This document shows, piece after piece, positions 1 to 64,000 of a stretch of DNA of 64,000 bases. Source of the DNA: Candidatus Moraniibacteriota bacterium (GTDB taxonomy: Bacteria > Patescibacteriota > Minisyncoccia > Moranbacterales > UBA1568); assembly GCA_963743885.1 (NCBI GenBank), contig CAVURJ010000002.1, positions 109,020 through 173,019 on the forward strand. Direction: 5' to 3'. Position numbers and translations under genes: made by a program. The notes beneath the pieces are model-generated. The model made no database searches and was not told where the DNA came from. It saw only the letters and a program-made list of their open reading frames with translations. Each line of letters starts with the position of its first letter. The first letter of the stretch is position 1.

Positions 1-1
1 C

Positions 2-748
2 GATGCTGCAACCCGAGCCGTAGCATATGCCGCGGTTTGTGCCGATGGCCAGCCATCAGAGGGAGGCACTGGCAGTATGCTTGCCGAAGTCTATCGCGCC
101 AAAACGCTGCATGCGCTCGGCCAGGCAGAAGAGGCGGAGCATTTGGCGTCTCGGGTCGTTTCGCGGATCGATACGGTGCCATATATGCCGATCGCGCATC
201 TCCAGGCCGCCTCATTGCTCTCATCATTCGGCCCGGGAGCATTTTCGGATGCGGCTCGGAAGATCTTTGATCGTTGTTTTGATGATTATGCCAGGCGTAT
301 GAGGATTGGTGGGGATATCGAGTTGGCGCTGTTTCCTGAAGCAATCGTTGTGGCGGAAAAACTGCACAGGATATCGGGCGATGCCATGTATCGGCGGAAA
401 GCAACGGAATTATCCGAATGGCTGAAAGGATGCCAGTTGCCGGACGGAAGCTTCCCCGCGCATACATCGGGCGGCCTCGCATATACGCGCGGTACGGGGA
501 AGATCTTCGAAGTTCTGGCGACTGACTCGAAGAAGCATGAACGGGCGCTCTTGGCCGTATTCCGATGGATCAGAGACATACAATATACGGAAGAGAATGC
601 TTTTTTCGTGTCTAAGCGCTACCAGAGCCGGTTACTTGGTGGATTTCGGCATGATGCGCTCAACCAGGATGTCTGGATCGATGCCTCGGCCCATGTGCTG
701 CTCGGTGGCGCTCGAGTACTCCGGCATCTGAAAGAGGATCGGACGTGA
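2..748 (+). CDS. 5'-truncated protein with prenyltransferase/squalene-oxidase-like alpha-helical repeat (partial at window edge)
   Basis: Frame is open from nt 2 upstream of the first Met (77). Contains a 'LKGCQLPDGSFPAH' motif resembling the QxxDG(S/G)(F/W) repeat of terpenoid cyclase/prenyltransferase beta-subunit folds. A terminator hairpin follows. Confidence 0.35.
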   Translation, partial: DAATRAVAYAAVCADGQPSEGGTGSMLAEVYRAKTLHALGQAEEAEHLASRVVSRIDTVPYMPIAHLQAASLLSSFGPGAFSDAARKIFDRCFDDYARRMRIGGDIELALFPEAIVVAEKLHRISGDAMYRRKATELSEWLKGCQLPDGSFPAHTSGGLAYTRGTGKIFEVLATDSKKHERALLAVFRWIRDIQYTEENAFFVSKRYQSRLLGGFRHDALNQDVWIDASAHVLLGGARVLRHLKEDRT

Positions 749-814
749 TGATAGCGGTATCGGCGGATGCACTATCTCAGCGGTTGGGCAGCGGTTGTAT
801 GAATATATGAGAAC

Positions 815-853
815 AAAGAAGCGGCGAAGATACTTCGCCGCTTCTTTTATGTC
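815..853. terminator. Bidirectional rho-independent terminator hairpin (AAAGAAGCGGCGAAG-atac-CTTCGCCGCTTCTTT) between convergent genes
   Basis: Perfect 15-bp inverted repeat flanked by A/T tracts, read directly from the sequence. Confidence 0.7.
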
Positions 854-872
854 TTCCGGGAAAGCGTGTTCC

Positions 873-2120
873 TTACGGCGCGACTTCCTTCCAGTTGAAG
901 TCGCAGTAGCGGGTACCGGTGCAGGCTTCCGGGTTGCCGCAGGTATTGGTGCCGGTGTAGGATTCGCCCATGCAGTAGGAGCCGGAGTCAGTCGAGCAGT
1001 TCGAGGCACAAAACTTCGTCACTGCCGCCGTGACCGTAGAAGTCATACTGACGAGCGGATAGGTGGCGGAGATATTTTCCGTCCGGGTCATGAATGACGG
1101 GAGTGGGTTCGGTGTGACAAGTTTTGGATTGGCTCCGGAAAGCGCGATAGCATCGCTCGGAACATTGGCTGCTGACCAGGTGACTGTTGCTGTGACGTTG
1201 GCTCCTGGAGTAGCATCTGAGCAGGCTGGCTGGTCGGTATAGCAGGCGACGAGCCGTTTCGCCGGGTCGGTATCCATCATGGAAAACGACCCGCCGTTGG
1301 CGTAGTAGATGCCACTTGAGCAGGAATTTTCGCAAATCTGGAGCGAGTGCGTGCAGGCGCTGTCTAGCGGAACAACCGCCTCGCAAGTGCCGCTGCAGCC
1401 GATAATGCCCGTGCCATGCATGCCGCATATGTTTGTGCTGGCGGTTGAGCAGGGTGTTCCATAGCCGACTGGGTTCGGCGGAGCGATGCCGGAGCATGAG
1501 CCGTCGCATTGGACGATGCCATTACTTGGATAGCCTGTCGTTAGGTCACAGGCTAAACAGTTAGGCAGTACCATTCCTCCTCCGGGGTAGTAAAGCTCGG
1601 TGCTGGAGCAGGGCGGGGCATGGAGGACGGTGAGAGGTGATGATTTCGTTCCGGAACAAACAGTCGATGGCGGGTAGGTCTGTCCGCAGGCATTGGTGGC
1701 GGTGCAGGGGTCGCCGACGCCAGGGGGATTGGCCGGAGCGCTTACGCTGCAGACAGTACCGTGGCATTCGGTTACTCCGGACTTGTTGGTGGAGCAGGGT
1801 GGCGTCGTACCACATTGATAGGTGCCGTTGTTGCAGCTGCCGCAGAGGTTGCACTGAACGCAGGGTTGGCCATAGAACGGGCTGTCATGGAGATTAGACG
1901 GACATGAGGCTGGGACGACGAAGCCACCCGTTTCTCCGGAGGGAGAGACGGCTGCGATGCCGAGCTCTGATGACGGTGACGGTTGGGAGAGCCGTTCGCG
2001 TACGAAAAATGAAGCTCCGAAGACTAGTGCTACGATGGCAGCAAAAAGCAATTTTCTGTGCTTTATGACAGAGAGTGGCAAAACGAAATGCATACGTTTC
2101 ATATTTCTTTTAGTATACAC
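873..2120 (-). CDS. Secreted cysteine-rich protein (N-terminal signal peptide/TM, about 60 Cys, Gly/Thr/Ser-rich); C-terminus ...CDFNWKEVAP
   Basis: Hydrophobic N-terminus (LLFAAIVALVFGASFF), then a low-complexity Cys/Gly/Thr-rich body. The C-terminal motif is shared with ORF 46804-47997. Confidence 0.5.
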   Translation of the reverse strand: MYTKRNMKRMHFVLPLSVIKHRKLLFAAIVALVFGASFFVRERLSQPSPSSELGIAAVSPSGETGGFVVPASCPSNLHDSPFYGQPCVQCNLCGSCNNGTYQCGTTPPCSTNKSGVTECHGTVCSVSAPANPPGVGDPCTATNACGQTYPPSTVCSGTKSSPLTVLHAPPCSSTELYYPGGGMVLPNCLACDLTTGYPSNGIVQCDGSCSGIAPPNPVGYGTPCSTASTNICGMHGTGIIGCSGTCEAVVPLDSACTHSLQICENSCSSGIYYANGGSFSMMDTDPAKRLVACYTDQPACSDATPGANVTATVTWSAANVPSDAIALSGANPKLVTPNPLPSFMTRTENISATYPLVSMTSTVTAAVTKFCASNCSTDSGSYCMGESYTGTNTCGNPEACTGTRYCDFNWKEVAP

Positions 2121-2158
2121 TATTTCAGAGGTTTTTCATATGTTTTTATGATGATCTG

Positions 2159-3817
2159 TCAAGCCGCCGGGCGCGGGTATCCCGCTATCGATGCGATACC
2201 GGCCGTGACAGCAATACCGATGGCCAAGACAATGATCCAGTCGCCGTATTGCTGGTACGGGGTCAGATACTCCGAGAGCGGGATACGCGCATAGGTAACC
2301 GATGGTCCTTGGCCGTCATCGGATGCGAGGACGCGGCCGGACGGTCCGATGATAATGGAAGGGGTCATATTGCCAGCGATGATGACTGGTCGGCTGTTTT
2401 CTGCGGCGCGGATTTTTCCGAGAGTAATCGTCTGACGGCCAAGTGTTTTTGACCCGTGGAAGATCGAATGTGAAGAGAGGTTGGCGATGATATCGGGTGC
2501 AGGTATCCCGTTTTCACGCAAGAGGGTGGGGGAGAAGATCTCTGAACAGAGAAGCGGGCTAATCCTGAGCGGTCCGTATGTGCCGTATCGTGCCGTCTCG
2601 AGCCGCTTGAGTGATCTTGTCTCGAGGAAGTTTCGGACGATATCGTCCCGGCCGGCCAGTGTGAGCGGCAAGAGCGTGATCCAAGGAATGTATTCGCCGT
2701 TCGGGATGGGCACTTGTTTTGTAGCGGAAGCGGTCAGGTCGGAGAGAGTATTGTAGAAGAAGGCCCGGGAATCCGGTCCGGCACCGTCGGAGATGTGGCC
2801 GGAATCGATGACGAGATGCTCTCCCGGTCCGAGCATGTCGGAGAAATAGCGTTGCCGGTATCCCGCATCGATGCTGGCGATGAATTGTGAATCTTCTGGC
2901 AGAATGAGAAGCTCCGGCGATTGGTCATCACTTTTGATCCTAGAAAGTAGATTACGGAGCGCTGCCGCTTTGCGGATGTCGGCGTCGGGATCATCTGAGG
3001 CGCGTTCGGAAAAATCAGTGTGAACGATGGCGGCGAGAGGCCCTTGGGGAGTAGGAATGCGCTGGGTTGTCGTCCGGAAAAAGAGAAAGACGGTCACGCT
3101 GGACGTGAACATGAGTAGCACGATGAGACCGACTACGGCAAGCAAGGGCCTGTTCGCTGAATATATCAGACGCAACCGCCCTGGTGGCAGACCGCGCAAG
3201 AAGCGCCATACCATGAAGAGTGTAGCATTGATGAAAACAGCGAGAAAGCTGAGAAGGTAGACGCCGCCGAGCGGAGCAAGCAGCAAGAGTGGTGACCAGG
3301 CGAGGGCGTTGCCGAGCACGCCGAATGTCCAGTGGCCGCCGATGATTGAATGCGGTCCGGCATAGAGTATCGAGAAAGCATATGTGTGTACGTATTCGAA
3401 GACGGTCCATGATGCGGCAGCGAAGAGGATGAAAAGGATCGGTTTGCGGATACGGAGGGCGGAAAAACCGACGGTCCAGAGTCCGGAAAAAAGCCCTGCA
3501 AGCAGCGCTCCTGCTACCCAGACCATAGCGATGAGCGAGATGCTCAGGATGGGCGATCTGATACCGGCCCAGTCAAGCGGAAGCGCTTCGAAGAACCAGA
3601 CGATGTTGATGCTGGAGAAGATGGTGCCGAACAGGAATCCGGCGAAAAACGCGCTTCTCCCGATGACGTGCCGGTCATAGATCGTGGAGAGCAGCGGTAT
3701 GAATCCGACCAGCATGAGTGGCCAGCCATATTGTGGGAAACAGTAGCCGGCACCCATGAGTATCGCGCTAGCGAGAACAGGCAGAAGGTATGATTGGATT
3801 TTTTTATCGGATTTCAT
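2159..3817 (-). CDS. lnt: Apolipoprotein N-acyltransferase (Lnt)-like: polytopic N-terminal membrane domain plus C-terminal CN-hydrolase (nitrilase-fold) domain
   Basis: About 6 N-terminal TM helices and a C-terminal TM. Nitrilase-superfamily region with the 'LLCSEIF' catalytic-Cys motif and the 'LILPEDS' Glu motif. Length 552 aa matches Lnt topology. Confidence 0.6.
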   Translation of the reverse strand: MKSDKKIQSYLLPVLASAILMGAGYCFPQYGWPLMLVGFIPLLSTIYDRHVIGRSAFFAGFLFGTIFSSINIVWFFEALPLDWAGIRSPILSISLIAMVWVAGALLAGLFSGLWTVGFSALRIRKPILFILFAAASWTVFEYVHTYAFSILYAGPHSIIGGHWTFGVLGNALAWSPLLLLAPLGGVYLLSFLAVFINATLFMVWRFLRGLPPGRLRLIYSANRPLLAVVGLIVLLMFTSSVTVFLFFRTTTQRIPTPQGPLAAIVHTDFSERASDDPDADIRKAAALRNLLSRIKSDDQSPELLILPEDSQFIASIDAGYRQRYFSDMLGPGEHLVIDSGHISDGAGPDSRAFFYNTLSDLTASATKQVPIPNGEYIPWITLLPLTLAGRDDIVRNFLETRSLKRLETARYGTYGPLRISPLLCSEIFSPTLLRENGIPAPDIIANLSSHSIFHGSKTLGRQTITLGKIRAAENSRPVIIAGNMTPSIIIGPSGRVLASDDGQGPSVTYARIPLSEYLTPYQQYGDWIIVLAIGIAVTAGIASIAGYPRPAA

Positions 3818-3833
3818 CTTGAGTCTAGATGAT

Positions 3834-4664
3834 TTACGTAGGAGAATATTTCGGCTTCGGAAGACCGAAGAGGTATCCGAACGGTGCGGTGGAGAGGATG
3901 TGGAGGATAGTGATGATCCAGAATGATCCGCGGATATAATCCGGATGTACGCCAGCAGACCCGCCGATAGGTGACCAGAGGGACACGATGAGTATCAGGA
4001 TCAGCAGCATGACGAATCCGTCGCGTTCTTGGCGTTTGTATTTATGGAGCTTGTAGACCGGATAGATGAACCAGAAGAAATAGTGGGAGATCACGAAGGC
4101 GTCGAGGATGAAGGTGGCATTGGCGCCGAGAGCGGCTGAAACAATGATGAATGCCGTAAGGATTTTCGTCTGGATGAAGAACCAGTTGATTTCTTTGAGG
4201 CCGGAAAGCTCGATGATGATGAGGAGGAACGCTAGCCAGAGGAGCGTTACGAGGGGGATGCTGATATGGGCAGTGTCGCCGATAAGGAGGATTGACGCGA
4301 GGGCGAGCGGAGAGAATCCGGCGAGCAACCCGGAGAGATCGCGGCGCTGTTCCTGCAGGTCGAACTCGTCGTAGATGAAATGGACGGCGAACATGACATA
4401 GCCGAAGAGTGCGAGATTCGGTATGGAAAGCGTCTTGGAAAAGACGAGGGAAAAGAGGGTGGCAGCGAAGAACAGCAGCCAGAGGATATAGCGCCAACTG
4501 AGCTTTTTCGCCATCCACATAGCGGCCCAAGCGCCGATGGCATGGGCTCGCGCTAAGGCGTAAATGACCATTTTCGGAGGGAAGAGGTAACAGGAGCAGA
4601 GGACAAGTACGCCCAGGGCGACTTTGTACGGGGAGAACCCCTGTATTGGCAGGTTGATTTTCAT
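3834..4664 (-). CDS. Polytopic integral membrane protein, function unknown
   Basis: 276 aa, at least 7 hydrophobic helices, no recognisable motif. Adjacent to Lnt-like and UbiA-like genes. Confidence 0.4.
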   Translation of the reverse strand: MKINLPIQGFSPYKVALGVLVLCSCYLFPPKMVIYALARAHAIGAWAAMWMAKKLSWRYILWLLFFAATLFSLVFSKTLSIPNLALFGYVMFAVHFIYDEFDLQEQRRDLSGLLAGFSPLALASILLIGDTAHISIPLVTLLWLAFLLIIIELSGLKEINWFFIQTKILTAFIIVSAALGANATFILDAFVISHYFFWFIYPVYKLHKYKRQERDGFVMLLILILIVSLWSPIGGSAGVHPDYIRGSFWIITILHILSTAPFGYLFGLPKPKYSPT

Positions 4665-4791
4665 ATGGTCCTGATAACGGGAGAGTCTTCCTTCACGCGG
4701 TCGATTCTGATACCATCGATTATAGTCCCCATCGGATTCGGTGTCTATGCTGTAGCTGTTCCGGCTGCGGGTACCCTAACGTTTCTGTTTT

Positions 4792-5664
4792 ATGCATACC
4801 ATCCTCACATTTTTCGATCGGGTGAACGATATGCGGATCAATGTGATTCTGAACTATTTCTTATTAGTGAGCTTTTTCGTCTTTAAGAGCCAGAGTCAGG
4901 TCTCTTCCGAAGATAGGATCGCGTTCGCTGCCATAGCGACTGCGTTCGTCGGATTTTCCTATCTATTCAACAGGTATACAGATTATCATTACGATATCGT
5001 CGTCGACGGAACGGAGATAAAGCTCGCTCGCAGGACCTATCTTTGGATATCATTCGGTTATTTCGCTGTGGGCAGCCTGCTTCTTTTGGAAAATCCGGAA
5101 TATTTCCCAGTGCTCATCATCGGGGCTATTTTTGGCATTCCATATTCTGTCCCGACTATCCTCAAAGAGCCTTTCAAGAATTATCTTTTTCTGAAGACTA
5201 TCTATTCCTCCGGATCGAAGACCGCTGTCATTTTCTATTGGCTCCAATGCTTCACGACCTCATCGCTTTCGGAGAGCATAGCGATGTCTTTCATATTCTT
5301 CTGCTCGCATACCGTCTTCGGTATTCTCTGGGATGTGAGGGATATCGAGGCGGACAGGGTCGGTCATGTGCGGACCATCCCAAATGTCTATGGAGTCGGA
5401 GCTGCTCTGACTGTCGCTACGGCCGCCAATATCACCGGATTTCTCATCGATATGTCCGTTTTCGATACGACGGTGCGCGATCTCGCATTCTTCGGATTGG
5501 CTGGGGTGCTCATACTGCTCACGGAATTCGTCCGGCATCCGAGATTTTTCCACACGATGATATATTGCAATATTATTACCAAGCTGTTTTTCGTGAATGA
5601 TCGGGAGTTTGGTATCCTGATCGGCGCAGCCAGGCTCTTTTTCGGGAAAATACTTCCGTTCTAG
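4792..5664 (+). CDS. UbiA-family aromatic/isoprenoid prenyltransferase-like membrane protein
   Basis: 290 aa polytopic. First Asp-rich motif 'NRYTDYHYDIVVD' (NxxxDxxxD-like). Second motif 'WDVRDIEADRVGHVRTIP' matches the UbiA D-x-x-D-x-E-x-D-R...T-(L/I)-P signature. Confidence 0.55.
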   Translation: MHTILTFFDRVNDMRINVILNYFLLVSFFVFKSQSQVSSEDRIAFAAIATAFVGFSYLFNRYTDYHYDIVVDGTEIKLARRTYLWISFGYFAVGSLLLLENPEYFPVLIIGAIFGIPYSVPTILKEPFKNYLFLKTIYSSGSKTAVIFYWLQCFTTSSLSESIAMSFIFFCSHTVFGILWDVRDIEADRVGHVRTIPNVYGVGAALTVATAANITGFLIDMSVFDTTVRDLAFFGLAGVLILLTEFVRHPRFFHTMIYCNIITKLFFVNDREFGILIGAARLFFGKILPF

Positions 5665-6596
5665 TCGGATTTTTCCTGGGGGTCGTTGTTTTCATCCGTA
5701 TCGACCAGTGAGAGATTATGCCGGATGACCGAGCGCATCTCTTCCAATCCGCGCGCGTAGATGCCAGGGTCATTGCCAGGGTATGAGGCACCCCAGCTCT
5801 CCGGAGTCATATCCGATACTTCGCGCCAGGCGGATTCGAAAGCGGTCTTCGCTCCCGTCTTGTCTCCGAGATTGAGCAGCGCCGTGCCATAGATGGTATG
5901 GAGCCATGGATTGACCTCGGCGTGTCGCAGGCCAGCCGCAGCCGTATCGCGGGTCTTCTCGTAGTCTCCCTGGCGGAAATAGACCCAGGCGAGGTCGTTG
6001 TAGCCGGCCCAGTTGAAATCATCGCGCTTGATGAATTCCTTGAATCCCCATTCGGCTTCCGGATAGTTCTCCTGGTAGCCGTTGATGAGTCCGTACATGT
6101 AGTAGCCCTGCTTGAGGTCGGGTGCATAGCGGATAGCTTCTTTGATCTCGAAAATTGCTTCGCGGAAGCGGCTCTGGATGAAGTAGGTGCGGCCGAGCTG
6201 GTAGTGTGCTTCCGGGAAGGCATAGCGCTGCTGGAGCGCCCGAATGTAGTATTTCTGGGCTGTTTCGATATCGTAGCGCCCGGCGCCGCCGAAATGATGG
6301 TCACCCATCTCGAAGAGCATAGTGGCATCTTCCGCGGAGAGCGTGAGGGGGATTGTTTCGAGCTTGAGATATTTCCAGAGGATGCCGCCAATCGCGTTGT
6401 GGTAGTGAAAGACGGAGGCGATGCTGACGGATAGGATGAGGACATAAAGGGCGATCATAGCGATGCGCCGCGGCGCGATGGCTATGATGTCCGGTCGGGG
6501 GAATGGCATATAGGAATGCGAGAAAGATACTATGGATGGACGGAGACATTTCCATCGTAGCATATTTTTCCGATGGCGTATCAGTTGTGCTATCAT
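5661..6596 (-). CDS. TPR-repeat protein with N-terminal membrane anchor
   Basis: Hydrophobic N-terminal segment then repeated 34-aa-like TPR helices (YYIRALQQ..., YQLGRTYF..., W-L-G-Y pattern). The true start is probably internal (MPFPRP... or MIALYVL...). Confidence 0.5.
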   Translation of the reverse strand: MIAQLIRHRKNMLRWKCLRPSIVSFSHSYMPFPRPDIIAIAPRRIAMIALYVLILSVSIASVFHYHNAIGGILWKYLKLETIPLTLSAEDATMLFEMGDHHFGGAGRYDIETAQKYYIRALQQRYAFPEAHYQLGRTYFIQSRFREAIFEIKEAIRYAPDLKQGYYMYGLINGYQENYPEAEWGFKEFIKRDDFNWAGYNDLAWVYFRQGDYEKTRDTAAAGLRHAEVNPWLHTIYGTALLNLGDKTGAKTAFESAWREVSDMTPESWGASYPGNDPGIYARGLEEMRSVIRHNLSLVDTDENNDPQEKSD

Positions 6597-6625
6597 TGGG
6601 CATATATGAAGATATCGATCCGGTT

Positions 6626-8137
6626 ATGATGGAGTTTCAGATCAGGACATATAGGAAAAGCATGGAGGATGTGCCGCAGGATATCCGGGATGCTTTCCGT
6701 ACGCCGATCGTACTGACGATGGTGCATAAGAAGAATACTACCGCGTTCTTCCCGTCTTTTGTTATCATCGATTTCACCTGCGGAGAGCTGACGCATATCC
6801 GGAGCTATCTTCCGGAGAATGTAGTGCTGAAGAAGGCTCATCCGGAGAATGCGTCGATCGTGACGCGGCCGCACATGGTGAATCCCCATTGCATCATCGA
6901 GGTTCATCCCGGAAAGGATTTCTATGCATTCGTGGATGGAGGGAACTATTTTTTGCATGTCGACTATGTGACCGGAAAGATGCGGACATATTTCGCGAAG
7001 GATGTGCTGGCTGATGGAGACTTGGGGAATTTCGGATGGTTCTCGGCGACGGCGTATAAGGATGATGACGATCCACGCTTCTTCCACTTCGCCGTCGAGA
7101 GCCGGCAAGAAGAGAAGCGATATCTCGATTTTTGTCGGATGAGTCTGGATCGCTCCGATGCCAGGCGAGTGTTCCGGTCGGATATGGCGGATTTCTTTCC
7201 GGTACCGCATGCGGTCAGGAAATTCCGTGGGCGCATCTTCAATTCCAGGTTTGAGGGGGGGCGGTTCCGGTATCGTGAGTCTGGCAAGATGTTTGATTCC
7301 ATTGAGGCGCTTTCCGAACATATCTACCGTGGTCTTCATCGAGAGTTCTGTGCTCTTTCCGGTGGAGAAATGTCCGAGAGGCGATTTGAAGATGACGTCA
7401 CATCTTTTTATCCGGAGACCGATTTCAGTTCGGATTTTCAGAGGTTCTGTGAGGATCGCGGAGGGAATATCGTCGGGATAGGCCGTCGTGATAACCGGTA
7501 TGTATTTGAGGCTTTGCCAGGGATATTCTTGGCAATCAATCTGGGGACCGGATCGCTTGAACGGTATGAGACGACGTTCTGCTCCCCGGCGCATTTTGAG
7601 GCGGATGAACGCGATGACGCGCTTTATGTCTCATCGCATAATTTCCTTCGTTTCGGTAAAAAGATGCTGTTTCTTGGTCCGGCCGCTCTCGATAAATTCG
7701 TGATCCGAGACGGGGGAGTGAAAAGGGTCGGATCGTTTTCCGATCCGTCCGGGTATCGTTTCACGTCGCATAAAATCTTCTATCATCGGGGACATTCGTA
7801 TATATGCACTATCGGCCACCCGAACCGATTGTTCATCATCGATGCTGAGACGATGGAGTTGGTGTATCATGTTGATCTTTTTCGGGATTCGCTGTCGAGT
7901 ATTTCGGATATCGGAGAGTTCGTCAATCAGTATGACGGACCATTTCTTTCAGCAGTTGAAGTATCGGATGATGGTGAGTATATTATTGTGATTGGTAGTA
8001 GTTCGATCTATTTCTTTAGTGTCATAGGTCGCCGAATCATTTATGAGATGCCAATTTTTCAAGTGTCCGATACTGAGTATGATAAGTCGTATTGGAAATT
8101 TGTGATGCGGACAGTGCATATGAACCGTCTCACTTAG
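6626..8137 (+). CDS. Hypothetical protein, first gene of the putative YcaO/SagB RiPP operon
   Basis: Long ORF with no recognisable motif. The track start (6503) overlaps the divergent gene, so the first in-frame ATG (about 6626) is preferred. Ends 6 nt before the next ORF. Confidence 0.4.
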   Translation: MMEFQIRTYRKSMEDVPQDIRDAFRTPIVLTMVHKKNTTAFFPSFVIIDFTCGELTHIRSYLPENVVLKKAHPENASIVTRPHMVNPHCIIEVHPGKDFYAFVDGGNYFLHVDYVTGKMRTYFAKDVLADGDLGNFGWFSATAYKDDDDPRFFHFAVESRQEEKRYLDFCRMSLDRSDARRVFRSDMADFFPVPHAVRKFRGRIFNSRFEGGRFRYRESGKMFDSIEALSEHIYRGLHREFCALSGGEMSERRFEDDVTSFYPETDFSSDFQRFCEDRGGNIVGIGRRDNRYVFEALPGIFLAINLGTGSLERYETTFCSPAHFEADERDDALYVSSHNFLRFGKKMLFLGPAALDKFVIRDGGVKRVGSFSDPSGYRFTSHKIFYHRGHSYICTIGHPNRLFIIDAETMELVYHVDLFRDSLSSISDIGEFVNQYDGPFLSAVEVSDDGEYIIVIGSSSIYFFSVIGRRIIYEMPIFQVSDTEYDKSYWKFVMRTVHMNRLT

Positions 8138-8143
8138 CAGAGT

Positions 8144-9226
8144 ATGGATGTGATTACACGGAATATCTCATTCCGGTCTTATGAGGAGCGACATGCGTGT
8201 GTAACGGGTATACGGGATATCCGTGAATTTGTCCTGTATCTTGAGTCATTGGAACGCGGAGGGGCCAGAATCGTTTCGGGGGTGTATGTTTCCGGATCGG
8301 CCGATGACGCGGCGCAGCGGATGCTTCGCCGCTATTCGATTTTGTCTCTGATGCATTCGATAGAGCAAGGATGTGCGTCCGATGCAGCGAATGCGTCGAT
8401 AGTGGCGGTTTCTGGGGATATCCGCGTCGAGCATATCCAGTCGGAAGACGGGCATGCGCTGGGAACGTGTGTCGAGGCCGGCGGGTATTTGCACCTTTCA
8501 CTTGCCGGGTTATCAGAAGGAACGGCTCTGGCAGGAGAGGTATCCTTTTCGGATGAGATTGCGGAGGAATATGTGAGGAATGGGCGGTGGCTGCATGGAT
8601 ACGGATTTTCATCGGAGCACGTCTGCCGTTATTGGAACTATATGGCCGATATCGCGTCGCATTATGCTGATTTTAATCGGGCTCGGGACGGGTATTTCGT
8701 AGCGCAAGGCGTGAAGGCATATCCGGCTGCGACCGGTATCGAAGCGGTCTTCCCGGGGGAGCGGAGGATCTCGATCGGACTTGAGGCGTATCGGCCGATT
8801 GCGGATGGATCGGTCATCATCGCTCCAGTCGTTTCTGATATGCAGTGCGAGGCGAGCATGTATGGACCGAAGTTCTCACGCGCGACGAGCGTCGTATTCC
8901 CGAAAGACGGCATTGAGAAGCTGTACGTATCCGGAACATCGAATATCGGGAAAACAGGACAGTCTACGAAGGGGCAGGACGTTCATTCTGATATTTCCTA
9001 TACCATGTCCTGTATCGGACACCTCTTATCGAAACGAGGTATGTCGCTTGAGGATATCGTTTCGGCACGCGCATACTTTCATGATGCGGCGGCATATCAG
9101 GCGTTCCTTAGTCTCTATCTCTCCGAGGGCTGGACATTTCCATATATACCTGTCTTTTCTTCGGTTTGTCGGAAAGAGCTTGTTTTCGAGATGGAGTGCC
9201 TTGCGGCTCATCCCTTTGGCACATAG
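8144..9226 (+). CDS. Hypothetical protein in putative RiPP operon; C-terminal region weakly RidA/YjgF-like
   Basis: 360 aa, tightly packed between operon genes. The C-terminal '...IVSARAYFHDAAAYQAFLSLYLSEGWTFPYIPVFSSVCRKELVFEMECLA' resembles the YjgF/RidA C-terminal signature. Low certainty. Confidence 0.35.
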   Translation: MDVITRNISFRSYEERHACVTGIRDIREFVLYLESLERGGARIVSGVYVSGSADDAAQRMLRRYSILSLMHSIEQGCASDAANASIVAVSGDIRVEHIQSEDGHALGTCVEAGGYLHLSLAGLSEGTALAGEVSFSDEIAEEYVRNGRWLHGYGFSSEHVCRYWNYMADIASHYADFNRARDGYFVAQGVKAYPAATGIEAVFPGERRISIGLEAYRPIADGSVIIAPVVSDMQCEASMYGPKFSRATSVVFPKDGIEKLYVSGTSNIGKTGQSTKGQDVHSDISYTMSCIGHLLSKRGMSLEDIVSARAYFHDAAAYQAFLSLYLSEGWTFPYIPVFSSVCRKELVFEMECLAAHPFGT

Positions 9227-9271
9227 CAAAGGATGGTGATATAGTGGAGATACCCGTATGTTTGTTTGATT

Positions 9272-17736: not shown

Positions 17737-18375
17737 TCAAGGTTTCTTCGTGAGCTGCACGCTTTGGCCGGACCTTTGCCAAGAAACGACATTGAAGTCC
17801 CGCCCGTCGCCTTGGCAGCGCACCTCTGTAGCGGCTTCGGGGAGATACCAGCACGTGAAAGTAGTCGGTAGATTGTCGCCGGGCAGCACACCTTTTCGCT
17901 CTATACGGAGCGCGCGTAAGCGTCTTTCCTCGCCGGTTTCCAACGAAATAGTGATGATCTCCCAGTCTTTCACCGCAACCTCGAAGGGAGCCGATCCTCT
18001 CTTCCCGTAGGAGTTTGTCCAGTTCACGTATCCGTTCCAGGATTTCCCAGGGTATATCGGATAATCGTAGTACCGGTTGTCTGGGCTGAAAGTAATGGTA
18101 CCGCCTCTTCCAAACGTCCGGACTTTGTTGAAGGCGGGATTGCGTACATCGCCTTGGTTATCCGTGATGTTGCCGGTTGGATCGATGCTTTCCACGCGGA
18201 GCACGGTCACTCCGTTTGGTGCCTGGATGGTCCATTGATCACCAACGGAATAGACGGGCTGCTCAATACGGTCTTCCATGGGCGAAGCCGCGGCCTGCTG
18301 ATCGGTCGCCAGAACATGCGCCGAGGAGGTAAGGCCAGCAAGTATTGCTAGAACAACGAAAGAAAAGCGTTTCAT
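17737..18375 (-). CDS. Secreted protein (signal peptide), paralog of ORF 13371-14027
   Basis: Signal peptide 'MKRFSFVVLAILAGLTSSAHVLA'. Shares conserved blocks with 13371-14027 (see that feature). Confidence 0.55.
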   Translation of the reverse strand: MKRFSFVVLAILAGLTSSAHVLATDQQAAASPMEDRIEQPVYSVGDQWTIQAPNGVTVLRVESIDPTGNITDNQGDVRNPAFNKVRTFGRGGTITFSPDNRYYDYPIYPGKSWNGYVNWTNSYGKRGSAPFEVAVKDWEIITISLETGEERRLRALRIERKGVLPGDNLPTTFTCWYLPEAATEVRCQGDGRDFNVVSWQRSGQSVQLTKKP

Positions 18376-18459
18376 AGAGATCTCCTTCTGGATTTGGTTG
18401 TCAAGTGTACAATAATACCGGAATGGTATTTAGTATAAGTAAAGACTATTTTTTGAAAT

Positions 18460-18479
18460 TTGTCAAGTATTTTTGACAA
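18460..18479. promoter_or_regulatory. Palindromic operator-like site TTGTCAA-gtattt-TTGACAA (contains a TTGACA -35-like hexamer)
   Basis: A 7-6-7 inverted repeat whose half-site (TTGTCAAGTATT) recurs at 14112. It lies upstream of the cupin gene and downstream of the divergent secreted paralog. Confidence 0.45.
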
Positions 18480-18552
18480 CTAAGAGAATAGGGGGTAGCC
18501 TAAGGGGCGCGGTTCTTTGTTTCGTCCAACGTCCAAGAAAGGAAGGTGTTCC

Positions 18553-19266
18553 ATGAGTGATTCTGATAAGACGGCATCGGTTCCGTCATCGGGAGAGGAG
18601 TTTGTCCACCAATCCAGGCTGATGCAGCTGTTCGGTGTCCGGTACTTCGAGTCAGGTGTCCGGGAAGTCGTCGCTTCGCATCCGTTCGATGCGTATACGT
18701 ACAAGACTTACTTCGGTTCGCACCGCATTGAAGTCGAACAGGGGGATAGCGTCTGGTATTTGGACGACAATGGCCGGACAGCTAAAGTGTCCAATGGTCC
18801 TTGCGGGGTTGACAGTGCCATCTGGGCGACGGTGATCCGCGGATACCGTGTCATGGGAGATCGCGCCGTCAGTCTCTCGACGAACAGCAATCTGCCGTAT
18901 GTCAATGGCTGCTCCACATGGCAGGTGTTCCCGCCGGATCGTCCCGGCGATCCGACGCTCCAACATCTCAAGATCCCGCCGTATTCGTCGGAACAAGCGC
19001 ACCATATCCATAGCACGGTCCGCATCGTGTATGTGCTCGAAGGCCACGGATACAGCAAAGTCGGCATGCGGGGCAATTACGTCATGCAGGAGCTCAAGCC
19101 GGGAATGTTGGTTGTGCTCGAGAAGATGGTCCCGCATCATTTCGAGACGCCGCAAGGGGAGTGGCTGTCAGTCATTCCGCTCCATGTCTTCAGCGCCCTG
19201 CCTGGCGGCATCGAGAACAACCACCCGATGTTCAATGGGACGTATCTCATGAACCAAGGTGGCTGA
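18553..19266 (+). CDS. Cupin-domain protein
   Basis: C-terminal 'VRIVYVLEGHGYSKVGMRGNYVMQELKPGMLVVLEKMVPHHFETP' fits the cupin two-motif pattern. The ATG at 18553 is preceded by an AAGGAAGGTG SD (the track start is 18517). Confidence 0.45.
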   Translation: MSDSDKTASVPSSGEEFVHQSRLMQLFGVRYFESGVREVVASHPFDAYTYKTYFGSHRIEVEQGDSVWYLDDNGRTAKVSNGPCGVDSAIWATVIRGYRVMGDRAVSLSTNSNLPYVNGCSTWQVFPPDRPGDPTLQHLKIPPYSSEQAHHIHSTVRIVYVLEGHGYSKVGMRGNYVMQELKPGMLVVLEKMVPHHFETPQGEWLSVIPLHVFSALPGGIENNHPMFNGTYLMNQGG

Positions 19267-19408
19267 CATATGCGTATCAGAACGGCTCGAAACCACGAGC
19301 CGTTTTTTTCTTATTCTTTGCCCTTGACTGTGTCCATAACAGGGAGTAGTCTGTGGGCGCAGTTCTTTGGCTTTTATAGAGTGTTATTTCCAACCAAGGA
19401 GGTGGATC

Positions 19409-20863
19409 ATGCAGATCTTTTCACCGTTCGAAGGCCTCGCTATTTTGGCGGGCTATGCGGCCGTCATTTCGTCTATCGTCTGGTTTTTCTCGCGCGGGTT
19501 CATTTTCAGCAAGCTGAGTTTTCTCGTTGCGAAACGAGAAATCGGCATGGTGCCGGCTGCGTTTTCCATCGCAGCTGCCTGGATCTGGGCGCCGGCCTTG
19601 TTCGTTTCGGCGGAAAAGGCGTACACCCAGGGTTGGATCGGGCTGTTCTGGTTCCTCGTTCCCAATATGGGGTGCCTGATCCTCTTCTCGTTCTTCGCCA
19701 AGCGATTGCGCGAACTTTTTCCCGAGGGCTACACGCTTTCCGGGTACATGCGCAAGCGGCATTCGGAACGGGTGCAGAATGTCTATCTCGTGGCATTTTC
19801 CGGTCTGGCCGTGTGCTCATTTGCGGTCCAGCTACTTGCTGGAGGGAAGATCATCTCATCGCTTACGGGGCTGCCATACTTCTGGGTGACAGTACTATTG
19901 GCGCTCATCCCCGTTGGGTATTCGCTGTATGCCGGTCTCAAGGCATCCATCATCAGCGACTTCCTGCTTATGGCGGTGATGTTGTTCCTGGGGGGAACAG
20001 TGGTCTTGTCAGCAGTGTCTGCTGGCGGCGGTTTCGAAGTGGTGATGAACGGCATGAACGGAAAGAGTGGCACGTATACAGACCTGTTTTCCGGCGACGG
20101 ACTGAATGTCTTTCTGACGTTTGGCATCCCGGTGACTATCGGTCTCCTCTCTGGTCCGTTCGGTGATCAGAGTTTCTGGCAGCGATCGTTCGCGATCAAA
20201 CGTCCGTCCGTCCAGCCGGCGTTCATAGCGTCAGCGTTCATTTTCGGGGCGGTGCCGCTCATGCTCTCAATGCTCGGATTCTTGGCAGCTGGTTTGGGGA
20301 TGGACGTGAAGAATACCGCTCAGGTGAATATGGAGACGGTATCGGCTTTGCTGCCCGTCTGGGTAATCATCCCATTTCTGTTTCTGCTTTTCTCTGGGCT
20401 GGTGTCGACGCTCGATTCCAATCTGTCGGCGTTGTCTAGTCTTTCGGGGCATGACGTGCTCTCACGGGTGAAGCGGGGCGTCGAAGAGCATGATCGGAAG
20501 GATGTCATGGGGTACTCGCGGTGGGCAATGGTGGCTCTGGTGATCGGCGGTATCGCGATTGCCAATATTCCGGGCCTTACCATTCTCTATCTGTTCCTGT
20601 TCTATGGGACGCTCCGGGCATCGACGCTCCTTCCGACCATCATCACGCTGCTGAAGAAAGAGGTGAGTGAGAAGGGGGTGTACTGGGGGATCATTGTATC
20701 TCTCACGTGCGGTCTGCCAATCTTCGCTTACGGCAACCTGAACAAGATCGCTCTGATGATCATCGTCGGCTCCTTGTTTACGGTACTGGCTTCGGGTATC
20801 ATCACGCTCGCGGCGAGCGCGTATGAGAACTGGCGTCGACGGAAGTTCGCAGAGATGGTCTGA
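19409..20863 (+). CDS. Sodium:solute symporter (SSS) family transporter
   Basis: About 13 TM helices and SSS-like N-terminal region (AKREIG...PAAFSIAAAWIWA). The ATG at 19409 follows an AAGGAGGTG SD; the track start at 19367 lacks one. Confidence 0.55.
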   Translation: MQIFSPFEGLAILAGYAAVISSIVWFFSRGFIFSKLSFLVAKREIGMVPAAFSIAAAWIWAPALFVSAEKAYTQGWIGLFWFLVPNMGCLILFSFFAKRLRELFPEGYTLSGYMRKRHSERVQNVYLVAFSGLAVCSFAVQLLAGGKIISSLTGLPYFWVTVLLALIPVGYSLYAGLKASIISDFLLMAVMLFLGGTVVLSAVSAGGGFEVVMNGMNGKSGTYTDLFSGDGLNVFLTFGIPVTIGLLSGPFGDQSFWQRSFAIKRPSVQPAFIASAFIFGAVPLMLSMLGFLAAGLGMDVKNTAQVNMETVSALLPVWVIIPFLFLLFSGLVSTLDSNLSALSSLSGHDVLSRVKRGVEEHDRKDVMGYSRWAMVALVIGGIAIANIPGLTILYLFLFYGTLRASTLLPTIITLLKKEVSEKGVYWGIIVSLTCGLPIFAYGNLNKIALMIIVGSLFTVLASGIITLAASAYENWRRRKFAEMV

Positions 20864-20919
20864 TCGAGAAGCATCTCATGAGGAGAGTGGATAGTTATCC
20901 GCCCTCCTCTTTTTCTTGC

Positions 20920-21042
20920 CAAGTGCAGCGCAGGTAAAATCGGGTCAGTATCCCACGCTCGTTTCGCTGGCTGTGGAGAGCCTTGATTCAGGGCCCTTGC
21001 CTCAGGGTCTTAATACCCGTTATAATAAGGGAGACAAGGTGT
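20920..21042. repeat. Copy D (partial) of intergenic repeat family
   Basis: 'GCAGGTAAAATCGGGTCA...CTTGCC.CAGGG...AATACCCGTTAT' matches the 3' halves of copies B and C. Confidence 0.5.
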
Positions 21043-21046
21043 CTCT

Positions 21047-23627
21047 AATGAAAGTATTAACGAACGCACGTATGCAGTCCGAGAAGCCCTCGTTTGCCCG
21101 GTTCGGCAGCAGCGGTAGTTTTTCCGCTCCGGCTCGTCCGTCGGCGAATCCATCTGTCGCGCCGCAGGGCGCTCCCGAGTCTCGCCCGTCTAAGGCGGCG
21201 GTGATGTTTGATGCGCTGGTCTCCGTAAGCCTGGTCGCGCTATTCTTCGGCCTTCCGATTTTCTTTACCGGGTTGACGCTGCAGGGGCTTGCGTTTGAGA
21301 AACAGATTTATTTCTATTTCTGGATTCTCGTTGGCGCGGTCGCCTGGGTTTCAAGAGGGGTCATTCTCGGCGAGATGAAGATTCGCCGTACCCCGCTCGA
21401 TATCCCGATAGCGTTGTTTGTCGCGGCGTATGTCCTCGCAGCATTCTTTTCAGTGGACCGCTGGCATAGCTTCTGGGGATTCTTCGGCGATCCGTCGCGC
21501 GGTGTCGTATCGGTCATCGCGCTCGCGCTCGCCTATTACCTCATCATGAGCCATTTCACGCAGAAGCGTTTCGCGTGGATGTTCGGCTCGTTCCTCGCCT
21601 CCGGGTTCTTGGTGACGCTTTGGAGTCTATTGGTCGTCATGAAAGTCCGCTTCTTGCCAGCGGCGTTCGAGCAGTTCGCGCCGCTCAGCCTGATGGGAAC
21701 TATCACGTCGCTTACGCTTTTTCTCGCACTGCTCATTCCGCTTTTTGTGACAGCGCTCTTCCTGCTCTGGCAGGATGGGGCTCTGGCAAAGAGTGTCCGA
21801 CGAAATGTTCTGACAGGAGCTGTGATTGTCGGGTTGACGCTCGCGCTTTTCCTGCTCCTCACTCTGTATTCATATGTGCCGTGGGTCGCGGTACTCGGCG
21901 GCTTCGCTGTCCTTCTCGTATATATCCTGGCACAGATTGTTCGTCCGGCTGAACAGTGGACGTGGGTGCCGATGCTCGTGTTCGTCTTCATGCTCGCCTT
22001 CCTCATGATTGGTAAGAACGGCCTCGCGCGTGCGCAGCTGCCGATCGAGATCGCACCGAAACTCAACCTGTCTTGGCAGGTGGCCAAGGAATCGGCGAAG
22101 GAGCATTTCCTCTTCGGCGTCGGTCCGGCCCAGTATGGCTATGCATTCTCCATGTTCCGACCACAAGAATATAATGCGAATGCGCTTTACACCATGCGCT
22201 TCTTCCAGGGGACTGGTTTGTTCCCGGAGGCTGTTTCGTCGGTGGGCGCTATCGGGACGGTCCTATTGGCTGTGCTCTTTCTCTCCTTCCTTTCGATCAG
22301 TCTCTATCTCCTTACACATGAGAAGCAGCGCAACAAGATTCGTTCGCTTGGACTACTCTCGGCTTCCGCGGTACTCGTCATCGCCTCATGTGTCTCGGTG
22401 GTGAACGGCCCGCTCCTTCTCGTTGGGGTGCTGTTGGCGACACTCTCGCTCGCGACACTGCTTTGGGAGAGCGGATCTGAAGAACGTTATCTCCAGCTAT
22501 CGTTCAAGGCATCGCCGAAGTTCGCTCTCGCCCTTGCCTTCATCTTCATGGTGGTATCGGCCGGTGTAGCGTTCCTCTTCGTCTTCATGGGAAAGGTATT
22601 CGTCGCTGATGCGTATGCCGGGAAGGCATCGCGTTTGTCGGCTATGCAGCAGGGAGCAGATGCTGCCAAGGTATTGGTTCAGGCGGTCAAGATGTATCCG
22701 CAGGAGGGACGTTATTATACCCGTATCGGTCAGGAGTACATGGCCCTGGCCAATGTTGAGGCAGCGAAGCCGGAAAATGATCGAGATACTACCCGGATTG
22801 AGTTTTATGTCCGTGAGGCGGTCAGGGATGCCGAGATCGGCAAGATGATGATGCCGAATGATGTGATGGCGGTGGAGTCGCTCGCGCTCGTCTATGAGAA
22901 TAGCAGTATCTACGCCAAGGATGCTCTCGCCAAGTCCGAAGAATATTATCGCCGCGCTTTGGAGCTTGAGCCGCACAACCCGATTTATTCCGTCAAGCTG
23001 GCCCAGATCAAGAAGGCGTCAGCCGATGCGATCAAAGAAGAGACGGCTGATCGTACGGCGCTTTATGTCGAAGCGAAAAACCTTTTCGAACAGGCAATCA
23101 GCGAAAAAGAGAATCTGGCCTCGGCTCATTATGGGCTCGCTCTGACACACTCCGTGCTCAAGGAGACTGATCAGGCGATCGAGAGCGCTTCGCATGCCGT
23201 ATCGTTTGAGAAGAACAATCTGAACTACCAGTATAATCTCGGGGCGCTCTATCAATTGCGCAATAAGGATGATGATCGCGATCGTGCTGAAGCTCTCTTC
23301 AGGGGAATCCTGGAGAAGAATCCGAAACTGATCGATGTCCGTCTCTCGCTCGGTATTCTGTATGAGCAACAGAATAGGAAGAATGAGGCGACCGCCCAGT
23401 ATCAGGAGATTGTCAGTCTCATACCGGCTGATGTCGAAGGGGCAGCGAAGCAGACGCGTGAACAGGTGGAGAAGTTCATCCAGAATGTGAAGAGCGGGAC
23501 AGGTAATCTGAAGAAGGCCGCGGAAGCGGTCGCACCGTTCACCTCAGAGCAGGTGCCGGCTGGTCCAGCTTTAGCCGTTCCGTCTGATCCGAATGCCTCG
23601 CCGCTCGCTCCAGAGGCTGGTCAGTAG
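21047..23627 (+). CDS. O-antigen ligase/polymerase-like polytopic membrane protein with C-terminal TPR repeats
   Basis: At least 12 TM helices with the 'AKEHFLFGVGPAQYGYAFSMF' Wzy_C-like motif; the C-terminal about 300 aa are TPR-like repeats. The track start (20916) lies inside repeat copy D, so the ATG at 21047 (MKVLTN) is preferred. Confidence 0.55.
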
Positions 23628-23643
23628 AGGAAAATGACGTTCC

Positions 23644-23680
23644 AATCCGCCTGCCCTTCGGGTAGGCGGATTTCCTTTTG
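23644..23680 (+). terminator. Rho-independent terminator (AATCCGCCTGCCC-ttcg-GGTAGGCGGATT + T-tract)
   Basis: Hairpin with a UUCG loop followed by TTCCTTTT. Confidence 0.65.
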
Positions 23681-23804
23681 TGGCTGTTCGGAGCTGGTTT
23701 TTCTAGTGTTCAGTATTTTTGGCTTAGAATAGGTATTTTTTTGAGCAAAATACGCCGATCAGAAAGGGAGTGCTTTCTTGTAGGGAAGGATATCGCTGGC
23801 CCCC

Positions 23805-23833
23805 TTGACATCTTTTCATGGATTGCGTAAGAT
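23805..23833 (+). promoter_or_regulatory. Sigma-70-like promoter (TTGACA-17-TAAGAT) likely driving the 23S-5S rRNA operon
   Basis: Consensus -35 and near-consensus -10 with 17-nt spacing, about 480 nt upstream of the 23S 5' end. Confidence 0.5.
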
Positions 23834-24814
23834 GGATATTACGAGCCAAAAAGACGTATGACATACGGATTTCTCGGCTCATACAGATACTGCATGAACA
23901 TCAACCGGACAATCTAAACGTCAGCGTATTGTGAAGAGATGATAGTCTCTCCGCGAGGAGAGATTTTCATTTCCGCATAAGCGCCTTAACAATTCATGTC
24001 TTTTCTGAGATGGTCATGTTTCGCCTGGCAGCGGAAAGCGAACGGGTTATCTTGGAATAGTCTAAATGATGTAAGGTCAAGCTCATGAGATCTTCGCAGA
24101 TCTCATGAACAAGCAATTCAACCGATAGTGCAGTATGCTGTTGCGCGGACTGATGCGGACTGGAACGGACTGATGCGGAATTTCTGCATAGGTCTGTGTA
24201 AAGTCAGTATTGGTCAGCACATTGAGCGTTCTTCACTGTCAACCGATTGTCCGTGAGTACTTTCATCATAGCGTCGCAAGACGCCGTGATGGAATATTTG
24301 CGGACAATGGAATCAAGAAGGTTACTTAACGCATGGTGTGGATGCCTTGACTGAAGCAAGCGATGAAGGACGTAGGAGGCTGCGATAAGCCTCGGGGAGC
24401 TGTCAAGCAAGCTTTGATCCGGGGATTTCCGAATGGGATAACCCTTCCGATCTTCATGACGGAAAACCGTATCTGAATACATAGGGTACCGAAGCAAACC
24501 CTGGGAATTGAAACATCTTAGTACCAGGAGGAAAAGAAATCAATAGAGATTCCGTAAGTAGTGGCGAGCGAACGCGGAACAGCCTAAACCACCGAGCTTG
24601 CTCGAGTGGGGTTGCAGGGCTTGTGGACTCGATTGATCGGGGTCACTGCAGTGTTGCTAGCAGAACGTTCTGGAAAGAACGACCATAGAGGGTAATAGTC
24701 CCGTATGCGAAAACGATACTGCACTGATGCACAAGTACCTAAGTAGGGCGGGACCGGAGAAATCCCGTTTGAATCTGGGAGCACTAACTTCCAAGGCTAA
24801 ATATTGCTTCAGAT

Positions 24815-24851
<37 letters not shown>

Positions 24852-26453
24852 CATCCCGATAAGGGAGGTGAAATAGATCTGAAACCCTATGCTAACAAAG
24901 AGTCGGAGCCGTCGCATCACACTGCGTGTGATGCTAAATTCAAAATGCAAATTTCAAAAAATGTAAAACTTTGGTTCTTGCTGAGCAAGTCGGACAATTT
25001 ATACTGAATAATCTAAAAATCCGTAAGCGTAGCGAACATAATAATTTTGATTTTTGATTTTTAAATTTTGATTTTAGCGAACATCACGCATAGCGTGATG
25101 CGAGCGGTGACGGCGTGCTTTTTGCAGAACGATCCAACGAGTTAGTTCTACGCGGCTGTCTAAGGGATGACGAATTCCGGAGACATAGTGAAAGCGAGCC
25201 TGAATAGGGCGAATATGGTCGCGTGGACTAGACCCGAAGCCAGGCGAGCTACATATGAGCAGGGTGAAGCGCGGGTAAAACCACGAGGAGGCCCGAACCC
25301 ACTCAGCCGTGCAACACTAGGGGATGACTTGTGAGTAGGGGAGAAATTCCAATCGAGCTTGGCAATAGCTGGTTCTCTCCGAAATAGCTTGAGGGCTAGC
25401 GTCTTGTAAATTATACCCGAGAGGTAGAGCTACTGGATGAGAATTCGCGGTTCGCCGTAGGCTTTTCAACCAAACTCCGAATACTCGAGGTACGTATCCA
25501 AGGCAGTCAGTACTCCGGGGCTAAGCTCGGAGCACAAAAGGGAAACAGCCCAGATCGTCAGTCTAAGGTCCCTAAATCTATGTTAAGTGGGAAAGGAAGT
25601 GAAGTTTCTTAGACACCTAGGAGGTTGGCTTAGAAGCAGCCATCCTTTAAAGAGTGCGTAACAGCTCACTAGTCTAGAGACTTCGCGCCGAAAATGTAAC
25701 GGGGCTAAACATAGTACCGAAGCTACGGATTTTATCGCAAGATAAAGTGGTAGGAGAGCGTTCCGTATGCGCTGAAGCGGAAGGGTGACCAACCGTGGAG
25801 CGTATGGAAGTGAGAATGTTGGAATGAGTAACCGCAATGAGGGTGAGAGCCCCTCACACCGAAAGTCTAAGGTTTCCTGGGCAATGGTGATCATCCCAGG
25901 GTTAGTCGGTCCTAAGGCGAGGCCGAAAGGCGTAGTCGATGGACATCAGGTTAATATTCCTGAACTATTTGTATATTCGATGGAGAGACGCATCTCTGTA
26001 TCTCTTGCCCCTTATTGGATTGGGGTATGCGTATTGAGGACGTTGTACAGGCAAATCCGCACAGACATAGTCCAATGGATGGTTGGACGACGTCTGTAGC
26101 AATACCGGCGAAGAACGAAGTGGAGCAGGGTGCCAGGAAAATCTTCTAAGGTTAGTATACAGATATCCGTACCGCAAACCGACACAGGTGGACTGGGCGA
26201 GTAGCCTAAGGTGAACGGGAGAGCCTTCGTTAAGGAACTCGGCAAAAAAGCTAGGCGTAAGTTCGCAATATGCCTTGCCATCCGCAAGGGTGGCCGCAGC
26301 GAAAGTTTCCCAAGCGACTGTTTACCAAAAACACAGCTCTCTGCAAACCCGTAAGGGGAAGTATAGGGGGTGACACCTGACCAGTGCTGGAACGTTAACG
26401 GGAGCGGTGCACGCCAATCCCCGAAGCGCCAGTGAACGTCGGCGATAACTATA

Positions 26454-27247
26454 GAACGATTGTAGTTATAAAATTTGGCCAAATGCTGGAAACTCCGAAT
26501 GAACCGATATGTACTCGCCTGAAATAAATGGCAGTGAAAATCAGTATCAGTGAGAGTATCGCGGGATACGAGTCGGACAATCAGCAGGAAAGACTCTTAT
26601 GCAAGATGACCAATGGTTGAAACAAGATTCCACCTGAAGTGGGCCACTATTTAGCTGGTTTCGCAGATGGGGAAGGAAGTTTCATAGTCAGTTTACGACA
26701 GCGACCGTGATCATACACTTGGTTGGCAAGTCGTCCTCACTTTCAATGTAGCTCAAAAGGAGAGCTATATCCTTTCGCAATTCAAAAGATATTTGGGTTG
26801 TGGAAGACTACAAGAAAGGAAAGATGGCGTGTTCTACTACGTGTGTGCCAATCCGCAATCGATTCAGGAGAAAGTAATTCCTTTTTTCAAGCGATGTCGA
26901 ATTTCGATCGCAGAGAAAAAAGAAAAATTTCGCTGTTTTCTGTCGTATTGTAGAGAAAGTTTTCAACAAAGAGCATCTGACTGGAAGCCGGGCTGAATGA
27001 AATCATCAGGTTACGTGAAGAGCTCAATGACGGTCGGGGACGCAGGCGAAAGTTTGCGCTCACTGATTATGAAAACTTTCAAAAAGAGAATCCTCAGAGA
27101 CTATACGCCAAACCACGGGCCTTCCGGAAGGAAAGCCATGCTGGATGATATAGTCCGATCTCATGGGTAACTATGAGTTTGATCTCCTGCTATCAATAGA
27201 GATCGAAAAGGTAAAGAAGCGAATTCTTTCTGAACACAGGTGCACGA
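26454..27247 (+). mobile_element. Group I intron inserted in 23S rRNA (E. coli position about 1917 region) carrying a LAGLIDADG homing-endonuclease ORF
   Basis: About 790-nt insertion between the conserved 'AACTATA' and 'TCGTCCTAAGGTAGCGAAATTCC'. Contains the HE ORF. Confidence 0.7.
26639..26996 (+). pseudogene. LAGLIDADG (I-CreI-like) homing endonuclease, interrupted by a 1-nt frameshift at about 26708
   Basis: 'YLAGFADGEGSFIVSLRQRP*' then in the +1 frame 'DHTLGWQVVLTFNVAQKESYILSQFKRYLGCGRLQERKDGVFYYVCANPQSIQEKVIPFFK...', which is collinear with I-CreI (LAGFVDGDGSIIAQIKP...LSLTFQVTQK...). Possible GTG start at 26639. Confidence 0.7.
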
Positions 27248-27650
27248 ATCGTCCTAAGGTAGCGAAATTCCTTGGCAGGTAAGTTCTGACCCGCATCAAA
27301 GGCGTAACGACTTGAAAACTGTCTCAACGAAGAGCTCGGTGAAATTGCAATGACGGTAAAGATGCCGTCGACCTGCAGCAAGACGAAAAGACCCCGTGGA
27401 GCTTTACTACAACTTGGTATTGACTTTGAGTTTTTGTTGCCGAGCATAGGTGGGAGACTTTGAAGCGCCGCTTTGGTCGGGTGGAGTCATCAGTGTAATA
27501 CCACCCTGTATGATTTTAAACGCTAACCCTGGACTGTTATGAGTAACGAAACTTATACGAACCAGCAAATGCAATATGATCAGTTATTCTGATTGTATTC
27601 TGCGCGCTCATAAATTTCTCGAGTTTCATACCAGTCCGGGGACAGTGCCT

Positions 27651-27686
<36 letters not shown>

Positions 27687-27847
27687 GGCAACGGAGGCGT
27701 TTACAAAGGTTGGCTAGGTCCGGATGGAAATCGGACCGATAGTGCAAAAGCATAAGCCAGCTTTACTGAGAGACCCATCAGTCGATCAGTTACGAAAGTA
27801 GAATTTAGTGAACCGACCATCGCTTATAGGAGCGTGGAAGATCATCA

Positions 27848-27880
<33 letters not shown>

Positions 27881-27906
27881 CCTCCCAAGAGTCCACATCG
27901 ACGGAG

Positions 27907-27966
<60 letters not shown>

Positions 27967-28018
27967 TGGCTGTTCGCCAATTAAAGCGGTACGCGAGCTG
28001 GGTTCAAACCGTACAGTA

Positions 28019-28490
28019 GTTATAAAGTGAAAAGTTGAAGGTTTTTAAAGTGTATTCTTGCTTTAGAGACTTGATAACTTGACGGACTTTTGACTCTTGT
28101 ACAGTTTGAACCCCGAGGTGGTTTGCGACATCAAATGGGTTTTTCGTCTTTGAAAAAGTCCTGACATAACAGTCAGGTCCCGACTATCATCATGTTGGGA
28201 ATAGATAACCAATCACATCACGGCGGTACTTTCTTTGTAGAAAGTAACAAGCTGACTTATATCGGTGGAGCCCTTCACGAAACGAAGGGTCATACCGAGG
28301 GAAGAAGATGGTTGAAAGTTTTTAAAGTTCATAAAGTTGAAAGTAAATACGAATTCGTGTTCACTTGATAAACTTTTTAACTTTATACTTGATAAACTAA
28401 ATTCGCCTGTAGAGACTAAACGTCAGCAGTCTTCTGAGCAATCAGGAGATGAAGCTATAGTCCAATGCACTTGGTAACAAGTGGTAACAT
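28019..28490 (+). other. About 470-nt ORF-less insertion in 23S rRNA domain V (E. coli about 2590s), candidate second intron
   Basis: It interrupts the conserved 'GCGAGCTGGGTTCAAAC...GCGTGAGACAGGTTGGTTTCCTATCTGC', is AT-rich, and starts with a local hairpin (GGTTCAAACCGTACAG...CTGTACAGTTTGAACC). Confidence 0.4.
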
Positions 28491-28634
28491 GCGTGAGACA
28501 GGTTGGTTTCCTATCTGCTGTGGGCGTGTGTGGCTTGAGAGAACTCTTCCTTAGTACGAGAGGACCGGGAAGAACGAACCTCTGGTGTATCTGCTGTTCC
28601 GCCAGGAGCATCGCAGAGTGGCTATGTTCGGGCA

Positions 28635-28667
<33 letters not shown>

Positions 28668-28997
28668 GAGCTCAAGATAAGGCCATACCCCTCACTTGAT
28701 TTGCGTAGCATTCATATGCAAGCGATCAGTGAGCTCTTCTCTCGAAATCAGAGAGTGGATAACTGGTGATTCGTGGTAACCATGTAGGTTATAACGCAAA
28801 TCAAGTGAGGGGGAATTTCCTAGAAGATGACTAGGTTGATAGGCTACAGGTGGAAGCGTGGCGACATGTTAAGCCAAGTAGTACTAATAAATTCAAACGA
28901 CTTTCTTCGTTCCAGTACGGTTGGCAGTGAAGAATGCTTGAAAAGGGGAGACAGTATATCATTTCAGAGGACAAAGACAATTTTGGAGAGGAGTGTT

Positions 28998-29108
28998 CCC
29001 GGTGTTTCTAGCGATAGGGCCACACCTGTTCCCATACCGAACACAGCCGTTAAGCCTATCAGCGCCGATGGTAGCCATCAAGGCAAGAGTAGGTCAGTGC
29101 CGGGAACA
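28998..29108 (+). rRNA. rrf: 5S rRNA
   Basis: '...CCCATACCGAACACAGCCGTTAAGCC...AGCGCCGATGGTAGCC...GTAGGTCAGTGCCGGGAA' matches the 5S conserved core. It lies about 80 nt after the 23S. Confidence 0.8.
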
Positions 29109-29131
29109 TTCCTCTTCAAAGAAACGAAGAT

Positions 29132-29155
29132 AGCCTGAACAAGGCTGTTTTTTTG
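29132..29155 (+). terminator. Rho-independent terminator after 5S (AGCCT-gaaca-AGGCT + TTTTTTT)
   Basis: Hairpin plus T7 run. Confidence 0.6.
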
Positions 29156-29357
29156 TGCCCGGATCCCGTATGTCCGAGTATGCCCGGTAGTAGAACTTCG
29201 ACCGGCATTAAAGATGGGCCTTGAAAAGAGATTGAAGCGGAATATTAATTGAAAATCGACTTCGGTATCCCCTCAAAGAGATCGTCGAAGTTTCACTGAC
29301 CTAGGTATGCTATAATTCCTAGTAGCAGAGTCAGAAGCTTCATAAATATGAGGTCTT

Positions 29358-30275
29358 TTGGTTTCTTGTCTCTTGCTTCCCTGCCTACCGGCAGACAGGT
29401 TATCTCTTATCTCCTCTGAGAATATGTATTCATCTTCCAGAAAAAAGCGGCAGATTGTCGTCGGCACGGTATTCATCGCTCTCGTGGCGCTGTTTTTTAC
29501 GGGATTTTACTATGCCTTCATCAAGGGTCCGGAGACATGCTTTGACAAGAAGCAGAATCAGGACGAGCAGGACATAGACTGCGGTGGCGTTTGCGCAGCT
29601 GTCTGTGTTGAGAAAATTGAGGCCCAGGATATCAGTATCATCGAGAAGGCGTTCGTGCCGGGTGGCAGCGGCCGTTATGATGCCTTGGTCCGCGTCTACA
29701 ATCCGAATGATATGGTGGGGGCGTCATCGTTCGTCTACACGATCGATCTCAAAGACGCATCGGGCAAGGTGCTCGCGACCCGGACCGGGAAGAGCTACAT
29801 TCTTCCGCAAGAACGAAAGTATATCATGGAAATGGGAATTATTTCGTCAGTTGCGCCAGTTTCGGTTTCAGTTTTGGTGAGCGATGTGCGTTGGGAAAGG
29901 TTTTCTGGATATCAAGAGCGCCCGCAAATCAATATTTATAACAAGCGGTATGGGCTTGCGAGCGACAGCATCAATTTCAGCAGAGCGTCTGGCCTGGTTT
30001 CTAATGAAAGCCCATTTGATTTTCAGTCGGTCATAGTGCGTGTTATTCTTCGTGACCGGGATGGGAGCGTGTTAGCCTTCAATTCAACGGAGCTTCGAAC
30101 CATGAAGTCGCACCAGGAGAGAGAGTTCATCCTTCCATGGCCGGAATCATTTCCAGGAACAGTAGAGAAGACGGAGATGGAAGTGGATGCGGATGTGTAT
30201 CATTCCGATAATTTCACCAAGCAGTATTTTTCTGGCGGAAGATATCAGGAGTTCGCTCCGCCTACTGCATACTAG
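29358..30275 (+). CDS. Hypothetical membrane-anchored protein
   Basis: Single N-terminal TM (IVVGTVFIALVALFFTGFYYAF) then a soluble domain. A likelier start is the internal Met (MYSSSRKK..., about 29423). Confidence 0.4.
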   Translation: MVSCLLLPCLPADRLSLISSENMYSSSRKKRQIVVGTVFIALVALFFTGFYYAFIKGPETCFDKKQNQDEQDIDCGGVCAAVCVEKIEAQDISIIEKAFVPGGSGRYDALVRVYNPNDMVGASSFVYTIDLKDASGKVLATRTGKSYILPQERKYIMEMGIISSVAPVSVSVLVSDVRWERFSGYQERPQINIYNKRYGLASDSINFSRASGLVSNESPFDFQSVIVRVILRDRDGSVLAFNSTELRTMKSHQEREFILPWPESFPGTVEKTEMEVDADVYHSDNFTKQYFSGGRYQEFAPPTAY

Positions 30276-30347
30276 GGATAGGTGTTAGGTTGTAGGGTAT
30301 AGGGTGTAGTCGGAAGGGTAATTATCCCTCCGTTTTCTAACCCCTAA

Positions 30348-30372
30348 CCCCTAACCCCTAACCCCCCCCCTA
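30348..30372. repeat. (TAACCCC)4 telomere-like C-rich repeat, 9 nt upstream of the ftsW/rodA start (G-rich on the minus strand)
   Basis: Direct read: ctaacccctaacccctaacccctaacccccccc. Confidence 0.8.
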
Positions 30373-30378
30373 GTCCTG

Positions 30379-31497
30379 ATGCTTCGTTCCGTCTTCAAGC
30401 TCGATTGGATCCTTCTTTTTTCCGCATCCATCATCCTCGGTGTCGGCCTTTTGGTGTTGTATAGTCTTTCTGTGGGGGCTGGTGCGGATTACTTCCTGAA
30501 ACAGCTCATCTTTTCCGTAGTAGGCATCGCGGCTATGGCGTTCGTAGCGACGCTCGATTATCGCCATATAGCCAAGCACAGTACGGCGCTGTATTTCGGT
30601 ACGATCCTTGTGCTCACGTTCGTGCTGCTCTTTGGTAAGACGGTCAATGGTACCGCGGGCTGGCTTTCGGTCGGTATCTTTCAGGTGCAGCCAGTCGAGA
30701 TTGCCAAGCTCACACTCATCATCTTCCTTGCGAGCTTCATCACAGAGAAGAAGTCAGAGCTCGGCGAATGGACGCGCGTCATCGCGTCGCTCGTGCTTTC
30801 CGCTGCGCTCATTCTCCTGGTGCTCAAGCAGCCGGATCTTGGGTCGAGCCTGGTGCTCGCTGCCATCTGGGCGGGGATGATTCTTGCGTCCGGTCTTAGG
30901 CTCCGGCATCTCATCGTGCTCGGCATGCTCGGGACGCTCCTGGCGGCTGGCGGGTGGTTTACGCTGGCTGATTATCAGAAGGATCGCATCGATACGTTCC
31001 TCCATCCGGAGCGAGACCCACGCGGTTCAGGCTACAATGTGCTCCAGGCTATGGTCGCTGTCGGGTCGGGTGGGCTGACTGGCAAGGGGATAGGGCATGG
31101 CTCGCAGTCGCAGCTCAACTTCCTGCCGGAAAAGCATACAGACTTCATCTTCGCTGTGGTCTCGGAAGAGCTCGGATTGATCGGCGCCTGGCTGGTCGTC
31201 GGGGCGTATGCTGTGTTGCTCTTTCGGGTCAAGCGGATTGGCGATACCGCGAGCGATAACTTCGGCTATCTAGTGGCGGTCGGGGCATCGGTCATGCTGT
31301 CCGCTCAGATTGCCGTGAATCTCGGCATGAACGTCGGCTTGGTACCGGTCACGGGACTGCCGGCGCCGCTCCTTTCGTACGGGGGCAGCTCACTCCTTTC
31401 GATATTTCTCGCTCTCGGACTGCTTTTGTCAGTTTATAGGCGGAAAAAGGGCACGGAAGATATGCGGATTTCGCTTACCAGGAGTTCGCTTGAATAG
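30379..31497 (+). CDS. SEDS-family peptidoglycan glycosyltransferase (FtsW/RodA/SpoVE)
   Basis: 10 TM helices; 'VGSGGLTGKGIGHGSQSQLNFLPEKHTDFIFAVVSEELGLIGA' and 'GLPAPLLSYGGSSLLS' are SEDS signatures. Confidence 0.85.
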   Translation: MLRSVFKLDWILLFSASIILGVGLLVLYSLSVGAGADYFLKQLIFSVVGIAAMAFVATLDYRHIAKHSTALYFGTILVLTFVLLFGKTVNGTAGWLSVGIFQVQPVEIAKLTLIIFLASFITEKKSELGEWTRVIASLVLSAALILLVLKQPDLGSSLVLAAIWAGMILASGLRLRHLIVLGMLGTLLAAGGWFTLADYQKDRIDTFLHPERDPRGSGYNVLQAMVAVGSGGLTGKGIGHGSQSQLNFLPEKHTDFIFAVVSEELGLIGAWLVVGAYAVLLFRVKRIGDTASDNFGYLVAVGASVMLSAQIAVNLGMNVGLVPVTGLPAPLLSYGGSSLLSIFLALGLLLSVYRRKKGTEDMRISLTRSSLE

Positions 31498-31589
31498 CAA
31501 TGAGAATCATGTCGTAATATATGTTTTTCGTTGACGGTAGAGTGTTTCCTTGCTAGACTATAAGGGCTTCAAAAAGCCTTTTCCTTTTT

Positions 31590-31832
31590 TTGAATCCAGA
31601 AATTATGCGCTCATTGCTTATCGCTCAGGCGGTCGTCGCCGTGCTGCTCATGGTCTCCATACTGCTCCAGAATCGTGGGTCCGGTTTGGGGAGCGCCTTC
31701 GGATCGGATTTCGGCGGCTATTACACCAAGCGAGGACTCGAGAAGTTCTTTCTCTACGCGACTATCGTGCTCGCAGTCGTTTTTATTGGTCTCGCGATAG
31801 CCAATGTCCGTCTGACCGCTCTCGGCGCCTAG
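31590..31832 (+). CDS. secG: Preprotein translocase subunit SecG
   Basis: 80 aa, two TM helices, 'LLQNRGSGLGSAFGS' is the SecG signature. Confidence 0.65.
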   Translation: MNPEIMRSLLIAQAVVAVLLMVSILLQNRGSGLGSAFGSDFGGYYTKRGLEKFFLYATIVLAVVFIGLAIANVRLTALGA

Positions 31833-31903
31833 CCAGGCACGCGCGTGATAATTCCTAAAGTACGTCTATTACTACCAAGATTACCGATATCCTGAAGGGC
31901 GGT

Positions 31904-33568
31904 ATGCTCTGGAGAGTTTTCTTTGCGCTTCGTCTGCGCGACCGGATTCTCGTCTCTTTCTTCCTCGTTGCCGGACTCTCGGCGCTTCTTTTCTGGTTCG
32001 GAGCGATCTATGTGGCATCGACGAAGGTGATTCCAGAGGTGGGCGGGGAGTATATCGAGGGTGTCGCCGCGCAGCCGCGCTACATCAATCCGATTATCTC
32101 GCAGACCAGTTCGGCTGATGCTGATATCGTCGAGCTCGTGTATAGTGGCCTCTTCAGCTGCAGTCCGTCCGGACCGGTTGAAAAGCGCTTGGCTGCTGAT
32201 TATAGCCTTTCGGAAGACGGCAAGATCTATACCGTCCACCTCGTGCAAGGGGCCAAGTGGCACGATGGCGAAGAGGTGACGGCCGAGGACGTGCTTTTCA
32301 CTGTGCGCGCTATCCAAGATCCGGCTTACAAGAGTCCGCTCCGTCCTAACTGGCTTTCGGTGGAGGCATCTGCTCCGGACCGCTACACGGTCATCTTCGA
32401 GCTCAAGAAGCCGTACGCTGGATTCCTCCAGAATCTGACGGTTGGTATCTTGCCGAAGCATATCTGGGAGACGATTGCTCCGGAGAATTTCTTCTTGGCT
32501 GATTACAATCTCGCTCCAGTCGGCTCCGGCCCGTACCGGTTCTTCGATTCCGAGAAGGATTCGAACGGCAATATCCTTTCGTATGAGCTCCGCTCCTTCG
32601 AGCAGTATTTCGCCGGCGCTCCGTATATCACTTCTTTTATCCTCCATTTCTATCCTGATGAGGAGTCGCTCATCGACGCGTACAGCCGCAAGGAAGTGAT
32701 GGGCATGAGTATGGTTTCCCCGAACGCTCTGACGCGTCTCGAGGAACGCAAGAGTACGCATGTCTATGAGGCCTCCGTGCCGCGTCTCTTCTCAGTGTTT
32801 CTCAATCCGGTCAAGAGTGTGCCGCTCGCGAACCGCGAGGTGCGCGAGGCGCTGTCGCTCGCGACTGATCGGCAGGCGATCATCGACGAGGTTCTTGCTG
32901 GCAAGGGACAGGCGGCTATCTCTCCGATCCTGCCGTTCATGACGGGCTATGCCGAGGGTATCGGGCAGCCGAGTCTCGATATCGCCCGCGCGGAGGCACT
33001 CCTTGATGAGAAAGGGTGGAAGAAGGGCGATGATGGAGTGCGTGCGAAAGACGGTGTCCGGATCGAATTCCAGTTGACCGTGCCGGATTGGCCCGATCTT
33101 GTGAAGACAGTGGACATGCTCAAGTCCCAGTGGGAGCGCATCGGTGCCCAGGTGACGGTCGCGCCGCAGAGTGTTGCGGATCTCCAGCAGAATTCCATTC
33201 GCCCGCGCGAGTACCAGGCGCTTCTCTTCGGCCAGGTATCGCTTCTCGATTCTGACCCGTATTCCTTCTGGCATTCGAGCCAGAAGCAGGATGGCCTCAA
33301 TCTCGCCATGTTTGATGACAAGGATGCCGACGATATCCTGGCGGCGCTCCGCGAGGAGGCTGATCCTTCGAAGCGGCTCGAGAAGTACCGCGCTTTCCAG
33401 GAGATTATCGCTCGGGAAAACCCGGCCATCTTCCTCTATAGCCCGGCGTATCTTTATGTCGTGAGCAACGCGGTCAAAGGGATCGATGTTCATGCGCTCG
33501 ATGGTCCGGACTGCCGTCTCGGCGGCGTGAAAAACTGGTATATCGATACCGAGCGGGTGCGGAAATAG
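31904..33568 (+). CDS. ABC transporter substrate-binding protein, family 5 (OppA/DppA/NikA-like), membrane-anchored
   Basis: N-terminal TM, then an SBP_bac_5-like region (GKIYTVHLVQGAKWHDGEEVTAEDVLFT..., PRLF..NP). 554 aa. Confidence 0.65.
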   Translation: MLWRVFFALRLRDRILVSFFLVAGLSALLFWFGAIYVASTKVIPEVGGEYIEGVAAQPRYINPIISQTSSADADIVELVYSGLFSCSPSGPVEKRLAADYSLSEDGKIYTVHLVQGAKWHDGEEVTAEDVLFTVRAIQDPAYKSPLRPNWLSVEASAPDRYTVIFELKKPYAGFLQNLTVGILPKHIWETIAPENFFLADYNLAPVGSGPYRFFDSEKDSNGNILSYELRSFEQYFAGAPYITSFILHFYPDEESLIDAYSRKEVMGMSMVSPNALTRLEERKSTHVYEASVPRLFSVFLNPVKSVPLANREVREALSLATDRQAIIDEVLAGKGQAAISPILPFMTGYAEGIGQPSLDIARAEALLDEKGWKKGDDGVRAKDGVRIEFQLTVPDWPDLVKTVDMLKSQWERIGAQVTVAPQSVADLQQNSIRPREYQALLFGQVSLLDSDPYSFWHSSQKQDGLNLAMFDDKDADDILAALREEADPSKRLEKYRAFQEIIARENPAIFLYSPAYLYVVSNAVKGIDVHALDGPDCRLGGVKNWYIDTERVRK

Positions 33569-33666
33569 TATTTTGTATCTGGTATTATGTATTGTGTATG
33601 AATGCATAATACGCAATACTTGAGATGCGTTGACTTATTTTTGATAGTCTAATAAGAAATATCAAA

Positions 33667-34698
33667 GTGCGAAATATGGATAATTCTCTTGATAAATCAA
33701 ACTTTCGTCAGATGATCATTAGTGCGCCGGATCAGTTCGCAGAAGGTATGCGATTGGCAGACGGAATTCGTGTTGAAGGGGATTTCGACAAGATTATGAT
33801 CTCCGGCATGGGTGGATCGGCGCTGCCGGGCAATCTGTTCCGCATCTATCTCAATGATCTTTTTAAGAGAGGGGAGAAGAAGCCGCTTGGTGTCTTCCAG
33901 AACCGTTTCTATGGCCTGCCACCGGAAGCGCATGACCGCTGCCTCAATTTCATCTGCTCATATTCTGGGAATACGGAAGAGACGATCGCCTCGTTTGAAG
34001 AAGCGCTTGCAGCTGGATTGCCGTGCATCGGACTTTCAGCTGGCGGTAAGGTAGAATCCATGTGCCAGGAGCATGGCGTGCCGCATATCAAGTTGCCGCT
34101 CCCGACGCCGGAGTTCCAGCCGCGCGCCGGTACGGGCTATTTTTTCGGTGCTCTGTTTCAGGTGCTTATCAATCAGCAATTGGTACCGGACGCATCGGAT
34201 GAGCTTCGGTCGCTGGCCGAGAAGCTCAAGCAGTCATTCCCCGCTATCGAGGAACAAGGGAAGGCGCTCGCGAAGAAACTCGTCGGCAGGACCCCGGTCA
34301 TCTACGCGTCGACCAAGTACAAGTCGGTTGCCATGGTTTGGAAGATCAAGCTCAACGAAAATGCTAAGACGCCAGCGTTCTGGAATTTCTTCCCGGAGCT
34401 CAACCATAACGAGATGGTTGGCTGGACGCTTCCGCAGGGGAAATTTGCAGTCATCATGCTCCGCGATCCGGAAGATCATCCGAGGAATCAGAAGCGTTTC
34501 GAAATCACGGCCAGTCTGCTCCGCGAGAAGGGTGTAGAGGTCGAGCTAATCGATATGGCTGGCGGAGACGTCTTTTCGAAGATTTTCATGTCAATCGCAC
34601 TTGGTGATTTCGCTTCGTATCATCTCGCGCTCGAATATGGGCAGGATCCGACGCCGGTTGATATGGTAGAGGAACTTAAGAGGCTTCTTGTTGCGTAG
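33667..34698 (+). CDS. SIS-domain bifunctional phosphoglucose/phosphomannose isomerase-like protein
   Basis: 'ISGMGGSALPG' and 'ICSYSGNTEETIASFEEA' are SIS-domain motifs; the size matches PGI/PMI-family enzymes. It lies upstream of the GDP-mannose pyrophosphorylase. Confidence 0.6.
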   Translation: MRNMDNSLDKSNFRQMIISAPDQFAEGMRLADGIRVEGDFDKIMISGMGGSALPGNLFRIYLNDLFKRGEKKPLGVFQNRFYGLPPEAHDRCLNFICSYSGNTEETIASFEEALAAGLPCIGLSAGGKVESMCQEHGVPHIKLPLPTPEFQPRAGTGYFFGALFQVLINQQLVPDASDELRSLAEKLKQSFPAIEEQGKALAKKLVGRTPVIYASTKYKSVAMVWKIKLNENAKTPAFWNFFPELNHNEMVGWTLPQGKFAVIMLRDPEDHPRNQKRFEITASLLREKGVEVELIDMAGGDVFSKIFMSIALGDFASYHLALEYGQDPTPVDMVEELKRLLVA

Positions 34699-34838
34699 TC
34701 GGGTATGCCCGGTGGCACAACTTCAGCCGAGCATTCCGGATGGTTTCAGAAGAGGAAGAGGAAAGTAGGATAAATAATATTAAACTTAGCATTTAGCAAC
34801 ATTTCTTTAGAAGAATTGCTGAAGTTGTTCTACCGGGT

Positions 34839-35912
34839 ATGTACAGTGTCATCCTCTGCGGCGGCTCCGGGACGCGGCTGTGGCCGCTCTCGCGTCGCAA
34901 TTTTCCGAAGCAATTCCTCCGTCTCTATAGTGAGCACTCGCTTCTTCAGGAGACATATCTCCGCATGCGCAAGCTCATGCCGATGGAGCGAATCCTTTTC
35001 GTGACGAACAAGGAGGGATATCCGAATGTGCTTGAGCAAATCAAATCCGTCGATGAGGCATTCGATGCGCGCCAGGTAATCATCGAACCGAAGAGTCTCA
35101 ATACAGCGCCAGCGATGGCATGCGCGGTCGAATATCTCGTTTCGGAAATGGGGGCTAGCCAGGATGAAAAAGTTTTATTCCTCCCGTCTGATCATTATAT
35201 CGGGAATGTCGAAGGATATCTCGCGCTTCTTAAGCGTGCTTTTGAGAGCGTTGGAGACCGGGTCGGAACGATTGGTATCCAAGCGGTGAAGCCGGAGACT
35301 GGCTATGGCTATATCAAGAAGGGTGAGGCCGAGGAGGCGTACTATGCGGCTGCGCAGTTCTGCGAGAAGCCGGACCGGGAGACCGCGGAGCGTTATATTG
35401 CTTCTGGGGAATATGTTTGGAATTCCGGCATGTACCTCCTGTCTATCGGGACATTTTTCGCTGAAATGTCGGCATATGCGTCGGAGATTGCTTCGCGGAT
35501 GCAGGGCGGCTGGGAGAAGTTTGTCGAGCATTTTGATAGTTTGCCATCGATATCATTCGATTATGCTGTGTCTGAAAAGTCAGATCGGGTCGTTATCTAT
35601 GAGGGCGATTTCGGATGGAGCGATATCGGTTCTTTTGATAGTCTGGCTGAGATAGCCGGAGGTGGCCCGCTTGCGACGGCGCGCCATATCGGTATCGATT
35701 CGAAGAATGTCTTCGCTCATAGTGCGAGCGACCGGCTGATCGCGACCATTGGCGTCGATGATATAGCGGTCATAGAGACGGCTGATAGCATCCTCGTCTG
35801 CCGCAGAGGGAGGGCTGAGGAGGTGAAAAAGATCGTGGAAAAGCTCAAGGAAAGCGGGGCCAAGGAAGTGGAGTATGATTTCGGTGATGGGAAGGAAAAT
35901 GCGGCTTTATAG
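34839..35912 (+). CDS. Mannose-1-phosphate guanylyltransferase (GDP-mannose pyrophosphorylase)
   Basis: The N-terminal 'VILCGGSGTRLWPLSRRNFPKQFL' is the canonical nucleotidyltransferase motif of ManC-type enzymes. Confidence 0.85.
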   Translation: MYSVILCGGSGTRLWPLSRRNFPKQFLRLYSEHSLLQETYLRMRKLMPMERILFVTNKEGYPNVLEQIKSVDEAFDARQVIIEPKSLNTAPAMACAVEYLVSEMGASQDEKVLFLPSDHYIGNVEGYLALLKRAFESVGDRVGTIGIQAVKPETGYGYIKKGEAEEAYYAAAQFCEKPDRETAERYIASGEYVWNSGMYLLSIGTFFAEMSAYASEIASRMQGGWEKFVEHFDSLPSISFDYAVSEKSDRVVIYEGDFGWSDIGSFDSLAEIAGGGPLATARHIGIDSKNVFAHSASDRLIATIGVDDIAVIETADSILVCRRGRAEEVKKIVEKLKESGAKEVEYDFGDGKENAAL

Positions 35913-36175
35913 AGCCAATACTCACTATCGCACTTGAAATATTTAGAAAGGTGTGCTAGACTATAAAGGTTGTAGGATCTTCTAGGAATACTCAAGGCTT
36001 TTTTAAGCCATTCTTGTCTTCGTTAAGAGATATTTTCTCCTTCTGCCTTTCGGCAGGAGTAGGCTCTTTTTAGATAATACAATAGAGGCCCTGGTGGCGC
36101 CCTCCAAAGGCGGGCAGGGAATTCCTGTTCATCGGGTCAGTCGGATAAAGTAAGCGTTCTTTTGGGAAAAAATAG

Positions 36176-36259
36176 GCCCTGGTGGCGGAATTGGTAGACG
36201 CACTAGCTTCAGGTGCTAGCGTTCGCAAGGACATGGGAGTTCGAGTCTCCCCTAGGGCA
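36176..36259 (+). tRNA. tRNA-Leu (anticodon CAG), long variable arm
   Basis: Cloverleaf reading: acceptor GCCCTGG, anticodon loop TTCAGGT, long extra arm, T-arm GGGAG-TTCGAGT-CTCCC. Confidence 0.8.
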
Positions 36260-36468
36260 CAACGTTCAGACCGGATTTTCGGTCCTTCTCATGGATGATT
36301 CCGCGAAGTGATTCGTTGGGGTATCTGTGGAGTGAAAGAAGATTTTTGATTGTAGATTCTTGATTCTGGAATAAATCCGGATTTCCGAATTATTGATCAT
36401 AATTTTCGAATCTTCTTCATAAACGTGTAAATCATTTTACTTGTGGGTGCTCAAGCTTTTTTGAAAGC

Positions 36469-38652
36469 GTGAGTGAGCCCGAAATTAAGCGCAGTATGCA
36501 GCAGAATAATTATTCGTCGCGAGACAGCCGCGGGGTTCGTCCTTCGCGCACTCCGTCCGGACAGGGCGGTAGGAATCAGGCAGCCCATAGCGGGAGCCCG
36601 CTTCCAAAAGTAGGAGAGAATACACCAATAGGAGCGTTCGAGGGCATCATCGCCCGCGAGCAGGCTTCTCGTGTGTATCCAAAGGTCGTGGGCCAGTCCC
36701 AGCCGGTCGGACGCAAACCAGCGGGCTCTCCGTCGGAGCAGCAGCCAGCCGGACAGAAACGCGGCGGCCGCAATCGCAGCCGTAAGCCGGGCCAGGGCGG
36801 TTACGATCAGGTCAAGCCTGACCAGCAAAAGCCGGTCGGGCAGAAGTCAGTCGGACAGAAACCGGCAGGGCAGAAGCGGGGCGGCGGACGCCGTGACCGC
36901 GGACGTGGTTTTCAGGCCGATCCTCCTTTCATGAAGAATCGTGAGGGTGGCAATGTGCCTCCGATCGAAGCCGGGAAGCTCCGGATTATTCCTCTTGGCG
37001 GCCAGGAAGAAGTCGGTCGCAATATGACCGTTTTCGAATACGGCCAGGACATTGTCATCATCGACATGGGCGTGCAGTTCCCGGAGGAAGACATGCCGGG
37101 CATCGACTACATCATCCCGAATGTTGACTATCTCAAGGGCAAGGAGAAAAATATCCGCGCCGTACTCTTCACGCATGGTCATCTCGACCATATCGGCGCC
37201 GCACCGATACTCCTGAAGCAGCTCAACTATCCGACCATCGTCGGCCGCGACTTCACGCTCGCTTTGGTGCAGCGGAAAGTCGAGGACCAGGACAAGGGCG
37301 CGAGCAAGGGCCTCAAGATGATCCGTGTGAAGTCGCTCGAGGATTGTATGCGTTTCGGCGCTTTTGAAGTCCGCTTCTTCGAGGTGGAGCACTCCATCAT
37401 GGACGCTATGGGCATCGCGCTCGTGACACCGAATGGTTCTATCATTCATCTCGGCGATTGGACTATCACCAACGAGCCGGTCAATCCGGAGTCGAGTGAT
37501 ATCACGTACGGTCATCTCGGTGATCTGCCGAAGCCGACCATCCTCATGCTTGAGAGCCTCGGGGCGACCAAGAAGGGGATGCCACCGTCGGAGACCGAGG
37601 TACATACCAATCTTCAGAACCTCATCCGCACCGCGCCGGGCCGCATCATCATCGGGACGTTCGCGTCTCAGGTGCGCCGCATCACGTATCTTATCGAGTA
37701 CGCGGAGCGTCTCGGCAAGCGTGTGGCACTCGAGGGCTACAGCATGAAGATGAACGTCGAAGTCGCCAAAGAGCTCGGCTATATCAAGGTCAAGAAGGAT
37801 ACACTCATCACGGTGAACGACATCCACAAGTATCCAGACAACCAGGTTGTCATCATTTGTACTGGGGCTCAGGGCGAGTCCAACGCGGCGCTCACGCGCA
37901 TCGTGACGGACAACCACCGCTTTATCAAGCTGCAGAAGAACGACACGATCGTCTTCTCGAGCTCGGTGATTCCAGGCAACGAACGCTCTATCCAGCGGCT
38001 CAAGGACAACCTCTATCGCAAGTGCGATAACGTCATCCATAGCGACATCATGGAGATCCATATCGGCGGACACGGCACTATCTGGGAGATGGAAGAAATC
38101 ATCCGCCAGGTGAAGCCGACCTATGTCATGCCGGTCTATGCTAACCACTACTTCCTCGTCGAAGCGGGCAAGATCGCCGAGCGACTCGGGTATCCTCCGA
38201 AAAACGTCTTCGTGCTCGACAACGGCCATATTCTTGAAGTGCCGGAGAAGGACGGCGGTATGCCGGCTATCCGCAAGGAGAAGGCAGACTCGAACTATAT
38301 CTTCGTGGACGGTCTCGGCATCGGCGATATCGGGCACGTGGTGCTCCGCGACCGCCAGATGCTCGCGCAGGATGGCATGGTCGTCATCACAGTCATCGTG
38401 AACGGCAAGACCAAGAACGTCGTCGGCAACATCCAGATCACGTCGCGTGGCTTCATCCATGTCAAGGAGAACTTCGACCTAGTGAATGAAACCAAGCGTA
38501 AGGTGCAGAAGGTCGTGAAGGACAATACGTCCAAGGACATGTCCCTTGACTGGGATACGGTACGCAATGAGATCCGCGATGTCGTGGGGCAGTACCTCTT
38601 CCAGAAGACTGAACGCCGGCCGATGATCCTTCCGGTGGTTATAGAAGTCTAA
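36469..38652 (+). CDS. rnj: Ribonuclease J (beta-CASP metallo-beta-lactamase RNase) with about 170-aa low-complexity basic N-terminal extension
   Basis: 'KLRIIPLGGQEEVGRNMTVFEY' is the RNase J start and 'LFTHGHLDHIGAAP' the HxHxDH motif. The beta-CASP and C-terminal domains are present. The N-terminus is rich in PAGQK/R repeats. Confidence 0.85.
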   Translation: MSEPEIKRSMQQNNYSSRDSRGVRPSRTPSGQGGRNQAAHSGSPLPKVGENTPIGAFEGIIAREQASRVYPKVVGQSQPVGRKPAGSPSEQQPAGQKRGGRNRSRKPGQGGYDQVKPDQQKPVGQKSVGQKPAGQKRGGGRRDRGRGFQADPPFMKNREGGNVPPIEAGKLRIIPLGGQEEVGRNMTVFEYGQDIVIIDMGVQFPEEDMPGIDYIIPNVDYLKGKEKNIRAVLFTHGHLDHIGAAPILLKQLNYPTIVGRDFTLALVQRKVEDQDKGASKGLKMIRVKSLEDCMRFGAFEVRFFEVEHSIMDAMGIALVTPNGSIIHLGDWTITNEPVNPESSDITYGHLGDLPKPTILMLESLGATKKGMPPSETEVHTNLQNLIRTAPGRIIIGTFASQVRRITYLIEYAERLGKRVALEGYSMKMNVEVAKELGYIKVKKDTLITVNDIHKYPDNQVVIICTGAQGESNAALTRIVTDNHRFIKLQKNDTIVFSSSVIPGNERSIQRLKDNLYRKCDNVIHSDIMEIHIGGHGTIWEMEEIIRQVKPTYVMPVYANHYFLVEAGKIAERLGYPPKNVFVLDNGHILEVPEKDGGMPAIRKEKADSNYIFVDGLGIGDIGHVVLRDRQMLAQDGMVVITVIVNGKTKNVVGNIQITSRGFIHVKENFDLVNETKRKVQKVVKDNTSKDMSLDWDTVRNEIRDVVGQYLFQKTERRPMILPVVIEV

Positions 38653-38783
38653 GGAAGGTTCAGTTGCCCGGTTTTCGGGTTAACGCGTTCACGCGTTGAG
38701 AAAACTCCCCATCCGCCAGTTGGTGGATGGGAGTTTTTTTGTTTTAAATGTGTTTTATATAAGCCATAAATTACATTCTGGCA

Positions 38784-38812
38784 TTGACAGGATCTGTAAA
38801 AAAGAGTATAAT
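38784..38812 (+). promoter_or_regulatory. Consensus sigma-70 promoter TTGACA-17-TATAAT
   Basis: Perfect hexamers with a 17-nt spacer, read directly. Followed by a structured about 120-nt leader before ORF 38943. Confidence 0.6.
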
Positions 38813-38942
38813 GTATTGTTATTTAAAAATATGACCAGGAAGGAATTTTCTGCACCTCGGTATCTAATATAGGGAGGCAGAAACATTCCTTCTCGGTCTG
38901 AAATCCGAGTTTTCCCACGCATCCTTTCGAAGGAGAAACGTC

Positions 38943-39542
38943 ATGCATGTCACACTGAATCCGAAGGCAGTGGAGTTTCCGGGGCTGCCCGCGTCCGCAT
39001 CTCGCGTCGACAATTCCCATCTCTTCTGGAGGCCCGCGATGATTCTCGCCAAGGGCGAAATTGATGCCCTGAGCAATCACTCCGACCTCTCCGAGATGGA
39101 ACAGCGCCGGGCGAAGAAAGAGATCGCCCGTAAGCAGACCGATGGCCTGCTCGGCATTCTCCGGGGCGGTGCCGTCACGAGCTACTTCGTCAAGATTGAC
39201 TTGGCGATGGACATCCTGTTCTTCATCGGTCTGACGATGGAACGCTACCTGGAGATCCGGCCCATCATTGTTGGCTTCTGCGGCGACGAAGCGGGCAATC
39301 TTCCCGAGAAGATCTTCCGTCGTCTGGCTACGCTCGATGAGCGCGACGCTGCGTATCACAACAAGCGGACCAGCCAGCCGCCACGTCATGACGGCGGCCT
39401 GCAGCGGGTCGGCAAGACCGCTCGTGACCACCAGCCGCGGAGTGAGCGTCATCCCACTGGTCGTGGCGCTATCAGCGGCCCGGCCAAAGGAGCCACCCAC
39501 AATATCGCTCCGAAGTCTGGAAGCAAGAAGGGGAAGAAGTGA
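38943..39542 (+). CDS. Hypothetical protein (basic C-terminal tail)
   Basis: The ORF is preceded by a GAAGGAGAAACGTC-ATG SD and the consensus promoter. An overlapping minus-strand ORF (38823-39593) is judged an artefact. Confidence 0.4.
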   Translation: MHVTLNPKAVEFPGLPASASRVDNSHLFWRPAMILAKGEIDALSNHSDLSEMEQRRAKKEIARKQTDGLLGILRGGAVTSYFVKIDLAMDILFFIGLTMERYLEIRPIIVGFCGDEAGNLPEKIFRRLATLDERDAAYHNKRTSQPPRHDGGLQRVGKTARDHQPRSERHPTGRGAISGPAKGATHNIAPKSGSKKGKK

Positions 39543-39689
39543 TTTCCAACTCCGTTGCGGTCTGATGAGAATCTCGCCGTCCGTGACGTGCACCCTGTGT
39601 CTGTATTGAACGGGGTGTTTTCTTTTGTCTAAAAGCGCTTATTTTGGTACACTGAGGGTGTTACTTGTTTTGAATTTCTACTACCGGGT

Positions 39690-40898
39690 ATGAATAAGAA
39701 ACGGATTTTTTCGGGTATCAAGCCGTCGGGAGACCTGCATCTGGGCAACTATCTCGGGGCGATCCGGCAGTGGCTGGAGCTTCAGGATGAGTACGACGCG
39801 GTTTTTTCCGTGGTCGACTTGCATGCTGTCACGGTGCCGCAGGATCCGGTGGAGCTTCGTCAGAAGACGCTTGAGATTGCCAAGATCTATCTCGCGGCCG
39901 GTATTGATCCCAAGAAGTGCATCCTTTTCATTCAGTCGCATGTGAAGGAACATGCTGAACTCTGCTGGTTGCTCAATACCATCACGAAGACGGGTGATCT
40001 GACCAAGATGACGCAGTTTAAAGATAAGGCGGGGATGGATTTTGATAAGCTCGAGGCTTTTCTTGAAAAAATTGGAAAAGAAGAGTTTGTTGATGATTTA
40101 ATGAAAAAAAGCATAGAAGAAGTTCCAGAATCCTATAAAGAAGGATTACCAGAGAAAATTAGTAGAGACAATGCCATTAAAATTGTTTTTCATAGGGGAT
40201 TAGCAACAGGCTTTGAACGAGGTATAAATAACGCAAAGAAGTTTTTTTCCTTAAGTAAGGAGCAATTTAATTCTTCTGGCGTCGCATTCTTTGACTACCC
40301 GGTACTCATGGCGGCGGATATCCTGCTCTATGATACCGATGTCGTGCCGGTAGGCGAGGATCAAGTGCAGCATGTGGAGCTTGCCCGTACCTTGGCGCGG
40401 CGCTTCAATGACCGATTTGGCGAGACATTCACCGTGCCGGAAGCGCGCGTCAATCAGGAGTCGGCCCGCATCATGCGGCTCGATGATCCGGTGAAGAAGA
40501 TGTCCAAGTCCGCTGCGTCGGAATACGGCTATATCGCGCTCACCGATGATGCTGAGATCGTCAGGAAGAAGATTAAAAAGGCAGTAACAGACAGCGGTTC
40601 CGAAATTGTGTATTCAGATGAGAAGCCTGCGCTCAAGAATCTGATCAATATATATTCCTTGCTTTCGAATAAGACTCCACAGGAGATTGAAACGATGTAT
40701 GCAGGGAAAGGTTATGGTGATTTCAAGAGCGATCTCGCAGAAGTCGTCGTCGGATTCCTTGTGCCGTTTCAGGAACGGCTGGCCGCCATCTCTGATGATG
40801 AGGTGCTTGCTCTCCTTCGAGACGGTGCCGAGAAGGCTCGTACGCTCGCAGTCGCCAAGCTCGATGAAGTAAAAAAGAAAGTCGGATTTGTGATCTAG
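39690..40898 (+). CDS. trpS: Tryptophanyl-tRNA synthetase with about 75-80-aa AT-rich in-frame insertion
   Basis: 'SGIKPSGDLHLGNYLGAI' (HIGH-region class Ic), 'YPVLMAADILLY', 'KMSKS'. At 402 aa it is longer than the usual about 330 aa. Confidence 0.9.
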   Translation: MNKKRIFSGIKPSGDLHLGNYLGAIRQWLELQDEYDAVFSVVDLHAVTVPQDPVELRQKTLEIAKIYLAAGIDPKKCILFIQSHVKEHAELCWLLNTITKTGDLTKMTQFKDKAGMDFDKLEAFLEKIGKEEFVDDLMKKSIEEVPESYKEGLPEKISRDNAIKIVFHRGLATGFERGINNAKKFFSLSKEQFNSSGVAFFDYPVLMAADILLYDTDVVPVGEDQVQHVELARTLARRFNDRFGETFTVPEARVNQESARIMRLDDPVKKMSKSAASEYGYIALTDDAEIVRKKIKKAVTDSGSEIVYSDEKPALKNLINIYSLLSNKTPQEIETMYAGKGYGDFKSDLAEVVVGFLVPFQERLAAISDDEVLALLRDGAEKARTLAVAKLDEVKKKVGFVI

Positions 40899-40910
40899 AG
40901 TTTATATATT

Positions 40911-41873
40911 ATGCGAGAACGATTTACTTTTGTCGGACCAGGTAGAACCCCCGAGGAAGAGGTTAGTGCGGCATATAGCATGGCCCGGAAAAGGAAGGAG
41001 AAGGAAAAGTTTAGCGAGATAGAGCTTGAAAAGACCGCTGAAGAATTGCGCGTCATCGATTATATTGATGATCTTCTTAAGGAGGAATTCTGCGATTTAG
41101 GCATTATTGAGATGCCTGAGATACATCCTGATCGATTCGTTTTTATTTCAGAGGAGGATTTTTCTCAGCGAGAGAGTAAAGAAGGAGTGAAAGGAACTTA
41201 TTTTTCTTTTGAAGATGTTGCGATGTTTTGTCGTGAGCGTTCATTGAATCGCGTAGATTTGTATAAGACGATGATGCACGAGGCCGTACATATGACGTCT
41301 CATATGAAGCATTGGGTGGACGTCAAGAATAAGAAAATCAATCAATATCGCGTCGGATACTCAATTGCGAATACGTCTCATCCGGATGATAGGCATCCGC
41401 ACCTAAATGCTTTTAACGAGGGAGTGACGGAATTGACGGTTGAGCAGTTTTTCCATAAGCACAAAAATGATATTGTTAAAAAATTTGATTTTTCTGATGA
41501 GGAGTTTAGAGAGGCTAAATTTTCGTATGCGTTATTCCGATCGATCGTGATGGTAATATGTGAGGGAGTGGCGGCGTATGAGGGAGTTAAAAAAATAGAT
41601 GTTTGGGAGAGAATAAAGAAAGGGCAGTTCACCGGGGAGTTGATGCATCTGAGAGGGATTGAACGTGCGTATGGCTTCGAGGCACTTGATGTTTTGGATG
41701 CGCTTGAAATCGATGATAGCGATATTGCAAACAGTACCAAGGAAGTGGCTTCGCAGAAGAATGAGAAGATTCTTGAATATTTTCTGAATTATGATCAGCC
41801 AGGAAATGATCGTAGCATAATCCGTAAGAAGTTGATGGACGAGATTCTTGGGGAGAAAGTTGAGGATAAATAA
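40911..41873 (+). CDS. Hypothetical protein with HExxH motif (possible metallopeptidase-like), lower GC than surroundings
   Basis: 'MMHEAVHMTSH' contains HEAVH; no other recognisable domain. Confidence 0.35.
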   Translation: MRERFTFVGPGRTPEEEVSAAYSMARKRKEKEKFSEIELEKTAEELRVIDYIDDLLKEEFCDLGIIEMPEIHPDRFVFISEEDFSQRESKEGVKGTYFSFEDVAMFCRERSLNRVDLYKTMMHEAVHMTSHMKHWVDVKNKKINQYRVGYSIANTSHPDDRHPHLNAFNEGVTELTVEQFFHKHKNDIVKKFDFSDEEFREAKFSYALFRSIVMVICEGVAAYEGVKKIDVWERIKKGQFTGELMHLRGIERAYGFEALDVLDALEIDDSDIANSTKEVASQKNEKILEYFLNYDQPGNDRSIIRKKLMDEILGEKVEDK

Positions 41874-41878
41874 TTTTT

Positions 41879-42229
41879 TTGCTTATGAAAAACATCACAG
41901 CGGAACAATTGAAACAGGTGCTTGCAGAAGGGGTAGAGAAAGTCCTGATTGTTGATGTGCGCGAGACGGATGAAGTTGAGGAAGCACCGCTCCTCTCTGG
42001 TGTGGCGTATTATGCCAATCTGCCCTTGAGCGTCCTCCAGATGCTGCCGAAGGAGGAAGTAAAGGAGCGTTTCGAGAAGCTTTCGACCGCGGCCGGGGCG
42101 AAGCTTGATGAGACGAGGGTTATCCTCTCATGTCGCTCGGGTGCTCGATCCGGCGCTGCGCAGGCGGTGCTCGCCCAGTATGGTGTGGAGGCAGAGAATC
42201 TCGAGGGTGGGTATATCGGCTGGTTGTAA
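41879..42229 (+). CDS. Rhodanese-domain (sulfurtransferase-like) protein
   Basis: 116 aa; active-site loop 'SCRSGARSG'; C-terminal 'LEGGYIGW'. Confidence 0.65.
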   Translation: MLMKNITAEQLKQVLAEGVEKVLIVDVRETDEVEEAPLLSGVAYYANLPLSVLQMLPKEEVKERFEKLSTAAGAKLDETRVILSCRSGARSGAAQAVLAQYGVEAENLEGGYIGWL

Positions 42230-42748
42230 AAAAGAAGAGAGACTGTCAAAGACAGTCTCGGTGCAAGGCTGGATGGGTTCATATGCCAGCGGATGCCAGA
42301 TTGGAATACCCCCTGTTTTTTAAGGCGCGTTGATTGGCTATCATGCGCAGATGGATTTCATGTGCTGCTTCGCTTGGATAGAGTTCGTAAACCAAGCATT
42401 GATTGTGGGGGTTATCGCAGGTACAGGGTTGGTCAGGGTGTTCCCGTACAAAACGGCTACGCAAGACCGGGATGCCGCAAAAACGGCTGTCATCGCTGAG
42501 ATCCTGATATCGGCCGTTGTTCACGAGCGGGCAGGGGGTAGCGAGTTGGCTGCTCATGGAAGATTCCTTTCTGATGATTGGTTGTTAAGGGACGGGATTT
42601 GAGAGGGGATACGGGTAGAAAAAAACCGCCATAGAAGGCGGTTTCATCCTTTTGTGAAGGCCTCGGTTGTGAGGTGTTTCGTATCCATTGCTACCCAGTA
42701 TACTCTTTTTCGGACAGGCTGTCAACTTCATCGCAGTTCTATCCGGGA

Positions 42749-44134
42749 TTAGCCACGGATAATCGAGAGGAGTTCGGCTTTCTTCTCTTCCATGAGTTCC
42801 GGCGTCTTGGCTTCGAGGTTGAGGCGGAGCAGGGGCTCGGTGTTGGATGGGCGGATATTGAACCACCAGTCTGGATAGTCCACCTTGAGTCCGTCGAGTT
42901 CGTGCTGCGTGCCATCGGCATATTTTTCCTTGAGCTTGGCGAGGACAGTGTCCTTATCAGCGACTTCGCTATTGATCTCGCCGGAGTGCGAGTAGCGTCG
43001 GAGCGCCTGGACGAGTTCGGAAACCGGTTTGCTGGTCTCAGCCATGAGGTTGAGGATCGAGAGGACGGCGAGGGTGCTCGCTTCCGCGCAGGAATTCTCG
43101 GAGAAATAGTAGTGGCCGGAGAGTTCGCCCGCGAAGACGGCATTCTCTTCGCGCATCTGGCGCTTGATGAAGGCGTGGCCGACGCGGCATTCGGATGCCT
43201 GGCCGCCGTGTTCCTCGATCCATTCCTTCACAGAGCGTGAGGAGCGGAGGTCGTAGAGGATAGTCGCACCCGGCTCGCGCTCGAGGACGACACCGGCGAT
43301 GAGCGCAGTCGTGAGGTCCATCGGGATGACGGTGCCATGCTCATCGACGAAGCCGACGCGGTCTGCATCACCGTCATAGGCGACACCGAGATCGGCGCCG
43401 GTCTCTTTGACCTTCGCGCAGAGCTCGTCGAGCGTCTCAGTTTTGAGCGGGTTGGCCTCGTGGCATTCGAAGGGATGGTCGAGGTCGTTGTAGAGGTTGA
43501 CGATCGTCAGATTGTCGCGAAACTGCTCGAGGATTGGAAGCTCGAGGACGCCCATGGCATTGGCGGTATCGATGGTGATGCGGAATTTTTTGTCTTTGAG
43601 ATCGGCAAAGGAAGAGAAGTAGCCATAGTAAGCCGGCTTGATATCCTCGGCGATGAGCGTGCCGCGTTCTTCTGGTTCCGTCCATTCGTTCTTGATCGCC
43701 AGGTCGCGGATCTGGGCGAGGCCGCTCGTCTCGCCGACTGGGACGGCGCCACGGAGCGCGATCTTCATGCCGTTGTATTCCGGGGGGTTGTGCGAAGCAG
43801 TGATGGAGACGGCGGCATCGACATCGAGGCGTCCGGCAGCGAAATAGACCATCGGGGTCGTGATGACGCCGAGGTCGAGCACGGTACAGCCCTGGTCCAT
43901 GACGCCCTTGGCGAAGCTCTCGAAGAGGCTCGGGGAGGAAGCGCGGACATCTCGGCCGACCGCGAGACGCTTGGTTTCGAGGTGGGTCACGACGGCGCGG
44001 CCGATCCGGTACGCGTCTTCTTCATTGATATCGGTCGGATAGATGCCGCGGATGTCGTAGGCTTTGAAACTGCCTGGATTCATAGTGGGAGAGTAAATGA
44101 TTATTCTTTCGGTTATTATACCATAGAAGGACAT
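42749..44134 (-). CDS. Phosphoglucomutase/phosphomannomutase (alpha-D-phosphohexomutase family)
   Basis: 'ITASHNPPEYNGMK' phosphoserine loop, 'GVAYDGDADRVGFVD' metal-binding loop, 'GELSGHYYF'. Confidence 0.85.
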   Translation of the reverse strand: MSFYGIITERIIIYSPTMNPGSFKAYDIRGIYPTDINEEDAYRIGRAVVTHLETKRLAVGRDVRASSPSLFESFAKGVMDQGCTVLDLGVITTPMVYFAAGRLDVDAAVSITASHNPPEYNGMKIALRGAVPVGETSGLAQIRDLAIKNEWTEPEERGTLIAEDIKPAYYGYFSSFADLKDKKFRITIDTANAMGVLELPILEQFRDNLTIVNLYNDLDHPFECHEANPLKTETLDELCAKVKETGADLGVAYDGDADRVGFVDEHGTVIPMDLTTALIAGVVLEREPGATILYDLRSSRSVKEWIEEHGGQASECRVGHAFIKRQMREENAVFAGELSGHYYFSENSCAEASTLAVLSILNLMAETSKPVSELVQALRRYSHSGEINSEVADKDTVLAKLKEKYADGTQHELDGLKVDYPDWWFNIRPSNTEPLLRLNLEAKTPELMEEKKAELLSIIRG

Positions 44135-44205
44135 TGACAGAATGGGATATTTTTGGAATAATCATGACATTCTTTTTTTTCAGTTCTTTTTGAGGAGCGT
44201 ATTTC

Positions 44206-44622
44206 ATGCGGATTACGATGGCGTGTCGGTGTTGGAAGACAAGGACTATCCTTTTTTTGTCAGATAAAGGCGGGCAGTATAGACTGCCGGTCATGGAGAT
44301 GTGCCAGAGTGAGGGGCAGGGGGCGGCGTTTTCCCGTTTTATCCAGGAACATTTCGGGCTCAATCCCGAAGTATTCGATCCTACGTTCCGGACGCTAGGG
44401 CGGGAAAATAGCCTTCCCCCGAGCCATTTCGTGTTTTGCTCAGTCCAGGAGCCGGTGCATCCTCTCTACGGATATGGGACGTTGCCTTTCAAGTGGGTGG
44501 CTCGATCTGAGCTTCAGGATATGGAACGGTTCGTTCTGGAAACGCAACGCATTCTCTCAACTCCTGTTGTTCAGGGCATCCTGTTCGATTTTCAGCGTGC
44601 GGCAGCGCCCGATGTGTTCTGA
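44206..44622 (+). CDS. Hypothetical protein
   Basis: 138-aa ORF with no motif; may be spurious. Confidence 0.25.
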   Translation: MRITMACRCWKTRTILFLSDKGGQYRLPVMEMCQSEGQGAAFSRFIQEHFGLNPEVFDPTFRTLGRENSLPPSHFVFCSVQEPVHPLYGYGTLPFKWVARSELQDMERFVLETQRILSTPVVQGILFDFQRAAAPDVF

Positions 44623-44867
44623 GATTTTCTGAGGCTTGCATTGCAGGCCTCTTTTCTTTGCTCTGGTTGAGTCCTGTTGGATTCCGTCCTATCTTTTTGT
44701 ATATCACTATTTTTATGAGGTCGTTCAAAAATAGTGATACGGTGAGGATGTGATGTGGGTTGTGAAAGGTGTTGCTTGATTGACCAGGATTGTTTTTTCT
44801 GCCAGAATGGCATGTATTCGATGGGGTTTTCTATACCCTATATCCTAACTCCTAAACCCCACCTATC

Positions 44868-45917
44868 ATGTCTCTCAAAGTCGGAATCGTCGGTTTGCCG
44901 AATGTCGGGAAGTCCACGTTGTTCAAGGCATTGACCCGTAAGGCGGTTGATATTAATAATTACCCGTTTTGTACCATTGAACCAAATATCGGTATTGTGG
45001 AAGTGCCGGACGAGCGTTTGGGGAAATTAGCGGTTATGTCTGGAACGAAAAAGATTATTCCGGCCGTCATTGAGTTCGTCGATATTGCTGGCCTCGTGAA
45101 GGGGGCGAGCGAGGGTGAGGGTCTCGGCAACAAATTTCTGGCGAATATTCGCGAGGTAGATGCGATTGTTGAAGTCGTCCGCGCGTTCGAGAACCCGGAT
45201 ATCATCCATGTGCACAATCGCGTCGAGCCGAAGGAAGATATCGAGATCATCAATACCGAGCTCATCCTGGCCGACATGGAGACGGTCGCTAAGCGGAAAC
45301 TGAAGACGGTTAAGGAAGCGCGTGCCGGCAAGAAGGAGGCGATTGCTGAGATGGCGGTGCTCGAGAAGCTCGAGACAGAGCTCCAGGCGGAGCGTCTGGT
45401 CCATGGACTGATCGGAACGTTGTCTGACGAGGAGCAAAAGATCGCGCGTGAGCTCCAGCTTCTCACCGCCAAGCCATTCTTGTATGTGTACAATGTCTCG
45501 GATATTGACCGGACGCTCGCGCCGGAACTTGAGGAGCGGCCGCACGTAAAGCTCGACATCAAGATTGAAGAGGAACTCATCGAGATGTCGGCTGAGGATA
45601 TCGCCGAGATGGGCCTCCAGTCGCATCTGGGCGACCTCGCCAAGAAAGCGTATGCGCTCTTGGGTCTCATGACGTATTTCACGACCGGAGAGATGGAGAC
45701 GCGTGCTTGGACAGTGAAGCAGGGCTCGACTGCGCCGCAGGCCGGAGCAGCCATTCATGGTGACTTCGAAGAGAAGTTCATCCGCGCCGAAGTGATCCAC
45801 TTTACGAAGCTCTTGGAAGCTGGCTCGTGGGGTGCAGCCAGGGACCTGGGTACGCTTCGCCTTGAGGGTAAGGATTATATTGTTGAGGACGGTGACGTAA
45901 TCGTCTTCAAGATTTGA
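44868..45917 (+). CDS. ychF: Ribosome-binding ATPase YchF (Obg-family GTPase/ATPase)
   Basis: 'VGIVGLPNVGKSTLFKALT', 'NYPFCTIEPNIGIVEVPDERL', C-terminal TGS-like domain. Confidence 0.9.
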   Translation: MSLKVGIVGLPNVGKSTLFKALTRKAVDINNYPFCTIEPNIGIVEVPDERLGKLAVMSGTKKIIPAVIEFVDIAGLVKGASEGEGLGNKFLANIREVDAIVEVVRAFENPDIIHVHNRVEPKEDIEIINTELILADMETVAKRKLKTVKEARAGKKEAIAEMAVLEKLETELQAERLVHGLIGTLSDEEQKIARELQLLTAKPFLYVYNVSDIDRTLAPELEERPHVKLDIKIEEELIEMSAEDIAEMGLQSHLGDLAKKAYALLGLMTYFTTGEMETRAWTVKQGSTAPQAGAAIHGDFEEKFIRAEVIHFTKLLEAGSWGAARDLGTLRLEGKDYIVEDGDVIVFKI

Positions 45918-45978
45918 ATCCCTTTCAATATGAGGGGAAATATGGTATTGTTTTGGTAGAAATCTCCCGTGTTATTTC

Positions 45979-46527
45979 GTGTTAGATACTCGGAAAAACA
46001 AAAAATATTTTCGTATGCGCAGATTGTTCTTTGCTACAGCGATTGCTCTCGTGCTCTTTTCAAATGTCGCTGTTTTTGTGTATTTTTATCATTCTCTCTG
46101 GTATAAATCGGAGAGCGCCATTGTATTATCAAAACCAGTTTCGGAACAACTGATTGTTTCTGCTCCAGTTTCCAATGAAGAACCAATTAAGACTGATTTT
46201 GGTATCAAGTTGCCAGATGGTTTCCCGTCTGATATCCCCATTGAACAAGGAGTAGGTATCAGGCAGGGCTACGCGCTTGATTATGGGATAAAGAAGCAAT
46301 ATACGGTAGTGTTCTTATCGCTGAAGACCGTTACTGAGAATCGTTTGCTTTATGAAGCTTATCTTGATAAGAACGGTTGGGGTATCTTGAATAAACAAGA
46401 TGATGATGTTTTGGTAGCGCTTTATGCTACCAAGGCGCAAGATGATATCAGTGTGACCGTTATCGGTGATATGGATGGCATGTCGACTGAATCACAAGTG
46501 AGCATTAGCATCTTGAAAAAGATATGA
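45979..46527 (+). CDS. Hypothetical membrane-anchored protein
   Basis: N-terminal TM (LFFATAIALVLFSNVAVFVYFY), no motif. Confidence 0.35.
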   Translation: MLDTRKNKKYFRMRRLFFATAIALVLFSNVAVFVYFYHSLWYKSESAIVLSKPVSEQLIVSAPVSNEEPIKTDFGIKLPDGFPSDIPIEQGVGIRQGYALDYGIKKQYTVVFLSLKTVTENRLLYEAYLDKNGWGILNKQDDDVLVALYATKAQDDISVTVIGDMDGMSTESQVSISILKKI

Positions 46528-46799
46528 ATACGAAATTAACTGCATCGGTTTTTGTCTTCTTCCTCGGCATGATTTTTTTCGTCGGTGCTGGTAGAGTGGA
46601 GGCAATGACGGTTGGTATTTATCCGCTCGGAAATCCGTCCCTTCCTCTTATGGGGACGTTTACTATAGACACCGATAAGGCTTCGTATGAACCCGGTGAA
46701 AATATAACAATTACCGGGTCTTTTTCTGTGACTTTCCAAATAGGCCTGGCTTTTCCCTGGAGAATGTCCGCAAAATTAAAATACAGAACCCGCTCCTAG
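46524..46799 (+). CDS. Small secreted protein (signal peptide); possibly the N-terminal fragment of a frameshifted gene continuing in ORF 46804-47997
   Basis: Signal peptide 'MNTKLTASVFVFFLGMIFFVGAGRVEA'. Stop lies 4 nt before the next ATG in another frame. Confidence 0.35.
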   Translation: MNTKLTASVFVFFLGMIFFVGAGRVEAMTVGIYPLGNPSLPLMGTFTIDTDKASYEPGENITITGSFSVTFQIGLAFPWRMSAKLKYRTRS

Positions 46800-46803
46800 C
46801 ATA

Positions 46804-47997
46804 TGGAAACCGAATCCCTACAGGCTTCTGATCTCTACGGATTGGAGCGGTTCTGGAGGAAGGACGGTTGTTGCGCCTGCTACGCCAGGGGAATATGTGG
46901 TTAATGGCTTTATCACAGGAGGTGCCTTCGGTGGATATAGTGGGAGCATAACCCTTCCGATACGGGTGGCCAATCCTATTGTTGGCACCATTGATGTTTC
47001 CTCGAATATTCCGACTTCTTGGACTATTGCCGGCCCGACTACTCTTTCTGGATCGGGGATAACCGTCTCGTATACGGATCAGCCTGTCGGTACCTATACT
47101 ATCATCTGGAACCCTGTTTCTGGTTATGTTACACCAGTCTCACAATCTCTTTCTAACGTGAGCAATGGCGATACGATCTCTTTCATCGGAAACTATATCT
47201 CCGTATCGGGTGTCGATTTGATCGCTGGGCCAGTCACGCCCATTACGGCCATAGCCAACTCCTCTACGATCTTCTCATCGACGATAAGTAATATCGGTAT
47301 GGGCTCGACGGGTATTAGTTCCTTGAGTTTTTTTCAGGTTGCTTCCGGGCCTGGAGGTACTGGCACGGTCACTGATCTTCCGTCTTCGATTGTGCCAGTT
47401 CTCGGTACTGGAGGAAGCGCTCCTGTATCCGTCTCCCACACTTTCTCCTTGGCTGGGACGTATTCTATGCGCGCCTGCGCCGATGCGATTCTATCACTAT
47501 CATTGGGCGGCGGTGTCATAACTGAGACGAATGAGGAAAATAATTGTGGCCCTTGGACGGATATCACTGTCTTAAACGCTCCTCCCAGCATCTCTTTCGC
47601 GATTAATGGCTCTACTGGCCCGCTCCTTCTTTTCAAGGGTGATACAGAGATTATTAATTGGACCGTCTCTGATGCCACGTCTTGTGTAGCCATCTCATCC
47701 GACAAATGGTCTGGATCGAAAGATCCCGCGAGTGGCACTGATACGCAGTCTGCAGCCACGACCTCGGATTTCACGCTCGAATGCACCGGCCCCGGAGGCA
47801 CTGCCTCCGAGACGGTCCATGCGGACGTTTCCTGTGCTCCGAGTACTGGCACCTGGAGAGACTGTGACTGTGCCACGGAGACTAAATCTCGTACACGCAT
47901 AGACGCTTCATGCTCCACATGGATGGAGACTCAGGAATGTACCACTGATGAGAAGAATGCCTGCCGCGACTTCAATTGGAGAGAGGTGAGGCCGTAG
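46804..47997 (+). CDS. Thr/Ser/Gly-rich secreted-type protein with Cys-rich C-terminal domain ending ...CRDFNWREVRP
   Basis: The frame is open from the ATG at about 46804 (the track lists a GTG at 46897). The C-terminal tail motif is shared with ORF 873-2120. No signal peptide of its own. Confidence 0.45.
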   Translation, partial: WKPNPYRLLISTDWSGSGGRTVVAPATPGEYVVNGFITGGAFGGYSGSITLPIRVANPIVGTIDVSSNIPTSWTIAGPTTLSGSGITVSYTDQPVGTYTIIWNPVSGYVTPVSQSLSNVSNGDTISFIGNYISVSGVDLIAGPVTPITAIANSSTIFSSTISNIGMGSTGISSLSFFQVASGPGGTGTVTDLPSSIVPVLGTGGSAPVSVSHTFSLAGTYSMRACADAILSLSLGGGVITETNEENNCGPWTDITVLNAPPSISFAINGSTGPLLLFKGDTEIINWTVSDATSCVAISSDKWSGSKDPASGTDTQSAATTSDFTLECTGPGGTASETVHADVSCAPSTGTWRDCDCATETKSRTRIDASCSTWMETQECTTDEKNACRDFNWREVRP

Positions 47998-48072
47998 GAG
48001 GTAAAAAGACACAAGACACAAGAGACAGGGTACAAGGTGTAAGAGGGGAAAAATGATGAGAGATAAAACTAT

Positions 48073-48492
48073 ATGAGATACCTTCTCGTAGCCATGTTCG
48101 CAGCTATCGTAGCGATGGCACCGCTTTCTGTGGAGGCCGCTTTGGTTAATTGTGCCACGGCTGCTCATCCGGAGCCCTGTACGATCTGTCATATGATCCA
48201 GGGAGGAGTCGGTCTTATGGATTGGGGACTGGCGATCATGACCGCCATAGGAATCACGGTCATTGTCGGTATGGCTATCCTTTATATCGTCTCGGCGGGA
48301 GATGACGGGTTGATGCAGACCGCCAAAGGAGGTATCAAAGCCGCTTTTATAGGATTTGCGGTTATGCTGTCTGCTTGGCTTATCGTCCATACGACACTTC
48401 GGATTTTCGGAGCTACCGCTATCACCGGATATAGCGCTGGGAGTAGCGCGTTTTCTTTTATCTGCAATACCGAATCTTCTGCCAGACGCTGA
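48073..48492 (+). CDS. Small pilin-like membrane protein (signal peptide plus hydrophobic helix - 'YIVSAGDDG..TAKGG' loop - helix), VirB2/TrbC-type-pilin-like
   Basis: The architecture and conserved loop are shared with both halves of ORF 60193-60813. Confidence 0.45.
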   Translation: MRYLLVAMFAAIVAMAPLSVEAALVNCATAAHPEPCTICHMIQGGVGLMDWGLAIMTAIGITVIVGMAILYIVSAGDDGLMQTAKGGIKAAFIGFAVMLSAWLIVHTTLRIFGATAITGYSAGSSAFSFICNTESSARR

Positions 48493-48566
48493 GATACTTT
48501 TTTGCTTTTCATTTCGAATGATTGGGCTCATGTCTTTGAATGAGGTTTTTTCTAGGAAAGAATAGC

Positions 48567-48708
48567 TTATTACCAAGCGTAGCGAGTGAAACGAGAGTTT
48601 ACTCTCGTTTCCGAACGGAGCGCAGGCCCGCTTCGACGGAGCTTCAGCGAGGCGAGTAAAATCGGGTTGAATACCCCGCGGCTTGCCCTGGGGTAAATAC
48701 CCGTTATT
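48567..48708. repeat. Copy B of intergenic repeat family, with hairpin AAACGAGAG-ttta-CTCTCGTTT
   Basis: See copies A, C and D. The hairpin arm sequence differs from copy C but pairing is preserved. Confidence 0.6.
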
Positions 48709-48785
48709 TTTCCGGTTTTGAGCCAAAGAGATGTCTGATGCTACACCTTTTTGGCTTGGTTTGTGATGGGGTTGACGGCTGGTTT

Positions 48786-48812
48786 TTGGCACTCTATAAT
48801 TGAGAGTGCTAA
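48786..48812 (+). promoter_or_regulatory. CIRCE element (HrcA operator) TTGGCACTC-N9-GAGTGCTAA upstream of groEL
   Basis: Matches the CIRCE consensus TTAGCACTC-N9-GAGTGCTAA with one mismatch. Confidence 0.7.
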
Positions 48813-48895
48813 TACTTTTAACTAACAACAAACGACTCACGACTGGCAACCAGAGAAAAGGATCTCTGTTGTTCGTTGTCAGTCGTACGTCGTAA

Positions 48896-50548
<1,653 letters not shown>

Positions 50549-50585
50549 AGCACGAGAGGTATAAGGCAAGAGGTAGGAGACAAGA

Positions 50586-50612
50586 AAAAGAGACGCTCGC
50601 GCCTCTTTTTTG
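50586..50612 (+). terminator. Terminator hairpin after groEL (AAAAAGAG-acgctcgcgc-CTCTTTTTT)
   Basis: Inverted repeat with flanking A/T runs. Confidence 0.5.
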
Positions 50613-50740
50613 TGTTATAATCGTAAGAGAGTTAGCAAATGAAGTAGTTTCAAATGCTGTAAACGCCTATAAATAAACACAGAAAATAAAAACTTGGGCA
50701 AAGCAGACTGAAGATTCCGTATAAGTCCGTTACAGTCCGC

Positions 50741-52513
50741 ATGAGTCCGTGTCAATGTATGCACATCGAACAGGGGCAATTGAAAAGTTTTCTTGAGGAT
50801 TCGAATATCATCCCGAAGGACAAGCTTGAGCCGGCGGCTATCGAGGCGAAGAAGGCCGGCAAGGAGCTTGGCGCTTATCTTCTTGAGAACAAACTCATCA
50901 CCGAAGTGGATCTCCAGAAGACGTATGCGTACGTCCTCGGGATTCCGTTTGTCGATCTGTCCAAAGAGACGATACCGATCGATATTCTCCAGACCGTCCC
51001 GGAGCTGATTGCTAAGAAGTACAATATTGTCTCTTTTGAGCGTTCTGGTGCCAATTTGAAGGTGGCGATGCTCAATCCGGAGGACCTTCAGACGATCGAC
51101 TTCATCAAAAAGAAGACCGGCCTCAAGATCGTGCCGTGCTTGACGAGCCGCGAGAGTATCCAGGCGGCGCTTCGCCAATATGAGAAGAGCCTCAAGGCGG
51201 AGTTTGGCGATATCCTGACGGCCGATATCAAGCCGGAAGGAGATGAGGAGAATGGTGGCGAAGAGAATCTGGCGCAGGTGGCGGCCGGGCTGCCGGTCAT
51301 TCGCATCGTCGATACGCTCCTCAAACATGCGATTCTCGAGTCCGCGAGCGATATCCATATCGAGCCGGAAGAGAAGGAAGTGCATGTGCGCTACCGCATC
51401 GATGGTGTGCTCCATGATGCTATGACCCTGCCAAAGGATGCAGCGCTCGGCATCGTGGCGCGTATCAAGGTGCTTTCCAATCTCAAGCTCGACGAGCACC
51501 GTTTGCCGCAGGACGGCCGTTTCAAGATTGAGAGTGATGAGTACAAGATCTCGTTCCGTGTCTCTATCCTACCAGTCTTCGATGGTGAGAAGATCGTCAT
51601 GCGTCTTCTCGACGAATCGTCCAAGGGACTGACGCTCGAGAAGATGGGCTTTCATCCGATGGCGCTCGAGGCGGTGCAGCGCGAGATCAACAAGCCGAAC
51701 GGCATGATCCTCGTGACAGGACCAACTGGTTCTGGTAAGACGACGACGCTCTATACGGTGATGGATATCTTGAATACGCCGGAAGTGAACATCTCGACGG
51801 TTGAGGATCCAGTGGAATACCGCATGCCGAGGGTCAACCAGACCCAGATTTCAACCAAGATCGGCATGACGTTCGCGGCGGCGCTTCGAGCACTCCTTCG
51901 TCAGGACCCGGACATCATCATGGTCGGTGAAATCCGCGATAGCGAGACGCTCGAGATCGCTATGCATGCTGCTATGACGGGTCATCTCGTGCTCTCGACG
52001 CTTCATACCAATAGCGCTGCGGCGACGTTGCCGCGTATGCTTGATATGGGCGCGGAGCCGTTCCTTATCGCGTCGACTGTGAACGTTATCATCGCGCAGC
52101 GCCTCATCCGCCGTCTCTGCGTCGAATGCAAGAAGCCGTACCAGCTGACTGCCAAGGAAGTGGAGTCACTCGGCAAGTCGTATGATATCGATGCAATCTT
52201 CGAGTATCTGAAGGAAGACAAGGTGAGCGCGAAGTATGTTGCGGATGCCAAGAAATGGGAGGACATCACGTTTTACAAGCCGGGCGGTTGCGAGCAGTGT
52301 GGTGGCGAGGGCTATCGTGGCCGGAGCGGCGTCTATGAGGTGCTTGCTATGGATACGGATATCAGGAAGCTCGTGACGCAGAATGCGACATCGGAAGAGC
52401 TCGAAGATCAGGCACGGAAGAACGGCATGGCGACGATGGTAGAGGACGGCTTCCAGAAGATCGTGCAGGGATCTACGTCGCTCGAGGAGGTCATGCGCGC
52501 CACGAAAGAATAG
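50741..52513 (+). CDS. Type II/IV secretion system ATPase (PilB/GspE family) with N-terminal GSPII_E N-domain and C-terminal Cys4 zinc finger
   Basis: Walker A 'VTGPTGSGKTTTLY', 'IMVGEIRD', His-box; 'CVECKKPY...CEQCGGEGYRGRSGVYEV' tetracysteine motif. Confidence 0.85.
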   Translation: MSPCQCMHIEQGQLKSFLEDSNIIPKDKLEPAAIEAKKAGKELGAYLLENKLITEVDLQKTYAYVLGIPFVDLSKETIPIDILQTVPELIAKKYNIVSFERSGANLKVAMLNPEDLQTIDFIKKKTGLKIVPCLTSRESIQAALRQYEKSLKAEFGDILTADIKPEGDEENGGEENLAQVAAGLPVIRIVDTLLKHAILESASDIHIEPEEKEVHVRYRIDGVLHDAMTLPKDAALGIVARIKVLSNLKLDEHRLPQDGRFKIESDEYKISFRVSILPVFDGEKIVMRLLDESSKGLTLEKMGFHPMALEAVQREINKPNGMILVTGPTGSGKTTTLYTVMDILNTPEVNISTVEDPVEYRMPRVNQTQISTKIGMTFAAALRALLRQDPDIIMVGEIRDSETLEIAMHAAMTGHLVLSTLHTNSAAATLPRMLDMGAEPFLIASTVNVIIAQRLIRRLCVECKKPYQLTAKEVESLGKSYDIDAIFEYLKEDKVSAKYVADAKKWEDITFYKPGGCEQCGGEGYRGRSGVYEVLAMDTDIRKLVTQNATSEELEDQARKNGMATMVEDGFQKIVQGSTSLEEVMRATKE

Positions 52514-52536
52514 TAGGGTATAGGTGATGGGGTGTA

Positions 52537-52570
52537 GGGTATAGTTAAAAAAAATCATGCCGGTTGGCAT
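52537..52570. terminator. Bidirectional terminator (A8-ATCATGCC-ggtt-GGCATGAT-T6) between pilB and rel, flanked by GGGTATAGG/CCTATACCC inverted elements
   Basis: Direct read. Confidence 0.7.
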
Positions 52571-52617
52571 GATTTTTTCCGTATCTCCTGATTTTTCGTC
52601 TTTCTATACCCTATCTA

Positions 52618-54217
52618 CTAAACCCTATACCCTGTCCTATGACTTGAATTCATCATGCCGGAGTTCGCGGCGGATATGGGATCGGGCGCCGGAAGTCCTG
52701 ACGAATCCGAGCCAGTCGCGGCTCGGCCGTTTTTTTCTTTGACGGTCAGGATCTCGATGACCTGGGCATTCTGGATACGATAGTCGAGCGGGACCATCTT
52801 ACCGTCCGCTTTGGCGCCGACGGCGCGGTTGCCTATCTCACTGTGGATGGCATAGGCGAAGTCGATCGGCGTGGCGTCTTCCGGCAGGTCGATGATGTCG
52901 CCTTTCGGTGTGAAAGCGAAGATATGGTTCTTGAAGAATTCGATCTTGAGTACCTTCCATGAATTCTTCGTCGTCGCGGCCGATCTCTTTCTGCCATTCT
53001 CGGAGTTGGCTGACCCAGGCGAGATCCTTGGGAAGCGTGTGGGTATGACGGCCTCTTCTGAAGAGTGAGCGCCAGCCGCTCTTGGCATCCTCAGCGTACA
53101 TCCAGTGGGCTGCGATGCCGTATTCGGCCTCGTCATGCATCTTCTGGGTACGAATCTGGATCTCGAGAACGCGGCCGTCCGGTCCGAAGACAGTGGTATG
53201 GAGCGATTGGTAGCCGTTCGGCTTAGGGAGAGAGATGTAATCCTTGATGCGTCCGACCATGGGACGGTATTCACGGTGGATGATGCCGAGTGCTTCGTAG
53301 CAGTCGGCGATCTCTGGAACGATGATACGAATGGCGATCAGATCGTAGATGCGCGTGATATCCATGTCGTGCGTTCGAAGCTTCTGGTAGAGGCGGTAGA
53401 GGCCTTTGGTGCGTCCGGAAATCCCGATGGTCCGCACTTTCTCTTTCTCGAGCGTTTTTTGGAAAAGCCGTACGGCACGCTCCATGTACTCCTTGCCTTC
53501 ATGAAGATAGGTTTCTTCGATCTTTCTGGTTTCTCGATAGCGTTCCGGGTCGAGGTGGAGGAAGCAGAGGTCTTCGAGTTCGCCTTTGATCTCGCCGATG
53601 CCGAGGCGGTTGGCAATCGGAGCGAAGACTTCCATCGTTTCGCGGGCGATACGTTCGCGTTTCTCGGGACGCAGATGCTCGAGGGTGCGCATGTTATGCA
53701 GGCGGTCGGCCAGCTTGATGATGACGACACGGATGTCCTGCGCCATCGCCATGAACATTTTTCGGAGATTTTCGAGAAAGTACTCTTCTTTGGAACCGCG
53801 GAGTTTGATTTTTCCGAGCTTGGTGATGCCGTCGACGAGGTAGGCAGTTTCCGGGCCGAAGCGCTTCTCGATGTCTTGGAGGGTCACTTCGGTGTCTTCC
53901 GGGACGTCATGGAGCAGCCCGGCGGCGATAGTGTGCTCGTCCATGCCGATCTCGGCGAGGATTTCGGCGACATGGAGCGAGTGGGTAATGTAGTCTTCGC
54001 CGGATTTCCGTTTCTGCCCATGATGGGCTTCTTCAGCGAAGCGGTAGGCCTCCGCGAGGAACTTCTGGTCGTCGCTCGTGAGGGGGTGGACGGCCTTTTT
54101 GAGGATATCTTCGATGGTCGGTGCCGGCATGAGTGGTGTTTCCATAGTGATAGTATAAGCGTTGTCATGGAACATGACAACGCTTGGAATCGCGTCGCTC
54201 GAAAAGAACGAAAACAA
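52618..54217 (-). pseudogene. rel: Bifunctional (p)ppGpp synthetase/hydrolase Rel/SpoT, split by a 1-nt frameshift (HD plus synthetase domains in ORF 52838-54217; TGS domain in ORF 52618-53274)
   Basis: HD motif 'HDVPEDT'. Synthetase 'RTKGLYRLYQKLRTHDMDITRIYDLIAIRIIV'. TGS 'IFAFTPKGDIIDLPEDATPIDFAYAIHSEIGNRAVGAKADGKMVPLDYRIQNAQVIEIL' in a different frame. The junction is near 52945-52975. This could be a sequencing error or a genuine pseudogene. Confidence 0.7.
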
Positions 54218-54336
54218 GCCTTCGCTCTGTTTCTCGCTAGCGGTTATAGAATACGCTGGCTTTTGAGGAAAATCAATGGCGGGGCGGTTTTTTTTGTAGT
54301 ATACTGCAGAAAAGTATCAATCCTCACAAAACGTAT

Positions 54337-55632
54337 ATGCAAAGCATTTCCTCAAAAAATGGATCTGTCCTCGTTTTCTCTCTCATCATTCTTTCTTTCA
54401 TGCTCGTCTCAGCCCTTTCTATCGCGGCTGTTTCCGTATCGGAGCGCAAATCGGCCTCGACGACCGAGCGTTCCAGCCGCTCCTTCCAAGTCGCTGATAC
54501 CGGTGTCGAGAAGGCGCTTCAGAAGATCTACAAGGGCAGCTTCGCTGACCTGAACGCTCTTGCTGGGAGTCTCGGGGGGTCTTGTGCTGGAGCTGTCATT
54601 TCTGGTTCGACCGCATCCGGTTCCTACGAAGTCACTCTTTTTGATAATGATGGCAATGCTATCGCCTGTAACGATGCTTCTTGGCGGGGAAACACTGTCA
54701 AGCTCCGATCCCAAGGCTTCTCCGGCAGCACGACCCGGGCCGTAGAGGTGGCAGTATCGGCATGTGGAAATACGAGCTATCCGGCTGGTCTTGCCCCGAC
54801 GGGTATCGCGTTTGATTCTGTTACCAATTCCATATGGGTGGCGAATAGCTTCAGTGATACCGTCAGCAAGGGTAATGTACATACTGGTTTGAGAGTTGAT
54901 TATCCGGTAGGGTCAAGGCCGAATGGTATCGCATTTGACTCTGTCACGAATTCTATGTGGGTGGTAAATCGTAATTCCGGCACTGTCAGTAAAGTCAATG
55001 TGAATACGGGCGCGAGGACGGATTATATAGTTGGGCCGCCCCTCGTTATTTCCGGGGAGATCACATTCGATCCGGTTACGGAATCTGTATGGGTGACGTT
55101 TGGGTCTGGTAGTGTTGAAAAAATCGATATTCATACTGGGATGATAACTGATGTTTATCCAACCGGTTCTGGATCAATGGGTGTCGCATTCGATCCGGTT
55201 ACGGAATCTGTATGGGTAGTAAATAGAAATGACGACACTGTCAGCAAGGTCGATATCCACACCGGCTCGAGAGTCGATTATCCAGTGGGTGACAACCCGC
55301 TAGGAGCTGCGTTTGATCCTGATACTGGTTCCGTGTGGGTTGCAAACGAGAACTCTGATACCCTTAGCAAGGTCGATATCCACACCGGCTCGAGAGTCGA
55401 TTATCCAGTGGGGGACGGCCCGAATAGGGATGTGTTTGATCCGATCACCCATTCTGTGTGGGTTTCAAATAGGAATGATGATACTGTCAGCAGGGTTAAT
55501 ATCGCTACTGGTTCGAGAGCTGATTATGCCGTAGGAGATAATCCGAGAGCGAATGCTTTTGATTCCGCAACTAATTCTATTTGGGTGTCAAATTATGGTT
55601 CTAACACCATCAGTAGGATCTGTGTAAAATGA
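54337..55632 (+). CDS. Secreted/anchored beta-propeller protein with about 9 YVTN-type 40-residue repeats
   Basis: Hydrophobic N-terminus. Repeats of '(V/I)(D/N)..TG.R.DYPVG..P...AFD..T.S.WV.N...DTVS(K/R)V'. Confidence 0.55.
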   Translation: MQSISSKNGSVLVFSLIILSFMLVSALSIAAVSVSERKSASTTERSSRSFQVADTGVEKALQKIYKGSFADLNALAGSLGGSCAGAVISGSTASGSYEVTLFDNDGNAIACNDASWRGNTVKLRSQGFSGSTTRAVEVAVSACGNTSYPAGLAPTGIAFDSVTNSIWVANSFSDTVSKGNVHTGLRVDYPVGSRPNGIAFDSVTNSMWVVNRNSGTVSKVNVNTGARTDYIVGPPLVISGEITFDPVTESVWVTFGSGSVEKIDIHTGMITDVYPTGSGSMGVAFDPVTESVWVVNRNDDTVSKVDIHTGSRVDYPVGDNPLGAAFDPDTGSVWVANENSDTLSKVDIHTGSRVDYPVGDGPNRDVFDPITHSVWVSNRNDDTVSRVNIATGSRADYAVGDNPRANAFDSATNSIWVSNYGSNTISRICVK

Positions 55633-55651
55633 TCATGGCTTAACCAGAAAG

Positions 55652-55690
55652 AAACCACGACCCGCTGGATGGCAGGTCGTGGTTTTTTTC
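55652..55690 (+). terminator. Rho-independent terminator after the YVTN gene (AAACCACGACC-...-GGTCGTGGTTT + T7)
   Basis: 11-bp perfect stem plus T-run. Confidence 0.7.
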
Positions 55691-55787
55691 ATATTTCACT
55701 AAAGCTTCGGAGTGGTCGCAGGACAGAGGCTATATCTTCATCTTATCCAGTCTGTGATTTTGGCATTCTTTCTTTGAACAGCGGTCA

Positions 55788-55854
55788 GGTATGGTCTTCG
55801 GTCACAGATAATCCGTCCGCTGTCGCGTCCGGATTTCCGCGACCCCGACTCGCG
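55788..55854. repeat. Direct repeat unit 1 (about 65 nt; second unit at 55955-56019)
   Basis: GGT.TGGT(C/T)TTCGGTCACAGATAA(T/C)CCGTCCGC.G.CGCG.CCGGATTTCCGCGACCCCGACTCGCG occurs twice, about 100 nt apart. Confidence 0.65.
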
Positions 55855-55954
55855 CCTGCCTGCCGGTAGGCAAGAGTTTGCGTGAGTAAAGTGTCTACTT
55901 CTTTATTTTATCTGGTCTGTGGTTCGGGCACTCCTTTTTGCTGCAGCGTTCTGG

Positions 55955-56019
55955 GATGGTTTTCGGTCACAGATAACCCGTCCGCCGCCGCGGTCGGATT
56001 TCCGCGACCCCGACTCGCG
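55955..56019. repeat. Direct repeat unit 2
   Basis: About 88% identical to unit 1. Confidence 0.65.
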
Positions 56020-56097
56020 GTTTCGCGTGCTCGCGAAACATCGCTCCGTCTCACGAAAACAGCCGTCCATGCAAAGCAGTTTGCATGGACTTGACGG

Positions 56098-58257
56098 TTA
56101 CTGTTTCAGCTTGTGGGGGTTGTGGTTCGGACAGGCTTTGCTGCTACATCTTTCGGGGATTGTTTTCGTGCCTTCCATCATGAGGGAGTTGCAGAGCAAG
56201 CAGAGGTTTCCGGTTGGTTTGGCCTTGATGGCGTTCTTGCAATCCGGGTAATTGGTGCAGGAATAGAATATCCCGAATCTTCCCTTGCGTTCTGCCATTT
56301 CCCCGTCTTTGCATGCGGGGCATTTGATCCCTGTTGTCTGCTGATTGTTCGCTGTTTTCTGGATGTACTTGCATTTCGGGTAGTTGCTGCAGGCGACGAA
56401 ACGGCCGAAGCGGCCGTCGCGCTCGATGAGCTTACCGTCCTTACAATCGGGACACTTCTCGCCTGTTTCTTTCGGGCCTTCGAGTTCGGTGCCGTCGATA
56501 GTGCGGGCACCAGTGCAGTCAGGGAAGCGCGAGCAGGAGAGGAAGCGACCAGCGCGCGAGAGTTTGACTACCATTGAGGCATCGCATTTCGGGCACTTCA
56601 TATCATCTGGCGCATCGCCCATAGTGGTCGCTTTGGCGACCTTGTCCTTACTCTTCACCTGCTTGGCGAACGGTGTATAGAAATCCGCGAGTGTCTTCGC
56701 GTATTCGCGATTTCCGTTTGCGATATCGTCGAGCCGGTTCTCCATATCGGCCGTGAAGACCTCGGAAAGTATTTCTGAGAAGTGTTCGAAGAGGAAATCG
56801 TCGACGACAATGCCGGTGTCGGTCGCTTTGAGAGATTTGCCTTCCTTTTCGACATAACCGCGATCCTGGATGGTTTTGACGATCGAGGCATAGGTTGATG
56901 GCCGGCCGATACCGCGCTTTTCGAGCTCCTTCACAAGGCCGGCTTCGGTATAGCGCTTGGGAGGATCTGTCTCCTTCGCTTCGGAAGAGATGTCTTCGAG
57001 CGTGAGCGGATCGGATACCGAGACGCTCGGCACCTCGACGTCTTCGCCGCGCGCGGCCGTATCGCAGGCGAGCCAGCCGGCAGAGAGGAGATGCGAGCCA
57101 TTCGCGGAGAAATCTGGGAGGGCTCGATCAGTCGTGTTGGCGATGATCTTGGTGCGGAGGATCTCTGCGTCGGCCATCTGCGAGGCGAGCGTGCGGGTGC
57201 GGATGAGCGCATAGAGCTTCTTCTCCTCATCGGTGAAGCCGGCGGTCTTCTTTCCGGGATCGGTGGGGCGGATGGCTTCGTGGGCTTCCTGGGCGTTCTT
57301 GCTCTTGGTCTTGTATCGACGGACCGAGAGGGCGGCTGCTCCGAATTCCTTGGTCACGACAGCAGCGATAGTCGGAATGATCTCTTCGGAGAGCGAGACC
57401 GAGTCGGTGCGCATATAGGTGATGTAGCCTTTCTCGTAGAGTTTCTGGGCGGCGCGCATGGTGCGGGAAGGGGACATGCCGAGACGGGAGCTGGCGGCCT
57501 GTTGGAGGGTTGATGTCGTGAATGGTGCGTATGGCCGGCGGAGCGCTTCGGTTGCGGTCACATCAGTGATTTCCCACGCACCCTTTTTAGCGAGTGCGAG
57601 GATCTCTTCGGCGCGGGCTGCTTCTTTCGGCTGTTCAGTACAGGAGAAGATGATCGAGTCGCCCTTCTTGGTCTTGCAGGCGGCCTCGATGACATGGTAG
57701 GTCTCTGGGATGAAGGCGCGAATCTCTTTCTCGCGTTCGACGAGGATATGGAGGGCAGGGGACTGGACACGGCCGGCGGAGAGTCCGTAGCGGACTTTCT
57801 TCCAGACGAGACCGGAGAGATCGTAACCGACGAGCCGGTCGAGGACGCGGCGGGCTTCCTGGGCTTTGCGGAGATCAGTATCGAGTGCGCGTGGATGGGC
57901 CACGGCCTCACCTACGGCCTTCTCGGTGATTTCGTAGAAGAGGACGCGCTTAGGTTTCTTGATGCCGCAAACTTCGGCGACGTGCCAGGCAATCGCTTCT
58001 CCTTCGCGGTCGGGGTCAGTAGCGAGCAATACTTCGTCGCTCTTCTTGGCGAGCGCTTTGATATCTCGTACGACGGCTTCCTTGCCCGGCGTGATCTCAT
58101 AGCGCGGAACGAAGCCACCCTCGATGTCGATGGCGGACTTGTTGGATTTCGGGAGGTCGCGGACATGGCCGACCGACGCGACGACCTTGTACCCGCCTTT
58201 CAGGTACTTCTCAATGGTCTTGGCTTTTGATGGTGACTCGACGATGAGGAGTTTCAT
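56098..58257 (-). CDS. topA: DNA topoisomerase I with C-terminal Cys4 zinc-ribbon repeats
   Basis: 'MKLLIVESPSKAKTIEKYL', TOPRIM 'DPDREGEAIAWH', active-site region, multiple C-terminal CxxC...CxxC fingers. Confidence 0.9.
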   Translation of the reverse strand: MKLLIVESPSKAKTIEKYLKGGYKVVASVGHVRDLPKSNKSAIDIEGGFVPRYEITPGKEAVVRDIKALAKKSDEVLLATDPDREGEAIAWHVAEVCGIKKPKRVLFYEITEKAVGEAVAHPRALDTDLRKAQEARRVLDRLVGYDLSGLVWKKVRYGLSAGRVQSPALHILVEREKEIRAFIPETYHVIEAACKTKKGDSIIFSCTEQPKEAARAEEILALAKKGAWEITDVTATEALRRPYAPFTTSTLQQAASSRLGMSPSRTMRAAQKLYEKGYITYMRTDSVSLSEEIIPTIAAVVTKEFGAAALSVRRYKTKSKNAQEAHEAIRPTDPGKKTAGFTDEEKKLYALIRTRTLASQMADAEILRTKIIANTTDRALPDFSANGSHLLSAGWLACDTAARGEDVEVPSVSVSDPLTLEDISSEAKETDPPKRYTEAGLVKELEKRGIGRPSTYASIVKTIQDRGYVEKEGKSLKATDTGIVVDDFLFEHFSEILSEVFTADMENRLDDIANGNREYAKTLADFYTPFAKQVKSKDKVAKATTMGDAPDDMKCPKCDASMVVKLSRAGRFLSCSRFPDCTGARTIDGTELEGPKETGEKCPDCKDGKLIERDGRFGRFVACSNYPKCKYIQKTANNQQTTGIKCPACKDGEMAERKGRFGIFYSCTNYPDCKNAIKAKPTGNLCLLCNSLMMEGTKTIPERCSSKACPNHNPHKLKQ

Positions 58258-58341
58258 ATATCAGTCAACAGCTAACAGTTAACAAAACGCGTAACGGAGG
58301 AAGTTTCTTTCATATGGTTGCACCCGTTTTTTGTTGATTGT

Positions 58342-58453
58342 TTATTACCAAACGAAGTGAGTGAAACGAAAGTGTACTTTCGTTTTCGAGCGAGTGCAGG
58401 TAAAATCGGGTCAAATGCCCCGCGGCTTGCCCTGGGGTGAATACCCGTTATTG
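58342..58453. repeat. Copy C of intergenic repeat family, with hairpin AAACGAAAGT-gt-ACTTTCGTTT
   Basis: See copy B. Compensatory substitutions maintain the stem. Confidence 0.6.
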
Positions 58454-59785
58454 TTTAATGTAATTCATGCCACCTACGTTTTTTACGAGCCCCTTTATTT
58501 CAAGCATCGAGAGTATCGAACTCACGGCTGCAGTTTCCAGTGTAGCTGCCTGGATTATCTTGTCAACGTGGATCGGTTCGTGCGAGAGGCAGCGGAGCAC
58601 TCTTTGTTCTTCCGGAGAGAGGCCGGCGGAGGCTCCTGTAATCGCTGTATCATCAGATTGTGTCGCTGGTATGAGAGCGGGGAATTCTTCCAGAATATCA
58701 CTGACGGATGTCACGATCTTTGCGCCTTCCCGGATGAGCCGGTTGGTGCCGGTCGAGACGGGGGAGAAGATGGATCCTGGTATGGCAAATACCTCCCGAT
58801 TATAATCGAGAGCGAGTCGGGCCGTGATGAGGCTGCCGCTCTCTTCGGCGGCTTCGATGACGACCACGCCGAGGCTCATGCCGGCGATGATGCGGTTGCG
58901 CATCGGGAAGGTGTAGGTATTCGCCGGAGTACCGGGAGGGTATTCGGAGACGAGTGCGCCATGTCCGGCGATCCTTTTGGCAAGCGCGACATTGTTCCTC
59001 GGGTAGAGTGAGGCGTCATCGAGGCCGTTGCCCATGACGGCGATGGTCTCCATGCCGGCTTCAAGCGCGGCTTCGTGTGCCAGGGCGTCGATGCCGTAGG
59101 CGAGGCCAGAGACGACGACGCAGCCGGAGCGGGCGAGATCCTCACCGAGCCGGTAGGCGGCCCGTTCCCCATAGTTCGTGTATTTGCGCGAGCCAACGAT
59201 AGCGATGAGTGGCCTCGGTCGGGACCAATCGTAAGTGCCGCGGGCATAGAGTATATAAGGACTATCCAGAGCCTCTCGGAGTAGCTCTGGGTACGATGGA
59301 TCCGATTTCGAGAGCAGGATTATGCTGTGCGTTTGGAAGCGCTTCCATTCCTGATCAGGATTGATAGAGCACCTTCCTTTGAGGAGGAGGTCTTTAGTCT
59401 TCTGGGAGAGGTCGGCCGAGAAAAGGATGTCGTTCTCCGGGGCGTTCCAGACTGTTTCGCCGCTGCCGAATATCCCGACCAGAGTTTCCAAGCGGTCATT
59501 TCCGGGCTTGAGGATCAGGTTGAGAGCGTGAAGATATTTCCTGTCCATGAGGGTATCTTTTTCTTCTACTATAGATGAGACGAGGATAAAAAGCACGTCA
59601 CAGTAGACAAAGATGTTGTTTTTCGTTATGATAGGTATTGTTTTTAAAGAAGTCGTTTCCGCCAGAGGCGGACGAGTGTAGATTTGGGCCGTTAGCCCCT
59701 CACTTGGAATCAGTAAAAACGCAGATGTACTACGTCTACGTGCTGAAAAGCAAAAAGGATGCCAGTCTGTATATTGGCTACACAA
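58448..59785 (-). CDS. dprA: DNA processing protein DprA (Smf)
   Basis: 'IAIVGSRKYTNYGERAAYRLGEDLARSGCVVVSGLAYGIDALAHEAAL...AVMGNGLD' Rossmann-like DprA core plus a C-terminal wHTH. It is long for DprA, so the true start is probably internal. Confidence 0.8.
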   Translation of the reverse strand: MCSQYTDWHPFCFSARRRSTSAFLLIPSEGLTAQIYTRPPLAETTSLKTIPIITKNNIFVYCDVLFILVSSIVEEKDTLMDRKYLHALNLILKPGNDRLETLVGIFGSGETVWNAPENDILFSADLSQKTKDLLLKGRCSINPDQEWKRFQTHSIILLSKSDPSYPELLREALDSPYILYARGTYDWSRPRPLIAIVGSRKYTNYGERAAYRLGEDLARSGCVVVSGLAYGIDALAHEAALEAGMETIAVMGNGLDDASLYPRNNVALAKRIAGHGALVSEYPPGTPANTYTFPMRNRIIAGMSLGVVVIEAAEESGSLITARLALDYNREVFAIPGSIFSPVSTGTNRLIREGAKIVTSVSDILEEFPALIPATQSDDTAITGASAGLSPEEQRVLRCLSHEPIHVDKIIQAATLETAAVSSILSMLEIKGLVKNVGGMNYIKQ

Positions 59786-59988
59786 GCAATCTGAAAAGGC
59801 GTTTTGAAGAGCATAATTCAGAAAAGAATATCTCTACAAAGCACAAAGCTCCTTTTGAGATTGTTTATTACGAAGCGTATCGATCCATGGCTGATGCGAA
59901 GGATCGTGAGAAGAAACTTAAACGTTTTTCTGGCGCTTCGATACATCTCAAAAAGCGGATCAGTGGTAGTCTGACTGATTCCAAGTGA
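59725..59988 (+). CDS. GIY-YIG nuclease-domain small protein (UPF0213/YhbQ-like) immediately upstream of tRNA-Ala
   Basis: 'MYYVYVLKSKKDASLYIGYTSNLKRRFEEHN' is the GIY-YIG motif. The start is the internal ATG (the track start at 59638 has no support). The stop abuts the tRNA. Confidence 0.65.
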   Translation: MYYVYVLKSKKDASLYIGYTSNLKRRFEEHNSEKNISTKHKAPFEIVYYEAYRSMADAKDREKKLKRFSGASIHLKKRISGSLTDSK

Positions 59989-59989
59989 G

Positions 59990-60065
59990 GGGCCGTTAGC
60001 TCATCTGGTAGAGCACCGCATTTGCAATGCGGGGGTGGCAGGTTCGAGTCCTGTACGGTCCACCC
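59990..60065 (+). tRNA. tRNA-Ala (anticodon TGC)
   Basis: Acceptor GGGCCGT/ACGGTCC (one G-U pair), anticodon loop TTTGCAA, T-arm GCAGG-TTCGAGT-CCTGT. Confidence 0.8.

Positions 60066-64000: not shown

Follow-up and report, generated by a model that had tools for sequence, protein, structure and literature searches.

A short C-terminal tail, a probable address or anchoring tag of a new kind, caps hundreds of different surface proteins of Moranbacteria

Hundreds of different surface proteins of Moranbacteria end in a short, near-invariant peptide that probably addresses or anchors them in a way not described before. The reading that we prefer, with a probability of about 0.5, is that this tail is exposed at the C-terminus of exported surface proteins of these bacteria as a recognition or anchoring tag that is specific to the lineage and independent of the passenger. 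The CPR bacteria (Patescibacteria) account for much of bacterial diversity and live in attachment to host cells, and to our knowledge very little is understood of how they display their surface proteins. If the tail is a true tag, it is a sorting or anchoring signal that needs no transmembrane segment, it points to testable candidate machinery in the form of a TPR protein and an Lnt-like enzyme, and it provides a sequence handle with which to list the surface proteome of Moranbacteria and possibly, through tails of the type [FWY]-x-E-x, that of other CPR. If it is merely a structural cap, it is still a new and well-defined protein family signature.

The tail was noticed in the window, a stretch of 64,000 nucleotides of DNA from Candidatus Moraniibacteriota bacterium (GCA_963743885.1 CAVURJ010000002.1:109020-173019), whose GroEL, YchF, PilB, SpoT and TopA are 70-90% identical to Moraniibacteriota bins. 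Two ORFs, one at 873-2120 (minus strand) that ends in ...GTRYCDFNWKEVAP and one closing at 47997 (plus strand) that ends in ...NACRDFNWREVRP, had been reported in a first-pass annotation to share a C-terminal motif, and this was confirmed by a six-frame scan of the window, in which D-F-N-W-[KR]-E occurs solely at the two ORF ends. When the proteins of these two genes, termed gene 1 and gene 2, are compared by BLASTP, the alignment covers the last nine residues alone, seven of which are identical, and the two genes use different synonymous codons for the tail (AAC/AAT, GAA/GAG and GTC/GTG). The tail match between the two proteins is genuine and greatly exceeds what chance would give.

Gene 1 (873-2102, minus strand) encodes an exported Cys-rich surface protein of 409 residues that is identical to P0001. 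The ORF 873-2120 exists and ends as annotated, but its start is most likely at 2102 (MKRMH...) and not at the GTG at 2120, because the identical public protein of 409 residues begins MKRMH. From the N-terminus, the protein consists of a signal anchor, a conserved juxtamembrane module designated PASC (SSELGIAAVSPSGETGGFVVPASCPSNLHD; 1884-1973, minus strand), Cys-rich repeats, an Ig-like beta-sandwich (residues 253-362; 1017-1346, minus strand) whose relatives match Pfam Big_2, a six-Cys C-terminal module with the pattern C..C...C....CG....C.GTR.C (906-1013, minus strand) that precedes the tail in most family members, and finally the tail itself, C-D-F-N-W-K-E-V-A-P (876-905, minus strand), which abuts the stop codon at 873-875. 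The PASC module is common to many CPR relatives that have other tails. In the AlphaFold2 model, the Ig-like domain and the six-Cys module have pLDDT values >90, and the last nine residues have a mean of 61 and are without secondary structure. A fold search gave only weak matches to Ig-like, Rib, cadherin and S-layer folds, and searches of PDB sequences gave nothing beyond weak Ig-like matches. A 15-bp GC-rich hairpin (815-847), which is terminator-like, lies between convergent genes just 3' of gene 1.

The second gene is interrupted in this assembly. The ORF at 46804-47997 also exists and ends as annotated, but it is only part of a gene of 490 residues at 46524-47997 (plus strand), which is split by a single-base insertion in a run of four A residues (46778-46781, plus strand). 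Deletion of one A from this run yields exactly the exported 490-residue protein P0037, whose signal peptide is encoded by ORF 46524-46799 in a different frame from ORF 46804-47997. The restored protein contains the signal peptide, a CARDB domain (residues 231-341 of P0037; 47215-47547, plus strand) that passes the gathering cut-off of Pfam PF07705 (26.3 and 25.7 bits, cut-off 22.7), a second Ig-like domain, a TSP1-like Cys region and the tail C-R-D-F-N-W-R-E-V-R-P (47962-47994, plus strand; pLDDT <50), which abuts the stop codon at 47995-47997. The region before the tail of gene 2 has no match to Pfam TSP_1 and its likeness to TSP1 (W..C.C...RTR..C) is by eye only; the Pfam model is matched by the relatives P0039 and two tail proteins. 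The description of both proteins as low-complexity does not hold, and they are instead built from Cys-rich modules and Ig-like or CARDB domains with AlphaFold2 pLDDT values above 90. The tails of gene 1 and gene 2 are both predicted to be unstructured in the AlphaFold2 models, where low pLDDT is weak evidence, especially with shallow alignments.

The motif is not restricted to these two proteins, a possibility that the first-pass annotation had allowed for, but is conserved in orthologues and is found at the ends of hundreds of other proteins. A scan of genomes (one per species) with D[FY]NW.EV.P, back-translated without a stop codon, gave at least 86 matches, among them 59 that are C-terminal and lie 0-2 residues from the stop codon. 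All 59 terminal matches listed are in Moraniibacteriota/Patescibacteria bins, several of which are mislabelled in the records, and they come from 38 assemblies, 16 of which contain two or three each. About 25 of the matches listed are internal and in other phyla, which is close to our own estimate of ~17 chance matches plus one unrelated family of Burkholderiales lipoproteins. An exhaustive profile search, which used the last 46 residues (module and tail) as the query with E<=0.001 and clustering at 50% identity, matched 283 clusters, and ~130 of the 138 new clusters inspected have the tail or a close variant (CDMNWKEV, CDQNWKEV or ...KEVGQ among the profile matches) within three residues of the end of proteins that range from 55 to 1698 residues; five profile matches are Cys-repeat false positives. 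A word-indexed homology search with the 46-residue tail alignment gave no matches. The tail stops exactly at Pro in 71 of 101 cases and the remainder have 1-2 extra residues, with E, Q, F, Y, GN, GQ or GE following ...EVAP when anything does. Homologues of gene 1 whose N-terminal parts are built quite differently have the ending C[DN][FY]NW[KIV]E[VI]AP. No Pfam or NCBIfam model matches the tail (gene 1 and gene 2 searched at E<=1 for NCBIfam, 77 tail proteins at E<=0.01), and the full-text literature yielded nothing on the motif string, on an equivalent CPR sorting signal or on Lnt in CPR. The tail is an undescribed signature that is absent from both databases.

The consensus of the tail is C-D-[FY]-N-W-[KR]-E-V-[AST]-P, and the native tail peptide is TRYCDFNWKEVAP. 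The information content in 78 unique tails is 3.3-4.3 bits at every one of the ten positions, and the sequence upstream is much more variable. Tyr or Phe, Trp, Glu and Pro are found at their positions in all 78, while Asp, Asn and Val are each present in 77, Cys in 69, Ala in 69, and Lys in 67 with Arg in a further 7. In about 88% of cases the six-Cys module runs directly into the tail, and the C.G[TS][RK].C module is conserved more weakly than the tail that it precedes. Synonymous codons vary at every degenerate position of the tail, with 53 distinct DNA versions among 60, and the window contains no repeat of the 3' end of either gene, so selection acts on the peptide rather than on an element of the DNA. 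Chance and repetition at the DNA level are ruled out on these grounds, as is a DGR variable region or IMH-type element, since there is no template-like repeat and the conservation is at the protein level and across genomes. The concordance of tail variants within the same genome is significant, although it is not strong evidence because recent paralogy confounds it.

The proteins that carry the tail are exported and otherwise diverse. An N-terminal hydrophobic signal peptide or anchor is present in 57 of 65 full-length carriers, and several more have one that scores lower but is recognizable. Most carriers have no Pfam match at all; those domains that are recognized include Big_2, CARDB, TSP_1, PKD, Flg_new (the Listeria-Bacteroides repeat), LCCL, Sushi and beta-propeller, and the passengers are thus of unrelated, extracellular and adhesin-like types. 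Several tail paralogues occur per genome, and in the genomic slot between YchF and GroEL a tail protein with differing passengers is found in the window and at two other loci (L013 and L036). The suggestion in the first-pass annotation of a shared terminal domain is correct in part, in that most carriers have a six-Cys module of ~35 residues before the tail, but gene 2 and others lack the module. The tail also follows ends of other kinds in L006, L020, L027, L031, L049 and gene 2, and these include TSP1-like repeats (gene 2, L006, L031 and P0023) and the sequences CTCSGVDYNW, CYPPDYNW and SQIRDFNW. The tail is common to proteins that otherwise have nothing in common, and in these it comes after a folded domain.

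In other CPR lineages, homologues of both passenger families that do not have the exact tail end in other short sequences, such as PRFQEL, PKWQEK, PEFEEF, PRWQEF, TWIEF, PAFKEQ, TWREVTP, FLFIEY, KYQQF, GFQEF, SYREVAPW, PNFQEF and TFREVNP, and tandem paralogues at one locus (L087) end in PLPRFQEL and PIPQWNEK. The pattern [FWY].[EQ].{1,4}$ fits 16 of 29 relatives without the exact tail (about 20 of them CPR-like) compared with 16 of 218 background ORFs (7%). A wider CPR tail, [FWY]-x-E-x(1-4)-COOH, seems to exist, with the decapeptide as its Moranbacterial form. That one tail is found on unrelated passengers within a lineage, and another tail on the same passengers elsewhere, is how a tag would be expected to behave if a single factor recognized it in trans.

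A candidate for such a factor is suggested by the genes near those encoding the tail. In the window, gene 1 is preceded on the same strand by a divergent Lnt-family acyltransferase with LNT_N and CN_hydrolase domains (2159-3817, minus strand), which is directly upstream and is a candidate partner, and the order of genes is a membrane-anchored TPR protein (5661-6596, minus strand), UbiA, a membrane protein of 276 residues, the Lnt-like enzyme and gene 1. The TPR family is directly upstream of the relatives of gene 1 and may provide the reader of the tail. The membrane TPR protein, the Lnt-like enzyme and the tail protein follow one another in this order, tightly packed on one strand, in L081/L082 (P0004), L083 (P0003), L154 (P0002) and L152 (P0024), and in L153 (P0005) the Lnt-like gene is followed by that of the tail protein. 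Two loci with different passengers have other arrangements: Lnt, TPR and tail in L030, and TPR, two tail genes, an additional ORF and Lnt in L002. TPR is the commonest Pfam family (six members) among the 80 immediate neighbors of tail genes, and a TPR gene adjoins a tail gene in 8 of 54 genome loci and in five further relatives, besides being near gene 1 in the window. No universal partner gene was found, as the best neighbor cluster covers 6 of the 54 loci, and about 85% of tail genes have neither a TPR nor an Lnt neighbor. Pilin-like genes, to which the first-pass annotation had drawn attention, are not conserved in this position and a linkage to pilins is ruled out, since T4SS-pilin-like ORFs adjoin tail genes at merely 3 of 55 loci; the recurrent neighbors are the membrane TPR protein and the Lnt-like acyltransferase.

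The TPR neighbors form one family (37-78% identity) with an N-terminal transmembrane segment that is preceded by basic residues, from which, by the positive-inside rule, the TPR domain is predicted to face outward. A natural fusion, P0030, contains this TPR domain, a PASC-like module, Cys repeats and the tail PRWQEF. The same TPR family also precedes genes of the PASC family that have other tails, in L084-86 (PEFEEF in L084) and L087/88 (PRFQEL in L087), and the adjacency is strongest for the passenger family with the PASC module. As the adjacency persists where the tails differ, the partner of the TPR protein may be the N-terminal PASC module and not the tail. The Lnt-like enzyme retains the Glu-Lys-Cys triad, with LPED, K..P.PNGEY.P and CSEIF conserved in five orthologues, and a metagenome scan with the Lnt alignment found only distant generic Lnt genes, none of them near tail ORFs. 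The Lnt-like enzyme could simply be the housekeeping lipoprotein N-acyltransferase.

On the preferred reading of the tail as a recognition or anchoring tag, a single factor on the outward side of the membrane would recognize it in trans and would retain, anchor or hand over the adhesin-like proteins; the tail would so play the part of a sorting signal, but without the transmembrane helix and basic tail of sortase-type signals. The leading candidate for the reader is the membrane-anchored and putatively extracytoplasmic TPR protein, which might act together with the divergent Lnt-family Cys acyltransferase. The two are regarded as candidate machinery because both share a conserved operon with tail proteins, gene 1 included. 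The 0-3 extra residues that follow Pro argue against a strict reading of the free carboxylate. A more specific version, in which NWKEVAP is the tag of an undescribed CPR anchoring pathway where an outward-facing TPR receptor captures the tail, the Lnt-family enzyme covalently lipidates or attaches the protein and the pathway so functionally replaces a sortase, and related [FWY]-x-E-x tails mark the pathway across Patescibacteria, is a bold one that we consider rather improbable.

TPR domains are classical readers of C-terminal peptides, such as EEVD of Hsp70 and Hsp90, which is bound by Hop and CHIP, and PTS1, which is bound by Pex5, and these would be the nearest functional analogues of the tail. 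Like EEVD and PTS1, the tail is an acidic-hydrophobic peptide (K-E-V-A-P, compared with E-E-V-D) at the extreme C-terminus of unrelated proteins, and a comparable link to TPR may exist in that TPR genes are the commonest neighbors of tail genes and one relative is fused to the TPR domain. However, the EEVD and PTS1 systems are cytosolic and eukaryotic, while here the TPR domain is predicted to be extracytoplasmic, the organism is bacterial and up to three residues follow the motif. The C-terminal domain (CTD) of the T9SS is also a C-terminal element that is common to diverse secreted adhesins and enzymes of one phylum, and it is removed or serves surface attachment, but it is a beta-sandwich of 70-100 residues in diderm Bacteroidota with an outer-membrane translocon. 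CPR bacteria are regarded as monoderm, and the element shared by the tail proteins is not such a CTD, since it has 10 residues (about 45 with the Cys module) and no match in Pfam or NCBIfam. The CTCK domains of mucins and von Willebrand factor are likewise small Cys-rich modules that end large extracellular adhesive proteins, although there is no sequence or fold match and what is conserved in the tail proteins is the Cys-free tail that comes after the module. The enzyme at 2159-3817 resembles that of the Lnt pathway in its LNT_N and CN_hydrolase domains and its E-K-C triad; in contrast to the substrates of that pathway, the tail proteins have no canonical lipobox suitably spaced from the signal peptide, and we know of no case in which operon linkage with a TPR protein and a surface protein is a feature of Lnt.

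The first-pass annotation had compared the motif with sorting signals of the LPXTG and PEP-CTERM type. What stands of this proposal is that the tail behaves as a modular terminal signal, near-invariant and 0-3 residues from the C-terminus of exported proteins with unrelated passengers and paralogues, but the likeness to LPXTG and PEP-CTERM does not stand. The signals for sortases and exosortases (LPXTG, PEP-CTERM, GlyGly-CTERM, PGF-CTERM and MYXO-CTERM) are, like the tail, short C-terminal signatures on surface proteins with signal peptides, and they are also passenger-independent, lineage-specific and present on several paralogues per genome, which are the features that speak for a classical tripartite signal of the sortase, exosortase or archaeosortase type. 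In those signals, however, a transmembrane helix and a basic cluster follow the motif, and the tail, which is a motif of 9-10 residues that ends the protein, has neither; a hydrophobic stretch occurs in the last 60 residues of only 2 of 86 carriers, in both cases upstream of the tail. As nothing hydrophobic or basic follows the motif, the tail falls outside the tripartite definition. The sortase- or exosortase-like enzyme that the annotation had suggested might co-occur was absent from the 64-kb window and from the best 25 of the 68 families among 80 neighbors, as were genes for rhomboid-type proteases or rhombosortases and CPBP proteases, and the 77 tail proteins gave no match to any sorting-domain model of NCBIfam at E<=0.01. 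A tripartite signal is already contradicted by the lack of the transmembrane and basic segments and is scarcely credible. A related idea, that the tail is a covalent processing site at which an envelope enzyme, either the Lnt-family Cys enzyme or an unlinked transpeptidase, cleaves within or after the tail and, as a sortase or rhombosortase would, transfers the protein to a lipid or the cell wall, is less easily dismissed but still quite unlikely. The Lnt-like gene with its intact E-K-C triad adjoins tail genes of two passenger families in three gene orders, lgt is found twice among the neighbors (L010 and L018), where its start and the stop of the tail gene overlap, and the short and variable 0-3 residues after Pro would suit a leaving group. 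Against this, the Lnt-like protein may be an ordinary Lnt (it scores 90.9 bits with TIGR00546, below the equivalog cut-off of 132.9), relatives with other tails (L084 and L087) have no Lnt neighbor, we know of no CN-hydrolase that cleaves peptide bonds, and about 12% of tails have R, I, V or Q in place of Lys at -5, so that this Lys cannot be a universal acyl acceptor.

A reader in trans would not be needed if the tail were a structural cap, that is, the last element of a small disulfide-knotted C-terminal domain with its Trp packed on cystines and with folding or stability as the reason for its conservation. The Cys at -10 in 69 of the 78 unique tails and the C.G[TS][RK].C module that precedes most of them are consistent with this, as are the 283 clusters in which module and tail travel together and the pLDDT of 61 for the tail of gene 1, which is not that of a fully disordered segment. 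Against a cap, the tail follows unrelated ends (TSP1-like, CYPPDYNW, SQIRDFNW and CSGVDYNW), is more conserved than the module, has no predicted secondary structure and is replaced by different short tails on the same passengers in other lineages, and we judge this explanation unlikely, if worth serious attention. Since PDZ domains also read C-terminal peptides, the tail might alternatively serve in quality control or maturation and be bound by a Ctp/S41 or HtrA-type protease with a PDZ domain. An S41 peptidase with a PDZ domain is encoded 1.8 kb from the tandem PASC genes of L087/L088, but this proximity is seen in one lineage only and that lineage has a different tail, the window and the best 25 of the 68 neighbor families contain no PDZ or S41 gene, and invariance on hundreds of stable surface proteins is not what one would expect a degradation tag to show, all of which makes such a role very doubtful. 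At least as doubtful would be a tail that is itself the adhesive end by which these episymbionts contact the host or a ligand: the carriers are adhesin-like (Ig-like, CARDB, TSP1 and PKD) and the models suggest that the tail is exposed and flexible, yet its invariance across at least 38 assemblies and many habitats, on hypervariable passengers, is the opposite of what host-specific adhesion would produce, and this explanation is put at a very low likelihood.

A YcaO/SagB cluster is located beside gene 1, and no small precursor for it was found in the window. It is unlikely to be a modifier of the Cys-rich protein, as the related locus L084 has its own Gly/Cys-rich precursor-like ORF of 73 residues. 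The co-location of YcaO/SagB genes with tail or PASC-family genes recurs in the window, in L152 and in L084-86.

The N-terminal part of gene 1, which encodes an exported Cys-rich protein, contains a conserved juxtamembrane module (PASC module; window 1884-1973, minus strand) with the consensus [SE]E[LV]x[IF]....SP.G...G..[IV]PASC[PE]S..H. The module follows the signal anchor in many Cys-rich proteins of the CPR, whichever C-terminal tail they have, and its carriers among related public proteins are P0002-P0008, P0012, P0015, P0016, P0020, P0023, P0024, P0026, P0029, P0036, P0047, and P0050. It is matched by none of the Pfam and NCBIfam models, and the upstream gene for a membrane-anchored TPR protein is its constant partner, the two always being paired. 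In the public locus L087 (4498-7980), and also in L088, a gene for a DsbA-like thioredoxin is followed by one for the TPR protein and by two tandem genes for PASC-family Cys-rich proteins, an order consistent with the exported proteins forming disulfides. At 1.8 kb downstream lies a gene for an S41/PDZ C-terminal processing peptidase.

The genes for the TPR protein, the Lnt-like acyltransferase and the tail protein (a carrier of the conserved C-terminal decapeptide) are adjoined in the window by a TOMM-like RiPP cluster (6503-11613), which encodes a SagD/YcaO cyclodehydratase (10015-11613), a SagB-type dehydrogenase (9266-10018), an FkbO/RidA-like protein and an unknown protein of 544 aa. The same neighborhood recurs in L152 (1170-3530) and in L084-86 (L084:10325-12969). 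No RiPP precursor for the cluster was found within the window; L084 has a 73-aa precursor-like ORF ending in GGGTGGGGGGGSTASCTGSCC.

In several tail proteins (L012, L030, L002, P0013, and P0014), the predicted signal peptide or lipobox leads directly into 6-10 glycines, as in ...ESAFATSGGGGGGGGSCC, and these runs are reminiscent of oligoglycine acceptor ends. The sole other DFNW in the window lies in the TPR protein, as DDFNWAGYND (6009-6020, minus strand). This string is kept only in close orthologs (L081 and L083), the site reading ESWAGHND in L004 and SSWAGHND in L068, and its DFNW is probably a coincidence. A peptide nearly identical to the nonapeptide of the tail, PD[YF]NWREV[RK]P, is found internally in an unrelated lipoprotein family of Burkholderiales, directly after the lipobox Cys (LAAC[AS]PDYNWREVRP; L019, L041, L042, L055, L069, L073, L074, and L079).

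Gene 2, which encodes an exported CARDB/Ig-like protein, is split in the window by a single extra A in an A4 run (46778-46781), leaving two ORFs, one of 91 aa with the signal peptide and one of 397 aa, and is intact (490 aa) in an independent assembly. Either the extra A is an error of sequencing or assembly, or the run is a homopolymer through which this surface-protein gene varies in phase.

The 23S rRNA gene of the window (24315-28909) measures 4.6 kb, compared with 2.9 kb for the model, and its insertions, totaling ∼1.7 kb, are likely introns. It is followed by 5S rRNA (28998-29105), and the window has no 16S rRNA gene. A pilin-associated, PilX_N/beta-propeller-like protein (54337-55632) contains 5-6 tandem copies of a 123-nt (41-aa) repeat (54806-55554). 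Two intergenic sequences may be regulatory or promoter elements: a 56-nt element in two copies of 91% identity, one upstream of groEL and one adjoining dprA (48656-48711 and 58400-58455), and a 32-nt TTTCTATACCCTA-type motif in three copies upstream of genes (30334-30365, 44828-44859, and 52601-52632).

Follow-up and report, generated by a model that had tools for sequence, protein, structure and literature searches.

Classical bacterial MITEs such as Correia, ERIC, RUP and BOX are small, non-coding, multicopy and intergenic, have variable internal modules, show presence/absence polymorphism, and occasionally give promoters, terminators or stop codons to neighbouring genes. With the exception of BOX, they bear inverted repeats at their termini and are linked to DDE transposases. 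REP/REPIN sequences with their RAYT enzymes are abundant, lineage-restricted intergenic hairpin repeats with no orientation rule relative to genes, whose variants are homogeneous within each genome and whose mobilisation in trans by a single-copy enzyme is presumed; REPs are palindromes of 20-40 nt with a 5' GTAG-type tetranucleotide, usually arranged as inverted doublets. The palindrome-associated miniature elements of the IS200/IS605 family lack inverted repeats and have asymmetric ends with nearby hairpins that are similar at the two ends. They lie 3' of a fixed T-rich tetra- or pentanucleotide and end in a fixed tetranucleotide, their tandem copies share a junction, their fold is strand-specific, and an internal A-run pairs with an end. 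Finally, the Rfam family RF01742 ('lactis-plasmid') occurs as a single copy before mobC in plasmids of Lactobacillales; in it, a long hairpin with GAA/GA-type internal loops (GAA-CGAG, GCGAGUG) is followed by a short second hairpin.

Here we analyse a repeat found in a 64-kb stretch of DNA from Candidatus Moraniibacteriota (the window) that resembles each of these systems and departs from all of them. It shares the listed general properties of classical MITEs, but has no terminal inverted repeats. It behaves like REP/REPIN sequences in its lineage restriction, indifferent orientation, homogeneous variants and presumed trans mobilisation, but its unit is asymmetric, measures 84-160 nt, folds into three helices and is bordered by fixed TTAT(T), and its sole doublet (at locus L009) is direct. 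The likeness to IS200/IS605 miniature elements extends to the absence of inverted repeats, the asymmetric ends with hairpins near both, the fixed sequences before and at the end of the element, the junction shared by tandem copies, the strand-specific fold and the pairing of an internal A-run with an end. However, its P2 (GAAACGAAAG.../...CTTTCGTTTC) and P3 (CGGGT/ACCCG) hairpins are unrelated to one another, no Y1 transposase or TnpB was found for it in the sequence searched, and its orientation bias is largely accounted for by target availability; conserved tandem G·A loops in the core are not known from the IS200/IS605 family. The hairpin layout is also like that of RF01742, but the element is a dispersed chromosomal repeat, and we use RF01742 only as an analogy, that of a hairpin processed by a nicking enzyme. 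We consider it probable that the four segments are copies of a family of small non-coding, non-autonomous mobile elements of Candidatus Moraniibacteriota, which target TTAT(T), lack terminal inverted repeats and probably depend on their fold for mobilisation, possibly in the form of single-stranded DNA.

Within the window, AATACCCGTTAT occurs four times, versus 0.07 expected by chance, while GAGTGAAACGA has three exact matches and GGTAAAATCGGGT three matches with at most one mismatch. The copies, designated A to D (Table 1), are all intergenic and all on the + strand. Searches of the window with nhmmer profiles found no fifth copy; the sole extra signal was a chance-level stretch resembling the 5' module. 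The density of the element is about one per 16 kb in the window and reaches three in 8 kb in some genomes. The first-pass annotation had proposed a four-copy intergenic repeat family with a 5' end common to all copies. The family is real and lies where it was placed, and the common 5' end holds for three of the four: copies A, C and D are full copies, whereas copy B lacks the whole 5' module and hairpin (the 5' strands of P1 and of the G·A loops, and P2) and starts directly after the terminator hairpin of the upstream gene. Copy A has a different insertion variant as its interior, with GC-rich insertion hairpins and without the P2 hairpin, and scores only 19-20 bits with covariance models. Copy D is the best match to the family consensus.

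Table 1. Coordinates of the repeat copies and of other features in the 64-kb window
Feature	Position	Strand	Description
RiPP-type cluster	9266-13155		YcaO cyclodehydratase and nitroreductase-family pair, then a 366-aa ORF
Copy A	13182..13308	+	Both ends present; variant interior
Copy A, left end	13182-13189	+	TTATTATC; 5' module runs to 13209
Copy A, P3 stem	13281-13285 with 13299-13303	+	CGGGT with ACCCG
Copy A, right end	13299-13308	+	ACCCGTTATT
Copy B	~20918..21024	+	5'-truncated
Copy B, retained sequence	20930-20940	+	GCAGGTAAAAT
Copy B, P3 stem	20941-20945 with 21015-21019	+	
Copy B, promoter-like site	20997-21026		TTGCCT-18-TATAAT; 10/12 matches
Copy B, right end	21015-21023	+	ACCCGTTAT
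TPR-protein gene	21048	+	Gene start, 23 nt after the end of copy B
23S rRNA gene	24315-28909		4.6 kb; large insertions, one from ~24920
ORFs inside 23S	25583-25894; 26012-26482	-	
TAGGGT-type repeat, first	30276-30375		Arms 30276-30308 with 30334-30365
TAGGGT-type repeat, second	44828-44859		
Extra DNA relative to L017	45917-48566		~2.8 kb, ending at copy C
Copy C	48567..48708	+	Full length, 142 nt; 56.7 bits (covariance model)
Copy C, borders	48567-48571; 48704-48708	+	TTATT and TTATT
Copy C, P1	48570-48574; 48652-48662	+	5' strand TTACC; 3' strand inside GCGAGTAAAAT
Copy C, G·A-loop strand	48575-48587	+	
Copy C, P2 hairpin	48588-48611	+	GAAACGAGAG/CTCTCGTTTC
Copy C, insertion	48612-48651	+	40 nt
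Copy C, P3 stem	48663-48667 with 48699-48703	+	Encloses derived hairpin CCCCGCGGCTTGCCCTGGGG, 48674-48693
groEL control region	48772-48905		Sigma-70-type promoter TTGACG-17-TATAAT; CIRCE operator 48786-48812
TAGGGT-type repeat, third	52514-52640		Arms 52514-52544 with 52601-52632
Tandem repeats	54806-55554; 55720-56019		123-nt repeats (at least 5 copies, 63-100% identity) and 135-nt pair
Copy D	58342..58452	+	Full length, 111 nt; 93.5 bits (covariance model)
Copy D, borders	58342-58346; 58448-58452	+	TTATT and TTATT
Copy D, P1	58345-58349 with 58399-58403	+	
Copy D, G·A-loop strands	58350-58362; 58387-58398	+	
Copy D, P2 hairpin	58363-58386	+	GAAACGAAAG/CTTTCGTTTT
Copy D, P3 stem	58407-58411 with 58443-58447	+	Encloses CCCCGCGGCTTGCCCTGGGG, 58418-58437
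dprA stop codon in copy D	58448-58450	-	TTA inside the terminal TTATT, read on the opposite strand
GC-rich hairpins	59660-59690		Intergenic, ~20 nt
5'-module-like stretch	59862-59883		Chance-level nhmmer signal
tRNA cluster	59990-62009		
tRNA 5' fragment	60999-61020		GGGTGATTAGCTCAGGTGGTTA, 311 nt upstream of the tRNA gene
tRNA gene, first 22 nt	61310-61331		GGGTGATTAGCTCAGGTGGTTA

To delimit the wider family, GTDB species genomes were scanned with the pattern CAANCGNAGNGAGTGAAACGA, which returned 50 loci, about 37 of them with true copies (L-numbers label loci from other genomes that were compared with the window). A covariance model made from 18 short copies identified 45 copies in the window and these 37 loci, the host genomes being surveyed as pieces of 8-20 kb around the copies. 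The hosts are nearly all Candidatus Moraniibacteriota MAGs. No canonical copy was present in ~1.04 Mb of topA neighbourhoods from relatives with 41-71% TopA identity, and viral contigs gave no match to the core pattern. Weak, possibly diverged relatives in other lineages (E 0.005-0.75) are L066:8600-8684, L066:322-405, L055:3557-3637 and L114:229-309. No Rfam 15 family matched the window copies at gathering thresholds, and none matched copy C at E<=10. Literature searches on CPR repeats and MITEs, and on literal element sequences, found nothing relevant; the family is apparently undescribed.

The copies fall into a short form of 83-85 nt (~84 nt) and long forms of 103-179 nt. The short form (consensus TTATTACCAAACGAAGTGAGTGAAACGAAAGTTTACTTTCGTTTCCGAGCGAGTGCCGGTAAAATCGGGTGAATACCYGTTATT) has the layout TTATT-ACCAAACGAAGYGAGU-[P2 hairpin]-CCGAGCGAGUGCY-GGUAAAAU-[P3 hairpin]-TTAT(T). 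The long forms have two direct repeats of GGTGAATACC in the P3 loop, with one to three extra hairpins between them. Two of the hairpins combine invariant G(CTTG)C loops with covarying stems (CCAGGG/CCCTGG, CCAGAG/CTCTGG, GCGGGG/CCCCGC), and the middle one is often P2-like, such a second P2-like hairpin being limited to some long forms. Other variants have small GC-rich hairpins between P2 and the 3' strand of P1. The P2 loop is found in both orientations (ACTTGT/ACAAGT and GTTTAC/GTAAAC), a sequence pattern that points to palindrome dynamics at the DNA level. No ORF lies within the element over its range of 84-180 nt, and no case was seen in which an ORF splits the 5' and 3' modules.

Several MAGs that carry the repeat are deposited as 'uncultured Bdellovibrionales' (L005, L008, L012, L015, L016, L021, L025, L032, L041, L042, L044 and L048). 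Because the groEL and pilB-like genes of L015 are 73-85% identical to those of the window, this label is probably wrong. The window itself has a 23S rRNA gene of 4.6 kb, compared with a 2.9-kb model, with ORFs inside it that have no Pfam match; 23S and 5S are its only rRNA genes, with no 16S gene upstream. The long 23S gene fits a CPR organism.

The predicted consensus fold is a rod-like hairpin in which P1 (UUACC with GGUAA) is followed by two tandem G·A internal loops and P2, a 10-bp hairpin; the P3 hairpin (CGGGU with ACCCG) comes after it. The internal region opposes 5'-CGAAG to 5'-CGAG and 5'-UGAG to 5'-CGAG, such that two tandem G·A pairs are possible 2 bp apart, in an ambiguous register. 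The 5' end of the element pairs with the internal GGTAA rather than with its 3' end. An integron attC site, with core sites RYYYAAC and GTTRRRY that pair, was rejected: the 3' end reads GTTATTN and does not have the RRR of GTTRRRY, and there is no pairing between the two ends. Readings as parS, dif, attC, K-turn and uptake-signal sequences were also dropped on half-site order, core sequences or bulge geometry.

The stems are maintained by compensatory change. Across 44 copies, 94.8% of cells form pairs, compared with 91.2% in shuffled and 37-51% in slid controls, and pairs changed on both sides number 14, versus 4.8 ± 1.5 in shuffles (none of 500 reaches 14) and 3-6 in slid controls. The alignment was fitted to the model and its columns 8-28 were fixed by the search pattern; the informative changes lie outside these columns. 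Double changes occur in P1 (TTATC/GATAA in L012; TTGTC/GACA in L047:7830) and in P2 (GAGGG/CTCTC; GAACGC/GCGTTC), P3 alternates between CGGG/CCCG and CAGG/CCTG (12 A-T versus 20 G-C), and the G(CTTG)C hairpins covary in their stems while their loops are fixed. These data support a selected secondary structure rather than neutral decay. The first-pass annotation had drawn this conclusion from compensatory differences between the hairpins of two window copies, which it named B and C; the hairpins in question belong to C and D and differ by one G-C to A-T replacement, which is thin evidence alone, and it is only the wider family that carries the claim. It had further taken the conserved structure to be RNA. 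Selection on the structure stands, but its RNA nature is not established, since the same pairs would form in single-stranded DNA and the element has no conserved promoter.

A family of structured non-coding RNAs, whether independent sRNAs or cis-acting RNA elements (stabilisers, terminators or protein-binding sites), with copies arising by duplication, would account for strong covariation in all helices and for G(CUUG)C tetraloops that stay invariant on covarying stems. It would also account for the two tandem loops of sheared-G·A type (in CGAG/UGAG contexts) and a consensus U·G pair, all of which exist on the top strand only, and for a top-strand fold with z ~ -3. The possible diverged relatives in L066, L055 and L114 likewise seem, from their sequences, to keep this layout with changed stems. 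Yet both strands fold better than shuffles, the bottom strands almost as well as the top, and no structural feature separates RNA from single-stranded DNA, as base pairs, G·T wobbles and tandem G·A pairs could form in both. An excess of G·U over A·C pairs (64 versus 29) was dropped as an RNA signal: without one consensus U·G column it becomes 41 versus 28, which is not significant, and it could reflect mutation bias.

The genomic context of the copies also argues against an RNA family. The window copies have no common position or orientation relative to genes. Copy A lies between convergent genes, downstream of the YcaO/nitroreductase cluster; copy B between two + strand genes, after the terminator of a sodium:solute symporter gene and before the TPR-protein gene; copy C between a pilin-like gene and the groEL promoter, which the CIRCE operator overlaps; and copy D between dprA and topA, antisense to both. 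The copies of the family are sense to both nearest ORFs in 14 cases, antisense to both in 15, between convergent ORFs in 5 and between divergent ORFs in 3. Random orientation of this kind, together with the position of copy C in the spacer upstream of the groEL promoter, led us to reject the suggestion that the repeat is a cis-regulatory RNA. Conservation begins abruptly at TTTATT, with no conserved promoter before the element. An intrinsic terminator was rejected as well: terminator scans called none inside copies A, C and D, and P3 has only 5 bp followed by TTATT. With an A-run and a T-run on its flanks, P3 is like a weak two-way terminator. In addition, the dprA-topA site occupied by copy D is empty in relatives of 81-90% DprA identity, and no Rfam family matches. 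Taken together, these observations make a non-coding RNA family an unlikely explanation.

Some copies nevertheless appear to have been reused by host genes. The promoter-like site in copy B, the only one in its spacer, is built from a hairpin loop of the element and the terminal GTTAT, and may be a promoter of the TPR-protein gene. Its TATAAT box arises from GTTAT and a flanking AAT, as do the boxes in L012 and L013 before rpsJ-like and atpD-like genes, judged by eye from translated starts. A converging gene can also use the terminal TTA as its stop codon, as dprA does in copy D; in seven copies such a stop is located within the terminal TTATT or beside it.

The left border of the element is TTATT in 41 of 45 copies, and the right border is TTAT in nearly all of the 45, with T as the next base in ~70%. 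A simple MITE with terminal inverted repeats had been named as an alternative to a structured element; no such repeats are present in the window copies or in the 18-copy consensus, and the 5' end, TTATTACCAAACG, bears no resemblance to the reverse-complemented 3' end, AATAACGGGTATT. A flanking TTAT(T) direct repeat does exist.

Evidence for mobility comes from relatives located through DprA homologues. In L133 (81% DprA identity), the dprA-topA junction reads ...ATTAAACAATAA followed directly by GCAGTCAACAAAAAACGGG..., without the element, whereas the reverse strand of the window reads ...ATTAAACAATAA (CGGGTATT...GGTAATAA) ACAATCAACAAAAAACGGG..., with the element in parentheses. L133 thus has a precise empty site, AAACAATAA joined to GCAGTCAAC, where the window has AAACAATAA, the element, and AATAA-ACAATCAAC; a single TTATT in L133 corresponds to TTATT-element-TTATT in the window. 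L131 (83% DprA identity) has an 83-nt spacer without the element, and in L136 (90%) dprA and topA overlap (ATGA), also without it. The L133 site is the one clean empty site: the gene upstream of copy A is an orphan, which left no second such site there, the region upstream of groEL in L131 lacks the element but has flanks that do not align cleanly, and L133 and L131 differ upstream of dprA by a complex 390-nt indel. Elsewhere, L133 carries copies of its own. Similarly, the window, L017 and L015 have the groEL-pilB region in common at 73-86% amino-acid identity, with the element at different places, and copy C and the L017 copy both lie at synteny or indel boundaries.

Copies have also multiplied within genomes. 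Copies C and D have in common a derived deletion hairpin, CCCCGCGGCTTGCCCTGGGG, which represents a fusion of the long form's first CTTG hairpin with its last and occurs in no other genome; L010 and L033, from one MAG, have the same unusual long form; and the loop variants within any one genome are alike. The tandem pair in L009, the only doublet seen, is a direct repeat with a single TTATT common to both units. An empty site in a relative, differing sites in related genomes and a derived deletion common to two copies bear out the suggestion that the repeat could be a MITE, if the term is taken broadly to mean a small mobile element that is non-autonomous. Thus, the family is a lineage-restricted non-coding repeat that has been inserted at TTAT(T) and copied within genomes.

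An ordinary MITE derived from a DDE-transposase insertion sequence, moving as double-stranded DNA with a 4-5 bp target-site duplication and bearing hairpins that are incidental, would also produce TTAT(T) on both sides of the element and one copy in the empty site, and it would explain a small, non-coding, multicopy unit with a variable interior. A 4- or 5-bp duplication by the double-strand route and insertion beside TTAT of an element that itself ends in TTAT give the same picture at the junction. But in a loose duplication the pentamers on the two sides would change in step from copy to copy, whereas here both stay at TTAT(T), and with no terminal inverted repeats and with stems under selection, we regard movement of this kind as very unlikely.

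How might a non-autonomous element of this kind be mobilised? An enzyme acting in trans would copy or move the element by recognising its folded top strand. As one option, an HUH-type nuclease of the 'peel-and-paste' or rolling-circle-like kind would cut after TTAT at both ends and join the element to TTAT at the target. The partner in site recognition could be the AAAA inside GGTAAAAT, to which the left TTATT is paired in P1. A single-strand mechanism of the HUH type is our most economical guess, because the element has no inverted repeats, left end, right end and target have one short sequence in common, tandem copies meet at a single junction, and the left TTATT is paired to an internal A-run. 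Against this guess are the dissimilar end hairpins and the outcome of the enzyme searches. Pfam searches of 40 of the 48 called ORFs of at least 100 aa found no transposase or partner gene in the window, clustering of 312 ORFs around the copies found no recurrent neighbour gene at the 37 family loci, and phmmer with an IS608 TnpA query found no Y1 transposase in the 1.5 Mb examined.

A more radical reading, which we regard as a long shot, is that the RNA itself is the mobile agent and is copied back into TTAT sites by reverse transcription or RNA-guided integration. The element would then be a bacterial SINE-like or guide-RNA-bearing mini-element, with its tandem G·A loops, fixed CUUG loops and ends held in P1, and it would use an enzyme from these bacteria. 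The 5'-truncated copy B fits movement through reverse transcription. In a less radical version, given the same low probability, the element would be a self-guided mini-transposon of single-stranded DNA, whose internal AAAA would read TTAT at both ends and at the target.

The repeat could instead be a DNA site that serves the host, recognised as a folded single strand or as a duplex by a protein of the nucleoid or of replication, uptake or transfer; priming sites, or oriT-like sites with a hairpin and a nick, dispersed over the chromosome would be examples. The nearest sub-threshold Rfam match, that of a long form to RF01742 (16.1 bits, E 3.6), has a similar layout and has the loop letters GAA-CGAG and GCGAGUG in common, but this match is at chance level (gathering score 70). 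RF01742 lies directly upstream of mobC, overlapping its start, in 349 Lactococcus and Enterococcus plasmids, 230 of them typed as mobilisable (for example L137 2501-2604, Lactococcus plasmid NC_008504.1). From this arrangement, the 'lactis-plasmid RNA' may be a transfer-origin DNA hairpin rather than an RNA. Most Patescibacteria are without relaxases (PMC12102498), which weakens the reading of the repeat as a chromosomal oriT. A mild leading-strand bias of the element would suit a host site or replication-coupled orientation, as the top strand is on the G-rich (leading) strand in 32 of 45 copies. However, TTATT and AATAA occur 386 and 236 times on the G-rich strand, so that target availability alone would give ~62%, and this asymmetry explains most of the bias. 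It would be odd for an essential site to be missing both from close relatives and from 1 Mb of sequence in related genomes, and we judge a host-serving role to be quite unlikely.

Several other features of the window were recorded. The ~2.8 kb of DNA that ends at copy C is extra between ychF and groEL relative to L017 (1595-1765), which is 86% identical, and holds genes for a CARDB-domain protein and a T4SS-pilin-like protein. Downstream of copy C, no groES lies between the CIRCE operator and groEL, and L017 has the same promoter/CIRCE arrangement without groES. A second kind of intergenic repeat occurs at three places and consists of TAGGGT-like runs and their complement (CTAACCC/ACCCTA); its long imperfect inverted arms surround a terminator hairpin, and the C-rich arm ends 9-14 nt before the start of the next gene. 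GC-rich hairpins of ~20 nt (CCTGCC...GGCAGG, TCCGCC...GGCGGA, GCC-GAAG-GGC) occur both between genes (in the window and at L133 9290-9830) and inside copies of the element (in L019, L027, L035, L042 and window copy A); such tiny palindromic insertions would appear to form a class of their own. The 123-nt and 135-nt repeats probably belong to the coding sequence of a large surface protein whose gene lies downstream of topA. In the tRNA cluster, the first 22 nt of one tRNA gene are duplicated upstream without the remainder, and may be a tRNA fragment from integration or rearrangement. The 366-aa ORF that follows the YcaO/nitroreductase pair has no database relative besides itself.

CPR/Patescibacteria, to which the ultra-small Moranbacteria belong, have small, streamlined genomes in which mobile DNA is usually said to be scarce. 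The family described here is a marker for a subclade of Moranbacteria. It also causes breaks in assemblies, and covariation screens can take it for a regulatory RNA. The element marks synteny breaks and indels between close relatives, and genes next to it gain stop codons and a promoter-like site from it. Because it does not fit the inverted-repeat MITE model, it points to a further mobilising activity in these bacteria.
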